From the NCBI GenBank assembly GCA_934120675.1, contig CAKOUU010000004.1, forward strand, positions 9,918 through 73,917: 64,000 nucleotides of DNA, read 5' to 3'. Below, in pieces: positions 1-64,000 of this stretch. The stretch is from an uncultured Clostridia bacterium. GTDB lineage: Bacteria; Bacillota; Clostridia; TANB77; CAG-508. Position numbers and translations under genes: made by a program. Position 1 is the first letter of the stretch. The number at the start of each line of letters is the position of its first letter. Under the pieces are notes generated by a model, which saw only the letters and a program-made list of their open reading frames with translations, did no database searches and was not told the DNA's origin.

Positions 1-714
1 ATTATAATATTAATAATAGGCATCTCTGTAGGAATCTATTTTATATTTAAAACCAAAAATAAAAATACTACAACAAAATATTCAGCAAGTAAAACTTCAA
101 CAAATGAAGAGCAAAACAATACATCTATAAGTACTAATACTTTAAATTCAACCCAAAATAATATTGCTGAAAACAATACAGTTAACAATAATCAAAATAA
201 TGTAGATTCCAATGTTACACAAGTCCCAGCAGAACCACCTATAGTAGAGCCACCCAAAGAAGAAACTATTGCATCTTTTACTACAAAAATATATAACAAA
301 GATTCTGCTAGGCAAAATAATATAGCCATTACTACCTCAAAGCTAAATGATACAATTGTAAAAAATGGTTCAAATTTTTCTTTTTGCAATACGGTTGGTC
401 CTGCAACTTCTGCAAAAGGATATCAAGAAGCTGATATATTTGACAAAGATGGTAATAAAAAGAAAGGCCTTGGTGGTGGCAATTGCCAGGTAAGTACTAC
501 ATTATATAATGCAGTTTTAAAAATTTCCAGTTTACAAGTAACCGAAAGACATGAACACAGTAACAAAGTCCCATATATAAAAAACGGAAAAGATGCTGCT
601 GTTGCATATGGTAGTTATGATTTTAAGTTTAAAAATAATTCTGGATTCGATATAAAAATAAAAGCAACTGCTACAGCAAACAATGTAACAATTACTTTAA
701 ATAAAATCTATTAA
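1..714 (+). CDS. VanW domain-containing protein (5' end outside window)
   Basis: Frame 1 is open from the window edge to TAA 712-714. Hydrophobic segment IIILIIGISVGIYFIF and an Asn/Thr-rich linker are followed by the GGGNCQVSTTLYNAVL motif typical of the VanW family. Confidence 0.75.
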   Translation: MIILIIGISVGIYFIFKTKNKNTTTKYSASKTSTNEEQNNTSISTNTLNSTQNNIAENNTVNNNQNNVDSNVTQVPAEPPIVEPPKEETIASFTTKIYNKDSARQNNIAITTSKLNDTIVKNGSNFSFCNTVGPATSAKGYQEADIFDKDGNKKKGLGGGNCQVSTTLYNAVLKISSLQVTERHEHSNKVPYIKNGKDAAVAYGSYDFKFKNNSGFDIKIKATATANNVTITLNKIY

Positions 715-726
715 ATTTATAACCCT

Positions 727-1833
727 CTATTTTCCTACTATAAACGCATTTGGTAAATATCTTTCACCTATAGGAGTAGATGTTTTATTTACAACTTTTC
801 CATTATAATACATTGTAGCAGAAGAGCCTCCATCAAGGTTTGCTGCATTATACGCATTATATCTATTAAAGATATTTTGCATTTCTAACAAATTAGTACC
901 TATACTATATCCCGGTTGTCTACCATCAACTACAACAAATATAAATGTACCATCTTTTCTTTGTCCTATACCCATTCTAGGATGTATTCCACCAGAGTTT
1001 GAATTTTTTATTTGATTATTTCCATTTACAATTAAATATGGTCCAAACTCTATTGCTGATTCTATTCCTGCGTTCATAGCTTGTTGATATGTATACTTTC
1101 CAAGTACTAATTTTTTATCTGTAGATAGTCCAATTAAACTATATTTCGTACTTTTATTTCCATACAACAACTTTTTATTTATAATAGTTGCATCACATAA
1201 TACATTACCTGCTCCAACTCCACCATCATCAGCGAATCCTCCTGCATTTATTCCTGCTATAGCATTGTTGTTTTTAACAATTTCACTCAATTTTGAGCCT
1301 CTATTTGATTTTCTTGCATCTACCAATTTTACCTTTGTTGCATCAGGTATTGTCATTACATATCCAACATAATTTTTTCCTGTTATTTTTTCAACTTTTA
1401 TATCATCATTTGTTTCATTGGTATTTATTTTTATTTCATTTGAATTAGAATCTTCATTATTTTGAACTTCTAACTTACTCATTATTTCTTGTATTTCCTC
1501 ATCTGACAAGAACCATGTTGCTAAATATTGATGGTTCATTGTAGACATTGCTGTAACAACCCATAATTCTTTGTACTTTTGGAATAATGATGTTTTAAAA
1601 AATAGAAATATAAATATTGCAAACAATAAAAATAACGCTATAATTATTTTTATAAATTTAAATATTCTTTGTTTTATAGTTTTCTTTTTCTTATGTTTTC
1701 CTTTTGTTTTTTTATTTTTACTATCTAGTTTAAAATTTTCTTCGTTTATTTGTTCATTTTCTTGTTCTTCATGTAATTTATATTCATTATTTAATATTAC
1801 ATTTGTTACTGTATCTAAATCTTGCTTTTGCAT
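727..1833 (-). CDS. phosphodiester glycosidase family (DUF2233/NAGPA-like) membrane-anchored protein
   Basis: 368-aa ORF with RBS GAGAGGA. Lys-rich N-terminus and one TM helix. C-terminal domain shows GINAGGF...HPRMGIGQ...VVVDGRQ...NLDGGSSATM. Confidence 0.7.
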   Translation of the reverse strand: MQKQDLDTVTNVILNNEYKLHEEQENEQINEENFKLDSKNKKTKGKHKKKKTIKQRIFKFIKIIIALFLLFAIFIFLFFKTSLFQKYKELWVVTAMSTMNHQYLATWFLSDEEIQEIMSKLEVQNNEDSNSNEIKINTNETNDDIKVEKITGKNYVGYVMTIPDATKVKLVDARKSNRGSKLSEIVKNNNAIAGINAGGFADDGGVGAGNVLCDATIINKKLLYGNKSTKYSLIGLSTDKKLVLGKYTYQQAMNAGIESAIEFGPYLIVNGNNQIKNSNSGGIHPRMGIGQRKDGTFIFVVVDGRQPGYSIGTNLLEMQNIFNRYNAYNAANLDGGSSATMYYNGKVVNKTSTPIGERYLPNAFIVGK

Positions 1834-1915
1834 CTTTTTTCCTCTCGTATTTTTATTATTTTAACATTTATTTGCAATATTATAGAAATACTTTCAACAT
1901 TTCTACCTCTGCCAA

Positions 1916-2773
1916 TTAAACATCATCTTTTGATTTTTTTCTAATATTTTTTAAAGTTTTATTAAGCTCTGCACCCAAAAATAATGAATAAAAACAAGAA
2001 TATGTCCACATCATTATTAGCATCAATGTTGTCAAGCTTCCATAAGTTATAGAAAATCCCTTAAAAATATCTAAGTATTTAGAAAATACAAATGATATAA
2101 TATTTAAGGCAAGTGCACCAAATATTGCACCAGGAATCTGGCTTTTAAATGTCACTTTATGTTTTGGCATAAATCTATATAAAAATAAGAATATAATAAA
2201 TGTTGCCAAAATAAATCCTAGTTCTGTTACGACTTGTGAAAAAGTACTAAAATTTTCTAATGCTCCAAAGTGTTGTTGCATCAATGATTTTAAGCTGTTT
2301 CCAAAAACTAATAAGACCATTCCTAACATTATTAAGACAATAAATATTACTGTTTCTATTAATGCCATTATTCTTAAATATATAACTGATTTTTCGCTAT
2401 CTTCTCCTGTATTATATACAGAATGAAGCCCTTTTGTTAATGCAAATAAGCCCTTTCCAGCTGACCATAACGTAAATATAATTGATACTGATATTGTTCC
2501 AATTGATTTTGAATATACTTCTCTTACTATCCCTATTACAAACTCATTCATACTTGATGGTATTATTTTTGAAATTGCATCAAATAATGTCTGTTGTTGT
2601 ATATTTGTATATTGTATCAATGTTATTAGCAATATGACAAATGGTATAAATGATAATATTGTATAATATGAACATTGAGCCGAATATTCACTTATATGGT
2701 CATCTCCACTATTTTTTAAAATCATATTAAATTGTTTCATTCTTTTAGAAATCTTCAATCTTATTTTTTCCAT
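1916..2773 (-). CDS. YihY/BrkB family membrane protein
   Basis: 285-aa multi-TM ORF. N-terminal DHISEYSAQCSYYTILSFIPFVILL pattern is typical of the YihY family. Confidence 0.7.
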   Translation of the reverse strand: MEKIRLKISKRMKQFNMILKNSGDDHISEYSAQCSYYTILSFIPFVILLITLIQYTNIQQQTLFDAISKIIPSSMNEFVIGIVREVYSKSIGTISVSIIFTLWSAGKGLFALTKGLHSVYNTGEDSEKSVIYLRIMALIETVIFIVLIMLGMVLLVFGNSLKSLMQQHFGALENFSTFSQVVTELGFILATFIIFLFLYRFMPKHKVTFKSQIPGAIFGALALNIISFVFSKYLDIFKGFSITYGSLTTLMLIMMWTYSCFYSLFLGAELNKTLKNIRKKSKDDV

Positions 2774-2863
2774 TGTTCTTCCCTTTACTTTTAACTTATT
2801 TTTTCAAAAATCTTTCACAAATCAATTTTTTTAGAAATTTAATAACTTCTATATTATTCTATT

Positions 2864-3688
2864 TTATTTAGTTTCTTTTTTATTCTTTATTTTTGTCTTT
2901 TTAGGTAATTCTTTTAAATCTCCAACTTTATCAATAATTTCTCGTTTTTGCTTATTCATATTTTCTTTGAATTCATCTGTTTGTTCTTCAACTTGTCTTT
3001 TAATTTCTTCTTTTTTTTCTTTAATTTTAATCTTGATTGATTGAACTTTTGGGTATGCTTCTAATAATCTTCTATATAATCCAGATTTGTTTAGTAATGC
3101 CTCTTTTACCTTATTTGTTATTTCTTCAGTATTGTCTAGACTCTTTCCAAATTCTTTTGTTGTTTTTCCAACAAATCTTATAACATTAGTTGAAATTATA
3201 TTATCTAATAAAAATATTGTTAATAATGCTCCTGATATTATATTTAATTCAAGTTCTGGTAATGCTTCAATTTTTCCTATTAAGAATGGATTTGAAACGT
3301 ACATTATAAACATTCCTAATAAACCGAATGGAATTATTGTATTTAAACATACTCTTCCATTTATGTTGAATTTTCTTTGACTATAGTCCCACCATCTTGC
3401 ATGATAAATTTTTTCCATAACATAACTTGTTAAATATTCTAGTGTTCCACATACAAGTATTGCCATTACAAATAGAGCAAATGGATCTGGTACATATTTT
3501 TTTAATAAAAAAGTTATTAATATTGCTCCTGTTCCATATATAGGGCAATATGGTCCTATTAAAAATCCTCTATTTATAAATTTCTTTTTTTCAATTAATT
3601 TTCCTACTACTTCCATACACCATCCTGCAACAGAATATGTTAGAAATAACAAGAAATATACTCTTATATCTATTCCAAATATTACCAT
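2864..3688 (-). CDS. putative ABC-transporter type IV family (PF06541-like) membrane protein
   Basis: 274-aa ORF with GWCMEVV...FINRGFLIGPYCPIYGTGA motif, several TM helices and a Lys/Glu-rich C-terminal tail. Confidence 0.6.
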   Translation of the reverse strand: MVIFGIDIRVYFLLFLTYSVAGWCMEVVGKLIEKKKFINRGFLIGPYCPIYGTGAILITFLLKKYVPDPFALFVMAILVCGTLEYLTSYVMEKIYHARWWDYSQRKFNINGRVCLNTIIPFGLLGMFIMYVSNPFLIGKIEALPELELNIISGALLTIFLLDNIISTNVIRFVGKTTKEFGKSLDNTEEITNKVKEALLNKSGLYRRLLEAYPKVQSIKIKIKEKKEEIKRQVEEQTDEFKENMNKQKREIIDKVGDLKELPKKTKIKNKKETK

Positions 3689-3826
3689 TTTCTTTCCTCC
3701 GTTTTATTATAATTTTAAATCTTTATACTTGACAATATTATCAAAGTATTAAAAAATTTTAAATCTTTATACTTGATAATAGTATCTAAGTATTAAAAAT
3801 TTTAAATTTCATATGCAATATAATTA

Positions 3827-5885
3827 TTATATCTCGATTCTATCTGTAAATTTGTTTTTAACTGATATTTTTAATAACCTATTTTCTTCTTTTTCTAATT
3901 TAGGGTCTTTATTTACAATTTTTACTGCTGCTTCCTGAGCCAATTTTAAAATATCCATGTCTGTAAACAAATTAGCAATTTTAAAATCTGGAATACCATG
4001 TTGCATTGTACCAAAGAAATCTCCTGAACCTCTTAGTTCCAAGTCCTTTTGAGAAATAAGGAAACCATCATTAGTTTCACACATAATTTTCATTCTTTCT
4101 TTAGTATTTTGTCCTTTTCCCTTAAATTTTAAAACACAATATGATTTATACTCACCACGGCCAACTCTTCCACGCAACTGATGTAATTGTGCTAATCCAA
4201 ATCTTTCTGCATCTTCAATTACCATTATATTTGCATTTGGAACATCAACACCCACCTCAATTACAGTTGTTGAAATAAGTATATCTATTTCCTTGTTTTT
4301 GAATCTTTCCATTATTTCGTCTTTTTCTTTTGGTCTCATTTTTCCATGTATATATTCGACTCTGTAATCAGGGAATGTCTCTTCTTTACATTTTTCATAT
4401 AATGATGTAACTGCTTTTAAATCTGTGTCCTCTTCTTCACTTTCTTCAACCAATGGACAAACAATATAGGCCTGTCTACCTTCGTCAATTTGTTTTTTTA
4501 TAAAATTATTGATTCTTTCTTCCATTCTATTTGTAACTGCAAATGTCTCTATTGTCTTTCTATTTGGTGGAAGTTCGTCAATTATTGATATGTCCAAGTC
4601 ACCATATAAAATTAATGCAAGTGTTCTTGGAATTGGTGTTGCAGACATAACTAAAACATCTGGATTTTGGCCTTTTTGTGCAATTTTTGTTCTTTGCTTT
4701 ACTCCAAATCTATGTTGCTCATCTGTAACAACTAGACCCAAATTTTTAAATTCTACATTTTCTTCTAGCATTGCATGTGTCCCAATTAATATATCAATTT
4801 CACCATTTTTCAAACGTTCTAAAATATCTTCTTTTTTCTTTTTGCTGATACCTGATATTAATAATTCACATTTTATATCAAATTGATTTAGCATTTTTTC
4901 AAAGTTAACCATATGTTGTGTTGCAAGTATTGCTGTTGGTGCTAAAATCGCTGCTTGATATCCAGATTTTACGGCTTTGTATGCAGAAATCATTGCAACA
5001 ACTGTTTTTCCAGAGCCAACATCACCTTGTAAAAGCCTATTCATTGATTTTTCTGATTCCATATTTTCATCAATTTCTTGTAACACTCTTAATTGTGCTT
5101 TTGTTAATTTGAATGGCAATGTGTTTATTACATCTGACATCTTTACATTTTTGTCAAACGTAATTCCCTTTTTATCTGTTAAATTATTATTTTTTAATTG
5201 AAGTAATGCCAATTGAGTTGTTAGCAATTCTTCAAAAACTAATCTTCTTCTTGCCTTTTTAAAGTCCTCAAAATCATGTGGAAAATGTATATCATAATTT
5301 GCCTTGTTTGCATTTTCTAATTTGTATTCATTTAATATATAATCTGGTAAAGTCTCTGGCAAACCACCTTGTTCCTTGACTTTTTGTAATCCGTTTTCAA
5401 TTATTTTTCTTAAAGTATTTTGGGTTAAACTATATGTCAATGGATAAATTGGTATTATTTTTCCAGTATTATTTGAATTTTCTATCTCGTCAAATACAGG
5501 GGAATTCATGCTTATTTTTCCATATTGAAACTCAACTTTTCCATAAAATCTGTATTTTTTTCCGTATTTGGAATTTTGATTTTAGGTATGGTTGATTGAA
5601 CCATGTTATTACTGCTTGTCCTGTTTCGTCAATAACTGCAAGCCTTTGTATTGTTCTGCCTTTACTTATTCTACTATCTACTAGTCTTGACATTGCTACT
5701 GCTTCTATTAATGCAACTTCTCCATTTGCACATTCACATATATTTTTCGGCTTACTTCTGTCTTCATATCCTCTAGGATAATATGTAATTAAATCTTCAA
5801 CATTGAATATTCCTATCTTATTTAGGAGTTTTACCTTTTGCGGTCCTACTCCTTTTATATATTTTACATCTTCTGTTAAATTCAT
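3827..5885 (-). pseudogene. recG: ATP-dependent DNA helicase RecG, interrupted by a +1 frameshift (or needs +1 recoding)
   Basis: The wedge-domain ORF 5532-5885 and the helicase ORF 3827-5509 (GDVGSGKT, DEQHRFG, QLHQLRGRVGRG) are in different frames. Skipping the C of CGG (plus-strand g5564) gives a continuous KFQI-GKKYRFYGKVEFQYGKISMNSPVFD. Confidence 0.85.
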
Positions 5886-5902
5886 TTTTTATCTCCATTT
5901 TT

Positions 5903-5972
5903 TAGGGATTGGGGGACGGGTCTTTAATCCCTAAAAATTTTTCGGGATTAAAGACCCGTCCCCCAATCCCTA
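5903..5972. repeat. perfect 29-bp inverted repeat (70-bp hairpin), two inverted copies of the GGGATT...AATCCC unit
   Basis: The left arm tagggattgggggacgggtctttaatccc (5903-5931) is the exact reverse complement of the right arm (5944-5972), with a 12-nt loop. It sits between the phosphoesterase stop and the recG RBS. Confidence 0.9.
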
Positions 5973-5976
5973 ATTT

Positions 5977-6669
5977 TTATATTTTCAATAATTTGAAATC
6001 AAGACCATCACTACTTACTAATTTATATTCGATTCCATCAATATTTCCTTCTACTGCATCTTGTATTGAATTTGCATGTAGATGCCCATAATAGCATCTT
6101 TTTATATTATATTTTTTCAAAAGTCTAGTGTAATCTGTATTCATATAATTTTTTGTTAGCGGTGGATAATGCATAAACACTATGATTTTTTTATCTTCTC
6201 CATATTTTGATATTCCATCTTGTATTGATAATTCTAATCTTGCAACTTCTCTTTTCGTTAATCTAATATCCTCTTGGTCTTCTGATATATTCCATCCCTT
6301 TGTCCCTGCTATTATTTTATTTTCGAATTCATAACTGTTATTATACAAAAAATCTATGTTTTCAAAGTCTTGTTCTTGTATGTATCTTCTCATACTTGTT
6401 ACTGTTGTCCACCAGTAGTCATGATTTCCTTTTAATAAGATTTTTTGTCCTGGTAAATTGTTTATAAATTCAAAATCTTTGTCTGTTTCATCTAAGTACA
6501 TTGCCCACGAAAAGTCTCCTGGCAATATTACCATATCTTCTGGTTTTACTTTTGATAGCCAGTCTTGTTTGATTTTTTCTTCATATTTTTGCCAATTTTC
6601 CCCAAATATGTCCATTGGTTTATTTGTGTTGAATGATAAGTGTAGGTCTCCTATTACATATATTGCCAC
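5977..6669 (-). CDS. metallophosphoesterase family protein
   Basis: 230-aa ORF with a GTG start after RBS GGAAAGGAAG. Motifs GDLHLS, PGDFSW, GNHDYWW and HYPP are typical of calcineurin-like phosphoesterases. Confidence 0.75.
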   Translation of the reverse strand: MAIYVIGDLHLSFNTNKPMDIFGENWQKYEEKIKQDWLSKVKPEDMVILPGDFSWAMYLDETDKDFEFINNLPGQKILLKGNHDYWWTTVTSMRRYIQEQDFENIDFLYNNSYEFENKIIAGTKGWNISEDQEDIRLTKREVARLELSIQDGISKYGEDKKIIVFMHYPPLTKNYMNTDYTRLLKKYNIKRCYYGHLHANSIQDAVEGNIDGIEYKLVSSDGLDFKLLKI

Positions 6670-6820
6670 TATTTCACTTCCTTTCCTTATGTCATATAAA
6701 AGTTTTATATATTATTATTTTATGTTGCTAAATATTTTTATTTATTTTACTCGTCTGTTTTTATTCTTTCTATAGTTTACAATATTTTTCTTTAATTGTC
6801 TATAATTGGTTTTCATAAAG

Positions 6821-6849
6821 TTGCTTTTTTTATAAAAATGTATTATAAT
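6821..6849 (+). promoter_or_regulatory. sigma-A type promoter (TTGCTT-N17-TATAAT)
   Basis: TTGCTT 6821-6826, 17-nt spacer, TATAAT 6844-6849, about 34 nt upstream of the ATG at 6883. RBS AGGAGGGG lies at 6869-6876. Confidence 0.5.
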
Positions 6850-6882
6850 GTATGCATACTAAAAATTTAGGAGGGGCATACT

Positions 6883-7275
6883 ATGGCAAAAGGAGAGGAA
6901 TTAAACGAAGAAGAAATGTTTAAAAAAATTTCCCTTGCATTTCAAAATCACAAAGGAAATGAAAAGTCTCTTGGAGAATATCGGTTGTTAACATTTGACA
7001 CCAGTTATTCTGTAAAAGATTTTACTGATTTAATATTTAATCCAATTTTAGGATTGAATAATGATCTTATTAAGCAAATCTCACTCCGTTCAGCCTCAAG
7101 TAAGGAATGGATAAAGAGAGTGAATCAATTGAAAAAAATCTATTTTTCAATTCGTTCAATCAAAACAGCATCTAATTATAAAAAAGCAATACAAATATCA
7201 ATAGAATTAAGGGGAAATGGAATTGGTAGCAACATTAATGATACAAAACCTTTAATAGTGATAAAATTGTATTAA
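6883..7275 (+). CDS. hypothetical protein (orphan, opposite strand to its neighbours)
   Basis: 130-aa ORF with a strong RBS, near-consensus promoter and downstream hairpin. No recognisable motif. Contains an in-frame CGG at 6982-6984. Confidence 0.55.
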   Translation: MAKGEELNEEEMFKKISLAFQNHKGNEKSLGEYRLLTFDTSYSVKDFTDLIFNPILGLNNDLIKQISLRSASSKEWIKRVNQLKKIYFSIRSIKTASNYKKAIQISIELRGNGIGSNINDTKPLIVIKLY

Positions 7276-7283
7276 ATTTGCCC

Positions 7284-7316
7284 AAAAGTACCAATTTACT
7301 TAAAATTGGTACTTTT
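7284..7316. terminator. bidirectional intrinsic terminator
   Basis: 14-bp stem aaaagtaccaattt / aaattggtactttt flanked by A and T runs, between the convergent genes 6883-7275 (+) and tsaD (-). Confidence 0.7.
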
Positions 7317-7320
7317 CTAT

Positions 7321-8313
7321 TTATAATTTTAAATTAGGAACAGCATTTAAATCCAATTCATCTCTTTTTCCTTTAACAAAATTGTAATATCCTGCTGATG
7401 CTATCATTGCAGCATTGTCTGTACATATTTTTAAATCTGGCATATATACTTTTATGCCTTTTTTCTCCAAATTCAAAAATTCTTTTCTTATATAACTATT
7501 TGCAGAAACTCCACCTGCTAATGCAACTGTTTTTAATCCAGTTTGTTCTAATGCCTTTTCTGCATTTTCTAACAAAATTTCTGTTACCGTTTTTTCGAAA
7601 CTTGCACATAAATCAGCTTTGTTTATATCTGGTGTTTTATGATGTAAATTTATTACTGCTGTTTTTATTCCACTAAAGCTAAAATCTAAATTATCAAAAT
7701 GTGTTTTTGGTAATTCTATTGCATTTGGATTTCCTTCTTTTGCAAGCTTGTCAACTTTTGGGCCTCCTGGATATCCAAGCCCAACAACTCTTGCAACCTT
7801 GTCAAATGCTTCACCAATTGCATCATCTCTTGTTTTTCCTAAAACTTCAAATTCTGTATAATCTTTTACATGTACTAATTGTGTATTTCCACCTGATGTC
7901 ATCACACACAAGAATGGCGGTTTTAGTTCTGGATATGTAATATAATTTGCCGCAATATGTCCTTGAATGTGATTTACTCCAACTAACGGTTTATTTATTG
8001 CAAAACTTAATGCTTTTGCATATGATAGGCCTACTAGTAAAGCTCCTACAAGTCCTGGTCCATATGTAGGAGTAATTGCATCTATATCTTCAAATTTCAC
8101 ATTTGCTTCTTCTAATGCTTTTTTTGTTACTCTTGATATTGCTTCAATATGGTTTCTTGATGCTATTTCTGGAACTACGCCTCCATATTTTTCGTGTATT
8201 GGTATTTGTGTGTCTATTATGTTTGATAAAATTTCTCTTCCGTTTTTGACTACTGATACTGATGTTTCGTCACAACTTGATTCTATCCCTAATGTTAATA
8301 TGTCTTTTTTCAT
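7321..8313 (-). CDS. tsaD: tRNA N6-adenosine threonylcarbamoyltransferase TsaD
   Basis: 330-aa ORF with [10 protein letters not shown], HIxGHI and MTSGGNTQL motifs of the Kae1/TsaD family. Confidence 0.9.
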
Positions 8314-8394
8314 TTTTTATGCTTCCTTTCATTTTGTATTAAAAATATAATATATGTGCCTAAATATCTACTTTAAAACTTTGAAAAAAATAGA

Positions 8395-8421
8395 GGGATT
8401 TTTGTCCTGTCCCCCAATCCC
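8395..8421. terminator. GGGATT...AATCCC family hairpin terminator
   Basis: gggatttttgtcctgtcccccaatccc is flanked by A7 and T7 runs, between the M50 protease stop and the tsaD start. Confidence 0.65.
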
Positions 8422-8427
8422 GTTTTT

Positions 8428-9168
8428 TTATAATCCAAATATTAATTTTCCTAATGCTAAAACTCCTTTTGAAACCCAGTTTATTGCAGGTGTTATTATT
8501 GTACCAGCAATGCCTGTTATCCAAATTAATACAAATACAATATAAAATATTTGCTCATTATTTACAAAAAATTCTTTTGCCTTGTATGGTAAAAATGGCA
8601 TTATTATTTTTGAGCCATCTAGTGGTGGTAATGGTATCAAGTTAAATACACCAAGTCCAATGTTTATTGAAATTGTACTTGATAATAACATTAATATTAC
8701 CATTCCTACAGTTGATGTCATAAAAGCAATTCCTGCAAATTTGTATATTGCACAATATATTAATGTGAATATTATTGCAAGTATAAAGTTCATTAATGGT
8801 CCTGCAAGTGAAACTATTGCTTCTCCTTTTTCCATCGAAATTTTTCTTGTATAATTTCTTGGGTCTACTTCTACTGGTTTTCCCCATCCAAATCCTGCAA
8901 CTAATAGCATTAGTGTTCCTATTGGGTCTAAGTGTGCAAATGGATTTAGACTTAGTCTTCCTTGCCTTTTTGCTGTGTCATCCCCTAGTTTATATGCTGC
9001 ATATCCATGTGCAAATTCATGGAATGTTATTGCTATAAGCACTCCTGGTGCACTTAGTAATAAACCTAATAATTGACCTGGATTTGTTGCATATTGTACT
9101 ACTAAAAAAAACAACATAATTCCAATTATTATATACATTGTTCTTTTGTCAAAATTAAAACTAAACAT
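8428..9168 (-). CDS. site-2 protease family (peptidase M50) membrane metalloprotease
   Basis: HEFAHG (HExxH) and NLIPLPPLDGSKI (NxxPxxxLDG) motifs in a multi-TM protein. ATG 9168 is preferred because it follows RBS AAGGGAG. The ORF track begins at TTG 9198. Confidence 0.8.
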   Translation of the reverse strand: MFSFNFDKRTMYIIIGIMLFFLVVQYATNPGQLLGLLLSAPGVLIAITFHEFAHGYAAYKLGDDTAKRQGRLSLNPFAHLDPIGTLMLLVAGFGWGKPVEVDPRNYTRKISMEKGEAIVSLAGPLMNFILAIIFTLIYCAIYKFAGIAFMTSTVGMVILMLLSSTISINIGLGVFNLIPLPPLDGSKIIMPFLPYKAKEFFVNNEQIFYIVFVLIWITGIAGTIITPAINWVSKGVLALGKLIFGL

Positions 9169-9211
9169 AAAATTCTCCCTTCGTTTACATATCCCCAAAT
9201 ATTTTCACTTA

Positions 9212-9943
9212 TTAATCCACTTCTTCTGATACTTGCTTTATTAACGATTCAAAGTCTGATAATTTTTTATCAAGCCTAACTTGGCATTTTTGAAAAACTT
9301 CAACTAATGCTTCAACATTTCCAGTTGTTTGTGCCTCATATAATGCTTCTCTATATTCCTTATTATATTCATCGTCTATTGCTATTAAATCAACCGAATT
9401 TTCTATACATTGTCTTAATATAATAAATCTTCCTATTCTTCCATTTCCATCTTGAAAAGGATGTATATGTTCAAACTTTTGATGAAAATCAGCAATTGAA
9501 TAAATATCCTTTTTACTTTCTTTCCAGTCTTCTAATAAATTATACATTTTATTTTCTACCAAATGTGGTTCACATAATTTTAAATCTGTTTTTGATAATC
9601 TATTTTCATATTTTTTCCATTTTCCTATATTATCAATTTCGTCATCAACTGTTCCTTTTTTTAGTAGTCTGTGCCATTCCCACAATAAATATTTGTCAAA
9701 AGGTTCTTGCAATGTATTTATAACTACATCAAATAATTCTAATGAATTTTTTGTTTCTATTACATCATCTAAGAAGTGTTCTCCTTTAACCTGTTTTTGT
9801 TCTAGTAAATCTATTAAATTTTCTTTACTAAATGTACTTCCTTCGAGTTTGTTTGAGTGATATAAATATTCTATTTTTATTGCGTCATATACTGAATTTT
9901 TTATTTTTGATAATTTTTGTATTACTTTTACAGATATTTTCAT
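9212..9943 (-). CDS. Fic/DOC family protein, class II-like (N-terminal inhibitory motif)
   Basis: Fic active-site motif HPFQDGNGRIGR. The N-terminal SNKLEG fits the (S/T)xxxE(G/N) inhibitory helix. ATG 9943 is preferred after RBS AGGGGGG. Confidence 0.8.
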   Translation of the reverse strand: MKISVKVIQKLSKIKNSVYDAIKIEYLYHSNKLEGSTFSKENLIDLLEQKQVKGEHFLDDVIETKNSLELFDVVINTLQEPFDKYLLWEWHRLLKKGTVDDEIDNIGKWKKYENRLSKTDLKLCEPHLVENKMYNLLEDWKESKKDIYSIADFHQKFEHIHPFQDGNGRIGRFIILRQCIENSVDLIAIDDEYNKEYREALYEAQTTGNVEALVEVFQKCQVRLDKKLSDFESLIKQVSEEVD

Positions 9944-9962
9944 AATGTTCCCCCCTTTTATC

Positions 9963-10382
9963 TTAGATATCAAATGATTTTACAAATTGTATAATATCAC
10001 TATTCACTTTTTGTATTCTCTCATCATTTTCAAATTCTTTAAAAGAAAACCACTTGTATTTTATATTAAAACACTGAAATTCTTTTTTATTAAATTCTTC
10101 AATATTTTTTAGTATGTTTACTTTATAAAAGAAATGTTGATATTCTTTTTCTATTTTATCACTTTCTGAGAATTTTTTATGTATCTTTTCACTAACAAAT
10201 GATATCTCAACATCTTCCTTCTCAATGTTTAACATTTCTTTTATTTCGTTATAAATTGATTCCATGTCTTCTTTGTTTTTCATTTTACTGTTTAAAAATA
10301 AATAGCAATTCCATTTTTTGTCATAATATTGTAAATATTCATTTTTTTCGTTTTTTATTATGATTATTGAATGTGTGTTCAT
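9963..10382 (-). CDS. hypothetical protein, weakly Nudix-fold-like without a canonical Nudix box
   Basis: 139 aa from ATG 10382 (RBS AGGGAGAA). Pattern IIIKNEKNEYLQYY...WNCYLF...HFFYKV...WFSFKEF. Ends 19 nt before the Fic start. Confidence 0.45.
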   Translation of the reverse strand: MNTHSIIIIKNEKNEYLQYYDKKWNCYLFLNSKMKNKEDMESIYNEIKEMLNIEKEDVEISFVSEKIHKKFSESDKIEKEYQHFFYKVNILKNIEEFNKKEFQCFNIKYKWFSFKEFENDERIQKVNSDIIQFVKSFDI

Positions 10383-10474
10383 AACTTTTCTCCCTTTTGG
10401 TTTATCTTTTGATTTTTTCTTGTTATTATATTTCATACTTTATCATATTTTTGTTAAAATTTCAATTACTATAC

Positions 10475-12301
10475 TTATTTTTCTTTCTTAAAATATTCGA
10501 TTTCATATTTATCCAATAAATCCATAGATATTTTTCCTTGCTTTAATGCTTCTTCTGCTGTCATTGCAACCCCATTTGGAAAATATACCATAACAACCTT
10601 TGTTTTTTGTGAAGGATAATAATACTCATATTTTTCGTCTTCAAAAAATTTATATTCTCCCCCTTGTAAATATTTGCTATAATATTTCTCTCTATCTGCT
10701 AAAGTTGTACTATCAAATATTTTAGTTTCATCTGTTTCTTCTATCTTTTCTAAAATGTCATTGTTATCTACTTTTAATGCAAAATACGGTTTATCAAAAT
10801 TTGCCTCTTTCATAAATATTATAAAAGTATCTTGAAAATAACAATATTTTGTATCTTGTCCTATTCCCATATATTCTGTAACCATTGTTGCTTTACTTGA
10901 TAAATTACATCCTCTTTCATTTAAATAAAAATTAACATTTTGTATAACATCATATATGTATAATCCTTTAGAATTTTTTATCTTTTTATCATATAATTGG
11001 TTGTAATTAATCATTCCATTTACCTTTACATATGGAACTCTTAGTTCGTCATCTTCTGAAAATTCTGTACGTCCTTTATAGTTTTTTGTTTTTGCTTTTA
11101 TGTCTTCATAATATTCGTCAAATGATTTTTTATCATCTGTTCTATAAAGTATTATTTCGTCTCCTTCTTTTGTTTTTAATTTTATAGCCATATCATTACT
11201 TAATAAACTACCATTATTTAATTTATTATAAAATAGAATTTCAACATTTTTATTCATTTTTTCTGAACTCGCATTATTTATTCCAAAATATTTAATATAT
11301 TCTTCACTATTTCCAAATGTCCATTTATAATCACTAAAATTGTCAAATGATTCTAAAAAGTTCAATTCTTTGTTAAGTGTAGCATCTATTTTGTATCCAT
11401 TTGTAACTGTTCTTTCTACATTTATTTTATAATCATTTGGATTCAACATTTCTTTTGAAAATGTACTTTCATTTAAATCATTTGCAATTTGTGGCATTTC
11501 ACCTTCTAATTCTATCTTATTTAATCCAATTTTATCTTCTAGTTCTTTCCATGCTAAATCTAGTGTTCCCACCCATAAATTATTTATTGTATTTTCATCT
11601 AGTGTACTTTGATATGATGGATTCATTGTAATATTATGATTTGTATTATTTTTTATATACTTATTATATATAACTGTTGTAGCATAGACTATTCCTGATA
11701 ATGCAATTGTTGTGCATATAATTATTACAAAAATTTTCAAAACTTTATTCATTTTATCAAATCCTTTCTTTAGCAGGATTTTTCTTAATTGTTTTTTTCC
11801 TCTATGTATTAAATTCTTTGTGTTTTGTAGAGTTTCTCCTAATATTTTAGATGTTTCTTCATAAGATAGTCCTTCAATATTTACGAGATAAATTGCATTT
11901 TTATATCTTTCATCTAACAATTCTATTGATTCTAATAGTTCTTTTTTACTTTCCTCTGTTGTAATAATATCTAATACATCTTTTTCAATTTGTTCATCAT
12001 CATTTGTAAGATATTTTTCTGTTATTTCATTTCTTCTTTTTTCTACATTTATATAATTTAGTGCTTTGCTTCTTGCAACAAGATATATATAGTATTTAAA
12101 AGAACTATTTTCTCTCATTTGGTGCTGTATAACGTATATAAAAGTTTCTTGAGCTATGTCCTCTGATTTTTGATAGTCTTTTACTATGTTATAAATAAAA
12201 TATTCAATTTTATTTTTGTATTTGTTATAAAGAATTTCAAATGCTTCTTTTTCTCCATTCAAATAATCATTGTACAATTTTTTATCTAAATCTTTCTCCA
12301 T
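10475..12301 (-). CDS. membrane-tethered ECF-type sigma-70 factor fused through one TM helix to a serpin-like extracytoplasmic domain
   Basis: aa 1-180 carry sigma regions 2 and 4 (EDIAQETFIYV; LSYEETSKILGETLQNTKNLIHRGKKQLRKIL). The TM helix is IFVIIICTTIALSGIVYATTVIY. The C-terminal ~390 aa show serpin-like blocks (INVERTVTNGYKID; LRVPYVKV; VNFYLNERGCNLSSKATMV; FQDTFIIFMKE). Confidence 0.6.
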   Translation of the reverse strand: MEKDLDKKLYNDYLNGEKEAFEILYNKYKNKIEYFIYNIVKDYQKSEDIAQETFIYVIQHQMRENSSFKYYIYLVARSKALNYINVEKRRNEITEKYLTNDDEQIEKDVLDIITTEESKKELLESIELLDERYKNAIYLVNIEGLSYEETSKILGETLQNTKNLIHRGKKQLRKILLKKGFDKMNKVLKIFVIIICTTIALSGIVYATTVIYNKYIKNNTNHNITMNPSYQSTLDENTINNLWVGTLDLAWKELEDKIGLNKIELEGEMPQIANDLNESTFSKEMLNPNDYKINVERTVTNGYKIDATLNKELNFLESFDNFSDYKWTFGNSEEYIKYFGINNASSEKMNKNVEILFYNKLNNGSLLSNDMAIKLKTKEGDEIILYRTDDKKSFDEYYEDIKAKTKNYKGRTEFSEDDELRVPYVKVNGMINYNQLYDKKIKNSKGLYIYDVIQNVNFYLNERGCNLSSKATMVTEYMGIGQDTKYCYFQDTFIIFMKEANFDKPYFALKVDNNDILEKIEETDETKIFDSTTLADREKYYSKYLQGGEYKFFEDEKYEYYYPSQKTKVVMVYFPNGVAMTAEEALKQGKISMDLLDKYEIEYFKKEK

Positions 12302-12367
12302 TTTTTACCTGCTTTCATTTATATATAACAGTAACATTAAATAAAGTTTCATATATAATAGCATAAA

Positions 12368-12392
12368 AGCAAGTGAGTATCAATCACTTGCT
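12368..12392 (-). terminator. intrinsic terminator (AGCAAGTG stem family)
   Basis: agcaagtga / tcacttgct stem with a 7-nt loop and a T-rich tail on the minus strand, downstream of the stop at 12422. Confidence 0.65.
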
Positions 12393-12421
12393 CTTAAACA
12401 TTTCTAAATACTTATTATAAA

Positions 12422-13438
12422 TCAGTCTAATTTTACAATCAATAATTGATTTGCATCAATTGAACTATCAATACTATTATACCCATATTCATAAGCCTCT
12501 CTTTCAGGAAAATACCTTTTTGTCAAGTATTTAAATGAAATCGAATTAATTTTTTTATTTATTGAATTTCTTTCATTCATAAAAAATATTCCATCTTTAA
12601 ATTCTAAATCAATTATTCTAATATAATCATCATATTTTGAATATATTCTTAAAAAGCCTTCTTCACCATTTTGAGATTTTTTTATTAGTTCATCAATTGC
12701 ATATTTATCATTTGACAATATATTGTAGTTTTCTTCTACAAAGCAACCGTCGTTCAGTGCATTTTCCACACTATAATTGTCTGGTAAAGAATCTAGACTA
12801 GCAAAATTATTAGTTTCTATCTTTGGATATTCAATAGTTATATTAGTTTTTTCTCTTAACAATGCCTTATCAATAATAGCATATAATGTTATAGTCGTTT
12901 TATTATAGTTTGGTTTTTCTTTTTGTTTTAACTTTATACAAGTTGTTGTTTCATCAGCGTTAACATCTGATATTGTTAAATCAGATTCATATGGTTGGCG
13001 AGAGCCCCAATTTCCAATAATAATCAAAAAATTATCATTAAAACTGTCTTGTGTCATTTCTGGTAATTCATTTATCTTTGTTTTGTATATATCATAATCT
13101 TCGATATTTGTTATTATTTTGTAATATAAATCAACTTTATCTGCATATATCATATCGTTTGAAAAATCGTTTGAAAAAGTGCATTCTTTTACAACAAAAA
13201 GTTGATTTGAATTTATTTCATTTTGTTTTTTTATATATTCATTGTAAATTTTATTACTAGCAAATACTATCCCTGTTGTTCCAAACAAAGAAATAATTAT
13301 AGCGGCTACAATTTTAAAAAAACTATTCTTTTTTATACTTTCTTCTTTTTTAATTTCCGATAAAATTACTTCATAATTATTATTTTTATTATAATATTTA
13401 TCTCTAAAATATTTTTGTAATTCTTTTTTATTCTTCAT
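12422..13438 (-). CDS. membrane-anchored anti-sigma-like protein
   Basis: ~338 aa with a short cytoplasmic N-terminus, the TM helix FFKIVAAIIISLFGTTGIVFA and a large ectodomain. Its start overlaps the end of the upstream sigma reading frame. ATG 13438 follows RBS GGGAGG. Confidence 0.6.
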   Translation of the reverse strand: MKNKKELQKYFRDKYYNKNNNYEVILSEIKKEESIKKNSFFKIVAAIIISLFGTTGIVFASNKIYNEYIKKQNEINSNQLFVVKECTFSNDFSNDMIYADKVDLYYKIITNIEDYDIYKTKINELPEMTQDSFNDNFLIIIGNWGSRQPYESDLTISDVNADETTTCIKLKQKEKPNYNKTTITLYAIIDKALLREKTNITIEYPKIETNNFASLDSLPDNYSVENALNDGCFVEENYNILSNDKYAIDELIKKSQNGEEGFLRIYSKYDDYIRIIDLEFKDGIFFMNERNSINKKINSISFKYLTKRYFPEREAYEYGYNSIDSSIDANQLLIVKLD

Positions 13439-13971
13439 CTTTTTCACCTCCCGAAAAATTTTTTCTTATTTTTTTTAACATTCTATATAAATTTGTTTTT
13501 ACTGTTGATTCATTTATTTCCATCTCTTCAGAAATTTGCTCAAATGTCATATCTAAAGCAAAATGCAAATAAAAAATTTTAGCTGTTTCAACATCTAATT
13601 GAATTATGTACTTCCAAATTTTATCTAAATTGTCTTTTGTAATAAAGTCTACTTCTATATTTATGCCGTGAATCTATATCAATTGTAAATTCTTCATTAT
13701 CATTTTCTCTATAAATAGAAATAACTTTTATTTTTTCATTTGATTTGTAATATTTTATTATCTTATTTTTGGCAATAGTTATAATGTATGCTTGATAATT
13801 TATAACTTCTTTTTTATCCTTTATTATCCTATATAATTCTAAATAAGTTTCTTGAATAATGTCATCTACATCATTAAGATTATTACATTTACATATTATA
13901 TATTTAAGTGTATTGTTATATGTTTCATTATATATTTTGTTAAATTTTTTTAAAAATTTATGAGTACCCAT
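13428..13971 (-). pseudogene. ECF-type sigma-70 factor interrupted by a +1 frameshift
   Basis: The region-2 ORF 13621-13971 (DDIIQETYLELY) and the region-4 HTH (MTFEQISEEMEINESTVKTNLYRMLKKI, stop 13428-13430) are in different frames. The junction window 13624-13673 contains an in-frame CGG at 13666-13668. Confidence 0.7.
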
Positions 13972-14091
13972 TTTTCTCCCTCCTATCTTATACGATATTG
14001 AAAAAATTGAAAAAGTTTCAAATTTATATAATATTTTTTATTGTACCATATTCTGTCTAATATTATCCTTAATTAAAAATAAACAGATAAT

Positions 14092-14336
14092 CTATTTTTT
14101 TAATTTTTGAAGTATTGTGCTTATGATTTCTTTGGTTTTTGGTTTATCTATAATGGTATATCCAAAATAATCAAATTTTAGTTTTTCTAATTCTTCTTTT
14201 ATTCTTGTTTTTATTGAATCTTTACTATATTCCTTTTGTTTTTCATCTGCTAAATCTCTTATTAAATTTTTTCTCTTTTTATAATTTCTATTGCTTCTAT
14301 TCCAGTTGAAACAGTAACTGTTTTATATTTTTCTGG
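14092..14336 (-). pseudogene. gene remnant, weakly CheY-receiver-like, internally frameshifted and lacking a start
   Basis: Reverse translation gives ALFPEKYKTVTVSTGIEAIEIIKREKI* and, in another frame, NLIRDLADEK...GYTIIDKPKTKEIISTILQKLKK*. No ORF of 60 aa or more. Confidence 0.3.
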
Positions 14337-14379
14337 AAACAGTGCCTTTATCGAATACAGTACATCTAGTAAACCTAAG

Positions 14380-14513
14380 CAGGGATTTGTAAATAAATCC
14401 GCATTACGTTACATTAATAGATATAACCAAACTGCTGTAGGCAGGGTTACATGTTATATGTCTCTTACCCAGCTGGTAACTCAACTAAATATGGATATAT
14501 TTACGCAAACTAA
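14380..14513 (+). pseudogene. C-terminal SH3b-like fragment of a cell-wall hydrolase gene
   Basis: QGFVNKSALRYINRYNQTAVGRV in one frame and GYMLYVSYPAGNSTKYGYIYAN* in another. There is no upstream coding body. A hairpin terminator follows. Confidence 0.35.
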
Positions 14514-14550
14514 TTAACATTAAGCATCAAAAACGTCCTCTATCAAAAAA

Positions 14551-14569
14551 GAAGTCCAGTTTGGACTTC
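14551..14569. terminator. bidirectional hairpin terminator (AAGTCCA stem family)
   Basis: gaagtcca-gtt-tggacttc is flanked by A6 and T6 runs. Confidence 0.6.
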
Positions 14570-14570
14570 T

Positions 14571-14672
14571 TTTTTCTACATTTATATAATTTAGCGATTT
14601 GCTTCTTGCAACAAGATATATATAGTATTTAAATGAACTATTTTCTCTCATTTGGTGTTGTATAACATATAT
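14571..14672 (-). repeat. ~100-bp duplicate of an internal segment of the sigma-fusion gene (paralogue remnant)
   Basis: 14571-14672 matches 12037-12139 with about 6 mismatches by eye. That segment encodes part of sigma region 2 (QHQMRENSSFKYYIYLVARSKALNYINVE). Confidence 0.8.
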
Positions 14673-14711
14673 TATAGTATAAGAGCAAGTGGACATTAAT
14701 CACTTACTTAT

Positions 14712-15368
14712 TTAATCATTTGTAACATCCCCATTACCACTGACAGGAATTGTTTCTCCTAAGTATGTAGGTTCTGGCTTAAATATACATTTTATAAAAT
14801 CTTTATCTCTTGCCAATATTTCTCTTATTTCTCTATATGTTGCTCCTACATATTGTCTTGGATCTGCTCCAACTCCATATGCTTCTAAATCTAGTTGTTT
14901 TGCAATATATAATGCTCTATACAAATGATATTTTTGAGTTACTATAACAATTCTTTTTGCTTTAAAAATTGCTTTTGCTCTATAAATACTTTCATAAGTT
15001 GAAAATCCTGCATGGTCCATAAAAATATCTTCTGATTTAACTCCTCTTTCAATAGCATAGTTTTTCATTATATTTACTTCATCATATTCTGCTCTACCAT
15101 GGTCTCCACTCATTATTATTTTATTTGATACATTATTTTTATATAAATTTATTCCTTCTAATAATCTATCTTCTAGCATAGGACTAGGCTCATTATTCCA
15201 TATTCCGGCACCTAAAACTATTATACAATCTATGTTTGATAATTTTGTATAGTCTACTCCTTGCACTATTTGTTTATTAGTAGATTTTTTCACATATAAA
15301 TTTATACCTATAATAATTGTTACCATTATAATAATTGCAATTGTTCCATATTTTAATATTTTTTTCAT
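14712..15368 (-). CDS. SanA/YdcF (DUF218) family protein
   Basis: N-terminal TM helix followed by IIVLGAGIW...SPMLEDRL...IIMSGDHG...EYDEVNIMKNY...VIVTQKYHLYRALYIA. ATG 15368 is preferred after GGAG. Confidence 0.75.
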   Translation of the reverse strand: MKKILKYGTIAIIIMVTIIIGINLYVKKSTNKQIVQGVDYTKLSNIDCIIVLGAGIWNNEPSPMLEDRLLEGINLYKNNVSNKIIMSGDHGRAEYDEVNIMKNYAIERGVKSEDIFMDHAGFSTYESIYRAKAIFKAKRIVIVTQKYHLYRALYIAKQLDLEAYGVGADPRQYVGATYREIREILARDKDFIKCIFKPEPTYLGETIPVSGNGDVTND

Positions 15369-15399
15369 ATATCTTTTCTCCATATTTTTTATTTTGTAC

Positions 15400-15603
15400 C
15401 TAGTTCATTAGAAAATCAAATATGTTCATTGCTGCACTTGTTCCTGTTTTGTATAATTCCGTGTATCCGCATTTGGTACAACTAATTGTTATAAATTTCT
15501 TATTTTGAACATCAAAAATTTTCGAAAAATTTCCTCCAGTTGCCTGAAATTGGTCCTTTTCATATTCTTCATTTCCACATTTTGGACATTTCCATTTTTC
15601 CAT
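15400..15603 (-). CDS. zinc-ribbon domain protein
   Basis: 67 aa with two CxxC pairs (CPKCG ... CTKCG). Confidence 0.65.
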   Translation of the reverse strand: MEKWKCPKCGNEEYEKDQFQATGGNFSKIFDVQNKKFITISCTKCGYTELYKTGTSAAMNIFDFLMN

Positions 15604-15704
15604 TATATCATTACCTCCAATTACAATATTTTCTCACAAAGTTGTATGATTGTTTTTTATATTCTAACACAAAAAATATTTTCAAACAATCTATTATTAA
15701 AAAA

Positions 15705-15752
15705 AAGTCCAAACTGAACTATACCCCTAAAAGATAAAGTTCATACTGGACT
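15705..15752 (-). terminator. long imperfect hairpin terminator (AAGTCCA stem family)
   Basis: aagtccaaactgaact ... agttcatactggactt (13/16 pairs) followed by a T run on the minus strand, after the stop at 15758. Confidence 0.55.
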
Positions 15753-15757
15753 TCTTT

Positions 15758-16915
15758 TTATTTTTCTATAAGATTATATTGATCTTCCATTAATTGTGCA
15801 ACTTGTTCATTTGAACCATTCCATCTATTTCCACCAATAATTTCTCCTGTCGTTGCATCAACATAATAAACATATCTTTCTTGATAATACTCATTATAAT
15901 AATCATAATAAATTTTTACTTCCCAAACTTTTCTGACACGATTATCAACTTTGTAAAATTCTGCGTTATCTTTTATTTTATATGTTCCATTTTCATCACA
16001 TTCATAATTAATTGTTCCTTTATTGTAATTTTCTATATCTTTCTCTCTATATACAACATCTGCATTCATTTTATCGATACCAATTTGTGCTTCGGTAGTT
16101 GCTATATTATGCCTTGTTTCAATTTTTTTATCTCTTTCTGTTGCAATTCTTATTGCTTCCTCTTTTGTAATAATTTGTTCATTATTTTCATATTTTGAGT
16201 TTTCTATATTTAGACTATATAGACCATTAATTGTTGGTATCCACCCAATTGATATTTTTTCGTACTGATTATATAAATCTCCATATTTTTTATAAAAATC
16301 TGCATACCAAATATATGAAGCCTTATCATTTTCCATATTTCTATGAAGTGATACTAATTCGTATTCATCATTATTATTTTCTGGATTATATTTTGCTAAT
16401 AATTCTTTTGCCGTCTTTCTTGCTTCTTCTCTTGTAATTCCATAATTATATGGAATTTTATAATTATATGATGGAATATTTAAACTTTCAAAATTCCCTT
16501 TACTATCCATCTGCATTGTTCCTTTTGTGAACCCTATATCCCATATAACATCATTTCCTCGCCAACTTTTCATTAATCCTAGTCCGTTTATTTCATCTTC
16601 TAATCCTATTTTTCTTAAATATTCTTCTGCTTTTTTTCTGGCATCTTCCTCACTAATTGCATTTTCTTTATCTTTTTCAGTAATTTCATTAGATACTTTA
16701 TATGATTCAGGTTGTTTCCATATTTTATCATAAATGGCAGTTCCTGTTGCATATACTATTCCTGTTCCTATTCCTAATGTTATAATCGCTGCTGCAACAT
16801 ATTTTGAAATTTTATTTATTTTCGGCATTTCTTTTTTCTCCTTTGCAAATTCAGATACAGCTATTTTTATTTGTGATTTTTTTATAATGTTTTCTATTAT
16901 TTTATCTTCTTTCAT
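15758..16915 (-). CDS. membrane-anchored PepSY-repeat protein (putative anti-sigma partner)
   Basis: TM helix YVAAAIITLGIGTGIVYA followed by repeated PepSY-like units (ISEEDARKKAEEYL; ITREEARKTAKELL; ITKEEAIRIATE). Overlaps the 3' end of the upstream sigma gene. Confidence 0.6.
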   Translation of the reverse strand: MKEDKIIENIIKKSQIKIAVSEFAKEKKEMPKINKISKYVAAAIITLGIGTGIVYATGTAIYDKIWKQPESYKVSNEITEKDKENAISEEDARKKAEEYLRKIGLEDEINGLGLMKSWRGNDVIWDIGFTKGTMQMDSKGNFESLNIPSYNYKIPYNYGITREEARKTAKELLAKYNPENNNDEYELVSLHRNMENDKASYIWYADFYKKYGDLYNQYEKISIGWIPTINGLYSLNIENSKYENNEQIITKEEAIRIATERDKKIETRHNIATTEAQIGIDKMNADVVYREKDIENYNKGTINYECDENGTYKIKDNAEFYKVDNRVRKVWEVKIYYDYYNEYYQERYVYYVDATTGEIIGGNRWNGSNEQVAQLMEDQYNLIEK

Positions 16916-17460
16916 AACCATACCCCCTTTTTTCTAATTCATTCTTTAATTTTTTTCGTATTCTTGATAATCTTGATTTCACTTTAATTTGTGATAATTT
17001 TAATAAACTTGATATATCTTTTATTGATTTTGACTGATAATAATAATATGTAAAAATATTTTTATCTTCTTCTTTCATTTTTGTTAGTTCATTAGTTAAT
17101 ATATTTATTTTTTCGTTTTCTTCTATTTTAATATGTATATCATTATTTTTTTCATATAATAAATTTTCATATTCTTCAATATTTTCATTGTTATTTTTGA
17201 TATTATTTTTTCTTTTTAATATCAATTTTTTAGTTATTCCTGCTATGTATGGAGCAATCTCTTTATTAATGTCTAATTTTTCTTTGTTTTTCCATATTAC
17301 AAGAAATACATCTGATGCTATTTCTTCTATGTCTTCATTATTAAATACACATCCACTATTTTTTATTATCATAAATATATATCCGTGCAAAATCATTCAT
17401 TATTTTTTCCATATCAATGTTTCCATTAATAATATATTCTTTTATTTTTTTGTTTTTCAT
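16902..17460 (-). pseudogene. ECF-type sigma-70 factor interrupted by a +1 frameshift near its 5' end
   Basis: ATG 17460 (RBS AAGGAG) opens MKNKKIKEYIINGNIDMEKIMNDFA and then reaches CGG (17383-17385). The rest of the protein (GYIFMIIKNSG...EDIEEIASDVFLVIW... region 4 SIKDISSLLKLSQIKVKSRLSRIRKKL) is in the +1 frame. Confidence 0.7.
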
Positions 17461-17556
17461 TTTGCTTTAGAGCTCCTTTTTAGATATCTATTTATATATT
17501 ACCATTTTTTTGAAAAAGGTAACATTATTTTTTAATTAAATATTTTATAAAAAAAA

Positions 17557-17571
17557 GAGCCTTTGAGGCTC
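17557..17571 (-). terminator. intrinsic terminator
   Basis: gagcc-tttga-ggctc is followed by T8 on the minus strand, downstream of the stop at 17630. Confidence 0.6.
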
Positions 17572-17629
17572 AATATCAAAAAAATATTTATATAATAAAT
17601 AAAAATTTATTTATATTTGTTATTCATCA

Positions 17630-17857
17630 TTATTTTCCTTCTTCTGAAAATAAGAAATTACCATCTAAATTATTATCATTATTTTTTAATTCATCTAATT
17701 CTTTATATAAATTAGAAGTTACTTCACATTGATTCAAGAAGTCATTTAAATTTTTCTTTGCTTTGGCTCTCATGTCCAAGTATAGAATAGACATTATTAT
17801 TAAAGCAATAATCAATACAATTATTATCCCTCCAAAAACTTTATTTGACTTATTCAT
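17630..17857 (-). CDS. small membrane-anchored hypothetical protein
   Basis: 75 aa with one N-terminal TM helix. A terminator follows. Confidence 0.5.
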   Translation of the reverse strand: MNKSNKVFGGIIIVLIIALIIMSILYLDMRAKAKKNLNDFLNQCEVTSNLYKELDELKNNDNNLDGNFLFSEEGK

Positions 17858-17965
17858 AATTCCAAAAATCCCCCTTCTTTATTTTTCATAAATCGTTTTT
17901 AATATATCATTACTTAATAATATTTGCAAGATGCCAAACATGCAATTATAATCTACATTTCTATT

Positions 17966-18403
17966 TTATTTAATAAATTCAATAAAATAATAATCAGTAA
18001 AATCCTTTACTTTTTTTAGTTCATCAAATTCTAATATAAAATTTCTTTCTGATTTAAATATACTATCTTCGCAATGAGTAATGTAACAAATAGGTGTACT
18101 ACTATTTTCAATATGGCTTGAAAATGTTAAGTTTTGTTTTTTAAATTCCTGATTTAATTGCTCTATTGGCATTTTTGCCTTCACAACCAAAACTACACGA
18201 TATGTTGAATATTCTCCATTACCTCCCGAATCTCCTATTCCACTTTTTATTGTAACTTTTTCAATTCCTTCTGGTAATATAAAACTGGAAATTTCTTTTT
18301 CAAATTTTTTTAATCCTGTATTTGAATATAACCAATAACAAATAAATATCATTATAATTATAAATAAAATTGTTAATATAATCTTTTTTTTCATAAAATA
18401 CAT
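17966..18403 (-). CDS. hypothetical membrane-anchored protein
   Basis: 145 aa with an N-terminal TM/signal segment and no recognised motif. Confidence 0.5.
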   Translation of the reverse strand: MYFMKKKIILTILFIIIMIFICYWLYSNTGLKKFEKEISSFILPEGIEKVTIKSGIGDSGGNGEYSTYRVVLVVKAKMPIEQLNQEFKKQNLTFSSHIENSSTPICYITHCEDSIFKSERNFILEFDELKKVKDFTDYYFIEFIK

Positions 18404-18442
18404 TTTCCTTCTAAAATACTATTTTTTAATAATTTACTAATT

Positions 18443-18655
18443 TTAAAATTGTTTTTTCTTTCTTATACCAACATATATAGTAAAAGCAATTGTTGCCAAA
18501 CTTATAAATATAGAAATTTTAAATATATAATCATAGTTAAATGTATTATTATATAAATATTCTTCTATGTAATAATGTTGTTCAGTAGTATATAAATTAA
18601 CAGATTTGCTTTTACCATCACTATAATAAAAATTCAAACTTTCATAATCCCACAA
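18443..18655 (-). CDS. hypothetical C-tail-anchored protein (start uncertain, may begin at ATG 18725 in another frame)
   Basis: The 70-aa ORF starts at TTG without an RBS. Its frame stays open upstream to 18715 with no start codon, while a good RBS+ATG at 18725 opens only a 15-codon ORF in another frame. Confidence 0.4.
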   Translation of the reverse strand: MWDYESLNFYYSDGKSKSVNLYTTEQHYYIEEYLYNNTFNYDYIFKISIFISLATIAFTIYVGIRKKKQF

Positions 18656-18756
18656 TCCTTGCCCACATAATTCAATTTTAATAACAATATTTAGATTGTT
18701 TCTGAAATATTTCCGTTATTATCATAGTAATCTCCTATTTTGCTTATTATTTGCTT

Positions 18757-19083
18757 TTATTTTGTTAGTTGATAACTTTGTTCTATCAATTCTTTTACTA
18801 ATGTTTTGTCCACTTTTTCATCTACAATAATCGTATTCCAATGTTCTTTGTTCATGTGATAAGCAGGTATTATATAATCATAAGTATTTCTTAATATGTC
18901 AGAATAATCTGGATTTGTTTTCACATTAATATATAACTTATCATTAACGTTCATAATTAGAACAAACCATTTGTTATTTTTAATATGTTTCATTGTTACT
19001 GATTCAAAATCATTTGGAAATGGACAGTCTTTATATGTATCTTCTAATGTCAAACAATACTTTATTATTTCTTCTTTATTCAT
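18757..19083 (-). CDS. MmcQ/YjbR family DNA-binding protein
   Basis: 108 aa. CLTLEDTYKDCPFPNDFESVTMKH...KWFVLI...HMNKEHWNTI matches the YjbR-family pattern. Confidence 0.75.
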   Translation of the reverse strand: MNKEEIIKYCLTLEDTYKDCPFPNDFESVTMKHIKNNKWFVLIMNVNDKLYINVKTNPDYSDILRNTYDYIIPAYHMNKEHWNTIIVDEKVDKTLVKELIEQSYQLTK

Positions 19084-19180
19084 ATCTACATCCTTTTAAT
19101 ATATTTTTATTTATTTTAATACTTCTATGATATAAGACTTTTATGACTTCTAGTACTTAACTATCTTCCTTGTTTTTAAC

Positions 19181-19208
19181 ATTATAGCATAAAACATGAA
19201 TATAGCAA
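19181..19208 (-). promoter_or_regulatory. sigma-A type promoter with extended -10 (TTGCTA-N16-TGcTATAAT)
   Basis: On the minus strand, -35 TTGCTA is at 19208-19203 and -10 TATAAT at 19186-19181, preceded by TG. It lies about 95 nt upstream of the ATG at 19083. Confidence 0.45.
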
Positions 19209-19535
19209 AATATTTTTTTAATTTTTCTAATATTTTATTCATCTTTTCACCTCATACTTTATTTTAAAGAGTGCGATATCAAAAACAAAGTTGAGAAAAA
19301 ATTTGAGATAAAAAATAGCACTAGTTTTTAATTCTAGTACTATATGAATCCTTATTAAATATGAACTTTTATTTACTTATTTGCTAGCTAGTAAAGAAAA
19401 AGGAATTATATATTGACAATCCCCTTTTCAAAAAAATCAATCAGAAATATTCTCTTTTCATTTGTTTTACCTCCTTAACTAATTAGTTTACGAGTTACAC
19501 GCTAAATGAATACGTTTTATTTTGCATCTGCTATG

Positions 19536-19715
19536 TTATTTTACTGAACCAGTATCACAATTAGAAGAGTTATCCATGAAAAAATAATCTGATATATTTG
19601 TATGTACATAGATTCTTCTTAACTCATCTACCGAATAGTCACTACCTGTAAATTTTTTTCATAATTCAGCTGAAATTTCAGCAAGTATTTTATTATTACT
19701 TAACTCTTTATTCAT
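19536..19715 (-). other. small ORF interrupted by an in-frame TGA
   Basis: RBS GAAGGA + ATG 19715. Translation is MNKELSNNKILAEISAEL-TGA(19661-19659)-KKFTGSDYSVDELRRIYVHTNISDYFFMDNSSNCDTGSVK-TAA. Confidence 0.3.
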
Positions 19716-19881
19716 TTAATATTCCTTCTTAAAAATATTTATTTTTAAAGTTACATCTATATAAAAACTTGCACCTGGCAAGATTGAAAAAGTATGCACA
19801 TATTCTATCACAAATTTATGTATAATTCAAGACAGAAGAAAAGAAGTCCGTCGAAACGAACTCCTTGCTTTACTTTTTCTC

Positions 19882-20118
19882 TTATTCATCACCATCAATA
19901 AATCCATCACCAGTATGATCTACTGGTGGAGCAAAGTATGACTGATAAATAATTCTAGCATCTACACTTTTTGCTTCAGATAAATGTTTTTCAAGTGATT
20001 CTAGTTTTCTTTCTGCCTCAATCCGTTTTTTTCTTTCAATTGAACGATCAACTAAAAGATATGCAATATCTAACATAAGAACTATTACTATAAATGTTCC
20101 TGCTAATGTAGAGCCCAT
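19882..20118 (-). CDS. small membrane-anchored protein with a C-terminal EF-hand-like loop
   Basis: 78 aa with RBS AAGGAGG, an N-terminal TM helix and a coiled-coil-like middle. The C-terminus DHTGDGFIDGDE fits an EF-hand Ca-binding loop. Followed by a hairpin at ~19838-19870. Contains an in-frame CGG at 20023-20025. Confidence 0.6.
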   Translation of the reverse strand: MGSTLAGTFIVIVLMLDIAYLLVDRSIERKKRIEAERKLESLEKHLSEAKSVDARIIYQSYFAPPVDHTGDGFIDGDE

Positions 20119-20135
20119 AATATCTTCCTCCTTAA

Positions 20136-20318
20136 CTAATTAGTTTGTGAGTTACTTTTGTAGGGTAAAATACATTTTTCAAATTTCAACTTATCAATAC
20201 TGATTTCTTGTTTATTTTTAAACTTTAAAATGTTATACACATTATTATATATAACAGCAGATATTGATAATAAACATAGTACAAAAATCATAAAAAAAGA
20301 AAATATTGAAAATAACAT
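20136..20318 (-). CDS. small hydrophobic hypothetical protein
   Basis: 60 aa, RBS AGGAGG, one TM helix. Confidence 0.5.
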   Translation of the reverse strand: MLFSIFSFFMIFVLCLLSISAVIYNNVYNILKFKNKQEISIDKLKFEKCILPYKSNSQTN

Positions 20319-20353
20319 GCTATCCTCCTAGAAAAATATTTATGAATTATTTT

Positions 20354-20545
20354 TTAATTACTATAATATATATTGTCTTTTAAATTATCACGTCCTACAT
20401 TAAAATCAGAATTATTTTGTCTAGTTTTTTCTTTAATAGATCTATCTAGTTCTTCCATTTTAGCAGATGATACTTTGATTTTTGCTTTAGGTTCTGTATG
20501 TGTTGTTGCTGACATATAGTTTAGTTTTACCTTTTTTAGAGCCAT
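20354..20545 (-). CDS. small hydrophilic hypothetical protein
   Basis: 63 aa, RBS AGGGAG, highly charged, no TM helix. Confidence 0.5.
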   Translation of the reverse strand: MALKKVKLNYMSATTHTEPKAKIKVSSAKMEELDRSIKEKTRQNNSDFNVGRDNLKDNIYYSN

Positions 20546-20786
20546 AAAATTTCTCCCTTAAAATATTTATTTTGATGTCTATAAGTTTCTCTATGTAAAC
20601 TCCAAAAGGAGATTATAAAAATTGAATTATGTGAATTATATCACGATTTTGCTGGAAAGTAAAGGAAAATCCAGTTATTTTCAATAGCACATTTGTATTT
20701 TACATAATTTTGTATTATACTATAATTAGTTTTTTGTAGTTTTAACCTTTTTTCACTCAAAGTAAATCATCAAAGTAAAAAATAAA

Positions 20787-20817
20787 AACTCTAATCAGCA
20801 TTTGCTAGGTTAGAGTT
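20787..20817 (-). terminator. intrinsic terminator
   Basis: aactctaa / ttagagtt stem followed by a T-rich run on the minus strand, after the stop at 20829. Confidence 0.6.
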
Positions 20818-20828
20818 CTTCTTTGCTT

Positions 20829-21071
20829 TTACTTCAAAATCCTCACAGCATATAATGGATTTACTTCTGATACTGCAATTATAAATTGAACTATATTGGA
20901 CGAATCTTCATTATCAGAAACTGAAAAAGTAATCATCTGTGTGAATTCTTTTTCGTTCTTATCTAAAAATAATTTTCTTTTTCCAAAATATTTCTCTGTT
21001 ATTGCAAACATCACTTCTACCATTCCATTATGAACATTTTCTCCATCTCTCCGTAAAATACAAATTTTCAT
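20829..21071 (-). CDS. hypothetical protein
   Basis: 80 aa with RBS GGAGG and a terminator downstream. Contains an in-frame CGG at 21051-21053. Confidence 0.5.
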   Translation of the reverse strand: MKICILRRDGENVHNGMVEVMFAITEKYFGKRKLFLDKNEKEFTQMITFSVSDNEDSSNIVQFIIAVSEVNPLYAVRILK

Positions 21072-21192
21072 CTTAATACCTCCATTTTAGTTAAAACATT
21101 TTGGTTATTTGTTACTACTATTATGTGATATTACACATCTACATATATTATATCAATTTTTATATACTATTTCATTTGTAATTTCTTCCAAA

Positions 21193-22440
21193 TTATATTT
21201 TGTTAAATTTCAAATCTTCTGATTTAGTATCAGTAAATTCTAACATTTCTAATCCTTTAATGACATACTCATTTTTCATAAAATATTTCCATATAGTTTC
21301 ATTTAAATAATTTTCTATCATTAACATTCCTATTCCTTTATCAATTCCTATGTATTCTCTTGCAAACCAGTCTTTTTCTCCTTCTAAATTAAAACCATCT
21401 TTAAAACCGTAGTTTCCCCATAATTTTCTAAATGTATTATAATAATATTCAATAGCTTGTATGCTTTCTTTAGGTGTAAATACTATTGAGCCAATTGCAC
21501 CACATGGAGATATTGTTCCATCGTTTTCTATTTCTAAATTGGTATCACATGGTTCAGCTCCTGGTCCTATATAACCTTTAGGAGAAAGACAAGCAGTTAA
21601 TCCCCAGGAATTTTCTCCATAAGTTTTAAATTTGCTCTTATTATCTATACAATATTCTCTATTTGCTTTTGTCGCTTTTATTGAATTTTCAAACCAATTA
21701 ACTCCATTAATATCTGTTAAATTTCTAAAATCAATCCATGCATGTGAATATTGATATGTAAATAATGTTCCACAATATGTATATATTATATCCTTTATAT
21801 CTTTATAATCTTTCTTTTTTCTATTAAATTCATAATACATACTTTTATCTATTGGATATGTTGGTGAACTAACTCCTAATACATACATCATTAATTGTTC
21901 AGCATATCCATCCCATTGTCCCCAAAATCCTTTTTCAGGTTTATATCCCATATAAAATAAATTGTTTGTTTTGTTTCTATACCAATTCCAATTTATTTTT
22001 TTATATAAGATATATGCTTTATTTTTTACTTCTTTTCCGAAATATTCACCTGCAGTTATAGCACCACATATAAAAATTGCTGTATCTATTATTGATATTT
22101 CACAATTCCATTCTCTTTTCCCTGTTTGCATATTTACAAAATGATAATAAAATCCATTTTTTCCTTCTACGTTATTTATAAAGGTTTCTAGTGTTCTGTT
22201 TACTCTATCATAAGCCTTTTTATATTTTATCCAATTATGTTCTACTCCGATAACTAATGCTGCTAAACCATATCCTACTGATGCTATACTTGCTATATTA
22301 TCAGCTAAAATTGTTTTATCTTTTATTAGTCCATAGCCTTTGCTTTTTTTATCTGTATTTGCTTCTTTAATAAAAAAATTATAGCTTTTCTTTAATTCCT
22401 TATATAATATGTCTTTTCCATATTTTTTTATTGTTCTCAT
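21193..22440 (-). CDS. glucoamylase-family (PF10091-like, GH144-like beta-1,2-glucanase related) glycoside hydrolase
   Basis: 415 aa. An (alpha/alpha)6-type pattern with SIASVGYGLAAL, WNCEISIIDTA, YAEQLMMY and CGAIGSIVF blocks recalls the putative glucoamylase domain. Confidence 0.5.
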   Translation of the reverse strand: MRTIKKYGKDILYKELKKSYNFFIKEANTDKKSKGYGLIKDKTILADNIASIASVGYGLAALVIGVEHNWIKYKKAYDRVNRTLETFINNVEGKNGFYYHFVNMQTGKREWNCEISIIDTAIFICGAITAGEYFGKEVKNKAYILYKKINWNWYRNKTNNLFYMGYKPEKGFWGQWDGYAEQLMMYVLGVSSPTYPIDKSMYYEFNRKKKDYKDIKDIIYTYCGTLFTYQYSHAWIDFRNLTDINGVNWFENSIKATKANREYCIDNKSKFKTYGENSWGLTACLSPKGYIGPGAEPCDTNLEIENDGTISPCGAIGSIVFTPKESIQAIEYYYNTFRKLWGNYGFKDGFNLEGEKDWFAREYIGIDKGIGMLMIENYLNETIWKYFMKNEYVIKGLEMLEFTDTKSEDLKFNKI

Positions 22441-22544
22441 AAATTATTGCACCTCTTAAATAGATTATACATTATTTGGAAGTATATGTTCAACAGGTAT
22501 TTTTTTACAAATTTAACTAAAAATAGATAGCATTTAATTATTTG

Positions 22545-23063
22545 CTATCTATCACTGCTACCATATTTTGCTAACTTGCTACATAGTCTTTTATTAATAA
22601 ATATTTCTATAATACTTAATCCTAATAAAATAAATTCTATTACAATTAGTTCATATCTCATCAATATTAATGTAAAAATAGCACTTAATATTAATGTTCC
22701 TAATCTTCTATAAACTTCAATTTTTATTATAATTTCTTGTTCATTATTTATTTTTGATTCATAATATAAAAATGCCGTTCCTAATACCAATACACAATAT
22801 ATTTTTACACCCTTTGTTTCAAATGTTTTAATCAAATTTTGTAATGAATCGGATATTAAACACGGTTCAATAGTCTCATAAAAAGATTCTGGATTTAGAT
22901 AAGCATTTAAGTAATAATTTAAAAGATTTTCTTCATTTTCATTACGATGTTTTAAATAATCTTTATCTTTATGAATAGCTAGTGTGTCATCAAAATCAAA
23001 AATTGCAACTTTTATACTACTTAAATCTATTTTTTTATTTTCCAATTGTTTCAATTCTTTCAT
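22545..23063 (-). CDS. HAD-like hydrolase N-terminal half fused to an unrelated hydrophobic tail (possibly truncated/chimeric)
   Basis: HAD motif I VAIFDFDDTLA and a cap region are present. After KGVKIYCV the sequence turns into TM-like segments instead of HAD motifs III/IV. Confidence 0.4.
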   Translation of the reverse strand: MKELKQLENKKIDLSSIKVAIFDFDDTLAIHKDKDYLKHRNENEENLLNYYLNAYLNPESFYETIEPCLISDSLQNLIKTFETKGVKIYCVLVLGTAFLYYESKINNEQEIIIKIEVYRRLGTLILSAIFTLILMRYELIVIEFILLGLSIIEIFINKRLCSKLAKYGSSDR

Positions 23064-23102
23064 TTTTTATTTTAATAAAATAATACTTCTACAAATTTTC
23101 AT

Positions 23103-24275
23103 TTATTTTTCCCTTTTTCTTAAATATATCATATAATAAGCTATACTTATTTGGAATATCATAAATAAAGCAGATAATCCAAACATATATCTTAATCCTA
23201 TCTCATACATTATACCACAAAGGAATACACCTATTGCTTCTCCTAAAAACCTTATTATATGGCATATATTTGAAAAACTTAACTGATATTTATTTTCTAA
23301 TCTGTTAATATATACAGCATCACAAATATTTTCATATGCTGTTGAAATAAATATAGACCAAGTAATTGCAATTAATGTAATCATTATACTATTTGATATA
23401 AATGCTATTACATATCCTAAAAATCTTATTCCAAATTTTATTGTTACAGTTAAATAATCATTTTTAGGTGTTAAGTATTTTAATGCTATAATTCCAAAAA
23501 CATCTGCTAGTAGTCCAATAATTAATAAGTAATTAGTCGCTACACTATCACTAAATTGAAAATAATTTGTAAGTGTAAGCATTTTTAGTCCAAGAGCTGT
23601 TGACATTGCAATTGTTCCGATTAGTGTATAAATCAAATACAATATTAAAAGCTTGTCTTTAAAAATATATTTTGATGAAATTTCTTTATATTCTTCTATA
23701 TTAGCAAAATTAGTGACTTTTATATTTAATAATACCAATAACGAAAATAGTAAAAAAATATTTGCTATAAGTAAACATGCATTATAATTTACAAATAATC
23801 CTGCTATACTTTTACCTATAAATACTCCTCCAAATAAAATTCCAATATCTCTAAATAAATATTCTGTTAATCTTCTTTTACTATATATTGTTCCTGTTTT
23901 TACAATAGTTGTTATTAATGGGTAAATACTTGTGATTATTATATATTCTGTTACAATATCTATTATTATTGATAATCTAATTAGTTCTACTGAACTTGTC
24001 CTATTTAAAAAATATAACCAAAACATATTTACTAATTTTACTAATAACACTATTACCAATGTATTTTTTAATCTATCTAGTTTTACGTATTTTCCTATTA
24101 AGCCAATAATTATAACACTTATAAATGTTCCTATACTTAATATATTGCTTATATTAGTAACAGCAAAATTATTATCTTGTAGCCATAGTTGTCTAAAATT
24201 TCCCCATAGTCCAACTGATATACTAAAAAAAGCTAACATTATTAATATTTGATTTTCATTTTTTATTTTTTTCAT
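23103..24275 (-). CDS. MFS-type transporter
   Basis: 390 aa with about 12 predicted TM segments and MFS-like organisation. Confidence 0.6.
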   Translation of the reverse strand: MKKIKNENQILIMLAFFSISVGLWGNFRQLWLQDNNFAVTNISNILSIGTFISVIIIGLIGKYVKLDRLKNTLVIVLLVKLVNMFWLYFLNRTSSVELIRLSIIIDIVTEYIIITSIYPLITTIVKTGTIYSKRRLTEYLFRDIGILFGGVFIGKSIAGLFVNYNACLLIANIFLLFSLLVLLNIKVTNFANIEEYKEISSKYIFKDKLLILYLIYTLIGTIAMSTALGLKMLTLTNYFQFSDSVATNYLLIIGLLADVFGIIALKYLTPKNDYLTVTIKFGIRFLGYVIAFISNSIMITLIAITWSIFISTAYENICDAVYINRLENKYQLSFSNICHIIRFLGEAIGVFLCGIMYEIGLRYMFGLSALFMIFQISIAYYMIYLRKREK

Positions 24276-24278
24276 TTG

Positions 24279-24866
24279 CTACTCCATTTCGTTTATGTAA
24301 TTATATATCTCTTTCCAATTATAAAATGTTTTTATTTCGTTGTTACTATTTTTTTCATTACTAATCATAATTGCTTCAATTCCGCAATTATATACGCATG
24401 AGCAATTACTTATACTATCATCAATTAATAAGTCTATATTATTTTCTACGCATACTTTTGCTTTATCTCTAGCATTAACAATTAATTTATCAAAATATAT
24501 AGAATTTTCATTTAGCCAAGTTTCACTTTGAATATATGGATCTTTATGAAATTCAGAATCTCTTGCAGTTATAATATATATTTCATGACCCTCTTTATGT
24601 AATTTTCTTATTATATCAGCACAATCATTTCTTGGAAGTGCATTGTTAGTAATTTCTTCTTGTATAGTTCCTAAAAAATATTTTAATTCATCATAACTAA
24701 AATCAAATAATTTCTGATATATGTTACCATTATTATATATATCTACTATCTTATGATTCTTATTTTCTACATTTTTATTAAGACTAATTGCATATTCTTT
24801 TGCAGCATTTGTTAATTTGTCTTTTATATCTGTTAAAGTATCATCTATATCTATCCCTATTCTCAT
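24279..24866 (-). CDS. HAD-superfamily NT5C-like (5'(3')-deoxyribonucleotidase family) phosphatase, copy 3
   Basis: MRIGIDIDDTLT (DxDxT), KLHKEGHEIYIITAR, IDLLIDDS, NWKEIY. Paralogous to 30822-31415 and to the N-terminus of 26786-28219. Confidence 0.65.
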   Translation of the reverse strand: MRIGIDIDDTLTDIKDKLTNAAKEYAISLNKNVENKNHKIVDIYNNGNIYQKLFDFSYDELKYFLGTIQEEITNNALPRNDCADIIRKLHKEGHEIYIITARDSEFHKDPYIQSETWLNENSIYFDKLIVNARDKAKVCVENNIDLLIDDSISNCSCVYNCGIEAIMISNEKNSNNEIKTFYNWKEIYNYINEME

Positions 24867-24986
24867 TTATTTACTCCTAATTTTTATATTTCAAATGCAT
24901 ATCCATCTTCTACAACTAAGACATTATTTATCTCATCACTCTTCAATTTTTCTCTAGTTTTATCTCTCAAATGAATGGCAATGATT

Positions 24987-26156
24987 TTATTTCATTTCCA
25001 TATTAATTTTATTTTTTTCAATTATATACTGTGTAGATACTAGTTGATATATAACTGAAACTGCTAGTCCAATTGATGTGCAAAATGGAGATGATATAAA
25101 AGAACAAAAAATTCTAATTATATTGGCAATTTGTTTACTGATAGTTGCTTTTACAGCAGAATGTTCAAGTTGTATGTATGTTAATTTTGTTAAATAAATT
25201 GGATACATATATAAACTTACCAATTCTATACTTACTATGATTGATGTTGCCATTATATCTACCTTATAACTTGGATATAATATAATACCCATTATAATAC
25301 TTGATATAATTAACAAATATACTAATTTTCTACTATTTTTTATATGTTCTTTATATGAAAATTCTTTTTTAGTAATATCAATTTGTGCTACTGTTTTTAT
25401 TGCATAAGCAATATCCCATTGAGTATCTGTTATTAAAGTTGCAAATGATGTTGCTAAAATATATTTTTCACCAAAATCAAATGAATTTTTAAAACCAAAC
25501 AAATAAATTATAAACATACTAATTTCCGCAAACAAATATACAGAATCATATTTAATACAATTTACTATATTAATTTTAAATTTTGTTTTTTCTACTATTC
25601 TAAACATCATAATAACAACAAAAATACTCATACATATTACTGAAATTCCAACAATTTTTATTTGTTCTTTTGTTATTAAACTCATTATAATTAATGAAGA
25701 AAAATTTATTAAATTGAATAGCAAACTATATTTGTTAGCTCTTTTATTTTCTTCTTCAAAATACAACTTACACAAAGATAAATTTAATAATAATTGAAAA
25801 AACATTTGAATAACAGCATATACTCCAAATATTTTATATGTATCAATATCCATGTTCATAAAAGTTATATATTTATCTATGTTTATTGCAACGCATCCTA
25901 GTATTATCAATCCTATACCAGAACCCAATACCACCCCAGAAAAAACACTATTTTTATTTTTATCTCTAATTGAACTTATATTAGCACCTGTTCCAAAAAC
26001 ACTTTGTATTGCACTTACAACAAATTGCATCGGATATATTAATGAAAATATATTGATTAAATTTTTATCCACTAATATTCCAAGTAAAAACCATCCTAAA
26101 ATTGGAGTTACAGATGTTAAAAATGTATCAAAACCTATTCTTAATAATCTATTCAT
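24987..26156 (-). CDS. polytopic membrane protein, MOP/MATE-flippase-like
   Basis: 389 aa with 10-12 TM helices. Family assignment is tentative. Confidence 0.45.
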   Translation of the reverse strand: MNRLLRIGFDTFLTSVTPILGWFLLGILVDKNLINIFSLIYPMQFVVSAIQSVFGTGANISSIRDKNKNSVFSGVVLGSGIGLIILGCVAINIDKYITFMNMDIDTYKIFGVYAVIQMFFQLLLNLSLCKLYFEEENKRANKYSLLFNLINFSSLIIMSLITKEQIKIVGISVICMSIFVVIMMFRIVEKTKFKINIVNCIKYDSVYLFAEISMFIIYLFGFKNSFDFGEKYILATSFATLITDTQWDIAYAIKTVAQIDITKKEFSYKEHIKNSRKLVYLLIISSIIMGIILYPSYKVDIMATSIIVSIELVSLYMYPIYLTKLTYIQLEHSAVKATISKQIANIIRIFCSFISSPFCTSIGLAVSVIYQLVSTQYIIEKNKINMEMK

Positions 26157-26173
26157 TTTATTTCTCCAATTTA

Positions 26174-26782
26174 CTATAAATTATTCTTTATTTCTGGAAA
26201 TAAATCATAAAGATTATATCCTAATAAACTGTCAAAATATTCTTTTAATTTCATAGTTTGTTCTATGTGATAATGTGTTTTAGCAAATACGCCATGTCTT
26301 AGTAATAAATCTATCATTCTTTTTTCAACAGTTAATGTTTTAGTTGTACACATTAAATCACAAAGGCTTATTATTTTTTCTTCCAAACTATATTCATTCT
26401 TTATATATTCTTTCACAAAATTATAATGTATATTAGATTTGTCTGTTTCATTTCTATCATTTGATATGCAGTCTATATCATTATTTAAAAAAGAATGTTT
26501 AATACAAATTCCTGCGTATTCTTCATCATACCCAAGACTTTTTATATAGTTATAACCATTTATAGCATGAGGAAATACTCCTCCATGCTCATTAAATTTT
26601 TTTCCTATATCATGAATATAACCAAATGATATTACCTTATCAATATCTACATTTATGCCTTTATCTTTTAATGCCTTTGCGATTTTACCTGCACTATTTC
26701 CTACACATATGCAATGGTCAATCCATCTATTATTTCTCTCTTTTTCTAATAAATTTCTTGCTTCTTCACTTGTTAATTTCAT
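26174..26782 (-). CDS. HD-domain phosphohydrolase
   Basis: 202 aa with an H...HD signature (HCICV...YIHDIGK...H). Confidence 0.65.
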   Translation of the reverse strand: MKLTSEEARNLLEKERNNRWIDHCICVGNSAGKIAKALKDKGINVDIDKVISFGYIHDIGKKFNEHGGVFPHAINGYNYIKSLGYDEEYAGICIKHSFLNNDIDCISNDRNETDKSNIHYNFVKEYIKNEYSLEEKIISLCDLMCTTKTLTVEKRMIDLLLRHGVFAKTHYHIEQTMKLKEYFDSLLGYNLYDLFPEIKNNL

Positions 26783-26785
26783 AAA

Positions 26786-28219
26786 TCATTCTCCTAGTTT
26801 CTTAAATAAATTTTCATATATTTTATCTCTATCTAATTTAGTAACAAAAGTAATAATATGTCTATTATCAGTCAATTCGTAAGAACTATCTTCTCTGATA
26901 TTAGGACAACTTATTTCTTTTGTATTAAACCAATTTTTATTTATCATATATGCTATTACTGATATATCCCAAATCACTCTTGTTTCTTGCGCACCATGAT
27001 ATCCATCATTATAAAATCTTTCAATTAAATAATTGCACAATTTTGATTTATTTTCCAAATTATTTTTTAAAGTATTTATATCTATTTTCAAGTCTGATAC
27101 AACATTTTTGCATGGTAATATAGTCATTTTTACTTTTGAATTGAATACTATTTTTACTGCTTCAATATCCTGTTTAAAATTATATTCAAGATTATCTTTA
27201 TATCCTAGTTCATTTCCACCTAACCATATAACTTCTATTTTATCAATTATTTTAGGTTCTTTCTTAATTGCTAAAGCAACATTTGTAATTGCTCCAATTG
27301 CTAAAATATATGTCTTTTTATTTTTACTTGCAATTTCTATAATTTTATTTACAGCGTCATTAGTTTCATCATATCCATTTTGTATATACTCCATTGAACC
27401 TTTAAATACTTTATTATTTATGTTAAAATTTAACCATTTGCATATTTTTAAAATTTCGTTATAACTTAATTCTTGTCCTTCTCTTACTGACACATTTCTT
27501 GATTTATGTGAATATGGTGCTACTGTAATTGCTTCAATATTAAATTTATCTTGATTTTTCAATAAATACGCTAGTGCAAATTGGTCATCACATTCATTAT
27601 ATGTGTCTGTATCTAATATTACATTTACTTTTTCTTTTTTATAATTTGTAATAAATTCATAAATTTCTTTCCAATTGTAAATTCTTGTTATTTCTGTTGC
27701 ATATCTATTAGACGGCTTGTCCATTATAAGTGTAGTAATATTTTTTTGAAAACATTCTCTACAAATTCTGGCTGAATCATCTATCATTACATCAATGTCA
27801 TTTTCTAAACATTTTTCTGCCTTACCTTGTTTTCCATTTTTATATCCGTTTGTGAATATTAATTTATCATATACTATTCCTTTTTCTTTTAGCCATTTTT
27901 TTGTTATAGTATATGGATCTTTATATTCTCCATTATCTCTACCTGTAATAATTACTATTGTATGTCCATCTTTTTTTAGTTTTTCAATATATTCTTTTGC
28001 ACCTTCAATTATATCTAGACTAGGAGTTATTCTTCCTATATTTTCTAAATAAAATGTCCATATTTCATCATCAGTCCAGTCAAACATTCCTTTTGTCATA
28101 TATGCTTCTGGGTTAATTATTCCTGTATTTCTTAGTTCTTTGTCATGTATTAAAAATTCTTTTTTTAATACTTCATCAAAGTTTGATATTACATTATCTA
28201 TATCTATTCCTATGTTCAT
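26786..28219 (-). CDS. fusion of an NT5C-like HAD phosphatase with an inosine-uridine-preferring nucleoside hydrolase domain
   Basis: The N-terminal 190 aa are paralogous to the other NT5C-like copies (MNIGIDIDNV, KDGHTIVIITGR, IDVMIDDS, NWKEIY). The C-terminal domain has the ILDTDTYNECDDQFAL (DxDxxxDD) and AIGAITNVALA motifs of the IUNH family. Confidence 0.7.
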   Translation of the reverse strand: MNIGIDIDNVISNFDEVLKKEFLIHDKELRNTGIINPEAYMTKGMFDWTDDEIWTFYLENIGRITPSLDIIEGAKEYIEKLKKDGHTIVIITGRDNGEYKDPYTITKKWLKEKGIVYDKLIFTNGYKNGKQGKAEKCLENDIDVMIDDSARICRECFQKNITTLIMDKPSNRYATEITRIYNWKEIYEFITNYKKEKVNVILDTDTYNECDDQFALAYLLKNQDKFNIEAITVAPYSHKSRNVSVREGQELSYNEILKICKWLNFNINNKVFKGSMEYIQNGYDETNDAVNKIIEIASKNKKTYILAIGAITNVALAIKKEPKIIDKIEVIWLGGNELGYKDNLEYNFKQDIEAVKIVFNSKVKMTILPCKNVVSDLKIDINTLKNNLENKSKLCNYLIERFYNDGYHGAQETRVIWDISVIAYMINKNWFNTKEISCPNIREDSSYELTDNRHIITFVTKLDRDKIYENLFKKLGE

Positions 28220-28223
28220 ATTC

Positions 28224-29030
28224 TTAACTCCCTGTACTTCTATATTTATTTAGTGCCCAATTCCAAACTTTAATAGCAATTATCCATAAGATTACCATTA
28301 TAATTGGAGATAAATAAATCATATATTTATCCATTCCTAAATAATTCATCGTTGGATGATATGCAACAAACGCAAATGGTAAAACTACTGTTATTAGTAG
28401 TTTAATAAATCCGTTATATATATCAATTGGATATTGTGCAAATGTATGTATTCTGTAAAATGTCCATATTACTTCATTAGACTTATATGTCCAAAATGAT
28501 GCAATACTAAATATAGTTAATATAGCTCCAATAATTGCAGCCCCAATAATACTAAATACAACTATTTTTAAAACAAGGAAAAATGTAATTGGAATAGATA
28601 ACTCTATTAACATTTTTATTGCTATAAATAATCCTAATCCAAAATATCCAATAGCTGTAAAACTTTTTGAACTCCCTATTATTGAAATTAGTGGATGAAC
28701 TGGTCTTAATAAGATTTTATCAAATTCTCCATCTCTAATGTATTTTGGTCCTATATCATATAATGAATCAAAACATAAGTCCAGAATTCCAATTGATATC
28801 AATGTTGTACCATATAATAAAAGTACTTGTTTAAAGTTCCAGCCTGCAAGATTTTCTGTATTTTGAAATGTAATCCAAATAAATATAACTTCTACTGCTT
28901 GAGTAACTATTTGTGAAATCATACCGGTTAAACAATCTATTCTATATATTAGTAGTTCTTTTAAAGATGCTACGAAAAATGATAAGTACAATTTAATATT
29001 GTCAAATACTCTTCTCATTTTATCCTCCAT
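28224..29030 (-). CDS. ABC-2 family transporter permease
   Basis: 268 aa, 6 TM helices, overlaps the upstream permease gene. Confidence 0.6.
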   Translation of the reverse strand: MEDKMRRVFDNIKLYLSFFVASLKELLIYRIDCLTGMISQIVTQAVEVIFIWITFQNTENLAGWNFKQVLLLYGTTLISIGILDLCFDSLYDIGPKYIRDGEFDKILLRPVHPLISIIGSSKSFTAIGYFGLGLFIAIKMLIELSIPITFFLVLKIVVFSIIGAAIIGAILTIFSIASFWTYKSNEVIWTFYRIHTFAQYPIDIYNGFIKLLITVVLPFAFVAYHPTMNYLGMDKYMIYLSPIIMVILWIIAIKVWNWALNKYRSTGS

Positions 29031-29811
29031 TTATTGTTATTTTCTTTACTGAATATTTAAAAAATGCTTTTGATATTGCATATAAAATCAATGACCATAA
29101 TATTAATTTTAATATTATAAATCCTATTTCATTCAAAGGAATATTTCCTAAATAAATATTTATAGGAGTATATATAAATTCTTTAAATGGAAGTATATTT
29201 GCAATTTTTTGAAACCATTCAGGAAATAATGTAAGTGGTGCAATTAATCCTGAAAAAATTGATATAATTGATTGCCTTAAAATTTGCATTCCCCATATTG
29301 AGTTCGTATAAAAGCCAATTGTTCCAACTATCATTTGTATAAAAAATGATATTGGAAGTATAAGTATTATTACAAATATAAATAATAAAAAATTTATAAA
29401 ACTTACAGGAAGTTGTACACTCCAAAAAAATGAACATATTATAAATGTTGCTATTGAGATTGGAATTGCATATCCAATTTCTCCCATATATAATCCAAAA
29501 CAATATTTAAAATATGATATTGGACTTAATAATTCTTTATTTAATTGACCTTTTCTAATTGACTCTGCAATATCTTCATTTATTCCCCACGTTGCTATTG
29601 CTTTTATCGAAATAACTAAAATATAATATGTAACCATATATTCTATACTATATCCACCTGCATTACCTGTTTGATAATATATTGCTTGCCATACAAAAAT
29701 ATAAACAACAACTTCTACTATTCTATTTAATGTCCATAAAAAGAAATTGGATTTATAAATAGAATATTGTTTAAAATGTACTCGTGCTAATGCTAACCAT
29801 GTTTCTAACAT
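29020..29811 (-). CDS. ABC-2 family transporter permease
   Basis: 263 aa, 6 TM helices, overlaps the ATPase gene by 7 nt. Confidence 0.6.
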   Translation of the reverse strand: MLETWLALARVHFKQYSIYKSNFFLWTLNRIVEVVVYIFVWQAIYYQTGNAGGYSIEYMVTYYILVISIKAIATWGINEDIAESIRKGQLNKELLSPISYFKYCFGLYMGEIGYAIPISIATFIICSFFWSVQLPVSFINFLLFIFVIILILPISFFIQMIVGTIGFYTNSIWGMQILRQSIISIFSGLIAPLTLFPEWFQKIANILPFKEFIYTPINIYLGNIPLNEIGFIILKLILWSLILYAISKAFFKYSVKKITINGG

Positions 29812-30803
29812 ATTTTTACTCCTCTATATATTTCTTTTAATATATCTTCTAATTCTGCTTCTTTCATATGAATATCTACTATATCTCCATATTTTGAAAT
29901 CATCTCGACTATTTTTACAATTGTCATTTTATCATGGTCAAATTTTATTTTTATGCTTTCTTCGTTTTCTTCTACAATTTCAAAGTCTTCATCATATAAA
30001 CTTTCAGTTATACTCGCTTTTTTATTTTTTAAAATGATTTCAGCTGAAACACTATTTCCATATGTATCTTTGAATTTTTGTTTTTCTCCATCAAAGATTA
30101 TTTGACCTTTATCTAATAGTATTATTCTGTCACATACATCTTCAATGTCCTTTAAATCATGTGTTGTAAGTATTACTGTTGTATTTTTTTCTTTATTTAT
30201 ATCTTTAATAAATTTTCTAATATTCTCTTTTACTAAAACATCCAGTCCAATTGTTGGTTCATCTAAATAAACTATTTTAGGATTATGCAAAAATGTTGCT
30301 GCAATTTCACATCTCATTTTTTGTCCTAAACTTAGGTTCTTAACTTGTTTTTCTAGTAAATCTTCTAATTGTAATAATTCAGTAAATTGTTTTAAATTTT
30401 TTCTGTATTCATTTTCTGGAATTTTATACATCTTTTTAATTAATCTAAAAGATTCAATTACAGGCAAATCCCACCATAGCTGTGTTTTTTGTCCAAAAAC
30501 AGCACCTATATTTTTGTTATTTTCTATTCTTTTTTCATTTGGCACAATTCCATTTACTACAACTTGTCCAGATGTTGGTGATAACAGACCTGTGAGCATT
30601 TTTATTGTTGTTGATTTTCCTGCTCCATTTTCTCCTATGTAGCCTACTAATTCACCTTCGTTAATATTAAAATTTATATTATTTACTGCTGTAAATTCTT
30701 TATATTTTGGTTTAATTAGATTTTTTAAGTAACCTAATAATCCATCTTCTTTTTCTATAATTTTATAGTTTTTTACTAAATCTTTTACTTCTATTAATGA
30801 CAT
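29805..30803 (-). CDS. ABC transporter ATP-binding protein
   Basis: Walker A GENGAGKST, signature LSLGQKMR and Walker B IVYLDEPT, plus a C-terminal extension. Confidence 0.85.
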   Translation of the reverse strand: MSLIEVKDLVKNYKIIEKEDGLLGYLKNLIKPKYKEFTAVNNINFNINEGELVGYIGENGAGKSTTIKMLTGLLSPTSGQVVVNGIVPNEKRIENNKNIGAVFGQKTQLWWDLPVIESFRLIKKMYKIPENEYRKNLKQFTELLQLEDLLEKQVKNLSLGQKMRCEIAATFLHNPKIVYLDEPTIGLDVLVKENIRKFIKDINKEKNTTVILTTHDLKDIEDVCDRIILLDKGQIIFDGEKQKFKDTYGNSVSAEIILKNKKASITESLYDEDFEIVEENEESIKIKFDHDKMTIVKIVEMISKYGDIVDIHMKEAELEDILKEIYRGVKIC

Positions 30804-30821
30804 TATTTTCTCTTCTCCATT

Positions 30822-31415
30822 TTAGAATATTTCTTTTATTTTTCTATATATATCATACCAACTATAACATCTATAAATATTTTTTCCATTACATTGTTCA
30901 TTATAATTTGCATGATAGCAAATTACAGGTATTTCATTAGAAATTGTATTTATATTTTTAGGCTTATCTTCAATCATTAAATCTATATTATTTTGTTTGC
31001 ATATTTCCAATTTATCTTCTGGACTAAAGATTATATTGTCATAATGTATTTGATTAATTTTTAGCCAATTTAATACAATATTTCTATTTTCTTCTATTGT
31101 CATTACATCTGCTGAATGGCTTAAAAAAGAACCTCTAGCCGTAATTATATAAATTTCATGTCCATCTTCTTTTAATTTATCAATTACTTCATTTGCAAAT
31201 TTTCTTGCTTCTACATTAATTGAATACTCTCGAAAATATTTATTCCAAAATTCATCATCTAATTTTATATCTACATCAAATATTTCATTTGTTTCATATC
31301 CCTTGTAATTCTTTATTTTTAAACCATATTTTTCATAAAAAAACTTACTTCCATAGTCTAACTGCCATTGTTCTACATCAGTTAAAACTCCATCTATATC
31401 AATTCCTATTTTCAT
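30822..31415 (-). CDS. HAD-superfamily NT5C-like phosphatase, copy 1
   Basis: MKIGIDIDGVLT, KLKEDGHEIYIITAR, IDLMIEDK. RBS AGGAGG. Confidence 0.65.
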   Translation of the reverse strand: MKIGIDIDGVLTDVEQWQLDYGSKFFYEKYGLKIKNYKGYETNEIFDVDIKLDDEFWNKYFREYSINVEARKFANEVIDKLKEDGHEIYIITARGSFLSHSADVMTIEENRNIVLNWLKINQIHYDNIIFSPEDKLEICKQNNIDLMIEDKPKNINTISNEIPVICYHANYNEQCNGKNIYRCYSWYDIYRKIKEIF

Positions 31416-31563
31416 TATTTTACCTCCTAATATTTCTGTATTTCTTAATTTTGTTTTATCTTATCATAAATACAATATTATTACAATAAATCAAACTAAT
31501 AAAATTAATATCTATCTTGTAAAGTCTTAAATTATTCAAAACAATTCTCCTTAAAATAATTTC

Positions 31564-31587
31564 GAGCAAAGGTTTTCACCTTTGCTC
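31564..31587. terminator. hairpin terminator
   Basis: Perfect 10-bp stem gagcaaaggt / acctttgctc with a 4-nt loop. T5 follows on the plus side and a weaker tail on the minus side. Confidence 0.55.
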
Positions 31588-31592
31588 TTTTT

Positions 31593-31661
31593 ATACCCTA
31601 CTTTAGGCTAGGGGTTTCCTCTTCAATATACCCTACTTATAGGCTAGGGATTTCCTTTTCA
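31593..31661. repeat. tandem direct repeat, two ~34-bp units (period 35)
   Basis: The two units are ataccctactttaggctaggggtttcctcttca and ataccctacttataggctagggatttccttttca. Each contains a CCCTA...TAGGG mini-palindrome. Confidence 0.85.
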
Positions 31662-31758
31662 TAATATTTTGCAATATTACTTCCTTTAGTATATTCATTA
31701 TACTAATTTTTTATTACTTTTGTCAAACGAATTATCGCTTTTTGATAGTTTAAATTTA

Positions 31759-32001
31759 TTAATATAATTCATTTGCTTCTGTTTGATTTATTAAATTTTG
31801 GCTTAAACTATAATCTATTTGATTTTTTCTTTCAACATCATTTTCTATACTTTTTATATGATTTATTAATTGTGCATGTCCATCTTCAATTTTTCCATTT
31901 TCATTAAATAGATATGAAGTTGATATTTTAAAGATACCAAATCCAATTGCAACTATAATAATTATTGCAATTGCAATTATTACATTCTTTCTATTCTTCA
32001 T
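31759..32001 (-). CDS. small membrane-anchored hypothetical protein
   Basis: 80 aa, N-terminal TM helix, overlaps the upstream ORF by 11 nt. Confidence 0.5.
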   Translation of the reverse strand: MKNRKNVIIAIAIIIIVAIGFGIFKISTSYLFNENGKIEDGHAQLINHIKSIENDVERKNQIDYSLSQNLINQTEANELY

Positions 32002-32269
32002 TTGTTTTCCCCCTCTCTCTTGATTTTATCAATTGTTCATTAAGTTTTTTTATTGTATTTTTTGTCTTCAAGTACATAATAATAGAAATAATAACATATA
32101 TAATTGTGAAGAACAATAAATTATTTTTAATAGATTCTATAAATAAATTCAAAAAATCTGTATTATATTCACATATTTTTAGAATAATCATTTCTGTTAA
32201 ACTAAATATGCAATTAAATATAAAATAATTTATTATAAAAAATACCATAACATTAAAAATTTTTTTCAT
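31991..32269 (-). CDS. small multi-TM protein (DUF3021-like partner of LytTR regulators)
   Basis: 92 aa, 2-3 TM helices, starts 2 nt after the LytTR gene stop. Confidence 0.5.
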   Translation of the reverse strand: MKKIFNVMVFFIINYFIFNCIFSLTEMIILKICEYNTDFLNLFIESIKNNLLFFTIIYVIISIIMYLKTKNTIKKLNEQLIKSRERGKTNEE

Positions 32270-32270
32270 A

Positions 32271-32729
32271 TTACAAACTCTTATCCTCCAAAAAATTTAA
32301 TACATCTTTAATTCTTCTTCTCGAAACCTTTTCTTCTGTATCATCATATAATTTTACTATTATTTTTCCTGTTTTACTCATATCAAAGCATTTTACAAAA
32401 TTGACATTAACTATACATTTTTTCGATATTCTAATAAAACTATCATCTATGTTTTCTATTTCATATAATTTACTTCTTATTTTGTATGTTTTATTATCAA
32501 CTGTTTTACAGTAATTATTTTTTCCATTACTATAAAATAGAATAATATTTTTATAATCTATATAAAACGATTTATAGTCTTCTGTAACTACAACCTTGTT
32601 TGTTTTGTAATTAGCTATATAATCAAAAATTTTTTCTGTTTCTTTATTTTTTGAATTTGCTTCAATTATAATATTTATCTCATTGCTCTTAATATTTGTA
32701 TTTATTTTTTCTGATATTCTTATTCCCAT
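32271..32729 (-). CDS. LytTR-family DNA-binding protein without a receiver domain
   Basis: 152 aa. FYIDYKNIILFYSNGKNNYCKT...YKIRSKLYEIE...FIRISKKCIVNVNFV matches the LytTR domain pattern. Confidence 0.7.
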   Translation of the reverse strand: MGIRISEKINTNIKSNEINIIIEANSKNKETEKIFDYIANYKTNKVVVTEDYKSFYIDYKNIILFYSNGKNNYCKTVDNKTYKIRSKLYEIENIDDSFIRISKKCIVNVNFVKCFDMSKTGKIIVKLYDDTEEKVSRRRIKDVLNFLEDKSL

Positions 32730-32820
32730 TTTTTCCTTTCTCCATGTTTGAATTATATATCTAAAAATTTTTTATATCAATACTTAAACGATAAACGGTT
32801 GTTTTTTTAGATAATTGGTT

Positions 32821-33483
32821 TTATATTATCCTTCCATCCTCTATTTTTATAATTCTATCTGCCAATTTGGCTATTTCTAAATTATGTGTAATCATAATAA
32901 TAGTTTGTTTATAGTCTTTATTTGCCTTTTTTAAAACCTGCATAATTTCCTCACTTGATTTTGAATCTAAATTTCCTGTTGGTTCATCTGCTAAAATTAT
33001 TGTTGGATTTATCATTAATGCTCTTCCTATTGCAACTTTTTGCTGTTGCCCACCTGATAGTTCATTTGGCAAATGTTTTTTTCTTTTTTCTAGTCCTAAA
33101 AATTTTATTATTTCATCTAATTTTTTGGTATCTATCTTTTTTCTGTCTAACTCTATTGGTAATGTTATATTTTCTTCCACATTCAAAGTTGGAATCAAGT
33201 TATAAAATTGATATATTATTCCTATTTTTTGTCTTCGCAAAATAGTAAGTTCTTTTTTACTCATTTTATATATATCTTTATCATAAAAATACACTTTTCC
33301 ACTTGTTGGCTTTTCTAGTCCTGCAATTGAATGTAACAATGTTGATTTTCCGCTTCCAGAAGGTCCTATTATAGCAATAAATTCTCCTTCTTCTACTTGA
33401 AAAGAAATGTCGTCTAATGCTTTAACTTCTGTTTCTCCACTCCCATATACTTTCTTTAAATTTTCTATTTTTAAAATATTCAT
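32821..33483 (-). CDS. ABC transporter ATP-binding protein (MacB/FtsE-like)
   Basis: Walker A GPSGSGKST, signature LSGGQQQKV and Walker B ILADEPTGNLD. Confidence 0.85.
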   Translation of the reverse strand: MNILKIENLKKVYGSGETEVKALDDISFQVEEGEFIAIIGPSGSGKSTLLHSIAGLEKPTSGKVYFYDKDIYKMSKKELTILRRQKIGIIYQFYNLIPTLNVEENITLPIELDRKKIDTKKLDEIIKFLGLEKRKKHLPNELSGGQQQKVAIGRALMINPTIILADEPTGNLDSKSSEEIMQVLKKANKDYKQTIIMITHNLEIAKLADRIIKIEDGRII

Positions 33484-35783
33484 TGTTCCCTCCTATAATT
33501 TTGCCACTTCTTTATAAAATTTGTTGCATACTTAAATATCATTAAGGATATACTAAATAATCCCATAATAAATAAATTTATTTTTCCAAATGGTACTAAT
33601 AATTTATTTTCAATAATAATATTTTGCATATACTTTATAATCATATATATAATAGGAATCGATAACACTATTGTTATCATTAATGCTTTAAGAAACATAT
33701 ATATACATTCAAACATTAATATTTTATTTATATTTTCCTCTGTTGCTCCGACAATATTTAAAACTATAAATTCTTGTTTTCTTTCGCATATACTTGCATT
33801 TATAATATTAATTGTGCTAATTATACCAATTATAATTATCGAAATTACAATAATATTTAATATTAATTGAACTATTTCTATATAAATTATTTTTTCTTGA
33901 TTTTCTAATGAATAATATTCTGCATCAATACCTATATTTTGTTTTTTTACTATATTATCAATATAACTTGAAAAATTCATAATATTTTTGCATTTTACTT
34001 TTATCAATATTTCATCCAAATCACTTACAATCCAATTTTCAACTTCATATCCTTCAGTATCATTATAATCAGAATTTATTTTTTGAATATTATTATAGTT
34101 TTCCATATTAGTAAAAATAATTGGTGCAAGATACTTAAATTGCAATTCTTTAAATCCTTTTATATTTTCATTTGTAATAATATAATTTCCATTCAATTTT
34201 CCATTATTTATTTTCTTATATTGATTAACTTCATTTTCTTCATCATTCAATACTGATATAAGATTTAAATCAAAATTAATACCTGTTTTTAATACATCAT
34301 AATTTGTATATACTAAATCTCGTCCTTCCAAAATTTCAGTAGCCTTGTTATAAATTATATAATCCCCATATTGAGCATTCAGTTTTTTTATATAATTATT
34401 ATATGTTTCATCATCTAAGCCAACAATAACCATATGCATACTTTGTTTTCCATCATTATATGTTGTAACATTATCCGTCAAAAGTGCCTGTTTAGGTTCT
34501 ACCAATACATTTATTCCTGTGAGTTTATATTCCGTATATTCAATTTTATCTCCTGTATTATTTTCATAGTCTTTCAATATTTTTTTGTAATTAATGTTTT
34601 GTGTTGAATCTATGGATAACTTAGCATCTGAATCATATTCATTTATTAGTTTAGCACTTTCTTTTTCATATTGAATATATGTATTTATTGTAATATATGA
34701 TAGCATACATATTACTAATAGCATTATTATAATTGAATATTTATTTTTATTTCTTTTTACATTCTTTATTGCTACTTTTCCTTCTATTGGTAATATTCGT
34801 TCTATAATTGTATTCTTTCTATGTTTTATTTGTTTATTATTTCTAATACCTTGAATAACTGATGTTGTACTTGCTTTTATACTTGGTATTATAGATGATA
34901 TAAAAATATTAAATATAATAATTCCTAGAGATAATATTATGTATCTTATATTTAATATCAATCTGAAATTATACCCTGTATTTTTTAATATATTATTCAA
35001 TAATTTCAAAATCACATTAGAACTAAAAATTGATATTATTCCTCCTATAAAAATACCTATTGCTCCCATTATTATGCCTTCAAATAATATCATTTTTAAT
35101 ATTTGTCCTTCTGTTCCTCCTATACTGTTTAAAACTGCATACTCCTTTTTTCTCTCATTTATAGTTATCAAAAAAGCATTATATAATATTATTATAAATA
35201 AAATTGATATTGCTGCAAAAATAATTATAATCATTAATTCAATAGCATATGAATAATTAATTCTTGCTATACATTTAGGTATATAGTTTTCTGTTTCGAT
35301 TTCAACATCAATAATCCCATATATAGTTAGTAGTTTTTGATTAAATTCGCATTTATTTTTAGAATTTTCAATTTCACCAGTTGATATATTTAATGTTTGT
35401 AATATATCGTTTGAATACTTGCAAACATCTTTCACATTTTTATATCTAATATATATATTTAAATTTTTTTCATTATCTTTCATGACATAATTTTTATCTA
35501 CTTCTGTCAGTTCTGTATCATTTATTTTTTGAATATATATTTTTTCAATATATTCCTTATTTTTTATTTTTTCAAAATCTTTATTGCTTAAATCTTTAAG
35601 TATTACATGATAATCATTTTTTTCTTTTTCTGAAATCTCTATAATTCCGTTTTTGATACTACTAACTAGAATTGTTGTAGTAAATATCAATATTGAACAT
35701 AACATTATAGATATAATTGTAAATAATGTTCTTTTTATATTGCTTTTTAAATTATTTAATGTTAGCTTTAGTTCTGTTTTCAT
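33480..35783 (-). CDS. FtsX-like ABC transporter permease (two FtsX modules with a large extracytoplasmic domain)
   Basis: ~767 aa from ATG 35783 (RBS GGGGGAG). Two 4-TM FtsX-type modules flank Asn/Lys-rich loops. Overlaps the ATPase gene by 4 nt. Confidence 0.7.
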   Translation of the reverse strand: MKTELKLTLNNLKSNIKRTLFTIISIMLCSILIFTTTILVSSIKNGIIEISEKEKNDYHVILKDLSNKDFEKIKNKEYIEKIYIQKINDTELTEVDKNYVMKDNEKNLNIYIRYKNVKDVCKYSNDILQTLNISTGEIENSKNKCEFNQKLLTIYGIIDVEIETENYIPKCIARINYSYAIELMIIIIFAAISILFIIILYNAFLITINERKKEYAVLNSIGGTEGQILKMILFEGIIMGAIGIFIGGIISIFSSNVILKLLNNILKNTGYNFRLILNIRYIILSLGIIIFNIFISSIIPSIKASTTSVIQGIRNNKQIKHRKNTIIERILPIEGKVAIKNVKRNKNKYSIIIMLLVICMLSYITINTYIQYEKESAKLINEYDSDAKLSIDSTQNINYKKILKDYENNTGDKIEYTEYKLTGINVLVEPKQALLTDNVTTYNDGKQSMHMVIVGLDDETYNNYIKKLNAQYGDYIIYNKATEILEGRDLVYTNYDVLKTGINFDLNLISVLNDEENEVNQYKKINNGKLNGNYIITNENIKGFKELQFKYLAPIIFTNMENYNNIQKINSDYNDTEGYEVENWIVSDLDEILIKVKCKNIMNFSSYIDNIVKKQNIGIDAEYYSLENQEKIIYIEIVQLILNIIVISIIIIGIISTINIINASICERKQEFIVLNIVGATEENINKILMFECIYMFLKALMITIVLSIPIIYMIIKYMQNIIIENKLLVPFGKINLFIMGLFSISLMIFKYATNFIKKWQNYRREQ

Positions 35784-35824
35784 TTTTTCTCCCCCGTAAA
35801 ATAATGTATAAATATGCAAAAAAA

Positions 35825-35867
35825 TATTGATGTTTTATATATATCATTTAAAATATAAAACATCAAT
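35825..35867. promoter_or_regulatory. perfect 15-bp AT-rich inverted repeat upstream of the FtsX permease gene
   Basis: attgatgttttatat (35825-35839) and atataaaacatcaat (35853-35867). A T-run follows on the minus strand. Confidence 0.4.
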
Positions 35868-35958
35868 AAAACTTTATATTCTTTTGTTTACAATTCCATT
35901 TATCTTAACAGGATTACCATTTATCATTATTTTTTTACAACTTTTTCAATATATAAAA

Positions 35959-35986
35959 AGCAAGTGGTTATCAACAAGCACTTGCT
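35959..35986 (-). terminator. intrinsic terminator (AGCAAGTG stem family)
   Basis: agcaagtg / cacttgct stem followed by a T run on the minus strand, after the stop at 36021. Confidence 0.65.
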
Positions 35987-36020
35987 AAAATTTTACTATC
36001 TTCTTTATTTAATTATAAAA

Positions 36021-37406
36021 TTATAAGTTGTAATCTGTTTTTTCTGCTTTTATATTATTTCTAATAAGTATATCCTTTCTTCTATAAATGGCTAATACCA
36101 AAGCCAAACACATCATATTAACAATAAGATTTAACCTACCATAAGAAACAAATGGCAAATTAAAATTAGCATCAATTATTAAATTCAAATTCATAAGAAT
36201 ATTAAATATACTTTGTAAAATAAACATACTAGACATTCCAATTATTAATAATTTTCCATTAATTTCTTTTATCTTAATTGAATTTATAATTAGTTCTATA
36301 CTTAAGGCTAAAACTGCTATTACTATTCCAATGCTTACTACCCAGCCATAATGTGCTAAAATTGATATAAACGCATAATTTGTGCCTTCGTCAAATATTT
36401 CTAAAGCATTGCTAGTATCGTCCGCTTCACCAAATGTTTGAGCAGAATTTATAATTATTTTTCTATTTAAAGGGATCCATCCATAACAATCTGCTTGACT
36501 TTCTGGATTATATACTGCTACAAATCTATCAACAATATATGGTGTTTCAATTATTACACTTAGCGATAAAATTGTTCCTAAAATTATTGGTATTCCCCAA
36601 AGGATTAGTAAATTTCTTTTTCTATTTGTTTTAGTTTGTACCAATTTTACAGTTCCTATTATTAAATAAATAAGTCCTAATATAAATGCTGATACAATAG
36701 ATGGTATCCTTACAAAAATAAATATAGAAATTATACTTAATGTTATTATTTTAGCTAATTTTAAATTTATATTCTTATTGAATATTGTAACATTCTTTTT
36801 GTATTGTTTTTCACTATTTAAAAAGCCTACAAACGCAATAATATAAAGTGGCATTGCAATAACAACTGGTGAAAGTGTAATTGATGGTGAAATATATATG
36901 TATGGTAATCCATTTATATCTATTCCAAAAAGAAATGAATAGACAATAAATAAAGTTGCAATTATATAAAATATATTTGAGTATTTCATTATTTTTGTAT
37001 AATCAATAAAATATACACATATACCTAAAATACTGCCTACTATTAAAGAAATTATATATCTTTCAAAAAAATTCATTGAATTATATCCATCTGTTACTAT
37101 ATTACATGTTCTAGTAAATGCAACTAAAAATCCAAATCCTAAAAGCACTATTAAAATTATTAACAATTTCCAGTCTAGTTTTGGCTTATGTATTTTATTT
37201 AATTTTTCTCCGATTTCTTTGGCATCTCCCATTTGTGTAATTGCTTTTTCTTCTGCTTCTTTTTCCTTTAGTCCATCTTGAATATAGTTTTCTTTTGATT
37301 CTTCTATATGATTTTCTAACTCTTCTGATATGCTATTTCGTATAGGTTTGTATTTTATCTGTTCACATACTGTATTTAAAAATTCTTTAATTTGCAAATG
37401 AAACAC
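36021..37406 (-). CDS. FtsW/RodA/SpoVE (SEDS)-like polytopic protein with an N-terminal PadR-partner-type cytoplasmic domain
   Basis: The first 80 aa (IKEFLNTVCEQIKYKPIRNSISEELENHIEESKENY...) resemble the prefix domain found downstream of PadR genes. The C-terminal ~10 TM helices carry LPFVSYG, while the usual HTDFIF block reads GTNYAFISI. Confidence 0.55.
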   Translation of the reverse strand: MFHLQIKEFLNTVCEQIKYKPIRNSISEELENHIEESKENYIQDGLKEKEAEEKAITQMGDAKEIGEKLNKIHKPKLDWKLLIILIVLLGFGFLVAFTRTCNIVTDGYNSMNFFERYIISLIVGSILGICVYFIDYTKIMKYSNIFYIIATLFIVYSFLFGIDINGLPYIYISPSITLSPVVIAMPLYIIAFVGFLNSEKQYKKNVTIFNKNINLKLAKIITLSIISIFIFVRIPSIVSAFILGLIYLIIGTVKLVQTKTNRKRNLLILWGIPIILGTILSLSVIIETPYIVDRFVAVYNPESQADCYGWIPLNRKIIINSAQTFGEADDTSNALEIFDEGTNYAFISILAHYGWVVSIGIVIAVLALSIELIINSIKIKEINGKLLIIGMSSMFILQSIFNILMNLNLIIDANFNLPFVSYGRLNLIVNMMCLALVLAIYRRKDILIRNNIKAEKTDYNL

Positions 37407-37725
37407 CTCCTAATACATGGTTAATTCCATTGCTAAAAATTTTCCATTCTTCTTTTTTCTCTTTTAACTGTTTTTTTCCTTTTTCAGTTATTGCATAATA
37501 TTTTCTTTTCTTTGCTGTTGTTTCATCCCAATATGATGTTATAAATCCGTTTTCTTCTAATCCATGTAATATTGGATATAGTGTTCCTTCTTTTAATTCA
37601 AATACATTCTCTGATTTTTCTTTTAATTTTTTTATCATCTCATATCCATACATGTTTTGATTTTTTAATAAGTCCAATACTAGCATTGTTGTGCTTCCTT
37701 TTAGTAATTCTTTACTAATTTTCAC
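37387..37725 (-). CDS. PadR family transcriptional regulator
   Basis: 112 aa. LVLDLLKNQNMYGYEMIKKL...LKEGTLYPILHGLEENGFI is a winged-helix PadR pattern. Confidence 0.85.
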   Translation of the reverse strand: MKISKELLKGSTTMLVLDLLKNQNMYGYEMIKKLKEKSENVFELKEGTLYPILHGLEENGFITSYWDETTAKKRKYYAITEKGKKQLKEKKEEWKIFSNGINHVLGGVSFAN

Positions 37726-37750
37726 TTTTATCCCCTCCTTAAAAATAAAT

Positions 37751-37796
37751 ATACCTAGATATTCTATGTATTTTTATACATTGTATATCTAGGTAT
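37751..37796. promoter_or_regulatory. putative PadR operator: nested palindrome containing ATGT-N8-ACAT
   Basis: The atacctagatat (37751-37762) / atatctaggtat (37785-37796) palindrome encloses ATGT(37766-37769)-atttttat-ACAT(37778-37781). It lies 26 nt upstream of the padR ATG. Confidence 0.55.
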
Positions 37797-37925
37797 TGTT
37801 TTTGTCAATAGATTTTTATAATTATTCAAATTTTTTTATAAAACTAATACTATAATTTATAATATTTGTTGGCTAATTCTTTTGCTTGTTCTTCTGTTAT
37901 GGATTTTTCTTTATACCGTTTTAAT

Positions 37926-38531
37926 TTATAATTCTTCGGTTTTAAATGTGAAATAGCCTTCATATAGATAACTATTATCTATACCTTTCATATATACTTC
38001 TCTATCATTTATCTTATCAGTTAAACTATGTTTTAGCAATTCTTTAATTTCTATATCTTTTATTGGACTACGTTCCATTGCAAGCAAATAATCTGTTTTA
38101 TCTACTTTTCTCCAGTCAACTACTAAATTTAGCTCTTTCTTTAAAATTAAATCTAGCCATATTCTTGTACTTCTGCCATTTCCTTCTCTAAAAGGATGTG
38201 CTATATTCATTTCTACATATTTTTCTATTATTTCTTCATATGTTGACTGTGGCATTTTCTCGATATTTTTAATTGCTTCTTCAAGATAAGTAAGAGGTGT
38301 AAATCTGAAATTTCCTTTTGCTATATTTACTTTTCTTATATTTCCTGCAAATTCATATATTTCATCAAATAAATATTTATGAATTTTCTTTAAAGTTTCA
38401 AATGTTCCTGGCTCTAATTTATTTAAATAACCTGTTTCAAACATTTCTTTTGCTCGTATTTTGCTAATTTTTTCTTCTTCTCTTGCAAGTTCTGCTTGGT
38501 CAGTAATATTTAATTTATTCTCTAAAATCAT
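37926..38531 (-). CDS. Fic/DOC family protein, class III-like (C-terminal inhibitory motif)
   Basis: 201 aa. Active site HPFREGNGRSTR. The C-terminal SYLYEG fits (S/T)xxxE(G/N). RBS GGAGG. Confidence 0.8.
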   Translation of the reverse strand: MILENKLNITDQAELAREEEKISKIRAKEMFETGYLNKLEPGTFETLKKIHKYLFDEIYEFAGNIRKVNIAKGNFRFTPLTYLEEAIKNIEKMPQSTYEEIIEKYVEMNIAHPFREGNGRSTRIWLDLILKKELNLVVDWRKVDKTDYLLAMERSPIKDIEIKELLKHSLTDKINDREVYMKGIDNSYLYEGYFTFKTEEL

Positions 38532-38567
38532 TTTTTACCTCCTCAGGCATTTTTTACATACCAACTT

Positions 38568-40076
38568 TTAGTTTAAAGGTTTCATTGTTGGGAATAGTAA
38601 TACATCTCTAATTGATGCAGCATCTGTTAATAACATTACTAATCTATCAACACCAATTCCTAAACCACCTGTTGGAGGCATACCATATTCAAGAGCTTGA
38701 ATAAAGTCTTCATCCATCATACCTGCTTCTTCGTCTCCGGCATTTCTAGCTTCAACTTGTTTTTTAAATCTTTCATATTGGTCAATTGGGTCATTTAATT
38801 CTGAGAATGCATTTCCATATTCTCTACCACCAATAAATATTTCAAATCTTTCTGTTAATCTTGGGTCTTTTGGACTTCTTTTTGCAAGTGGTGAAATTTC
38901 TACTGGATAATCATATATAAATGTTGGTTGTATTAATGTTTTTTCTACATACTCGTCAAAGAATAAGCTGATTACATCTCCTCTTGTTTCTTTTGTTGAG
39001 TCTGGAATTTCTAATCCTCTTTCTTTTGCTAATGCAACTGCTTCTTCGTCTGAATTGATTTCGTTGAAGTCAACTCCGCAAGCTTCTTTTATGCTATCTA
39101 TCATAGTAATTCTTTTCCATCCTGGTGTTAAGTCAATATCTTGTCCTTGATATGTTATTTTTGTTGTTCCCAAAACTTTCATAGCACATTTTGTGAATAT
39201 TTCTTCTGTTATATCCATCATATCATTGTAATCTTGGTATGCAGCATATAATTCTATTGATGTAAATTCTGGGTTATGTCTAATATCCATACCTTCATTT
39301 CTGAATATTCTACCCATTTCATATACTTTATCATATCCACCAACTATTAATCTTTTTAAGTTTAATTCTGTTGCAATTCTTAAATACATTGGTAAATCTA
39401 ATGCATTGTGATGTGTTATAAATGGTTTTGCTGTTGCTCCACCTGATATTGTGTTTAATATTGGTGTTTCAACTTCTAGGTAACCTTTTTCGTCTAATAT
39501 TCTTCTTATCTCTGTTATTATTTTGCTTCTTGCTTCAAATGTTTTCTTTACTTCTGGATTCATTATTAAATCAACATATCTTTGTCTATATCTCAAATCT
39601 GGATCTTTTAATCCATGGAATTTTTCTGGTAATGGTCTTAATGATTTTGAAAGTAATGTTACTTCTTTTGCATGTACAGAAATTTCTTCTGTTCTTGTTT
39701 TAAATACAAAACCTGTAATTCCAATGATATCACCAATATCATATGTTTTAAATGCTTTGTAGCTTTCTTCTCCTAAATCATTTATACTTACATAACTTTG
39801 GATTTTTTCATCACTGTCTTGTATTGTACAGAATGATGCTTTTCCCATTATTCTTTTTGCAATTATTCTACCAGCAACTGTTACATCTTTTTGTTCAAAT
39901 TGTTCGTAATTTGCTTTTATTTCTCCTGCTGAATTTGTTCTATTAAATTTTGTTATTTCAAATGGGTCTTTTCCTTCTTCTTGTAATTCCTTTAATTTGT
40001 CTCTTCTTATTTGCATTAGATGGTTTATATCTAATTCTTCTACTTCGTTATTATTGTTATTCTTATTTTCGCTCAT
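38568..40076 (-). CDS. lysS: lysine--tRNA ligase (class II)
   Basis: 502 aa with an OB-fold N-domain and class II motifs ([19 protein letters not shown]). Confidence 0.95.
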
Positions 40077-40137
40077 TTTACTTTCTCCTTTTTATTTATA
40101 TATTTTAATTTTAAAAATAATGCTTATATTGCTAGGC

Positions 40138-40199
40138 AAACTTTATAAAAAAGGCAAGGGCGCATACTTTTGTATGTAACCGCGTTTTTTATAAAGTTT
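40138..40199 (-). terminator. compound hairpin downstream of obg
   Basis: A 15-bp outer stem aaactttataaaaaa / ttttttataaagttt encloses a GC-containing inner hairpin (catac-aaaa-gtatg on the minus strand). Confidence 0.5.
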
Positions 40200-40230
40200 A
40201 ACGACGCAAGATGAGTATTATTTTTAAAAT

Positions 40231-41933
<1,703 letters not shown>

Positions 41934-41954
41934 ATGTTTATTTCCCCTTTAATT

Positions 41955-42974
41955 TTAGTAATCTAGCATCATTGCTTTTTTTACTTTTTTCATTGTTTCT
42001 TTTGCTACAGCTCTTGCTTTTTCTGTACCCTCCATTAGAATTTTATCAACTTCTTCTGGATGTGCTTCATAATATGCTCTTTTTTCTCTAATTGGTCTTA
42101 ACTCTTCAATTATATTTTTAGCTAGTTGTTTTTTACAAGCAACACAACCACGTTTTCCGGCTTTGCATTCTTCACATACTGTTTTTACATCTTCTTTTGG
42201 TGTAAATAAATTGTGATAATATGCAACCATACATATATCAGGATTTCCTGGATCATCTTTTTTTATTCTTGCTGGGTCTGTTACTGCACTCATAACTTTT
42301 TTAGTTATTTCTTCTTCACTATCTGATAAGTAAATTGCATTTCCTAATGATTTACCCATTTTTTCATTACCATCTAGTCCTTTTATTCTTTTTGAGTTTG
42401 ATAGTACTGCTTTTGGTTCTTTTAAAACTCCTTCGCCATAGATACTGTTGAATTTTCTAACTATTTCTCTACATTGTTCTATTAGTGGTAATTGGTCTTC
42501 TCCAACTGGTACTAGTTCACCTTCAAATGTTGTTATATCTGCTGCCTGGCTTACTGGATATCCTAAAAATCCATATGTTACACTTTCCCCAAAGATGTCT
42601 CTTTTTTGTGCTATTTCTGTTTTTACTGTTGGATTTCTTTCTAGTCTAGCAATTGTAACCAAATTTGAGTAAAACACCGTTAATTCAGCTGTTTCTGGTA
42701 TCATTGACTGTATATAAATTGTTGTTTTTTTAGGATCTATTCCTACTGATAAGTAATCCATTGCAACTTCTCTTACATTTTTTCTAACTTTTTCTGGATT
42801 ATTAAAATTATCTGTAAGTGCTTGTACATCTGCTATTAATATAAATGGATCATATTCTGGATTATCTTGCATTTCTACTCTTGTTTTTAGTGATCCAAAA
42901 TAGTGCCCTATGTGTAATTTCCCTGTTGGTCTGTCTCCTGTTAATACTCTCTTTTTTTCCATCTTTATTTTCAT
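41955..42974 (-). CDS. trpS: tryptophan--tRNA ligase
   Basis: HIGH motif (TGKLHIGHY) and KMSKS variant (KMGKS). 339 aa. The start may instead be the second ATG at 42962. Confidence 0.9.
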   Translation of the reverse strand: MKIKMEKKRVLTGDRPTGKLHIGHYFGSLKTRVEMQDNPEYDPFILIADVQALTDNFNNPEKVRKNVREVAMDYLSVGIDPKKTTIYIQSMIPETAELTVFYSNLVTIARLERNPTVKTEIAQKRDIFGESVTYGFLGYPVSQAADITTFEGELVPVGEDQLPLIEQCREIVRKFNSIYGEGVLKEPKAVLSNSKRIKGLDGNEKMGKSLGNAIYLSDSEEEITKKVMSAVTDPARIKKDDPGNPDICMVAYYHNLFTPKEDVKTVCEECKAGKRGCVACKKQLAKNIIEELRPIREKRAYYEAHPEEVDKILMEGTEKARAVAKETMKKVKKAMMLDY

Positions 42975-43091
42975 CCCTTCATTCGTTCATCATCATTCAA
43001 ATTTTCTGTCTGCCAAATCTAGGCATTTATGTAGAAATTATACCATATTGGGGTTAAAAATTCAATTAAAATCTCATGTTTCTGTAAATTT

Positions 43092-43838
43092 TTATACAAT
43101 TTCTAAAATATCTCTTGAAATTGTTGCTATAAGTTCACTTGCGTTTGATATTTCCTTTGTAAAAATGCCTATTAAATATGTGTTTTTTCCATATACTATT
43201 CCATAATCGTGAACATACCCATTGTAACTTCCATATTTGTGTGCAATATCAATGTCTGTAACATATTTTTTTAAATACATATACTCTGAAGATTTTTTCA
43301 TATCTTCTATCAATTCTTGATATTTTCCCAAGTTATTAAATAAATATTTTAAAACATCTAATCCATATTCCGCTGAAATAATATTTTCTTTATAAAATTT
43401 TTCTGGTAATTCTACACTTGTATATTTAGCAAATTCTTTTCTATATATTTTTTTACCACCTAATCCATCTGCTAAAATATTTGTTGCGGTATTGTCACTA
43501 TTTATTATCATTTCCTTTAATAAAGTTTTAATTGCTATACTATCTCCAACTTTACAATTATTAGTTATAAGCCCGTTTCCTGCTTCGAAATCTTCAGCTT
43601 TATATACAAATCCCATGTTTGGATTTATTTCTTTATTATTTATTTTTTCATAATATAACATCGCAATTTGCACTTTAGTAGTGCTTGCTGCAACAAACCA
43701 TTTTTCTTTATTATAAAAGTAATATTTATTTGTGTTCAAATTATAATAAAAAAATGCAAAATTGTCTCTATTTAATTCGTTTTCATTGATTTTTTTATTT
43801 ATTAGTTTTTTTACATTTTTGTCCTCTAATTTTTCCAT
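43092..43838 (-). CDS. class A beta-lactamase-related serine hydrolase
   Basis: ASTTK (SxxK), SDN and HKYGS (KTG-like) motifs at the expected spacing. ATG 43838 is preferred after GGAGG. No obvious signal peptide. Confidence 0.6.
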   Translation of the reverse strand: MEKLEDKNVKKLINKKINENELNRDNFAFFYYNLNTNKYYFYNKEKWFVAASTTKVQIAMLYYEKINNKEINPNMGFVYKAEDFEAGNGLITNNCKVGDSIAIKTLLKEMIINSDNTATNILADGLGGKKIYRKEFAKYTSVELPEKFYKENIISAEYGLDVLKYLFNNLGKYQELIEDMKKSSEYMYLKKYVTDIDIAHKYGSYNGYVHDYGIVYGKNTYLIGIFTKEISNASELIATISRDILEIV

Positions 43839-43968
43839 ATATGCCTCCAACTTATAAACAGTAATTTTTTTGTTTTTACGAAATATATTATATCATACTT
43901 TATTTTTTGTAGCATATTAAATGTTGCATAAAATATAATTTTTGTAAAAATGAAAGGAAAATGATTTT

Positions 43969-44812
43969 ATGAAAAAAATTTTGTTTAAAGGTGCAGGTTC
44001 TGCTGTACCAACACCATTTAATGAAAATGGTATAAACTTAAAAGAATTTGAAAAATTTTTACAATTTCAAATTGATAATGATATTGATGCTTTAATTGTT
44101 TGTGGTACAACAGGTGAAAGTGCAACAATGACAAAAGAAGAAAAAATTGATATTATAAAATGTGCTGTTGAAGTTGCACATAAAAATGAAACTTCTACAC
44201 GAAAAATACCTATAATTGCTGGAACTGGTTCAAATAACACCAAAGAAGCAATTGAGATGTCAAAAATTGCTGAATCTTTAGGTGTTGACGGTGTTTTAGT
44301 TGTTACTCCATATTACAACAAAACAACTCAAAAAGGGTTAATTGCACACTATAAAACCATTGCTGAAAATATTAATACTCCTATTGTTTTATATAATGTT
44401 CCTAGTAGAACTGGAATGAATATTGAGCCAGAAACCTGTTTAGAACTTTCAAAAATTGATAATATTGTTGCTATAAAAGAAGCAAGCCGGAAATATTTCA
44501 CAAGTTGCAGAAATTGCTCATTTGTGCGGGGATAATTTACATATTTACTCTGGCAATGATGACCAAGCAATTCCTATTTGTTCTTTGGGTGGTTTGGGTG
44601 TTATTTCTGTTTTATCAAATATTAAACCAAAGTTCACACATGATATGGTTTGGAATTTTTTAAATGGTGATGTTGAAACGGCTAAAAATATGCAATTAGA
44701 AAGTATTCCTTTGATAAATGATTTGTTTGCTAAAGTTAATCCTATTCCTGTTAAAGCTGCTTTGAATAAAATGGGCTTTGAGTTTGGCAGTACTAGACTG
44801 CCTTTGAAATAA
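43969..44812 (+). pseudogene. dapA: 4-hydroxy-tetrahydrodipicolinate synthase interrupted by a +1 frameshift
   Basis: ORFs 43969-44535 and 44522-44812 are in different frames. Skipping c44488 of AGC-CGG restores the conserved [31 protein letters not shown]. Confidence 0.85.
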
Positions 44813-44815
44813 AAA

Positions 44816-44846
44816 TAGGGATTGGAGACCCGTCCCCCAATCCCTA
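44816..44846. terminator. bidirectional terminator of the GGGATT...AATCCC family
   Basis: tagggattgg / ccaatcccta stem with loop agacccgtccc, flanked by A5 and T5, between the convergent dapA and mutS. Confidence 0.7.
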
Positions 44847-44849
44847 TTT

Positions 44850-47456
44850 TTATTTCATTTTTTCTTTTATTCTAACCAAAGTATTCAAAGCATCAATTGG
44901 TGTCAACTCATTCAAATTAACCTTATCTATCTCGTGAGCAATTTCTGCCAACTTATAATTAAACATATCAAATTGTCCCTCGACAGCCTTCTTACTTTCC
45001 TGTTTTTTACCAGTTAAGATATTCTTTTTTTCTAAACCTCTTAAAATTTCATCAGCCTTTTGTGTTACAGCCTTTGGCACACCTGCTAAACGCGCAACAT
45101 GGATTCCATAACTTTCGTCTGTTCCACCTGGTATAATTTTTCTTAAAAAGATAATATCTTCTCCTTTTTCTTTAACTGCAATGTTGTAATTTTTTACACC
45201 TTCTAGTTTTTCTTCTAGTTCTGTTAATTCGTGATAATGTGTCGCAAATAATGTTTTTGCTCCACATTTTTCTTTATCTGCAATGTATTCTGCAACAGCC
45301 CAAGCAATTGAAAGTCCGTCATATGTTGATGTTCCTCTTCCTATTTCGTCTAATATTACTAAACTATTTGATGTTGCTTCTTTAAGAATTGTTGCAACTT
45401 CCATCATTTCTACCATAAATGTACTTTGTCCCATACTTAAGTCGTCTGATGCTCCAACCCTTGTAAAGATTTTGTCTACAACACCTATATGTGCTTCTGA
45501 TGCTGGTACAAATGAGCCTACTTGTGCCATTAATGTAATTAATGCAACCTGTCTCATATATGTTGATTTACCAGCCATGTTAGGTCCTGTTATAATTGAT
45601 AATCTATTTTCTTTTTTATCAAGATATGTATCATTTTCAACAAATACACCTGTTCCAAGCATTTTATCTATTACAGGATGTCTTCCTCCTTTAATATCTA
45701 AAATTCCTGAATCATCTACTTCTGGCATACAATAATTCAAATCTTCTGCAACTGTTGCAAATGATGTAAGTACATCTAATATTGATACAATATTTGCTGA
45801 TTTTTGTAGTCTTTTTACATTTTTAGCAATTTCGTCTCTTATTTGTACAAAAGCATTATATTCTAAGTTTACCACTTTTTCTTCTGCTCCAAGTATTTGA
45901 TTTTCTAGTTTTTTCAAATCTTCTGTTATAAATCTTTCTGCATTTGTTAATGTTTGTTTTCTAACAAATCTTTCAGGCACTTGATCTAAATATGATTTTG
46001 TAACTTCTATAAAATATCCAAATACTTTATTAAATCCAACTTTTAAATTTTTAATTCCCGTTTTTTCTCTTTCTTCTGCCTCTAATTGAATTATCCAATT
46101 TTTGCCCTCTGTTGTAGCAGTCTTTAACTTGTCTATTTCTTCATCATATCCAAGTTTGATAATTCCACCGTCTTTTACTGTCATTGGTGGGTCTTCTACT
46201 ATTGATTTATCAACAAGTTCATAGATGTCTTGTAATTCATCTAAGTTTTCATATAAATCTTTAAGCATAGGAGAATTTACATTTGATAACACTTTTTTCA
46301 AATCCGGCAATTTTGATAATGAATTTTTCAATGTTATCATATCTCTTGCATTTGCATTACCATAAGCCATTTTACCTGCAAGACGTTCAATGTCATATAC
46401 TTTTTTAAGATTTTCTACAACATCTCCTCTTAAAATAACATCATCTTTTAATTCTTTTACAGACTCAAGTCTTCTATTAATTTCTGTTGTATCTATAAGC
46501 GGGTCATTAAGCCATCTCCTTAAAGCTCTTCCACCCATTGAAGTTGACGTTTTATCAAGCACCCATAAAAGTGTTCCCTTTTTAGATTTATCTCTCATTT
46601 TTTCAGTTATTTCAAGGTTTCTTCTTGCATTGATATCAAGTGACATATATTTTGAAATATTATAAACTGTTATCTTGTTGATGTGGTCAAGTGTAGTCAT
46701 TTGAGTTTGTTCAATATATTCAATTAACGCATTTATTGAACAAACTGCCAATGTTTTATCTGCAATGTTTTCTATTTCTTTTTGATTACTATCAACAAAA
46801 TTAAATCTATATCTTATTTTTTCCACATCATCTGTAAAAAATTTATCATTAAATCTTGTAATATATGAGTCAAATCTTTCTTTTATCTTGTCCATTTCTT
46901 CTTGGCAATTTGACATCATACTATTTATTACAAGTTCTGATGGCATATATCTTGCAATTTCGTCTAGAACTAATGGGAAGTTTTGGTTGTCCTTTATTTC
47001 TGCAGAATAAAATTCACCTGTTGAAATGTCACATACACTAATTCCAAAATAAATTCCAGATTTAAAAATTGACATTATAAAATTATTTTTTCTTTCTTCT
47101 AGCATATTACTATCAACTACAGTTCCGGGTGTTACAACTCTTATAACACCTCTTTTTACTATTCCTTTTGCAGTTTTTGGGTCTTCTAATTGTTCGCATA
47201 TTGCAACTTTGTAGCCTTTTGCAATTAATCTTGATATGTATATTTCTGCTGCATGATGTGGAATACCACACATTGGTGCTCTTTCTTCTTGTCCACAGTC
47301 TTTTCCTGTTAATGTTAATTCTAATTCTCTTGATGCTGTTACTGCATCGTCAAAGAACATTTCATAAAAGTCTCCTAGTCTATAAAATAGGATGCAGTCT
47401 TTGTATTGTTCTTTTGTTTCAAGATATCTTTGCATCATTGGTGAAAATTCTGCCAT
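44850..47456 (-). CDS. mutS: DNA mismatch repair protein MutS
   Basis: ~868 aa from ATG 47456 (RBS AGGGAG). TPMMQQY-like FSPMMQRYL, Walker A GPNMAGKST and DEIGRGTSTYDG. Confidence 0.95.
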   Translation of the reverse strand: MAEFSPMMQRYLETKEQYKDCILFYRLGDFYEMFFDDAVTASRELELTLTGKDCGQEERAPMCGIPHHAAEIYISRLIAKGYKVAICEQLEDPKTAKGIVKRGVIRVVTPGTVVDSNMLEERKNNFIMSIFKSGIYFGISVCDISTGEFYSAEIKDNQNFPLVLDEIARYMPSELVINSMMSNCQEEMDKIKERFDSYITRFNDKFFTDDVEKIRYRFNFVDSNQKEIENIADKTLAVCSINALIEYIEQTQMTTLDHINKITVYNISKYMSLDINARRNLEITEKMRDKSKKGTLLWVLDKTSTSMGGRALRRWLNDPLIDTTEINRRLESVKELKDDVILRGDVVENLKKVYDIERLAGKMAYGNANARDMITLKNSLSKLPDLKKVLSNVNSPMLKDLYENLDELQDIYELVDKSIVEDPPMTVKDGGIIKLGYDEEIDKLKTATTEGKNWIIQLEAEEREKTGIKNLKVGFNKVFGYFIEVTKSYLDQVPERFVRKQTLTNAERFITEDLKKLENQILGAEEKVVNLEYNAFVQIRDEIAKNVKRLQKSANIVSILDVLTSFATVAEDLNYCMPEVDDSGILDIKGGRHPVIDKMLGTGVFVENDTYLDKKENRLSIITGPNMAGKSTYMRQVALITLMAQVGSFVPASEAHIGVVDKIFTRVGASDDLSMGQSTFMVEMMEVATILKEATSNSLVILDEIGRGTSTYDGLSIAWAVAEYIADKEKCGAKTLFATHYHELTELEEKLEGVKNYNIAVKEKGEDIIFLRKIIPGGTDESYGIHVARLAGVPKAVTQKADEILRGLEKKNILTGKKQESKKAVEGQFDMFNYKLAEIAHEIDKVNLNELTPIDALNTLVRIKEKMK

Positions 47457-47511
47457 ATTTATTACTCCCTTTCTTATTTTTTCTGTCAAAAAGGGCATCC
47501 CCTTTTTGACA

Positions 47512-48297
47512 TTATCTTTCTTTATTTAATTCCTTATAATTTTCTATTTGTCTCATTTTTCCTTCTTTTAATTCTTGTATTTCTTTTTTTGATATTTCAT
47601 CATCTTCAAATAGTGCCTTACTTTTAAGTTCTCTTATTAACTCCTTTTGAAATGTTACATATACTTTATCTGTTAAATGTGGAAAATTATAAATTCTTCC
47701 TAAATCCTCTATATATTCTAAGTCAGAAATACGTTCAATTTCTTTAAATTTTGTCAATTCCATATATTGTTCTTTTGGCATTATTATATTTTTGGTATAA
47801 TCTATTATATAAAGCTTATTTTTAACTTTATACTCTAATATAGAATGTAAAGCTTTTATATCCGCTATCACTTCATATCCTGTAACTATATTCGATTCTG
47901 GTACTCCAAAAGATAATTCAAGAGTTCTTGTGTGACATTTGTGGTGCCTTTTATCTGTTTTAAGTTCTTTTTTAAATTTTTCAATATCAGTAATATCAGA
48001 TAATTCATTGAATGTATATATTTTTCCTTTTATTTCATATTCATATTGTTTTGTTTCTTTGTTATATTTAATATTTGAATAATTTATGCCATATTGTTCA
48101 TCAAATGTCTTTTTTACTAAATCTATAAATAATTCCTTTTGCTCTGTTAATGTATATACATCAATTAGTTCTATTATCAAACTTGTTTTCTCGTCTGCTA
48201 TCTTTTCTTTTTTTATATTATAAAAATCTGGAAATAACATATCATATGTATTTTTATTTATTCCATTTTTATAATATTTAGAATTTTTATTAACCAT
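47512..48297 (-). CDS. hypothetical protein
   Basis: 261 aa, overlaps the miaB stop by 8 nt (translational coupling). No recognised motif. Confidence 0.55.
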   Translation of the reverse strand: MVNKNSKYYKNGINKNTYDMLFPDFYNIKKEKIADEKTSLIIELIDVYTLTEQKELFIDLVKKTFDEQYGINYSNIKYNKETKQYEYEIKGKIYTFNELSDITDIEKFKKELKTDKRHHKCHTRTLELSFGVPESNIVTGYEVIADIKALHSILEYKVKNKLYIIDYTKNIIMPKEQYMELTKFKEIERISDLEYIEDLGRIYNFPHLTDKVYVTFQKELIRELKSKALFEDDEISKKEIQELKEGKMRQIENYKELNKER

Positions 48298-49708
48298 TTA
48301 TCTCACCTTTCAAATACCACATATGTTCAGAAACTATTTTAAGTTCAACCATATTTCCAATCAAGTTTTTATCACCTTCAAAAATAACAACTTTGTTGCT
48401 ATCAGTTCTACCAGTAAGCATATCAGCATTATTTTTACTAGTACCTTCAACTAAAACTTTTTGTGTAGTTCCAACATATTTTTGATTATTTTCTGCAATT
48501 TGGCTTTCAACTAAGGCTTTTAATTTATTAAATCTTATATGTTTTTGTTCTTCTGGAACTTGATTTTCCATTCTATTACCAGGTGTTCCAACTCTTCTTG
48601 AATAAATAAACATATACACTTGCTCGAATTTTACTTTTTCTACCACATCTAGTGTGTCTTCAAACTCTTCATCTGTTTCACCTGGAAAACCTACAATTAT
48701 ATCTGTTGATAATGTTAAGTTTGGAATTCCTGCTTTCATTTTTTCTACCAAGTTTAAATATTGTTCCTTAGTATATTTTCTGTTCATTTCTTTTAATACT
48801 TTTGTATTTCCAGACTGTAGTGGCAAGTGTACTAATTTGCATACTTTATCACATTCTGCAATTGCTTTTATAACATCATCTGTAAAATCCTTTGGATGTG
48901 GTGATACAAATCTGATTCTTTCTATTCCTTCTATTTTGTTTACTGCTCTTAGTAATGTTGCAAATGAATTTACTCCTTCATATTCTTCAAATTCTATGCC
49001 TTTTTCTCTTTCTACTCTTAAATATGAATTTACATTTTGACCTAAAAGTGTAATTTCTTTATATCCTTGTTTTGCAAGTTCCCTTACTTCTTCAATTATT
49101 GCTCTGGGTTCTCTACTTCTTTCTCTTCCACGAACATATGGAACTATACAATAACTACAAAAGTTATTACATCCATTCATTATTGTTACAGAGGCTTTTA
49201 TTCTACTATCTCTTTTTATTGGTAATCCTTCATATACTTTTCCATCTATGTCTAGTATATCTTCTAGTTTGGTTTTATTTTCTATGACTTCATATAAATC
49301 TTGTGGAAATTTATGTAGCGTGTGTGTTCCAAATATTATGTCAGTATATGGATAGCTTTCTTTTATTTTGTCTGTAATGTGTTTTTCTTGCATCATGCAT
49401 CCACCAATTGCTATAATTGTTCCACGTTCTTCTTTTATTTTTTTAAGTTCTCCTAATTTTCCAAATAATTTATCTTCTGCATTTTCTCTTACACAACATG
49501 TGTTAAACAATGCTAGGTCTGCTTCTTTTTGATTTTCTGTTTTTGTATAACCCATTTCTTCTAACATTCCACATAATTTTTCTGAGTCATTTTCATTTAA
49601 TTGACATCCCATTGTTAGTATACTATATTTTAGGTTTTTATTTTCATTTATTTTCTTTACTTTTTCTATATATTCTTTTTGTAAATTTATTTCGTTTTCT
49701 GTTTTCAT
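48290..49708 (-). CDS. miaB: tRNA (N6-isopentenyl adenosine(37)-C2)-methylthiotransferase MiaB
   Basis: 472 aa with a UPF0004 N-domain (TMGCQLNENDSE), radical SAM CNNFCSYC and a TRAM C-terminus. Confidence 0.9.
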   Translation of the reverse strand: MKTENEINLQKEYIEKVKKINENKNLKYSILTMGCQLNENDSEKLCGMLEEMGYTKTENQKEADLALFNTCCVRENAEDKLFGKLGELKKIKEERGTIIAIGGCMMQEKHITDKIKESYPYTDIIFGTHTLHKFPQDLYEVIENKTKLEDILDIDGKVYEGLPIKRDSRIKASVTIMNGCNNFCSYCIVPYVRGRERSREPRAIIEEVRELAKQGYKEITLLGQNVNSYLRVEREKGIEFEEYEGVNSFATLLRAVNKIEGIERIRFVSPHPKDFTDDVIKAIAECDKVCKLVHLPLQSGNTKVLKEMNRKYTKEQYLNLVEKMKAGIPNLTLSTDIIVGFPGETDEEFEDTLDVVEKVKFEQVYMFIYSRRVGTPGNRMENQVPEEQKHIRFNKLKALVESQIAENNQKYVGTTQKVLVEGTSKNNADMLTGRTDSNKVVIFEGDKNLIGNMVELKIVSEHMWYLKGEING

Positions 49709-49775
49709 TTTTTATCATTTTCCTTCCTTAAGTTATATTTTTAATTCTATTTCATTATTTTATTAACTTGCTATA

Positions 49776-49804
49776 TTTTATTATATTTTGTCGCTTTTTG
49801 CAAG
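49776..49804 (-). promoter_or_regulatory. candidate miaB promoter (TTGCAA-N17-TAAAAT)
   Basis: On the minus strand, -35 is at 49804-49799 and -10 at 49781-49776, about 70 nt upstream of ATG 49708. Confidence 0.4.
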
Positions 49805-49843
49805 GTTTTTAGAAATGTTTATGTAACGTTTCTCTTCTATTAT

Positions 49844-50316
49844 TACAATTCACAACTCCAAAAAATTTTGTATGCAAGTTGTCCCCCTTAAGGGTTATAT
49901 ATATTTTATATTGTATTCGTTTGATTGAAGTGAAAAATAGAAAATCTTAAATAAAAAACTGAGGAATGCTCACGACAAAAATGTATATATGTATATGATT
50001 TGAAACATTTTCTCGGTTCAATACGCAACATAAGAATTTCTAAAATAAATTGATGGATAATTCCACTTAGTCCTCGCTTCGCTCGACGTGAACGCTTTCC
50101 ATAAATTTATTTAAGAAATTCTAATATTGCTCTAATCACATTCGAAAAGTTTAAAATCATATACATATATACATTTTTGACCTGAGTGAGAGAGGCTCAG
50201 TTTGATATTTTAGATTTTCTTTTTAAACGTAATGAACAGGATACAATATCAAATATATATAACCCTTAAGGGGGGCAACTTGCACACAAAAATTTTCTTA
50301 GACTGTGAATTGTAAC
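49844..50316. repeat. long imperfect inverted repeat (~215-bp arms, ~40-bp GC-richer centre)
   Basis: Termini ttacaattcaca / tgtgaattgtaa. The arms align at roughly 70-75% by eye, with three near-identical blocks. There is no ORF and no similarity elsewhere in the window. Confidence 0.85.
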
Positions 50317-50345
50317 CTTGTATTTTGTTAAAGTTCAATAAGAAA

Positions 50346-50377
50346 AAGAGAATCTTCATTTTTGAAAATTCTCTTTC
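50346..50377 (-). terminator. intrinsic terminator
   Basis: aaagagaat / attctcttt stem followed by a T run on the minus strand, after the stop at 50388. Confidence 0.65.
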
Positions 50378-50387
50378 TAATTTTAAA

Positions 50388-50924
50388 TTAATCTTTCATA
50401 TAATTATCTATTTTCTTCATAAATATTATTCTATCGATAATATCTAATATACCATAGATTACTATTATAATTCCCATTGTTGTAAGCACTATATCTTTAT
50501 TGATTAAGATTATAATACCTGCAAGCATCATAAGTAATGAAAATAATACTGATGCTGTCCAATATGGTGATTTAACTTGTTTCCATACTAAAGCAGTTTG
50601 GAAATCCATAACTCCAGCCGCAATTATCCATATTCCTAATATAATTCTGAATAATGATAAAATTGCATCTGATGCAAATATTACTATAACACCAAAAATT
50701 ACAGAAATTAATGCAATTGTTAATAAATAATCTTCTTTTGTTTCTGAAGTATAATATTCTACTAATTTTAGGACTCCCATTGCAATAAATACTATTCCAA
50801 GTATTATTGAAATTGCACCTAAAGTTTCATTTGGTTTTGCTATAAGTAGTGCTCCAAATAGTACAAATATTAGTGAAATAACTATGTCTGTCCAACTTGA
50901 TCTTTTCAAAAACTTTTCAACCAT
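50388..50924 (-). CDS. HdeD-like (DUF308) membrane protein
   Basis: ~178 aa from ATG 50924 (RBS GAGGGAG) with six TM helices in repeated pairs typical of DUF308. Confidence 0.6.
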   Translation of the reverse strand: MVEKFLKRSSWTDIVISLIFVLFGALLIAKPNETLGAISIILGIVFIAMGVLKLVEYYTSETKEDYLLTIALISVIFGVIVIFASDAILSLFRIILGIWIIAAGVMDFQTALVWKQVKSPYWTASVLFSLLMMLAGIIILINKDIVLTTMGIIIVIYGILDIIDRIIFMKKIDNYMKD

Positions 50925-51055
50925 GGCTACTCCCTCACTTTCTTTTGTATTTTCATACATAATATCACAATAGTAAAAAAAAGTACACATATTTCGAAAA
51001 AATTTTACAAAAAAATACAAAAAAAAAATAGCACTATAATGTGCTACTAAAATAC

Positions 51056-51247
51056 TTATGCATTTTCAGTTTCTTTTTTTGTTACTACTTGTTTTCCATC
51101 ATAGTATCCACAGTTTGAGCAAACTCTATGTGGCATTACAGGTTCTTTACAATTTGGGCAAGTAGCAAATTTTGGTTCTTCTTTTTTCCATGTTGATCTT
51201 TTTGAATGTGTTCTTGCTTTTGACCATCTTCTTTTTGGTTGTGCCAT
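51056..51247 (-). CDS. rpmF: 50S ribosomal protein L32
   Basis: MAQPKRRWSKARTHSKRS... with a CxxC...CxxC zinc knuckle. 63 aa. Confidence 0.9.
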   Translation of the reverse strand: MAQPKRRWSKARTHSKRSTWKKEEPKFATCPNCKEPVMPHRVCSNCGYYDGKQVVTKKETENA

Positions 51248-51320
51248 TTCTATTCCCCCCTTGCTAAAAGATATATATTTTATATCTGTTTGAAATTTTT
51301 ATCATTTTTTGCACTATAAA

Positions 51321-51349
51321 ATTATACAAGTAATTTTTGTATTTGTCAA
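51321..51349 (-). promoter_or_regulatory. consensus sigma-A promoter TTGACA-N17-TATAAT for rpmF
   Basis: On the minus strand, TTGACA is at 51349-51344 and TATAAT at 51326-51321. It abuts the CarD-family gene stop codon. Confidence 0.6.
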
Positions 51350-51913
51350 CTAGTTTGTTGAAGTATTTCCATCAAATGGTATAAATTTATTTACAATGCT
51401 TTGTTGTTCTACACCTTCAGCTCTAAATGTCATAAATGATGTATTGATTTTATTTTCTATTTCTTCTTCTATAACATCTTGAGTTGCATGTTCTGCTAAA
51501 ACTAATTCGCTAACTAATATTTGTTTTGCATTATTAAGCATCTTTTTTTCTCCTGTTGAAAGGCCTTTTTCTTTTTGTTTAAAGCTTAAATTTCTAACAA
51601 CATCTGCAACTTCATATATATCTCCACTCTTCATTTTGTCCATATTGTCTCTATATCTCTTGTTCCAATTTTTTTCCATTTCTGTTTCGTCTTGACTAAG
51701 TACTGTAAAAACTTTTTCTGCTGATTGTTTATCTATAATATTTCTTACACCTACTTCTTCTGCCTTTGCAATTGGTATCATAACCTTAACTTCACTTGGC
51801 ATTTTTAGTATGTAATAAGATTGTTTCTCTCCTAAAATATCTTTTTCCTCTATTGAATCTATTGTCCCTGCTCCGTGCATTGGGTAAACTATCTTGTCTC
51901 CTACATTAAACAT
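51350..51913 (-). CDS. CarD family transcriptional regulator
   Basis: FNVGDKIVYPMHGAGTIDSIEEKDILGEKQSYYIL matches the CarD_CdnL_TRCF N-domain. ATG 51913 follows AAGGAG. Confidence 0.8.
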   Translation of the reverse strand: MFNVGDKIVYPMHGAGTIDSIEEKDILGEKQSYYILKMPSEVKVMIPIAKAEEVGVRNIIDKQSAEKVFTVLSQDETEMEKNWNKRYRDNMDKMKSGDIYEVADVVRNLSFKQKEKGLSTGEKKMLNNAKQILVSELVLAEHATQDVIEEEIENKINTSFMTFRAEGVEQQSIVNKFIPFDGNTSTN

Positions 51914-52100
51914 GTAAGTCAACTCCTTTCAATTTTGTTTATATTCTTTTTGTTTATATCCAAAGACAAAATTCAAAATGCTTAACTTTATTTTTATCTC
52001 TAATATAAATTTTTCAGCAAAAAAATATTATAAAGTTATGTCTATATGAAATAACTTTATTGGATTTTTTAACCATATTTATTATACAACAAAAAAACAA

Positions 52101-52128
52101 AAAAGTCAAAGCTTTTATTTTGACTTTT
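52101..52128 (-). terminator. intrinsic terminator
   Basis: aaaagtcaaa / tttgactttt stem followed by a T run on the minus strand. Confidence 0.65.
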
Positions 52129-52214
52129 TATGTTATTTTGTGTTCTTTTGCTACAGCTTCTAAGGTATTATTTTTTTATAATTTTATTTTCATTTTTTTA
52201 ACCTGACCCAATGT

Positions 52215-53039
52215 TTAATTTTCTAGTTCTTTCAATGCTTGCATATATTGTTCTTCATTTGGTGCTTTTCCATGCCATTCAACTTTATTTTCCATAAAAG
52301 AGATTCCTTTTCCTTTTACAGTTTTTACAATTATACAAACCGGCTTACCTTTTACATTTCTAGCAACATCAAATGCATCTATTATTTCCTGATAATTATG
52401 TCCGTCAATATTTATTACCTGGAATCCAAAACTTTTAAATTTTTCATCAATTGGATATGAACTCATTACTTCTTCAATAGTACCATCAATTTGTAAATTA
52501 TTATTATCAACAATTACACACAAATTATCTAATTTATATTTATTTGATGCCATTGCAGCTTCCCAAACTTGTCCTTCTTCTATTTCACCATCACCCATAA
52601 TGCAATACACTCTATAATCTTTTTTATCTAATTTTCCAGCAATAGCCATTCCATTTGCAGCAGATAATCCTTGTCCTAGAGAACCTGTTGTCATGTCAAC
52701 GCCTGGTATTTTTTTCATATCTGGATGTCCTTGTAATCTGCTATCAATGTGTCTTAGTGTTTTTAATTCTTCTATATTAAAATATCCTCTGTTTGCTAAT
52801 GTTGAATATAATGCTGGTGCGCAATGTCCTTTTGATAAAACAAGTCTGTCTCTATTTTCATCTTTTGGATTTTTTGGATCAATATTCATTTCATAAAAAT
52901 ATAACACTGCCATTATATCTGCAATTGATAATGAACCTCCCGGATGTCCAGATTTTCCACTATATACTGCTTCAATTATTCCTTTTCTAATGTCTTTTGC
53001 AATTTCTTTTAATTTTATAATATCACTTATTTTCTCCAT
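52215..53039 (-). CDS. transketolase, N-terminal (thiamine diphosphate-binding) subunit
   Basis: 274 aa. SGHPGGSLS, SKGHCAPALY and GDGEIEEGQVWEA motifs. Confidence 0.9.
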   Translation of the reverse strand: MEKISDIIKLKEIAKDIRKGIIEAVYSGKSGHPGGSLSIADIMAVLYFYEMNIDPKNPKDENRDRLVLSKGHCAPALYSTLANRGYFNIEELKTLRHIDSRLQGHPDMKKIPGVDMTTGSLGQGLSAANGMAIAGKLDKKDYRVYCIMGDGEIEEGQVWEAAMASNKYKLDNLCVIVDNNNLQIDGTIEEVMSSYPIDEKFKSFGFQVINIDGHNYQEIIDAFDVARNVKGKPVCIIVKTVKGKGISFMENKVEWHGKAPNEEQYMQALKELEN

Positions 53040-53207
53040 ATGTACTCTCCTAACTTTTTATTATCATTCGTTATGCTTATTATATAATTAATATGCATTT
53101 TATTCAACCTTTTTAATATAATTTATGATATAATAACAACATAGTGTTGCATTAACATATTTAAAAAAATGCTAACTATAGCAACATATTAGAAAGGTGT
53201 GATATAT

Positions 53208-54620
53208 ATGTTTGAAAAATGCTTAAACAAAGATGAACTTATAAAAAATTTACAAGAACTTATCAAAATTCCAAGTGTTCATTCTGAATCAGCCAATGTA
53301 AATGAACCATTTGGTGAAAATACCGTAAAAGCACTTGAATACGTTTTAAATTTAGGAAAAAGACTTGGATTCAAAACAAAGAATATTGATGGTTATTGTG
53401 GATATATTGAATTCGGAGAAGGTCCTGAATTAATTGGAATTGTGGGACATTTGGATGTCGTACCAGAGGGAGAAAATTGGACCTATCCTCCATTTGAAGC
53501 ACATATTGAAAACAATAAAATTTATGGCAGAGGCGCTATCGACGATAAAGGACCTGTTATGGCAAGTCTATATGCAATGAAAACAGTTATGGACTATTGT
53601 TCTGAAAATAATATTTCTATAAATAAAAGAGTTAGATTAATCTTAGGTCTAAATGAAGAAAGAGACTGGAAATGTATTAAATATTACAAAGAACATGAGG
53701 AAGTTCCTTCTATTGGTTTTAGCCCTGATGCTGATTTTCCTTGTATATATGCAGAAAAAGGTTTATTGTCTCCATTTTTAATTATGGACTATTCTAATTT
53801 TAAAGATAAAGATATTGTTTTAAGTGATATTGACTGCAATAATAATCCTTTGAATGTTGTACCAAAATATTGTAGCTGCATAATTTCTGCTAAAAATAAT
53901 ATTGACATCAATGATGTAGTTTCTTTTGTAAAAAATGTTATTAATGAACAATCTTTTAAAATTGATATTGAAATTTTAAATAATAATCAAATAAAACTAA
54001 TATCTCGTGGTGTTCAAGCACATGCTGCACATCCTGATTTAGGTATAAATGCTATAACTAATTTGATTATTATTTTGGATAAATTATTTAAGAATTATGA
54101 TATTGTTATACCTTTATTTGGTTTATTTACTCAATATATTGGTCTTGATTATAATGGAAATAAATTAGGAATTAATGTTCCTGATGAGTCAGGAGAACTT
54201 ACTTTAAATGTTGGAAAATTTTATTTTAAAGGTGATGAATTAAAAATTGGATTTAATTTAAGAGTTCCTATTAATACTACCTTTGAATTTATAGCCAATA
54301 AATTTACAGAAGTTAGTAAAAATTATGGTGATGTTCATTGTGAACTTGGTGGTAAAATGAATCCTTTATATGTTCCAAAAGATTCATATTTAGTTAAAAC
54401 TCTTTGCAAAATTTATAATGATGTTACTAATTCTAATGCAGAACCTATTGCTATTGGTGGTGCTACCTATGCTCGTGCTTTTGATAATTTTGTTTCTTTT
54501 GGTGCCAATTTACCTGGTCAAAAAGATATGTGCCATCAAACTGATGAGTTTGTTTCTATTGATAATTTACTTTTGGCATATGAGATTTATTGTAGGGCTA
54601 TTTATGAACTTTTACATTAA
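53208..54620 (+). CDS. pepV: M20-family dipeptidase (PepV/Sapep-like)
   Basis: GHLDVVPEG, GRGAIDDKGP and LNEE motifs. ~470 aa from ATG 53208 (RBS GAAAGG). Confidence 0.8.
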   Translation: MFEKCLNKDELIKNLQELIKIPSVHSESANVNEPFGENTVKALEYVLNLGKRLGFKTKNIDGYCGYIEFGEGPELIGIVGHLDVVPEGENWTYPPFEAHIENNKIYGRGAIDDKGPVMASLYAMKTVMDYCSENNISINKRVRLILGLNEERDWKCIKYYKEHEEVPSIGFSPDADFPCIYAEKGLLSPFLIMDYSNFKDKDIVLSDIDCNNNPLNVVPKYCSCIISAKNNIDINDVVSFVKNVINEQSFKIDIEILNNNQIKLISRGVQAHAAHPDLGINAITNLIIILDKLFKNYDIVIPLFGLFTQYIGLDYNGNKLGINVPDESGELTLNVGKFYFKGDELKIGFNLRVPINTTFEFIANKFTEVSKNYGDVHCELGGKMNPLYVPKDSYLVKTLCKIYNDVTNSNAEPIAIGGATYARAFDNFVSFGANLPGQKDMCHQTDEFVSIDNLLLAYEIYCRAIYELLH

Positions 54621-54655
54621 GAAAGTTGTATAACTTTCCTAATATATAAAAAAAG

Positions 54656-54686
54656 AGGGATTTAGGTTCGTAGACCCATAATCCCT
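54656..54686. terminator. bidirectional terminator, diverged GGGATT...AATCCC family member
   Basis: agggatt...aatccct stem with an inner ggt/acc pairing, between the convergent pepV and ftsH. Confidence 0.6.
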
Positions 54687-54687
54687 T

Positions 54688-56481
54688 TTATTCTCCAAAA
54701 ATTTCTTTAAATTCCTGTTCATTTATTTTCTCTTGAGCAAGCAATGTCTGAGCAATAGCATCTAATTTATCTCTATGTTCAATCAATAACTTTTGTGCAT
54801 TATTATATGCCTCATCAATTAATGATTTAACTTCTGCCCCAATTTTATCACCAATATTTTCTCCAAAAACAAACATATCATTTTGCTCTTTACCTTGGAA
54901 ATCAATTGGTCCTAAATTGTCGCTCATACCGTATTTTGTAACCATTTCTCTTGCTATTTTTGTTGCAACTTCTATATCATTACTAGCTCCTGTTGAAATA
55001 TCGTCTAAAACTAATTTTTCAGCAGCTCTACCACCAAGTAATGCAACTAGTTTTTCTTTCATTTCAGTTTTTGATATATAGTATTTATCTTCGTCAGATT
55101 TATACATTGTATATCCACCAGCAACACCTCTTGGTATAATTGATACTTCTTTTACATCTGTTTGTGTTGGTAAGTATCTACTTACAACTGCATGTCCTGC
55201 TTCGTGGTATGCAGTTAATTTTTTGTCTTTTTCTGAATATACTCTTGTTTTCTTTTCTAGTCCTACTGTTACCTTTTTAACTGCTTCTTCTATATCAGAG
55301 TTTTCAATTTCTTCATGTTTATTAATTGTTGCTATAATTGCTGCTTCATTTAAAATATTTGCAAGTTCTGCACCTGTAAATCCTGCTGTATCTTCTGCAA
55401 TGCTTTCTAAGTTAACATCCTCAGATATCTTTTTATCTTCAGCATGGATTTTTAAAATTTCTAATCTTCCTTTTAAATCAGGTACTGGAATTGTTATTTG
55501 TCTATCAAATCTTCCTGGTCTTAATAGTGCTTTATCAAGCATTTCAGGTCTATTTGTTGCAGCAAGTACTATTATAGTTTCTTCTGAACTAAAACCGTCC
55601 ATCTCAACTAATAATTGGTTTAATGTTTGATTATTTTCCGTTTCTGCTCCACTATTTGATGTTCTTCTTGCTCCTATTGCATCTATTTCATCTATAAAGA
55701 CTATACAAGGAGATAATTTTCTAGCTCTATCAAATAATTTTCTAACTCTTGAAGCCCCAAGCCCTGCAAACATTTCGATAAATTCTGAACCACTCATTGA
55801 AATAAATGGTACATCTGCTTCACCAGCAATTGCTTTTGCAATTAATGTTTTACCTGTTCCTGGTTTTCCATATAATAAAACACCTTTTGGAATTTTAGCA
55901 CCCATTTTGCTGAATTTTTCTGGCTTTTTCAAAAAGTCTACAATTTCAATTAATTCTTCTTTTTCTTCATCTAAACCTGCAACATCTTTAAATTTTATTT
56001 TAGTTTTTCTTTCTGTATCGTCATATACTTGTCCTTTTTCTCCCAAACCTTGCATTTTGAAAATCATTACAAATAATGCAACCATTATTATTGTTGGTAA
56101 AAGGCTAAAAAGTGTTGTAGATAATACTGTTATTGTGCTCTTTGGTTTTTGTATTAATTCTATTTCATTTCCTTCTGCTACTTTTTCTTGAATCAATTTT
56201 ATAAAAGCTTCTGTATTTGGAACAATTGATTTTTTTTCTTCTTCTACATTTTTCATTTTTACTTTTACAGATGTACTTCCAACTGTCATTTCTATTTTTT
56301 CAATATTACCATATGACATTTCTTTTATTAAGTCTGTATATGCTAATGTTTTATCGTCTTTTCCGCTCTTATTAGCTACAAAATAAACTGCTATTCCTGC
56401 CAAAATGATTACTATTGCTACTAATATCATTGCTGATATTAGTAGTTTTTTATTATTTTTACCATTTTTATTTTTATTCAT
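54688..56481 (-). CDS. ftsH: ATP-dependent zinc metalloprotease FtsH
   Basis: AAA Walker A GKPGTGKT, SRH and zinc site HEAGHA. 597 aa. Confidence 0.95.
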   Translation of the reverse strand: MNKNKNGKNNKKLLISAMILVAIVIILAGIAVYFVANKSGKDDKTLAYTDLIKEMSYGNIEKIEMTVGSTSVKVKMKNVEEEKKSIVPNTEAFIKLIQEKVAEGNEIELIQKPKSTITVLSTTLFSLLPTIIMVALFVMIFKMQGLGEKGQVYDDTERKTKIKFKDVAGLDEEKEELIEIVDFLKKPEKFSKMGAKIPKGVLLYGKPGTGKTLIAKAIAGEADVPFISMSGSEFIEMFAGLGASRVRKLFDRARKLSPCIVFIDEIDAIGARRTSNSGAETENNQTLNQLLVEMDGFSSEETIIVLAATNRPEMLDKALLRPGRFDRQITIPVPDLKGRLEILKIHAEDKKISEDVNLESIAEDTAGFTGAELANILNEAAIIATINKHEEIENSDIEEAVKKVTVGLEKKTRVYSEKDKKLTAYHEAGHAVVSRYLPTQTDVKEVSIIPRGVAGGYTMYKSDEDKYYISKTEMKEKLVALLGGRAAEKLVLDDISTGASNDIEVATKIAREMVTKYGMSDNLGPIDFQGKEQNDMFVFGENIGDKIGAEVKSLIDEAYNNAQKLLIEHRDKLDAIAQTLLAQEKINEQEFKEIFGE

Positions 56482-56550
56482 TAATTTTTAGTTCCTTTCT
56501 AACTGTAACATTTTATTTTATATATTTGAATACTTTTTAAGTACATATTT

Positions 56551-57675
56551 TTATGCATTTGAACCTTCTGGTTCTCCAGGCTCATTTTTTTCTTCTGTAG
56601 TTTCTTTATCTTTAGACTTTTCTTTTTTCTTTTTTGTTTCTTTCTTTTCTGATTTTTTTGTATCTTCTTTATTGTTTTCTTCTTCCTGTTTTTGTTCTTC
56701 TTTTACTTCTTTTTCTACTTCAACAATTTTTTGAACTTCTCCCTGTTTTTTATTAAATTCTGATTTTAGCATAAAAATCGCTGCAAGTATATAAATAGTT
56801 GATATCATTACATACATAACATCAAAATATGAAATTGCATATTTATAAAATGTATTTACAATTATATATATTATGTTTAAAATTGTAGGCAACGTGATTG
56901 AATATACTGCCATATTAAATACTGCAACAAATCTAATTTTCAATTTTAAAATCATTGTTGCTAAGAACCCAACCATACTTATAATAATGATATAAAATAA
57001 TGTATTTATTAAATATACAGCAAATGCGTAAATAAATAATGTTAAAAATAGATTTGAATAATATTTAAACATAGTGCTTCCAGTTAAATAATCTATTAAT
57101 TGTTGTTTGTTGAATTCTGTTATTCCCATTTGTCCAAATAAATCTTCATAATTATAATTTGCACTTCCACTTACTCCTGAAGTTTTCAAAATCAACTTAT
57201 TCTTTAAGATGATTACTGCATTTTCTTCATCTTTTACATCACTTACATATTTATTTATTTGTTGTTCGTCATCAGTATTTGTGTCAACAATTATTTTTCC
57301 AAACTCTTCATTTTCATCAATTATTGCTTCTGAATTTTCTACTTTTAATGTATTTTCTGAGTATGTTAAATTAGGAATATTTTGGTCTATATATTGAGAT
57401 ATTTTATTTACCACTAAACTTGTTTTGTATATAGTCGAAGCTGCTGCTATAACTCCTATTACCAAAATAAGCATTGCTAAATATTTTAATGCACTTTTTA
57501 GTCCCTCTGCAGAAAGCTCTGCATATCTTTCTATTTTATCAATTGAATACCAAACTTTTTTAAAAAATCCTTTTTTTAATTCTTTATTTTCAACTTCAGA
57601 CTCTTTATCTATTTTTTCTTTTTTTGTATCATTTATTGTGTCTTTATTCTCTATTTTATCTTCTTTTTTCTTCAT
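56551..57675 (-). CDS. polytopic membrane protein with Lys/Glu-rich termini
   Basis: ~374 aa. ATG 57675 lies 1 nt after the alr stop. Several TM helices. The highly charged C-terminal tail is EKEVKEEQKQEEENNKEDTKKSEKKETKKKKEKSK. Confidence 0.55.
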   Translation of the reverse strand: MKKKEDKIENKDTINDTKKEKIDKESEVENKELKKGFFKKVWYSIDKIERYAELSAEGLKSALKYLAMLILVIGVIAAASTIYKTSLVVNKISQYIDQNIPNLTYSENTLKVENSEAIIDENEEFGKIIVDTNTDDEQQINKYVSDVKDEENAVIILKNKLILKTSGVSGSANYNYEDLFGQMGITEFNKQQLIDYLTGSTMFKYYSNLFLTLFIYAFAVYLINTLFYIIIISMVGFLATMILKLKIRFVAVFNMAVYSITLPTILNIIYIIVNTFYKYAISYFDVMYVMISTIYILAAIFMLKSEFNKKQGEVQKIVEVEKEVKEEQKQEEENNKEDTKKSEKKETKKKKEKSKDKETTEEKNEPGEPEGSNA

Positions 57676-57676
57676 A

Positions 57677-58816
57677 TTAGATCCATTCCCTCCTAACACT
57701 ACTATCAATATGTTTTATATTAGCATTAAATATGACTTCATCACCTATATTTACATTTTTTCCTGTTATATCTACTGTAACATGATAAGTTCCTACTCTT
57801 CCTAGTACTGGGCATTTTTTGCCGTTTATAGTTACAAATATTTGTTGTTTTTTAAAAGCATCTTTTATATCTCTTACTATGTATCTTATTTTATCAACTA
57901 GTCTAAACATATCTCTTCCTGTTTGAATATTTACCCCATCCATATATCCTGTTGGAACTATTGCAACTTTTGTATCTCTTTTGGTTTTATACACATTTGA
58001 ATATCCAATATTAAAGTCTTTAGGTAATTCTTTTATTTCTGCAACATTTGATTTTAAATATCCTATCTTTTTTAGTCCCATAGAGTTACTAAAAGATATC
58101 CTTCCTGTAAAAGCTGAACCTACTCTTACAGCATTTAAATGCATATTTGGAAATTTTATAAATGCTGATGTGTTACATACATGCAACATTCCTGTTTCGA
58201 TTTCGTTCATTTTTAATGTTTCAATACATTTAATAAATCTATCAAATTGTGTTTTTGTGTAGTTATCATCGTAATACGCATTTGAAAAATGTGTAAATGT
58301 TCCTTCAATCTTTACATTTTTTAACGGTTTTATTGTTTTAACAATTTCCTCTCTTTTGCTATAGATAAAACCATATCTTCCAAATCCTGTGTCTATTTTT
58401 AAATGTGCTTTTATTTTTTTATTTAGTTCTTGTCCAATGTTTTCAATAACTTCAGCTGATTCTTTTGAACCAATTGTTACAATAATATCATTATCAATTA
58501 GAGTTTTAACTTCTTCCTTAATAGATGTTGAAGATAGCATTAAAACTTTTGCTTCTTTTTCTGTAATTCCAGCTTGTCTTATTTTTAATGCTTCTTCTAT
58601 TGTTGAAACTGCTAAAAAATCCATTCCATTATCTATTAAAAACTTTGAATATTCAACAATTCCAAGTCCATATCCATTTGCTTTTACAACTGCTATTATC
58701 TTTACTTTTTTTCCATTATCGTCTGGTAAATTTTTTTCTGCATATTCTTTTATTTTTTCTATGTTATATCTTAAATCTTCTTTATTTATTACTACAGAAT
58801 TCACATTTTCCTCCAA
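57677..58816 (-). CDS. alr: alanine racemase
   Basis: 379 aa with PLP-Lys motif AVVKANGYGLG and a C-terminal beta domain. Confidence 0.85.
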   Translation of the reverse strand: MEENVNSVVINKEDLRYNIEKIKEYAEKNLPDDNGKKVKIIAVVKANGYGLGIVEYSKFLIDNGMDFLAVSTIEEALKIRQAGITEKEAKVLMLSSTSIKEEVKTLIDNDIIVTIGSKESAEVIENIGQELNKKIKAHLKIDTGFGRYGFIYSKREEIVKTIKPLKNVKIEGTFTHFSNAYYDDNYTKTQFDRFIKCIETLKMNEIETGMLHVCNTSAFIKFPNMHLNAVRVGSAFTGRISFSNSMGLKKIGYLKSNVAEIKELPKDFNIGYSNVYKTKRDTKVAIVPTGYMDGVNIQTGRDMFRLVDKIRYIVRDIKDAFKKQQIFVTINGKKCPVLGRVGTYHVTVDITGKNVNIGDEVIFNANIKHIDSSVRREWI

Positions 58817-58933
58817 TATTTTTTCCTTTTGATTTTTAGGACAGTTCTTTTGTCTATTCTATCTTTATATTTTCTACTTATTTTCCATTTGAAATAAATG
58901 TCCCTAAAAGAACCATCCTTAAAAGGACATTTT

Positions 58934-59995
58934 TTATTTGTTTAACTTTCTTTTCATTTGCCTTAAAGTTCTAAATGCTTTTTCTGAGAATTTGTATAAT
59001 CTATATTTTACTGGTTTAAATGGTATGTATATTTCTCCTATAAACTCTGTGAATTTTGCTCCAAATCCTTTTTTGAATCTATATAGTCCATATTGAGGAT
59101 GATTTTCATCAACAACTCCAGATACACCTCTAAAGTCATATATATCATCATGTCTTGCTATTGCCATTTTTATCATTTCCCATTGTAATAAATAATTTGG
59201 CATTAAATTTCTGTGTTGATTGCTACTTGCTCCATATAAATACCATGTTTTATTTCCATAGAATATTGGTATTACACCTGATATTGGTTTTCCATCGTAA
59301 TAAGCCATTAATAGTTTCATATGTCCACCTGGTACCATGTTATCATACATTTTTTCAAAGTATTCTAGTGGTCTTGTTATAAATCCATCTCTGTTTCCTG
59401 TTTCTATCATGATTTTGTGGAAGTCTTTTAAATCTTCTCTTGTTCCCTCTTTTACTGTTACTCCTTTTCTTCCTGCTAAACGGATGTTATATCTCCATTT
59501 TTGATGGAATCCTGCCATTATTTCTTCTTCTGTTTTGTCTTTTATATCTAATCTGAATACAAATCTTGGTTGTATTTCGTCTTTGAAGTCTTTTGCATCA
59601 TCTTTTATTTTATATCCTAAATTTGTTACTATGTCTCTAAATGCTTGGTCGTCTTTTTCTATATCTGGTTCTATTCTTAGACCTATCGCATTGTATTTTT
59701 TTGCTAATTCTTTTGCTCCATCTGTTAATTGTTTTAATACTGCAATATCATGTATGTCACAAACTGGTCCTCTTGATGCATACATAATGTTCCCAAATAT
59801 TGGCATTTTTCTTATCCATACACATAGTGATCCTATTATGTTTTTATCTTCGTCTTCTGCTAATATTACTTCTGGTTTCCAGTTTGGTTTCTTTATTTCT
59901 GCCCATTCTAGTGATTGTTGAAAGTTACATCTTTCGTTTTCTTCTAAAAATTTTTTGTATTGTTGTTTCGACTCTTCATCTTCTACAAATCTCAT
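58934..59995 (-). CDS. FemAB-family peptidoglycan interpeptide-bridge aminoacyltransferase
   Basis: 353 aa. FQQSLEWAEIK and YLYGASS...PNYLLQWEMI blocks are typical of FemX/FemAB. Confidence 0.8.
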   Translation of the reverse strand: MRFVEDEESKQQYKKFLEENERCNFQQSLEWAEIKKPNWKPEVILAEDEDKNIIGSLCVWIRKMPIFGNIMYASRGPVCDIHDIAVLKQLTDGAKELAKKYNAIGLRIEPDIEKDDQAFRDIVTNLGYKIKDDAKDFKDEIQPRFVFRLDIKDKTEEEIMAGFHQKWRYNIRLAGRKGVTVKEGTREDLKDFHKIMIETGNRDGFITRPLEYFEKMYDNMVPGGHMKLLMAYYDGKPISGVIPIFYGNKTWYLYGASSNQHRNLMPNYLLQWEMIKMAIARHDDIYDFRGVSGVVDENHPQYGLYRFKKGFGAKFTEFIGEIYIPFKPVKYRLYKFSEKAFRTLRQMKRKLNK

Positions 59996-60181
59996 TTTTA
60001 TTTTTTCCTCCTATTATTATTTGCAATTATTCGTATTTTACACCAAGTTGAAGAATTTTACAATAGATTTTACAGAAAATTTACACTAGCGGTTATAAGA
60101 TAATAGATTTATGGTGGTATTTGCTGATATATTGATATTTGTAGTGAACCATTATCTTGTAACCACTACAAAAAAAGAATA

Positions 60182-60199
60182 GGATGCCAATTGGCATCC
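60182..60199 (-). terminator. intrinsic terminator
   Basis: Perfect palindrome ggatgcc-aatt-ggcatcc followed by a T run on the minus strand, after the stop at 60202. Confidence 0.7.
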
Positions 60200-60201
60200 C
60201 A

Positions 60202-60531
60202 CTATTTTTTTCTGTGTTTTTCTATATACTTTTTTTTCGCTACAAATAATGACACTGCTAAATACTTAAGTTCTTCTTGTACGACCTTAGGATCAATTCC
60301 CTTTGAAATTATTATTCCTGCATTTGGTTTCAAAGTTTCCATTACATAGTAATCAAAAAATTTTTCAGCATTATTATAATTTAGATAATATTTTTTCTTT
60401 TGAAATTCCACTTCGATAGTGCATTCCGGTGTATCTAATAAAAATAAAACTTTTTCCATTAATTCTTTAAGCCTACACTCCCGTGTGCACTTCCAGCAAT
60501 CAATATTACATCCTAAATCTAAGTACTTCAT
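60202..60531 (-). CDS. small Cys-rich hypothetical protein
   Basis: ~109 aa from ATG 60531 (RBS AAAGGAG). N-terminal CNIDCWKCTREC (Cx3Cx2Cx3C). Contains an in-frame CGG at 60481-60483. Confidence 0.5.
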   Translation of the reverse strand: MKYLDLGCNIDCWKCTRECRLKELMEKVLFLLDTPECTIEVEFQKKKYYLNYNNAEKFFDYYVMETLKPNAGIIISKGIDPKVVQEELKYLAVSLFVAKKKYIEKHRKK

Positions 60532-60643
60532 AAAAACACTCCTTTCTGCATTTGTATACATATTATTTTATCAAATTCATGTTAAAAAGTCAATTTATGT
60601 AAATTAACTTTTTAAGATATTCTAAAAGTTTCATATTAGATTT

Positions 60644-61360
60644 TTATTTACAAAATCTGTGTTTTCCAATAGTAACAGTCATTGGCCTAGACCAAATCCA
60701 CTTATTTGTCGCAGTAGATGGATTAAAATAATAAATAGCACCATAGCTTGGATCCCAACCATTCATTGCATCTTGTGCAGCTTTTCTAGCAGTTGAATCT
60801 GGTGTCAAATTAACTTGTCCATCTTTTACAGCATCAAAGGCCCCAGGCTGATATACAACTCCTGACAATGTATTTGGAAACGAACTACTTTTTATTCTAT
60901 TCATAACAACAGCTCCAACAGCTACTTGACCAGTATATGGCTCTCCTCTAGCTTCTCCATAAATTACTCTAGATAATAAATTTAAATTACTACTATAAGA
61001 CGAGGAACTACTTGAAGAAGATGATGAAGACGATGTTATTCCCATTGCCTTTAATGTTGCTGGACCTGCAATTCCATCTGCTGTTAAGCCATTTTTTCTT
61101 TGAAAATATTTCACAGCATTTAATGTTTGAGTCCCATAAATACCATCAACACTACCTGAATAATATCCCCATCTTTTTAATTTTCTTTGTATTTGTGTAA
61201 CCTCTGAACCCCTTGAACCATATTTTGATAATGCCTCTACTGTTTCATTTTCTTTATTATTCTTATAAATTAATATAACCACTGATATTGCTGAAATTAA
61301 TAAAATAATAACTGATATCATCTTCAATATTTTTCTTTTATTAAAAAATCCCTTTAACAT
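60644..61360 (-). CDS. sleB: SleB-type cell wall hydrolase with a peptidoglycan-binding domain
   Basis: TM/signal segment, PG_binding_1 (GSRGSEVTQIQRKLKRWGYYSGSVDGIYG), poly-Ser linker, then the Hydrolase_2 block YGEARGEPYTGQVAVGAVVMNR. Confidence 0.75.
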   Translation of the reverse strand: MLKGFFNKRKILKMISVIILLISAISVVILIYKNNKENETVEALSKYGSRGSEVTQIQRKLKRWGYYSGSVDGIYGTQTLNAVKYFQRKNGLTADGIAGPATLKAMGITSSSSSSSSSSSSYSSNLNLLSRVIYGEARGEPYTGQVAVGAVVMNRIKSSSFPNTLSGVVYQPGAFDAVKDGQVNLTPDSTARKAAQDAMNGWDPSYGAIYYFNPSTATNKWIWSRPMTVTIGKHRFCK

Positions 61361-61470
61361 AAAAAACCACCTATCAATAAAAATATTTAAGACAAATTTT
61401 TCTTTATCTAATCATTTATATTTTTATCAATATTTGGTTTTATTATACATTTTATGAATTATATTTTATT

Positions 61471-62493
61471 TTATGAACAATATCTACATAAAACGGTCTC
61501 CATTCCAACTTGTAAATCGATTTTTCCATTTTTAAAATTATAATCTAAGTCACATAAATCCTGTAAAATATTTCTTAAGTCTTTTTCTTTAAAATATTTT
61601 GACTGAACCTTGTATTTTGTTGTTAAAAACATTTGATTTGGCTTTAATTTCAAGCTTGAAGCCAAGTCCTTATTGGTATTCATTGCCATTTTTGTTATAT
61701 ATAACTTTTTAAAATGATTATACAATGTTACTAAAATTTTAGCCAATGGTTCTTTTGCATAAATCAAATTTTGCAAAACTTGTAATGCTCCTGTTATATC
61801 TTTTTTGCCTAAATCGTCAGTTAAATCAAATATAACACTTTCTAATTTTTTAATTGATAATTTATCAATATCTTCTTTTTTTATAGTTCCATTTTCTCCT
61901 GCATACTCAATTAATTTTCTAATTTCATTTATTAAATCTTGCATATTTGTTCCACAACATTCAATAAAATATCTTAATGTTTGTGCATCTATATTTACCT
62001 TATAGCCATTGCAAATAGTCTTTATTCTTTGTTCTATTTGATTAGCTTTTTGGAAGTCAAATTTACATACAATACCATTTTTTTCAATTGCTGTATATAA
62101 GGCTGATTTATTATCCGCTTCTTCTTCAACAAAAACTAATACAACTGATTCATTTATTAGTTTGATATTTTCTTCAATATATTTTGCCAATTTATCTTTT
62201 AGTTTGACTGTATCTCCAGCTTTTCTTTTTCCCTCTTTTTTAAAAAGTCCTGTATTTCTGGCAATTATCAATTTCTTTTCATATCCAAAACTTGGAGTTT
62301 CTATATCAGATATTATTTCTGAAACATTTTGTTCATCTATCATTATAAAGTTTATCCCTTTTACACATTCTCCAAATAAATTTTTTATTTTTTTCAAATT
62401 GCTTTCTAGTAAGAACAACTCCTCACCATATAAAAGATATACGCTATTTAGTTTTTTTGAATTTAATTCTTTTTCAAGATTTTCAATTGTCAT
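61471..62493 (-). CDS. holA: DNA polymerase III subunit delta
   Basis: 340 aa. The N-terminal VYLLYGEELFLLE pattern and overall length fit HolA. Confidence 0.75.
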   Translation of the reverse strand: MTIENLEKELNSKKLNSVYLLYGEELFLLESNLKKIKNLFGECVKGINFIMIDEQNVSEIISDIETPSFGYEKKLIIARNTGLFKKEGKRKAGDTVKLKDKLAKYIEENIKLINESVVLVFVEEEADNKSALYTAIEKNGIVCKFDFQKANQIEQRIKTICNGYKVNIDAQTLRYFIECCGTNMQDLINEIRKLIEYAGENGTIKKEDIDKLSIKKLESVIFDLTDDLGKKDITGALQVLQNLIYAKEPLAKILVTLYNHFKKLYITKMAMNTNKDLASSLKLKPNQMFLTTKYKVQSKYFKEKDLRNILQDLCDLDYNFKNGKIDLQVGMETVLCRYCS

Positions 62494-64000
62494 TTTTTTC
62501 TCCCCATATAGATATTCTTAGAATCTCTGCCACACTCCAAGCTTGTGCAATAGCTCCTTTAGGCTTGTATGGTCTAACAGAATCATAGATTTCTGCGATG
62601 CTTCCTATACATCCTCTATGTTCAATTTCTTTAATAAATGTCTTATTAATTCTATTTATAAAATCATTCAATTTATTTTCTAATTCTGTTTTATATGTTT
62701 TTCTCTTTTCTGCTTTTATCATATTTCTTAAAGCATCAAAATATAGTCCTAATAGCCATGTCCAAGTTATTCCTTGATGGTAGCTCATATCTCTTTTAAA
62801 GCTGTCTCCCTCATATATTTCAATATAATTTGGTTCTCCTTTTGCTAGTGATTTTAGCCCATAATTATTTAATAATTTCTTTTCTACAACATTTACTATA
62901 TTGTAAGCTTTTTCTGAATTTGGATCAATTACAGGATATGTTAAACTTAATGCAAATAATTGATTTGGTCTTATTTTTCCATCACTATTTTTTTCGTTAC
63001 TTACAACATCATATAAGCATTTTCTTTTTGCATTATAGAATTTTTCATTAAATGATTTTTTACATTTTCTAGCTAAATCTTTATATTTTTTTATTTTTGC
63101 TTTTATTTCTACTTCTTTTTCATTGTTTGTATTTTCAATTGATGATTCTTCTAACTTCTCTGTTAATTCTGCCATTACCATTAAACTATTATACCACAAA
63201 CTATTTATTTCAACTGCTTTTCCATTTCTAGGTGTAGCAGCTATTCCATTTGTTTTTGCATCCATCCAAGTATTTTGAGTATTTTCTGTTCCTGATACTA
63301 TTAAATAATCAGAATCCAAATAAATGTTGTTATTATCTACATCAATTCCTTTTATATAACCATCTATAACTTTCTCTAATTTACTATATAAATTCTCTTT
63401 TACAAATTCATAGTCACCTGTATAATTAATATATTTTTGGATTTGCTCAAACAATAATAATGATGCATCTGCACTATTGTACAATGGTCTGTTATCAAAT
63501 CCTGAATATCCATTTGGAACTAAGCCATATTTTATATCTCTAACCATTGTTAGTAAAACTTCTCTTGCCAAATCAAATCTTTTTGTTTTTAATAACAATC
63601 CTTCAAATGAAATCAAACTATCTCTTCCCCAATCAAGGAACCATGGATATCCTGCAATTACAGTGTGCAAGCCAAATGATGGTCTATATACTATAAATTG
63701 GTCTGAAGCTTTTATTAATTCTGATATAAATTCTTTATTTTTATCAGATACATTTTTTGATTTTGTATTTCCACGTTTTTCTTTATTAGATTTTTCTTCA
63801 GAATCCATAACATTTTCAACTATTTTATCAATTCTTTCAATCTCACTTTGCATTATTTCTTTTACATTTATTTCTTCTATATTATCTTCCAAACTACATA
63901 CAAATGATATTTCTTTTTCTTCATTTGGTTGTAATTCAACTTCATATACTCCTGAAACGCTATGATTTTCTTTTGGAAAAAATCCACGTTTTTCTTCTTC
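62483..64000 (-). CDS. amylo-alpha-1,6-glucosidase / glycogen debranching enzyme family protein (5' end outside window)
   Basis: The frame is open to the window edge, upstream of the TTG listed in the ORF track. GYPWFLDWGRDSLISFEGLLL and HQGITWTWLLG blocks match the GDE_C domain. Confidence 0.75.
   Translation of the reverse strand, partial: EEEKRGFFPKENHSVSGVYEVELQPNEEKEISFVCSLEDNIEEINVKEIMQSEIERIDKIVENVMDSEEKSNKEKRGNTKSKNVSDKNKEFISELIKASDQFIVYRPSFGLHTVIAGYPWFLDWGRDSLISFEGLLLKTKRFDLAREVLLTMVRDIKYGLVPNGYSGFDNRPLYNSADASLLLFEQIQKYINYTGDYEFVKENLYSKLEKVIDGYIKGIDVDNNNIYLDSDYLIVSGTENTQNTWMDAKTNGIAATPRNGKAVEINSLWYNSLMVMAELTEKLEESSIENTNNEKEVEIKAKIKKYKDLARKCKKSFNEKFYNAKRKCLYDVVSNEKNSDGKIRPNQLFALSLTYPVIDPNSEKAYNIVNVVEKKLLNNYGLKSLAKGEPNYIEIYEGDSFKRDMSYHQGITWTWLLGLYFDALRNMIKAEKRKTYKTELENKLNDFINRINKTFIKEIEHRGCIGSIAEIYDSVRPYKPKGAIAQAWSVAEILRISIWGEKNDN

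What the first reader, a model, noticed from the sequence alone, without database searches (positions are those of the whole stretch)
8428..12301. Membrane-tethered ECF sigma fused to a serpin-like ectodomain, co-operonic with a site-2 protease and a Fic enzyme
The 608-aa ORF joins sigma regions 2 and 4 to a single TM helix and a ~390-aa extracytoplasmic domain. The blocks of that domain line up with the serpin core and reactive-centre-loop region (VNFYLNERGCNLSSKATMVTEYMG... FQDTFIIFMKE). It is followed at short gaps (92, 19 and 43 nt, with no hairpin seen) by a Nudix-like orphan, a class II Fic protein and an M50 site-2 protease carrying intact HExxH and LDG motifs. This is the part list for a one-polypeptide regulated-intramembrane-proteolysis switch. 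Cleavage or conformational change of the serpin-like sensor by an external protease could license S2P cleavage of the TM helix and release the sigma domain. I know of no characterised sigma factor with a serpin sensor.
Basis: inference. Interest (0 to 1): 0.7.

Follow-up and report, generated by a model that had tools for sequence, protein, structure and literature searches.

The report
Membrane-tethered sigma factor with serpin-like sensor
A gut Clostridia gene fuses a stress-type sigma factor, through one membrane helix, to an outside domain that is a distant, pared-down relative of serpins; this is a widespread unannotated family, but the neighbouring site-2 protease and Fic genes are chance neighbours and not part of the system.

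Summary
The 608-aa ORF (12301..10475, minus strand) has ECF sigma regions 2 and 4, one hydrophobic helix and a 399-aa outside part.

The serpin idea holds as remote homology. Family profiles hit almost only serpins in the PDB. An AlphaFold model built on an alignment (pLDDT 85) gives 322 Foldseek matches at E<=1e-3, and the 50 listed are all serpins. However, TM-scores are only 0.25-0.40, Pfam Serpin is not reached, and the inhibitory hinge consensus is absent.

The fusion is a real family: 72 of 263 retrieved relatives carry the sigma domain, and two-gene sigma/anti-sigma forms also exist.

The operon idea fails.
- Fic is a clean presence/absence gene between strains.
- Other genes or mobile elements sit between the sigma gene and M50 in other strains.
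- None of 17 orthologous loci, 82 metagenome loci or five further neighbourhoods has an M50 or Fic gene nearby.

Two features are conserved instead. One is an ECF-type promoter upstream of the gene. The other is an S-G-(I/V)-V-Y-A motif at the outer end of the helix that looks like a signal-peptidase site.

My best model is RsiV-like regulated proteolysis by signal peptidase and then a general site-2 protease. This is inference only.

The parts
12364..12396 (-). Intrinsic-terminator hairpin plus U-run that ends the upstream transcription unit. It marks the 5' boundary of the sigma gene's own unit.
   Evidence: RNA fold -18.7 kcal/mol, z = -3.5 against shuffles.
12312..12355 (-). Conserved ECF-type promoter-like motif (TGAAAC-N16-GTTATA, then the conserved leader TGAAAGCAGGT). 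It starts about 50 nt upstream of the start codon and is the presumed autoregulatory promoter.
   Evidence: The same motif lies at 49-51 nt in 19 distinct upstream regions of orthologues whose flanks are otherwise unrelated. In a 44-nt matrix scan it is the only window site above 8 bits, at 50.3 bits. A shorter matrix also finds it upstream of almost every orthologue.
11762..12301 (-). ECF sigma domain (residues 1-180), made of regions 2 and 4.
   Evidence: Pfam PF04542 and PF08281; TIGR02937 above its cut-off.
11675..11743 (-). Single transmembrane, signal-peptide-like helix (residues 187-209). It follows sigma region 4 after about 8 residues, so there is no room for an anti-sigma domain.
   Evidence: Hydropathy scan; alignment of fusions.
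11681..11698 (-). Conserved S202-G-I-V-Y-A207 motif at the outer end of the helix. It is a putative signal-peptidase-type site-1 cleavage site (A207|T208) and is followed by a conserved x-K-I-Y-x-N segment.
   Evidence: Present in 67 of 73 sigma-fused relatives. Among 58 unique sequences: G 100%, V 81%, Y 79%, A 96%. The cleavage itself is inferred, not shown.
10742..11632 (-). Serpin-like extracytoplasmic domain (residues about 224-520).
   Evidence: AF2 with alignment A1: pLDDT 85, pTM 0.76. Foldseek against PDB: all 50 listed hits are serpins, best E 1e-8, TM 0.25-0.40. Family profiles hit almost only serpins in PDB. Relatives give sub-threshold Pfam Serpin hits.
10847..10912 (-). Loop equivalent to the serpin hinge and reactive-centre loop (G464-K485: GCNLSSKATMVTEYMGIGQDTK).
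   Evidence: It aligns to the alpha-1-antitrypsin hinge and reactive-centre loop. Its middle (about residues 468-480) is the only internal AF2 segment with pLDDT below 50. G464 is 95% conserved in the family.
10478..10666 (-). Small C-terminal domain of about 60 aa (residues 546-608) of unknown function. It occurs as tandem repeats in other proteins.
   Evidence: Representative search: P0205 has 6 stretches, P0252 has 5, P0254 and P0263 have 4 each, and P0262 has 3. No Pfam family. AF2 pLDDT about 67-84.
9963..10382 (-). 139-aa orphan ORF. It is adjacent in this strain group only and is not part of the conserved system.
   Evidence: No Pfam or PDB match and no Nudix box. Found only in same-species loci.
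9212..9943 (-). Class II-type Fic gene, a strain-variable accessory gene.
   Evidence: PF02661 and both motifs present. Precisely absent in L001-L003, L010 and L016.
8428..9168 (-). Small M50 (site-2 protease family) gene of 246 aa, with no Pfam domain other than Peptidase_M50. It is a neighbour here but is not linked to the family elsewhere.
   Evidence: PF02163, HEFAH and LDG motifs. Absent near all orthologues and family members outside this species.
8384..8421 (-). Weak terminator-like hairpin plus U-run after the M50 gene.
   Evidence: Fold -12.1 kcal/mol, z = -0.3. Visible by eye.

Best explanation
The 608-aa protein is a one-polypeptide ECF sigma factor.

Anatomy. A complete sigma2-sigma4 domain sits in the cytoplasm. 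It is tethered directly, with no anti-sigma domain, by a signal-peptide-like helix. Outside the cell it carries a divergent, helix-poor serpin-like domain plus a small C-terminal domain. It belongs to a large unannotated family in gut Clostridia, in which the same serpin-like ectodomain also occurs on separate anti-sigma-like proteins and as plain secreted or anchored proteins.

Transcription. The gene is transcribed from its own conserved ECF-type promoter, probably by positive autoregulation.

Proposed mechanism (inferred).
1. The tether keeps the sigma domain inactive or restricted at the membrane.
2. A change in the state of the serpin-like ectodomain, caused by ligand or protease binding or by loop cleavage, exposes the conserved V-Y-A site at the outer end of the helix.
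3. Signal peptidase makes the site-1 cut, as it does for RsiV and RsiP in Firmicutes.
4. A general site-2 protease then clears the membrane stub and frees the sigma domain.

The adjacent orphan, Fic and M50 genes are not dedicated components.

Status of each step. Shown: domain anatomy, family membership, remote serpin homology, conserved promoter, conserved helix-end motif, lack of conserved neighbours. Inferred: topology, every proteolytic step, the signal, and autoregulation.
For: - Sigma domain and single helix.
- Serpin-like fold and homology.
- Family size: 1110 representatives at E<=1e-3. 72 of 263 retrieved relatives are sigma fusions, as are about half of the top 120 profile hits.
- Two-gene form: an ECF sigma gene overlaps an anti-sigma-like serpin-like gene by 8 nt in L039. 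The two-gene form also occurs in L044 and L109.
- Helix-end motif: S-G-(I/V)-V-Y-A-(T/S)-x-K-I-Y is present in 67 of 73 fusions. A looser G-x-x-[YFVILC]-[AG] match occurs in 51 of 105 unfused members, several of which look truncated or are likely anti-sigma-like forms. The other unfused members have ordinary anchors, signal-peptide-like ends or a lipobox-like end.
- The same motif is present in two other anti-sigma ORFs of the window that have unrelated ectodomains.
- Precedent: signal peptidase as the regulated site-1 protease and RasP as site-2 protease for RsiV (PMC6066255) and RsiP (PMC8844934). Sigma/anti-sigma hybrid IutY is released by Prc and RseP (PMC8999054).
- Conserved promoter in 19 distinct orthologous upstream regions.
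- Terminator immediately upstream of that promoter.
- No conserved neighbour across 17 orthologous loci.
Against: - No experiment or transcript data bears on any step.
- Pfam does not find DUF4179, the RsiV-type module.
- There is no anti-sigma domain, so tethering alone must silence the sigma. A tethered but active sigma is not excluded.
- Foldseek TM-scores are only 0.25-0.40, and the domain is about 80-100 residues shorter than canonical serpins.
- The hinge lacks the small-residue run of inhibitory serpins.
- The loop is not hypervariable. The nature of the signal is therefore open.
- A stub left by a site-2 cut could make the sigma a target of cytoplasmic proteases.
- In this strain the M50 gene could still contribute, since no terminator separates it from the sigma gene.
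Confidence: 0.45

Rival explanations
1. The sigma fusion, orphan, Fic and M50 form a dedicated operon. An external protease cleaves the serpin-like loop, and this licenses the co-encoded M50 protease to cut the helix.
For: The four genes share a strand, have 92/19/43-nt gaps with no hairpin, and are followed by a terminator-like site after M50. The M50 catalytic motifs are intact. The N-in/C-out orientation suits site-2 proteases (positive-inside residues).
Against: The linkage is not conserved. Fic is present or absent between strains. Other genes or recombinases follow the sigma gene in L013, L009, L012 and L015. No M50 or Fic gene lies near 17 orthologues, 82 family loci or 5 further neighbourhoods. 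No copy of the sigma's promoter motif lies before the orphan, Fic or M50. Loop cleavage of a serpin does not shed the ectodomain, and shedding is what normally licenses site-2 cleavage (established knowledge of RseP/RasP systems).
Confidence: 0.07
2. The sigma factor works while still tethered, like the membrane-bound regulators ToxR and CadC. The ectodomain tunes its activity through oligomerisation or a conformational signal, without proteolysis.
For: There is no anti-sigma domain between region 4 and the helix. No dedicated protease is conserved nearby.
Against: The outer-end S-G-V-Y-A motif is conserved far more strongly than a plain anchor needs, and it looks like a peptidase site. Only about 8 residues link region 4 to the membrane, which would press RNA polymerase against the bilayer (inference). 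Known fused ECF systems use proteolysis (PMC8999054).
Confidence: 0.15
3. The main product is a secreted or surface serpin-like protease inhibitor. Signal peptidase cleaves it constitutively, and the sigma part is freed stoichiometrically. Sigma activity then simply reports on, and amplifies, production and export of the inhibitor (a feed-forward loop, not a sensor).
For: Some unfused family members have ordinary signal-peptide-like or lipobox-like ends. The helix of the fusions has a signal-peptide-like n-h-c layout with V at -3 and A at -1. The promoter is conserved.
Against: The residues just after the putative site (x-K-I-Y-E/N-N) are also conserved. In RsiV the equivalent region protects the site until a signal arrives (PMC6066255). 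The hinge does not match the inhibitory consensus. An unregulated positive loop would run away.
Confidence: 0.15
4. The ectodomain is not homologous to serpins. The resemblance is a partial or convergent fold match, and the domain is an unrelated ligand-binding module.
For: Pfam Serpin gives no hit for the window protein even at E<=10. TM-scores are 0.25-0.40 and rmsd is 5-15 A. Profile hits to PDB serpins are marginal (E 0.002-0.04) and cover mainly the last 60-100 residues.
Against: Every listed Foldseek hit (top 50) is a serpin, at probability 1.00, and 322 hits reach E<=1e-3. 32 of 32 and 20 of 21 profile hits in PDB are serpins, always at the topologically equivalent s5A-loop-s1C-s4B-s5B stretch. 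6 of 10 distant relatives give Pfam Serpin as a sub-threshold hit at profile positions about 300-370 of 370, and for five of them it is the best hit.
Confidence: 0.12

Closest known systems
IutY of Pseudomonas putida (ECF243), a sigma/anti-sigma hybrid released by Prc and RseP
   Same: It has an ECF sigma domain, one membrane helix and an extracytoplasmic domain in one polypeptide. Activation is by regulated intramembrane proteolysis (PMC8999054).
   Different: IutY keeps a FecR-type anti-sigma domain and works with a TonB-dependent receptor in a Gram-negative envelope. Here there is no anti-sigma domain, the ectodomain is serpin-like, and the host is a Gram-positive-type Clostridia lineage.
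RsiV/sigmaV and RsiP/sigmaP of Firmicutes (signal peptidase as regulated site-1 protease, RasP as site-2 protease)
   Same: These are Firmicutes ECF systems with a signal-peptide-like helix that carries a small-residue site at its outer end, followed by a conserved segment. The ectodomain state is proposed to gate access to the site (PMC6066255, PMC8844934).
   Different: In those systems sigma and anti-sigma are separate proteins. RsiV has the DUF4179 module and a lysozyme-binding ectodomain, and Pfam finds no DUF4179 here. Cleavage has not been tested here.
ECF52/ECF53 sigma factors of Actinobacteria (for example SCO4117)
   Same: They are ECF sigma factors with long C-terminal extensions that cross the membrane and carry an extracytoplasmic domain, and they are predicted to be activated by proteolysis (PMC8999054, PMC5826349).
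   Different: Those have a zinc-finger anti-sigma-like segment, one to two helices and carbohydrate-binding domains. They come from a different phylum and have no serpin-like domain.
Serpins (Pfam PF00079), including the bacterial thermopin-type entry 1sng
   Same: The predicted fold matches only serpins. The C-terminal 95-100 residues align to s6A/hI-s5A-hinge-loop-s1C-s4B-s5B, including the hinge Gly and the F-x-x-x-x-P-F-h-h-h-h motif. A disordered exposed loop sits where the reactive-centre loop lies.
   Different: The sequence is below the Pfam gathering score. The window protein's domain is about 280-300 residues, against 370-400 in serpins, with fewer helices. The hinge is G-C-N-L-S-S-K-A-T rather than G-T-E-A-A-A-A-T. 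It is membrane-tethered to a transcription factor. Inhibitory activity is unknown.
Eukaryotic membrane-tethered transcription factors SREBP and ATF6
   Same: A transcription factor is tethered directly by a type II helix with a lumenal or external sensor domain, and it is released by site-1 and then site-2 (M50) cleavage (established knowledge).
   Different: This is an analogy only. The proteins, site-1 proteases and cellular context are unrelated.

Membership tests
ECF (group 4) sigma-70 factors | Sigma regions 2 and 4 present, with no region 3 or 1.1 | tested here: met
   PF04542 at residues 24-89, PF08281 at 121-172, and no other sigma domain. TIGR02937 scores 64.9 bits against a cut-off of 42.9.
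Serpin family (Pfam PF00079) | Sequence match to the Serpin profile at the curated threshold | tested here: not met
   No hit for residues 210-608 even at E<=10. Distant relatives reach 13.5-24.5 bits against a cut-off of 27.
Serpin family (Pfam PF00079) | Serpin fold (three beta-sheets with an exposed reactive-centre loop between s5A and s1C) | tested here: inconclusive
   The AF2 model is confident (pLDDT 85). Foldseek gives 322 matches at E<=1e-3, the 50 listed are all serpins, and probability is 1.00. But TM is 0.25-0.40 and fewer helices are predicted. Coordinates could not be inspected.
Serpin family (Pfam PF00079) | Inhibitory hinge consensus P17-P8 (E-x-G-T/S-E-A-A-A-x-T, small residues at P12-P9) | tested here: not met
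   The window has E-R-G-C-N-L-S-S-K-A. The family consensus is (E/N)-K-G-G-K-L-K-S-E-A. Only the Gly (95%) is kept, together with an alternating buried/exposed pattern.
Serpin family (Pfam PF00079) | Stressed-to-relaxed transition and covalent protease trapping | not testable with these tools
   Needs biochemistry on the purified ectodomain.
Sigma/anti-sigma hybrid proteins activated by regulated intramembrane proteolysis (IutY-like) | Sigma domain, membrane helix and extracytoplasmic domain in one polypeptide | tested here: met
Sigma/anti-sigma hybrid proteins activated by regulated intramembrane proteolysis (IutY-like) | Recognisable anti-sigma domain between sigma region 4 and the helix | tested here: not met
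   Region 4 ends at about residue 177 and the helix starts at about residue 187. There is no domain hit in between.
Sigma/anti-sigma hybrid proteins activated by regulated intramembrane proteolysis (IutY-like) | Site-2-protease-dependent release of the sigma domain | not testable with these tools
   Needs genetics and immunoblots.
RsiV/RsiP-type signal-peptidase-gated anti-sigma factors | Signal-peptidase-type site (small residues at -1 and -3) at the outer end of the helix, conserved in the family | tested here: met
   V205-Y-A207|T208. Among 58 unique fusion sequences A is 96% and V is 81% conserved. Judged by the -3/-1 rule only, because no SignalP-type predictor was available.
RsiV/RsiP-type signal-peptidase-gated anti-sigma factors | DUF4179 module (helix plus amphipathic helices) | tested here: not met
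   No PF13786 hit at E<=0.1 or E<=10. A conserved x-K-I-Y-E-N-x-K segment follows the site.
Class II Fic proteins | Fic motif HxFx(D/E)GNGRxxR plus an N-terminal inhibitory motif (S/T)xxxE(G/N) | tested here: met
   HPFQDGNGRIGR at residue 161 and SNKLEG at residue 30. PF02661 E 3.5e-16. The class definition is from my own knowledge of Fic classification.
M50 site-2 proteases | HExxH and NxxPxxxLDG motifs within membrane segments | tested here: met
   HEFAH at residue 50 and NLIPLPPLDG at residue 176. PF02163 E 3.5e-14. It is only weakly related to RseP models, and Pfam finds no domain other than Peptidase_M50 in it.
Nudix hydrolases (139-aa ORF) | Nudix box GX5EX7REUXEEXGU | tested here: not met
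   No match by regular expression. No Pfam NUDIX hit. No PDB sequence hit.

The most novel reading that the evidence does not exclude
Gut Clostridia carry a family of one-polypeptide, protease-sensing transcription factors. A metastable serpin-fold ectodomain acts as bait. Cleavage of its exposed loop by a host or microbial protease drives loop insertion. The resulting shape change unmasks the conserved V-Y-A signal-peptidase site, and the sigma domain is released. An extracellular proteolytic event would thus be converted directly into transcription.
Probability: 0.15. Interest if true: 0.85.

Novelty: new variant of a known kind. Interest (0 to 1): 0.6.

Why it matters
Fused, membrane-spanning ECF sigma factors are known (IutY, ECF52/53). 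I found no description of one with a serpin-like sensor, or of this serpin-like family at all. Pfam has no model for it, the only source names seen were 'hypothetical protein' and 'RNA polymerase sigma factor', and three literature searches were empty.

The family is abundant in human-gut Clostridia, where host digestive proteases are a major stress. If the serpin-like domain is a conformational switch, it would be a new way for bacteria to sense proteases. It would also be a new use of the serpin fold.

The conserved helix-end motif and the conserved promoter give immediate handles for experiments. The result also corrects the tempting operon reading: the M50 and Fic genes are incidental neighbours.

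Tried and rejected
- Single-sequence AlphaFold of residues 210-608 gave pLDDT 38.7 and was unusable.
- phmmer of the ectodomain against PDB found nothing.
- The first homologue search was saturated by 97-100% identical gut sequences and gave no diversity.
- The search for related loci with alignments A1 and A2 failed because no stretch was conserved enough. A single protein and the tighter alignment A3 worked.
- My first promoter pattern missed even the native site because the -10 part was mis-specified. A position matrix replaced it.
- I looked for a second copy of the promoter to define a regulon. None was found in the window apart from a weaker site before the frameshifted sigma gene. One candidate lies in L044, before a 210-aa membrane protein. 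This is too little to name a regulon.
- I tested whether the loop is hypervariable, as in inhibitory serpins under arms-race selection. It is not.
- I considered that the 608-aa ORF might be an assembly or frameshift artefact joining a sigma gene and an anti-sigma gene. I rejected this because more than 100 near-identical 608-aa sequences and 72 diverse fusions exist.
- I considered the M50 gene to be an RseP/RasP orthologue. I rejected this because it is 246 aa, Pfam finds only the Peptidase_M50 domain in it, and it matches RseP models only weakly.
- The 'Nudix-like' label for the orphan is rejected.
- No RasP-type gene lies in the window; the only other HExxH protein is FtsH-like.

Full report
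**What is in the window**

All four genes lie on the minus strand of a low-GC (about 23-29%) region.

The 608-aa ORF runs from 12301 to 10475. Pfam finds Sigma70_r2 (residues 24-89) and Sigma70_r4_2 (121-172) and nothing else significant. NCBIfam places it in the ECF superfamily above the curated cut-off (TIGR02937, 64.9 against 42.9 bits). A hydropathy scan finds exactly one membrane-type segment, residues 187-209, starting about 8 residues after region 4. That leaves no room for an anti-sigma domain.

Downstream come three further ORFs:
- a 139-aa ORF (ATG at 10382);
- a Fic gene (ATG at 9943; HPFQDGNGRIGR plus an N-terminal SNKLEG);
- a 246-aa M50 gene (ATG at 9168; HEFAH and NLIPLPPLDG).

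None of the gaps folds into a hairpin. A strong terminator (z = -3.5) precedes the sigma gene's promoter region, and a weak one follows M50. The 'Nudix-like' label for the 139-aa ORF finds no support.

**Is the ectodomain serpin-like?**

Direct searches with the window protein fail:
- Pfam Serpin gives nothing, even at E<=10.
- phmmer against PDB gives nothing.
- A single-sequence AlphaFold model is useless (pLDDT 38.7).

The domain does, however, belong to a large family. There are 1110 representatives at E<=1e-3 in a library clustered at 50% identity. With family information, four lines of evidence converge.

1. A profile of 105 members (A1) hits 32 PDB sequences at E<=10. All are serpins. 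The alignment covers s5A, the hinge, the reactive-centre loop, s1C, s4B and s5B at the very C-terminus of the serpin (best E 0.037).
2. A profile of 39 environmental members (A4) is related to A1 at hhalign probability 100% and E 9e-62 over 319 columns. It hits 21 PDB sequences, 20 of them serpins. The best E is 0.0018, and the hits include a bacterial serpin.
3. Six of ten distant members give Pfam Serpin as a sub-threshold hit (E 2e-5 to 0.04). For five of the six it is the best hit. The match always falls at profile positions about 300-370 of 370.
4. AlphaFold with the A1 alignment gives pLDDT 85 and pTM 0.76. The only internal disordered segment is fragment residues 259-271, which is protein residues 468-480. 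That is where the reactive-centre loop would lie. Foldseek against PDB returns 322 matches at E<=1e-3. The 50 listed are all serpins at probability 1.00, and most are native-state structures.

Three points count against simple membership:
- TM-scores are only 0.25-0.40.
- The window protein's domain is about 280-300 residues with few helices, and it lacks a 33-residue helical insert that most relatives have.
- The hinge reads G-C-N-L-S-S-K-A-T, not the small-residue run of inhibitory serpins.

I therefore call it a remote, pared-down serpin homologue (about 0.8 confidence) and not a member of PF00079.

**The family and the fusion**

Of 263 family proteins retrieved, 72 carry an N-terminal ECF sigma domain. 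About half of the top 120 hits of a profile search are 533-557-aa fusions annotated only with sigma Pfam domains. So the fusion is real and widespread, and is not an assembly artefact.

The same ectodomain also occurs in other settings:
- On anti-sigma-like proteins encoded right after an ECF sigma gene. In L039 the two genes overlap by 8 nt. The arrangement is also seen in L044 and L109.
- As stand-alone proteins, some with ordinary signal-peptide-like or lipobox-like ends.

Close relatives of the window gene come from uncultured human-gut and animal-gut Clostridia, for example Clostridium sp. CAG:389 and Clostridium sp. 28_17.

**The operon hypothesis fails**

Within the same species (94-98% identity) the region after the sigma gene's stop codon varies:
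- Fic is missing as a clean block of about 750 bp in L001-L003, L010 and L016.
- L013 has an extra ECF sigma/anti-sigma pair between the sigma fusion and the orphan.
- L009 and L012 have two large serine recombinases followed by unrelated genes.
- L015 and L011 have still other genes.

In 17 orthologous loci at 56-80% identity, no neighbouring gene cluster is shared by more than three loci, and tblastn finds no M50, Fic, orphan or tsaD. None of 82 family loci from metagenomes holds an M50 homologue. Pfam-annotated neighbourhoods of P0121, P0129, P0316, P0353 and P0378 show no Peptidase_M50 or Fic. The M50 gene here is small and Pfam finds only the Peptidase_M50 domain in it, so it does not look like an RseP/RasP orthologue. 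It sits next to tsaD wherever it is seen.

**What is conserved instead**

The first conserved feature is a promoter-like motif, TG(A/T/C)AACTTTTTT, then about 10 nt, then GT-rich -10-like bases, then the leader TGAAAG(C/G)AGGT. It starts 49-51 nt upstream of the start codon in 19 distinct upstream regions whose flanks are otherwise unrelated. In the P0121-type orthologues it lies about 235 nt before the predicted start. It has the TGAAAC-N16 layout typical of Firmicutes ECF promoters (my own knowledge). In the window, the 44-nt matrix finds only the native site, at 50.3 bits. A shorter 36-nt matrix adds one weaker site (17.8 bits) before the frameshifted sigma gene at 13971. Nothing precedes the orphan, Fic or M50. 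This points to autoregulation and to a gene that is its own unit.

The second conserved feature is the outer end of the helix. It carries S-G-(I/V)-V-Y-A-(T/S)-x-K-I-Y-(E/N)-N in 67 of 73 fusions (G 100%, V 81%, Y 79%, A 96%). This is much more conserved than a mere anchor needs. Many unfused members lack it. The unfused sequences that match a looser pattern include several that look truncated or are likely anti-sigma-like forms. The same G-(I/V)-V-(Y/F)-A-(S/T)..I-Y motif occurs in two other anti-sigma ORFs of the window (12422..13447 and 15758..16921) that have unrelated ectodomains. With V at -3 and A at -1, after a helix-breaking S-G, it looks like a signal-peptidase I site.

**Most likely mechanism**

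In Firmicutes, signal peptidase is the regulated site-1 protease for RsiV and RsiP. RasP then clears the stub. Residues just after the site shield it until the ectodomain binds its signal (PMC6066255, PMC8844934). Fused sigma/anti-sigma proteins released by proteolysis are also known, such as IutY (PMC8999054).

I therefore propose that the serpin-like ectodomain gates access to A207|T208. Signal peptidase cuts there, and a general site-2 protease then frees the sigma domain, which activates its own promoter and an unknown regulon. Every proteolytic step is inferred.

Whether the trigger is cleavage of the serpin-like loop is open. The loop is exposed and its even positions are hydrophobic or small, which is compatible with strand insertion. 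But it is not hypervariable among orthologues, and the hinge is non-canonical.

**Comparison and novelty**

The architecture is a new variant of known one-polypeptide ECF systems. The new elements are a serpin-like sensor domain, from a family with no Pfam model and no informative names, and a direct tether without an anti-sigma domain. Literature searches combining sigma or anti-sigma factors with serpin found nothing relevant. The large ECF reclassification paper did not mention such a group in the passages I read, although I did not read its supplements.

**Verdict**

- Observation: confirmed.
- Serpin-like sensor on a tethered sigma: supported.
- S2P/Fic operon: not supported.
- Interest: 0.6.

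Noticed in passing
window 13448-13971 (-): The ECF sigma gene upstream of the 341-aa anti-sigma-like ORF is frameshifted. Region 2 is in one frame (a 116-aa ORF) and region 4 continues in the +1 frame. It is either a pseudogene or a sequencing error. This whole sigma/anti-sigma pair is absent from 97%-identical strains, where DUF218 lies directly upstream of the sigma fusion.
   Followed up: partly
window 12422-13447 (-) and 15758-16921 (-): Two further anti-sigma-like membrane proteins have unrelated ectodomains: one has no Pfam match, the other is PepSY/DUF4901-like. Both share the helix-end motif G-(I/V)-V-(Y/F)-A-(S/T)..I-Y with the sigma fusion. This suggests a common processing module for this group of ECF systems.
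   Followed up: partly
window 9212-9962 (-); L001 8334/8339: The Fic gene is a clean gene-sized presence/absence polymorphism of about 750 bp between otherwise 92-97% identical strains. It is present in the window and in L013, and absent in L001-L003, L010 and L016.
   Followed up: yes
L009 8993-12234 and L012 (downstream region 1838-5079): Two tandem large serine recombinase genes (515 and 562 aa) lie directly after the sigma-fusion gene in some strains. This suggests a mobile element or a rearrangement hotspot at the gene's 3' end.
   Followed up: partly
L004 6001-7824 and 7965-9575 (also L005-L007, L034): In a related species, two paralogous sigma::serpin-like fusions (607 and 536 aa, 51% identical to the window protein) lie in tandem. 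Each has its own copy of the conserved promoter motif.
   Followed up: partly
L044 1594-1629 (+): A strong extra copy of the promoter motif (33 bits) precedes a 210-aa membrane-anchored protein, about 1.9 kb upstream of a two-gene sigma/serpin-like anti-sigma pair. It may be a regulon member.
   Followed up: no
window 10478-10666 (-), residues 546-608: The C-terminal module of about 60 aa in the fusion recurs as 3-6 tandem repeats in other proteins (P0205, P0252, P0254, P0262, P0263). No Pfam family matches it. It may be a binding repeat, but this was not examined.
   Followed up: partly
L073-L120 (soil, sediment and peat metagenomes): A sister clade of the serpin-like family (CGTFQLAWNE ... 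PYFALWV motifs, 360-530 aa) is common in environmental metagenomes, mostly without sigma genes nearby. One member (L097) carries an N-terminal CarboxypepD_reg domain.
   Followed up: partly
window 5532-5885 and 3827-5509 (-): recG appears split into a 117-aa wedge-domain ORF and a 560-aa helicase ORF. The same split is called in the related contigs L001-L003, so it is probably genuine for this lineage.
   Followed up: no

What the first reader, a model, noticed from the sequence alone, without database searches (positions are those of the whole stretch)
22545..31415. Eleven-gene array combining three NT5C-like phosphatases, an NT5C::nucleoside-hydrolase fusion, an HD hydrolase and three unrelated transporters
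The genes are co-directional and tightly packed, with gaps of 3-39 nt or overlaps and one 120-nt gap. In order they are NT5C-like HAD, ABC ATPase, two ABC-2 permeases, a fusion of NT5C-like HAD with an IUNH nucleoside hydrolase, HD phosphohydrolase, a MOP/MATE-like membrane protein, NT5C-like HAD, an MFS transporter and a truncated HAD. The three NT5C-like sequences are clear paralogues (IGIDID..., GHxIxIITxR, IDxxIDD, NWKEIY). The fusion would convert a (deoxy)nucleoside monophosphate to base plus sugar in one polypeptide. I do not recognise this as a described pathway. Possibilities are salvage or detoxification of modified or analogue nucleotides with export, uptake and degradation of extracellular nucleotides, or nucleotide-pool depletion of the kind used in phage defence.
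Basis: inference. Interest (0 to 1): 0.65.

Follow-up and report, generated by a model that had tools for sequence, protein, structure and literature searches.

The report
Swappable nucleotide-hydrolase and exporter gene array
An uncultured low-GC gut bacterium carries a strain-variable row of small phosphatase and transporter genes around a conserved, sometimes mobile module (nucleotidase::nucleoside-hydrolase fusion, HD hydrolase, second nucleotidase, drug-pump-like exporter) that most likely dismantles and expels unwanted nucleotide-like compounds, though no function has been tested.

Summary
The genes are real, but there are ten ORFs, not eleven. Family calls hold for three NT5C-like HAD paralogues, the NT5C::nucleoside-hydrolase fusion, the HD hydrolase and the ABC-2 transporter. 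The 389-aa protein has a MOP/MATE fold. The 390-aa protein is only weakly linked to MFS.

The array is not one conserved pathway. Across 73 related loci only fusion+HD is well conserved (HD within four genes in 46 of 68). Strains with the identical fusion protein have different gene sets.

It breaks into four modules:
- A core of HAD1, fusion, HD and MOP exporter. The same four orthologues are cargo of an integrative mobilisable element elsewhere.
- A three-gene ABC-2 cassette inserted into that core. Its relatives ride Tn4451-like elements.
- A conserved NT5C-HAD plus MFS-like pair.
- A deletion chimera left from a fourth HAD+MFS pair (the "truncated HAD").

"Phosphohydrolase then transporter" pairs recur: 42 of 91 transporter genes against an 18% background.

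My best reading (about 0.45) is accessory cassettes that dephosphorylate, dismantle and expel unwanted nucleotide-like compounds. Nutrient scavenging and "no common role" remain possible. Nothing supports phage defence. This is a new variant of known kinds, of moderate interest.

The parts
31697..31726 (-). Promoter-like site P1: TTGACA-18-TATAAT, 12 of 12 consensus positions
   Evidence: It lies just after the stop codon of the upstream 80-aa ORF.
31564..31661 (-). Leader with two ~35-nt repeats, each holding a CCCTA...TAGGG mini-hairpin, followed by a 10-bp GC-rich terminator-like hairpin (31587-31564)
   Evidence: fold z-score -2.6. No Rfam match at E<=1. Found only in the same species plus L001.
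31458..31486 (-). Conserved array promoter P2: TTGTAA-17-TAAGAT with TG upstream of the -10 hexamer, about 45 nt before the HAD1 start codon
   Evidence: The ~90-nt segment recurs in other species upstream of different first genes: HAD1, His-phosphatase/YgjV, GNAT_C, the ABC-2 ATPase and the fusion.
30822..31415 (-). HAD1: NT5C-like HAD phosphatase, 197 aa, motif I DIDGV at residues 5-9, so no signal peptide
   Evidence: Pfam NT5C 8e-11, 42.5 bits against a cut-off of 24.8. Its orthologue (71% identity) is part of the IME cargo operon in L041-L043.
29805..30803 (-). ABC-2 cassette gene 1: DrrA-like ABC ATPase, 332 aa
   Evidence: ABC_tran 3e-30. TIGR01188 drrA 222 bits, below the 312-bit cut-off.
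29020..29811 (-). ABC-2 cassette gene 2: permease, 263 aa
   Evidence: ABC2_membrane_6 2.9e-21.
28224..29030 (-). ABC-2 cassette gene 3: permease, 268 aa. The whole three-gene cassette is absent from sister strains, where about 12 nt separate HAD1 from the fusion.
   Evidence: ABC2_membrane_6 2.7e-42. Insertion junctions. Relatives at 64-82% identity sit next to TnpV, Mob_Pre and a large serine recombinase.
26786..28219 (-). Fusion protein, 477 aa: NT5C-like HAD domain (residues 1-192) plus IUNH-type nucleoside hydrolase domain (residues 200-466)
   Evidence: Pfam. Best PDB hits are IUNH enzymes, E down to 7.6e-12. D203, D205, D211, D212, T312, N313, N347, W417 and D418 are invariant in 21 homologues. 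More than 5,000 database relatives.
26174..26782 (-). HD/HDIG phosphohydrolase, 202 aa, starting 3 nt after the fusion gene
   Evidence: Pfam HD 2e-7 and TIGR00277 HDIG. H23, H57-D58, H72, H96 and D142 are conserved in 34 homologues. Lies within 4 genes downstream of the fusion in 46 of 68 loci.
24987..26156 (-). MOP-superfamily (MATE/MurJ/Wzx-fold) membrane protein, 389 aa
   Evidence: AF2 pLDDT 88.8 and pTM 0.88. Foldseek against PDB gave 40 hits at E<=1e-3, all MATE, MurJ or Wzx.
24867..24986 (-). 120-nt spacer that is a recombination scar. It holds a relic of the 3' end of a metallo-beta-lactamase-fold gene. In sister strains a 2H-phosphoesterase gene is inserted here.
   Evidence: Short MBL tblastn hits at this position.
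24279..24866 (-). HAD3: NT5C-like HAD paralogue, 195 aa, first gene of a two-gene module with the next gene
   Evidence: 35% identity to the fusion N-domain, E 6e-29. Only weak generic HAD hits in Pfam. An NT5C-like gene directly precedes 6 of 8 homologues of the 390-aa protein.
23103..24275 (-). 390-aa polytopic membrane protein, probably MFS-like
   Evidence: About 12-14 hydrophobic segments. No Pfam or PDB hit. hhalign links it to cluster c3 at 70% probability over the full length. c3 links to Pfam-MFS_1 clusters at 88-93%.
22545..23063 (-). Deletion chimera (pseudogene-like): N-terminus of a 174-aa HAD joined in frame to two pieces of a 410-aa MFS-like gene
   Evidence: BLASTP against the intact genes of L080. 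Intact pairs are seen in L002, L003, L004 and L080.

Best explanation
The region is a strain-variable accessory array, probably one operon driven by a conserved promoter. It is built from four independent modules rather than one pathway.

1. Core module: HAD1, fusion, HD and MOP exporter.
2. A mobile three-gene ABC-2 exporter cassette inserted between HAD1 and the fusion.
3. An NT5C-like HAD plus MFS-like transporter pair.
4. The wreck of a fourth HAD+MFS pair.

Inferred mechanism for the core:
- The HD enzyme trims a phosphorylated nucleotide-type compound (NTP, NDP or a phosphodiester) to a monophosphate.
- The NT5C-type domains remove the last phosphate.
- The fused Ca2+-type nucleoside hydrolase domain cleaves the riboside. 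Its Trp-Asp signature suggests purine-type ribosides.
- The MOP pump expels the uncharged product.

The other phosphatase-transporter pairs would do the same 'dephosphorylate, then expel' job for other trapped phosphorylated compounds. This is a housecleaning or antimetabolite-resistance role.

Shown: gene families, active-site conservation, modularity, mobility and pairing statistics. Inferred: substrates, direction of transport, co-transcription and the physiological role.
For: - Families and intact catalytic motifs.
- The fusion-HD link is conserved: 46 of 68 loci within four genes, 23 of 68 adjacent.
- The two fusion halves also occur as neighbouring genes.
- The same four orthologues form the cargo operon of an IME with tyrosine integrase, Mob_Pre relaxase, AAA_25 and an XRE regulator in L042/L043. 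Identities: fusion 67%, HD 75%, HAD1 71%, MOP 50%.
- Relatives of the ABC-2 cassette sit next to TnpV, Mob_Pre or serine-recombinase genes in at least 6 loci, plus a DUF6076 gene in a seventh.
- At least six architectures exist among strains with 88-100% identical fusion proteins. Cassettes are cut and joined at RBS-bearing spacers.
- 42 of 91 transporter genes have a phosphohydrolase gene directly upstream, against an 18% background. Specific pairs recur.
- Two of the three transporters are exporter types: a MOP fold, and ABC-2 with no binding-protein gene.
- All the hydrolases start with their catalytic motif, so they are cytoplasmic.
- Neighbours in relatives include GNATs, an NT5C::GNAT fusion, and MccF-like S66, C15 and C26 peptidases. 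These are typical small-molecule-modifying or immunity-type enzymes.
- There is a precedent for 'dephosphorylate then efflux': SgrS/YigL in E. coli (bioRxiv 10.1101/221978).
- No terminator-like site lies inside the array, and the promoter is conserved.
Against: - No substrate, transport direction or transcript has been measured.
- The NT5C family is best known for deoxyribonucleotides, while IUNH enzymes need ribose hydroxyls. The two-step channel therefore requires ribonucleotide activity that is not shown.
- The Asp cluster is DTDTYNECDD, two residues longer than the canonical DxDxxxDD. NH-like domains without nucleosidase activity are known, for example Sde_0182 and XopQ (PMC8910321).
- MFS proteins can import.
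- The pairing statistic uses related, non-independent loci that were chosen around the fusion gene.
- Mobile cargo can also be a nutritional trait.
- The host lineage probably has a small genome (contigs up to 1.44 Mb carry the HD gene). That would make salvage needs plausible.
Confidence: 0.45

Rival explanations
1. Nutritional scavenging. The transporters import nucleotides or other organophosphates from the gut lumen. MFS proteins might do this as organophosphate:phosphate antiporters. The cytoplasmic phosphatases and the nucleoside hydrolase then release phosphate, bases and ribose for a small-genome auxotroph.
For: The lineage is made up of uncultured gut MAGs, and contigs suggest genomes of about 1.1-1.4 Mb. 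Salvage-type neighbours occur in relatives: CinA-C/PncC-like, YgjV, His_Phos_1 and Peptidase_C26. The fusion would yield base plus ribose, the usual inputs for phosphoribosyltransferase salvage.
Against: The MOP fold and binding-protein-less ABC-2 systems are exporter types. Strain-level presence or absence, and carriage on IMEs and Tn4451-like elements, are unusual for core salvage. Destroying imported NMPs down to the base wastes the nucleotide. GNAT and MccF-like neighbours do not fit this role.
Confidence: 0.25
2. No common role. Only fusion+HD (perhaps with HAD1 and the MOP protein) work together. The other genes are unrelated accessory cassettes that pile up at a recombination hotspot behind a strong promoter.
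For: Co-occurrence of the other genes with the fusion is low: 2-13 of 73 loci. The neighbour census is very mixed, including SDR, a two-component system and an HMUDK-like gene. A scar and a chimera show ongoing decay. 86% of genes lie on one strand anyway.
Against: Specific phosphatase-to-transporter pairs recur across species with diverged sequences. Examples are NT5C-to-390-aa protein in 6 of 8 cases, and CofHAD-to-c3 7 times. Phosphohydrolases are far over-represented.
Confidence: 0.2
3. Anti-phage defence. Infection-triggered destruction of the nucleotide pool or of phage-specific modified nucleotides.
For: The module is mobile and strain-variable, as defence genes often are. Nucleotide-depleting defences exist (own knowledge). 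An Apyc1-like MBL and 2H phosphoesterases occur in sister strains.
Against: No PADLOC family matches beyond generic ABC-ATPase and Cas3-HD similarity. No known defence genes were found among the neighbours examined. No sensor or trigger component is present. Exporters have no place in such a system. The fusion is not found in phage records.
Confidence: 0.05

Closest known systems
5'(3')-deoxyribonucleotidases of the NT5C family (human cdN/mdN; phage and Bacillus YorS-type proteins), Pfam PF06941
   Same: HAD fold with a DxDxV motif I at the extreme N-terminus. HAD1 and the fusion N-domain score above the Pfam gathering threshold.
   Different: There are three paralogues in one array. One is fused to a nucleoside hydrolase, and in a related species one is fused to a GNAT. 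Each is paired with transporters. Substrate preference is unknown, and fusion to a riboside hydrolase argues for ribo- rather than deoxyribonucleotides.
Ca2+-dependent nucleoside N-ribohydrolases (IU-NH, IAG-NH, RihA/B/C), Pfam PF01156
   Same: Full-length Pfam match (4.6e-27). The Asp cluster, the T-N motif, the E-x-N motif and the last Ca2+-binding Asp are conserved. Trp precedes that Asp, as in group II purine-specific enzymes (PMC8910321).
   Different: The Asp cluster carries two extra residues (DTDTYNECDD). The domain is N-terminally fused to a phosphatase. Two reviews of the family (PMC8910321, PMC10526354) mention no nucleotidase fusion.
Dephosphorylate-and-efflux stress relief (E. coli SgrS-YigL sugar-phosphate stress response; 'inducer expulsion' in Gram-positives)
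   Same: The logic is the same: a cytoplasmic HAD phosphatase frees a trapped phosphorylated compound so that it can leave the cell (inducer expulsion from own knowledge).
   Different: Here the phosphatase and transporter genes are hard-wired as adjacent pairs. The phosphatases are nucleotidase-like, and a glycosidic-bond hydrolase is added. Nothing has been shown experimentally.
Cargo operons of integrative mobilisable elements and Tn4451/Tn4453-type mobilisable transposons
   Same: Relatives of the core module and of the ABC-2 cassette lie next to integrase or serine recombinase, Mob_Pre relaxase and TnpV genes.
   Different: In the window the modules are chromosomal with no recombinase alongside. 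They appear to be exchanged by recombination at short RBS-bearing spacers and between paralogues.
DrrAB-type ABC-2 exporters
   Same: One ATPase with best NCBIfam similarity to DrrA, plus two ABC-2 permeases and no substrate-binding protein.
   Different: The score is below the DrrA family cut-off (222 against 312 bits). The permeases belong to the uncharacterised ABC2_membrane_6 family. The substrate is unknown.

Membership tests
NT5C (PF06941) 5'(3')-nucleotidases | Sequence match above the Pfam gathering score | tested here: met
   HAD1 scores 42.5 bits and the fusion N-domain 52.9 bits, against a cut-off of 24.8. HAD3 does not reach it alone but is 35% identical to the fusion N-domain.
NT5C (PF06941) 5'(3')-nucleotidases | HAD motifs I-IV with the DxDxV/T nucleophile motif | tested here: met
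   Motif I is DIDGV, DIDNV and DIDDT in the three proteins. All three have IIT(A/G)R and (D/E)D motifs. D6, D8, N9, R94 and D148 are invariant or nearly so in 21 fusion homologues.
NT5C (PF06941) 5'(3')-nucleotidases | Nucleoside monophosphate phosphatase activity | not testable with these tools
   Needs an enzyme assay.
IUNH nucleoside hydrolases (PF01156) | Sequence match above the Pfam gathering score over the whole domain | tested here: met
   95.9 bits against a cut-off of 34.2, covering residues 200-466 and profile positions 1-294 of 297.
IUNH nucleoside hydrolases (PF01156) | N-terminal DxDxxxDD Ca2+/ribose-binding Asp cluster | tested here: inconclusive
   The sequence is DTDTYNECDD. 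All four Asp residues are invariant (D203, D205, D211, D212), but the spacing is two residues longer than canonical.
IUNH nucleoside hydrolases (PF01156) | Last Ca2+-ligand Asp preceded by the leaving-group residue (His in group I, Trp in group II, Cys in group III) | tested here: met
   W417-D418 are invariant and align with His241-Asp242 of the Leishmania and Crithidia enzymes. Group definition from PMC8910321. This points to group II.
HD-domain phosphohydrolases (PF01966) | H...HD...D metal-binding motif | tested here: met
   H23, H57-D58 and D142, plus H72 and H96, are conserved in 34 homologues. Pfam HD scores 31.7 bits against a cut-off of 22. No specific subfamily was reached: TIGR00295 gave 58 bits against 172, and PDB hits were E>=0.002.
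ABC-2 type exporters | ABC ATPase plus ABC-2 permeases, with no substrate-binding protein gene | tested here: met
   No binding-protein ORF lies in or next to the cassette.
MOP superfamily (MATE/MurJ/Wzx) | MOP fold: two bundles of transmembrane helices as in MATE, MurJ and Wzx structures | tested here: met
   AF2 pLDDT 88.8. Foldseek probability 1.00, with TM-score 0.54-0.72 (normalised to the query) among the hits at E<=1e-3 and 0.78 for one weaker hit, to MATE, MurJ and WzxE structures. There is no sequence-level Pfam or PDB match.
Major facilitator superfamily | Sequence or fold match to MFS for the 390-aa protein | tested here: inconclusive
   No Pfam hit in six homologues. The AF2 model is unusable at pLDDT 43. 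Only a transitive hhalign link exists: 70% to c3, then 88-93% to clusters with Pfam MFS_1 hits.
Known anti-phage defence systems (PADLOC-DB 2.0) | Match of any array protein to a defence-system model beyond generic domains | tested here: not met
   Only ABC-ATPase look-alikes and weak Cas3-HD similarity were found.
Integron gene-cassette arrays | attC sites after each cassette and an adjacent intI integrase | tested here: not met
   Intergenic gaps are 3-39 nt, too short for attC. No integrase ORF flanks the array in the window.

The most novel reading that the evidence does not exclude
The array is one instance of an undescribed resistance principle in gut Firmicutes/Bacilli. It would consist of exchangeable 'phosphatase plus exporter' cassettes that disarm phosphorylated antimetabolites, such as nucleotide-analogue toxins or processed Trojan-horse peptidyl-nucleotide antibiotics made by competitors. 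The cassettes would strip the phosphate, and in the core module also the base, and pump the remains out. The NT5C::nucleoside-hydrolase fusion plus HD enzyme would be the conserved, horizontally mobile heart of the system.
Probability: 0.25. Interest if true: 0.7.

Novelty: new variant of a known kind. Interest (0 to 1): 0.45.

Why it matters
The fusion and its HD partner form a large uncharacterised protein pair. More than 5,000 and more than 2,600 database relatives passed E<=0.001 among the candidates scored. The pair is confined largely to uncultured, low-GC human and animal gut bacteria.

If the dephosphorylate-dismantle-expel reading is right, these cassettes would be a common and mobile way for gut commensals to tolerate nucleotide-like toxins. 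They might also affect tolerance to nucleoside-analogue drugs that reach the gut. If the salvage reading is right, they instead show how small-genome gut bacteria feed on nucleotides. In either case the fusion is a clean, testable enzyme target, and the paired gene design suggests substrates for orphan MFS and MOP transporters.

Tried and rejected
The organism's nucleotide biosynthesis capacity therefore could not be checked.
- Rfam at E<=1 over 21000-33000 found nothing, so there is no riboswitch clue to a ligand.
- PDB profile searches for the two unannotated membrane proteins found nothing.
- The AlphaFold model of the 390-aa protein was unusable. I ran no fold search on it.
- Direct hhalign of the 390-aa family against Pfam-positive MFS clusters, and of the 389-aa family against the weakly Polysacc_synt-like cluster, was not significant.
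- The HD protein could not be assigned to a characterised subfamily. The best PDB hits were an oxetanocin-like HD protein (E 0.002) and YqeK Ap4A hydrolase (E 0.06). Database homologues carry no informative names.
- PADLOC and a phage tblastn gave no support for defence or phage origin.
- The integron idea was rejected: there is no room for attC sites and no integrase.
- Literature searches found no description of a nucleotidase::nucleoside-hydrolase fusion. The library is incomplete, so this is weak evidence of novelty.

Full report
**Observation**

The window is about 24% G+C and almost all of its genes lie on the minus strand. Between 22545 and 31415 there are ten ORFs, not eleven. The gaps, in order, are 18, -7, -11, 4, 3, 17, 120, 3 and 39 nt.

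Pfam and NCBIfam give the following:
- HAD1: NT5C, 8e-11.
- ATPase: DrrA-like ABC ATPase.
- Two permeases: ABC2_membrane_6.
- Fusion: NT5C (5.5e-14, residues 3-192) plus IU_nuc_hydro (4.6e-27, residues 200-466).
- HD gene: HD/HDIG protein.
- HAD3: weak generic HAD hits only.
- The 389-aa, 390-aa and 172-aa ORFs: no hits.

HAD1, the fusion N-domain and HAD3 are full-length paralogues at 31-35% identity.

**The unannotated proteins**

- *389-aa protein.* Its AlphaFold model (13-sequence alignment, pLDDT 88.8) matches MATE, MurJ and WzxE structures, with 40 hits at E<=1e-3 and TM about 0.6-0.78. "MOP/MATE-like" is therefore right at the fold level.
- *390-aa protein.* It has about 12-14 hydrophobic segments. 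It has no Pfam or PDB match, and its model failed at pLDDT 43. A profile-profile chain links it to MFS: 70% to neighbour family c3, which scores 88-93% to two families with Pfam MFS_1 hits. I read it as probably MFS, not proven.
- *172-aa "truncated HAD".* This is a chimera. Residues 1-91 are about 95% identical (88 of 98 over the aligned stretch) to the start of a 174-aa HAD. Residues 91-110 and 108-168 match residues 177-196 and 344-404 of a 410-aa MFS-like protein. Both genes are intact and adjacent in sister strains.

**Is the array a conserved unit?**

It is not. A genome-collection scan found the fusion in 79 loci of uncultured gut MAGs, labelled Clostridium sp. CAG:575, 28_17, "uncultured Bacilli", "Tenericutes" and similar. 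I clustered all ORFs of these loci.

Among 73 full-length fusion genes:

| Feature near the fusion gene | Loci |
|---|---|
| HD gene immediately next | 23 of 68 |
| HD gene within four genes downstream | 46 of 68 |
| NT5C paralogue within four genes | 13 of 73 |
| MOP protein within four genes | 12 of 73 |
| 390-aa protein within four genes | 4 of 73 |
| ABC-2 permeases within four genes | 2 of 73 |

86% of all genes in these loci share one strand, so co-direction is not evidence of a unit.

Contigs that encode the identical fusion protein have different architectures. One strain type equals the window. Another differs as follows:
- It lacks the ABC-2 cassette.
- It has a second HD gene, an Apyc1-like MBL hydrolase, an MFS gene and an 84-aa ORF between the fusion and the window-type HD.
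- It has a 2H phosphoesterase before HAD3.
- It keeps the intact 174-aa HAD and 410-aa MFS pair.

Strains at 88-92% fusion identity add GNAT, GNAT_C, Cof-type HAD, S66 peptidase, YgjV and others.

DNA comparison shows flanks at 98-99% identity with clean cassette-sized indels. The junctions lie in short RBS-bearing spacers or between paralogues. The 120-nt gap is one such scar and holds a relic of the MBL gene's 3' end.

**Modules**

1. *Core.* In L041-L043 the operon is fusion (67% identical), HD (75%), HAD1 orthologue (71%) and MOP protein (about 50%). In L042/L043 an XRE regulator precedes it. There it is cargo of an integrative mobilisable element with tyrosine integrase, Mob_Pre relaxase and an AAA_25 protein. 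In the window species the same four genes are HAD1, fusion, HD and MOP.
2. *ABC-2 cassette.* It is inserted precisely between HAD1 and the fusion. A metagenome scan with its second permease found 50 loci. Close relatives keep the island context. Those at 64-82% identity often sit beside TnpV, Mob_Pre, a large serine recombinase or DUF6076, a Tn4451-like layout, in at least 7 loci.
3. *HAD3 plus the 390-aa protein.* An NT5C-like gene directly precedes 6 of 8 homologues of the 390-aa protein, even where the HAD is only 56-60% identical.
4. *Remnant.* This is what is left of the 174-aa HAD plus 410-aa MFS pair.

More generally, 42 of 91 transporter genes in these loci have a phosphohydrolase gene directly upstream, against an 18% background. 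Recurrent pairs are Cof-HAD to c3 (7), NT5C to 390-aa protein (6), HD to MOP (5) and HADc12 to c7 (4). The loci are related and were chosen around the fusion, so this number is indicative and not a formal test.

**Enzyme details**

- All the HADs and the HD protein start directly with catalytic or helical sequence, so they are cytoplasmic.
- In the hydrolase domain D203, D205, D211, D212, T312-N313, N347 and W417-D418 are invariant in 21 homologues down to 50% identity.
- Alignment to Leishmania and Crithidia IU-NH places E345 and N347 on Glu166 and Asn168, and W417-D418 on His241-Asp242.
- A Trp before the last Ca2+-binding Asp defines structural group II, the purine-specific IAG-NH type (PMC8910321).
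- The Asp cluster is two residues longer than canonical, and that review lists NH-like domains with no nucleosidase activity. Activity is therefore likely but not certain.
- IUNH enzymes act on ribosides (own knowledge). The fused phosphatase should therefore handle ribonucleotides, despite the "deoxy" label of its Pfam family.
- The HD family keeps H23, H57-D58, H72, H96 and D142 but fits no characterised subfamily.
- In one abundant species the gene after fusion-HD is an NT5C::GNAT fusion.

**Regulation**

- A perfect consensus promoter lies at 31726-31697.
- Two hairpin repeats and a terminator-like hairpin at 31587-31564 follow it.
- Next comes a ~90-nt segment with a TTGTAA-17-TAAGAT promoter at 31486-31458. 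This segment is conserved across species upstream of different first genes of such arrays.
- No terminator-like site lies inside the array.

A single transcription unit is therefore plausible but unproven. Rfam found nothing.

**Interpretation**

The exporter-type transporters, cytoplasmic phosphatases, strain-level turnover, carriage on mobile elements and GNAT/MccF-like neighbours fit one idea best. In that idea the cassettes dephosphorylate, and in the core further dismantle, unwanted phosphorylated nucleotide-like compounds so that they can be expelled. This is analogous to the YigL-dependent dephosphorylation and efflux of sugars in E. coli. I give this reading about 0.45.

| Reading | Confidence | Main point |
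|---|---|---|
| Dephosphorylate, dismantle and expel | 0.45 | See above |
| Nutrient scavenging | 0.25 | Fits the small-genome lineage and some salvage-like neighbours |
| No shared role beyond the core | 0.20 | Low co-occurrence, mixed neighbours, ongoing decay |
| Phage defence | 0.05 | No support from PADLOC or phage records |

**Earlier notes from this scan**

Earlier notes on other genomes describe the same fusion-HD module, once on an IME. I treated them as leads and reproduced the IME context and the chimera independently.

**Limits**

- No biochemical data exist.

Noticed in passing
window 31564-31726 (minus strand): A 12/12 consensus promoter is followed by two ~35-nt repeats with CCCTA...TAGGG mini-hairpins and a strong terminator-like hairpin. 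All of this lies upstream of the conserved array promoter. It could be a small RNA gene or a protein-dependent attenuator. There is no Rfam match, and it is seen only in this species and in L001.
   Followed up: partly
L080 12110-12832 and 16628-17134 (sister strain of the window organism): Sister strains carry two further genes in the same array that the window lacks: an MBL-fold hydrolase hitting Pfam Anti-Pycsar_Apyc1, and a 2H phosphoesterase. Both folds are used by phages to destroy cyclic-nucleotide signals. Here they sit chromosomally, each before a transporter or a HAD gene.
   Followed up: partly
L139-L142 7618-8676 (L138 7618-8391 is a truncated version): An NT5C::GNAT fusion (352 aa) lies directly after fusion-HD in an abundant gut species with a 1.44-Mb contig. 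This implies a substrate with both a phosphate and an amino group.
   Followed up: no
L119 159-7878; L117 144-6237: Small Tn4451-like mobilisable elements carry the ABC-2 three-gene set as cargo. L119 has a large serine recombinase, a Mob_Pre relaxase and TnpV, with a GNAT gene next to TnpV. L117 has a Mob_Pre relaxase, a DUF6076 protein and a Fic-HTH protein.
   Followed up: partly
L071 9000-9959 and cluster c47 (4 loci): A gene with a very strong match to the 5-hmdU DNA kinase helical domain (PF18723, 7e-107) lies directly next to the fusion gene in L071 and within a few genes of it in the other three loci. This hints at a link with modified-nucleotide metabolism.
   Followed up: no
window 32271-35819: Directly upstream of the array are a receiver-less LytTR protein and a BceAB-like FtsX/ABC pair. 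In other species a response regulator, a histidine kinase and MFS genes occupy the same upstream position. These could be regulators of the array.
   Followed up: no
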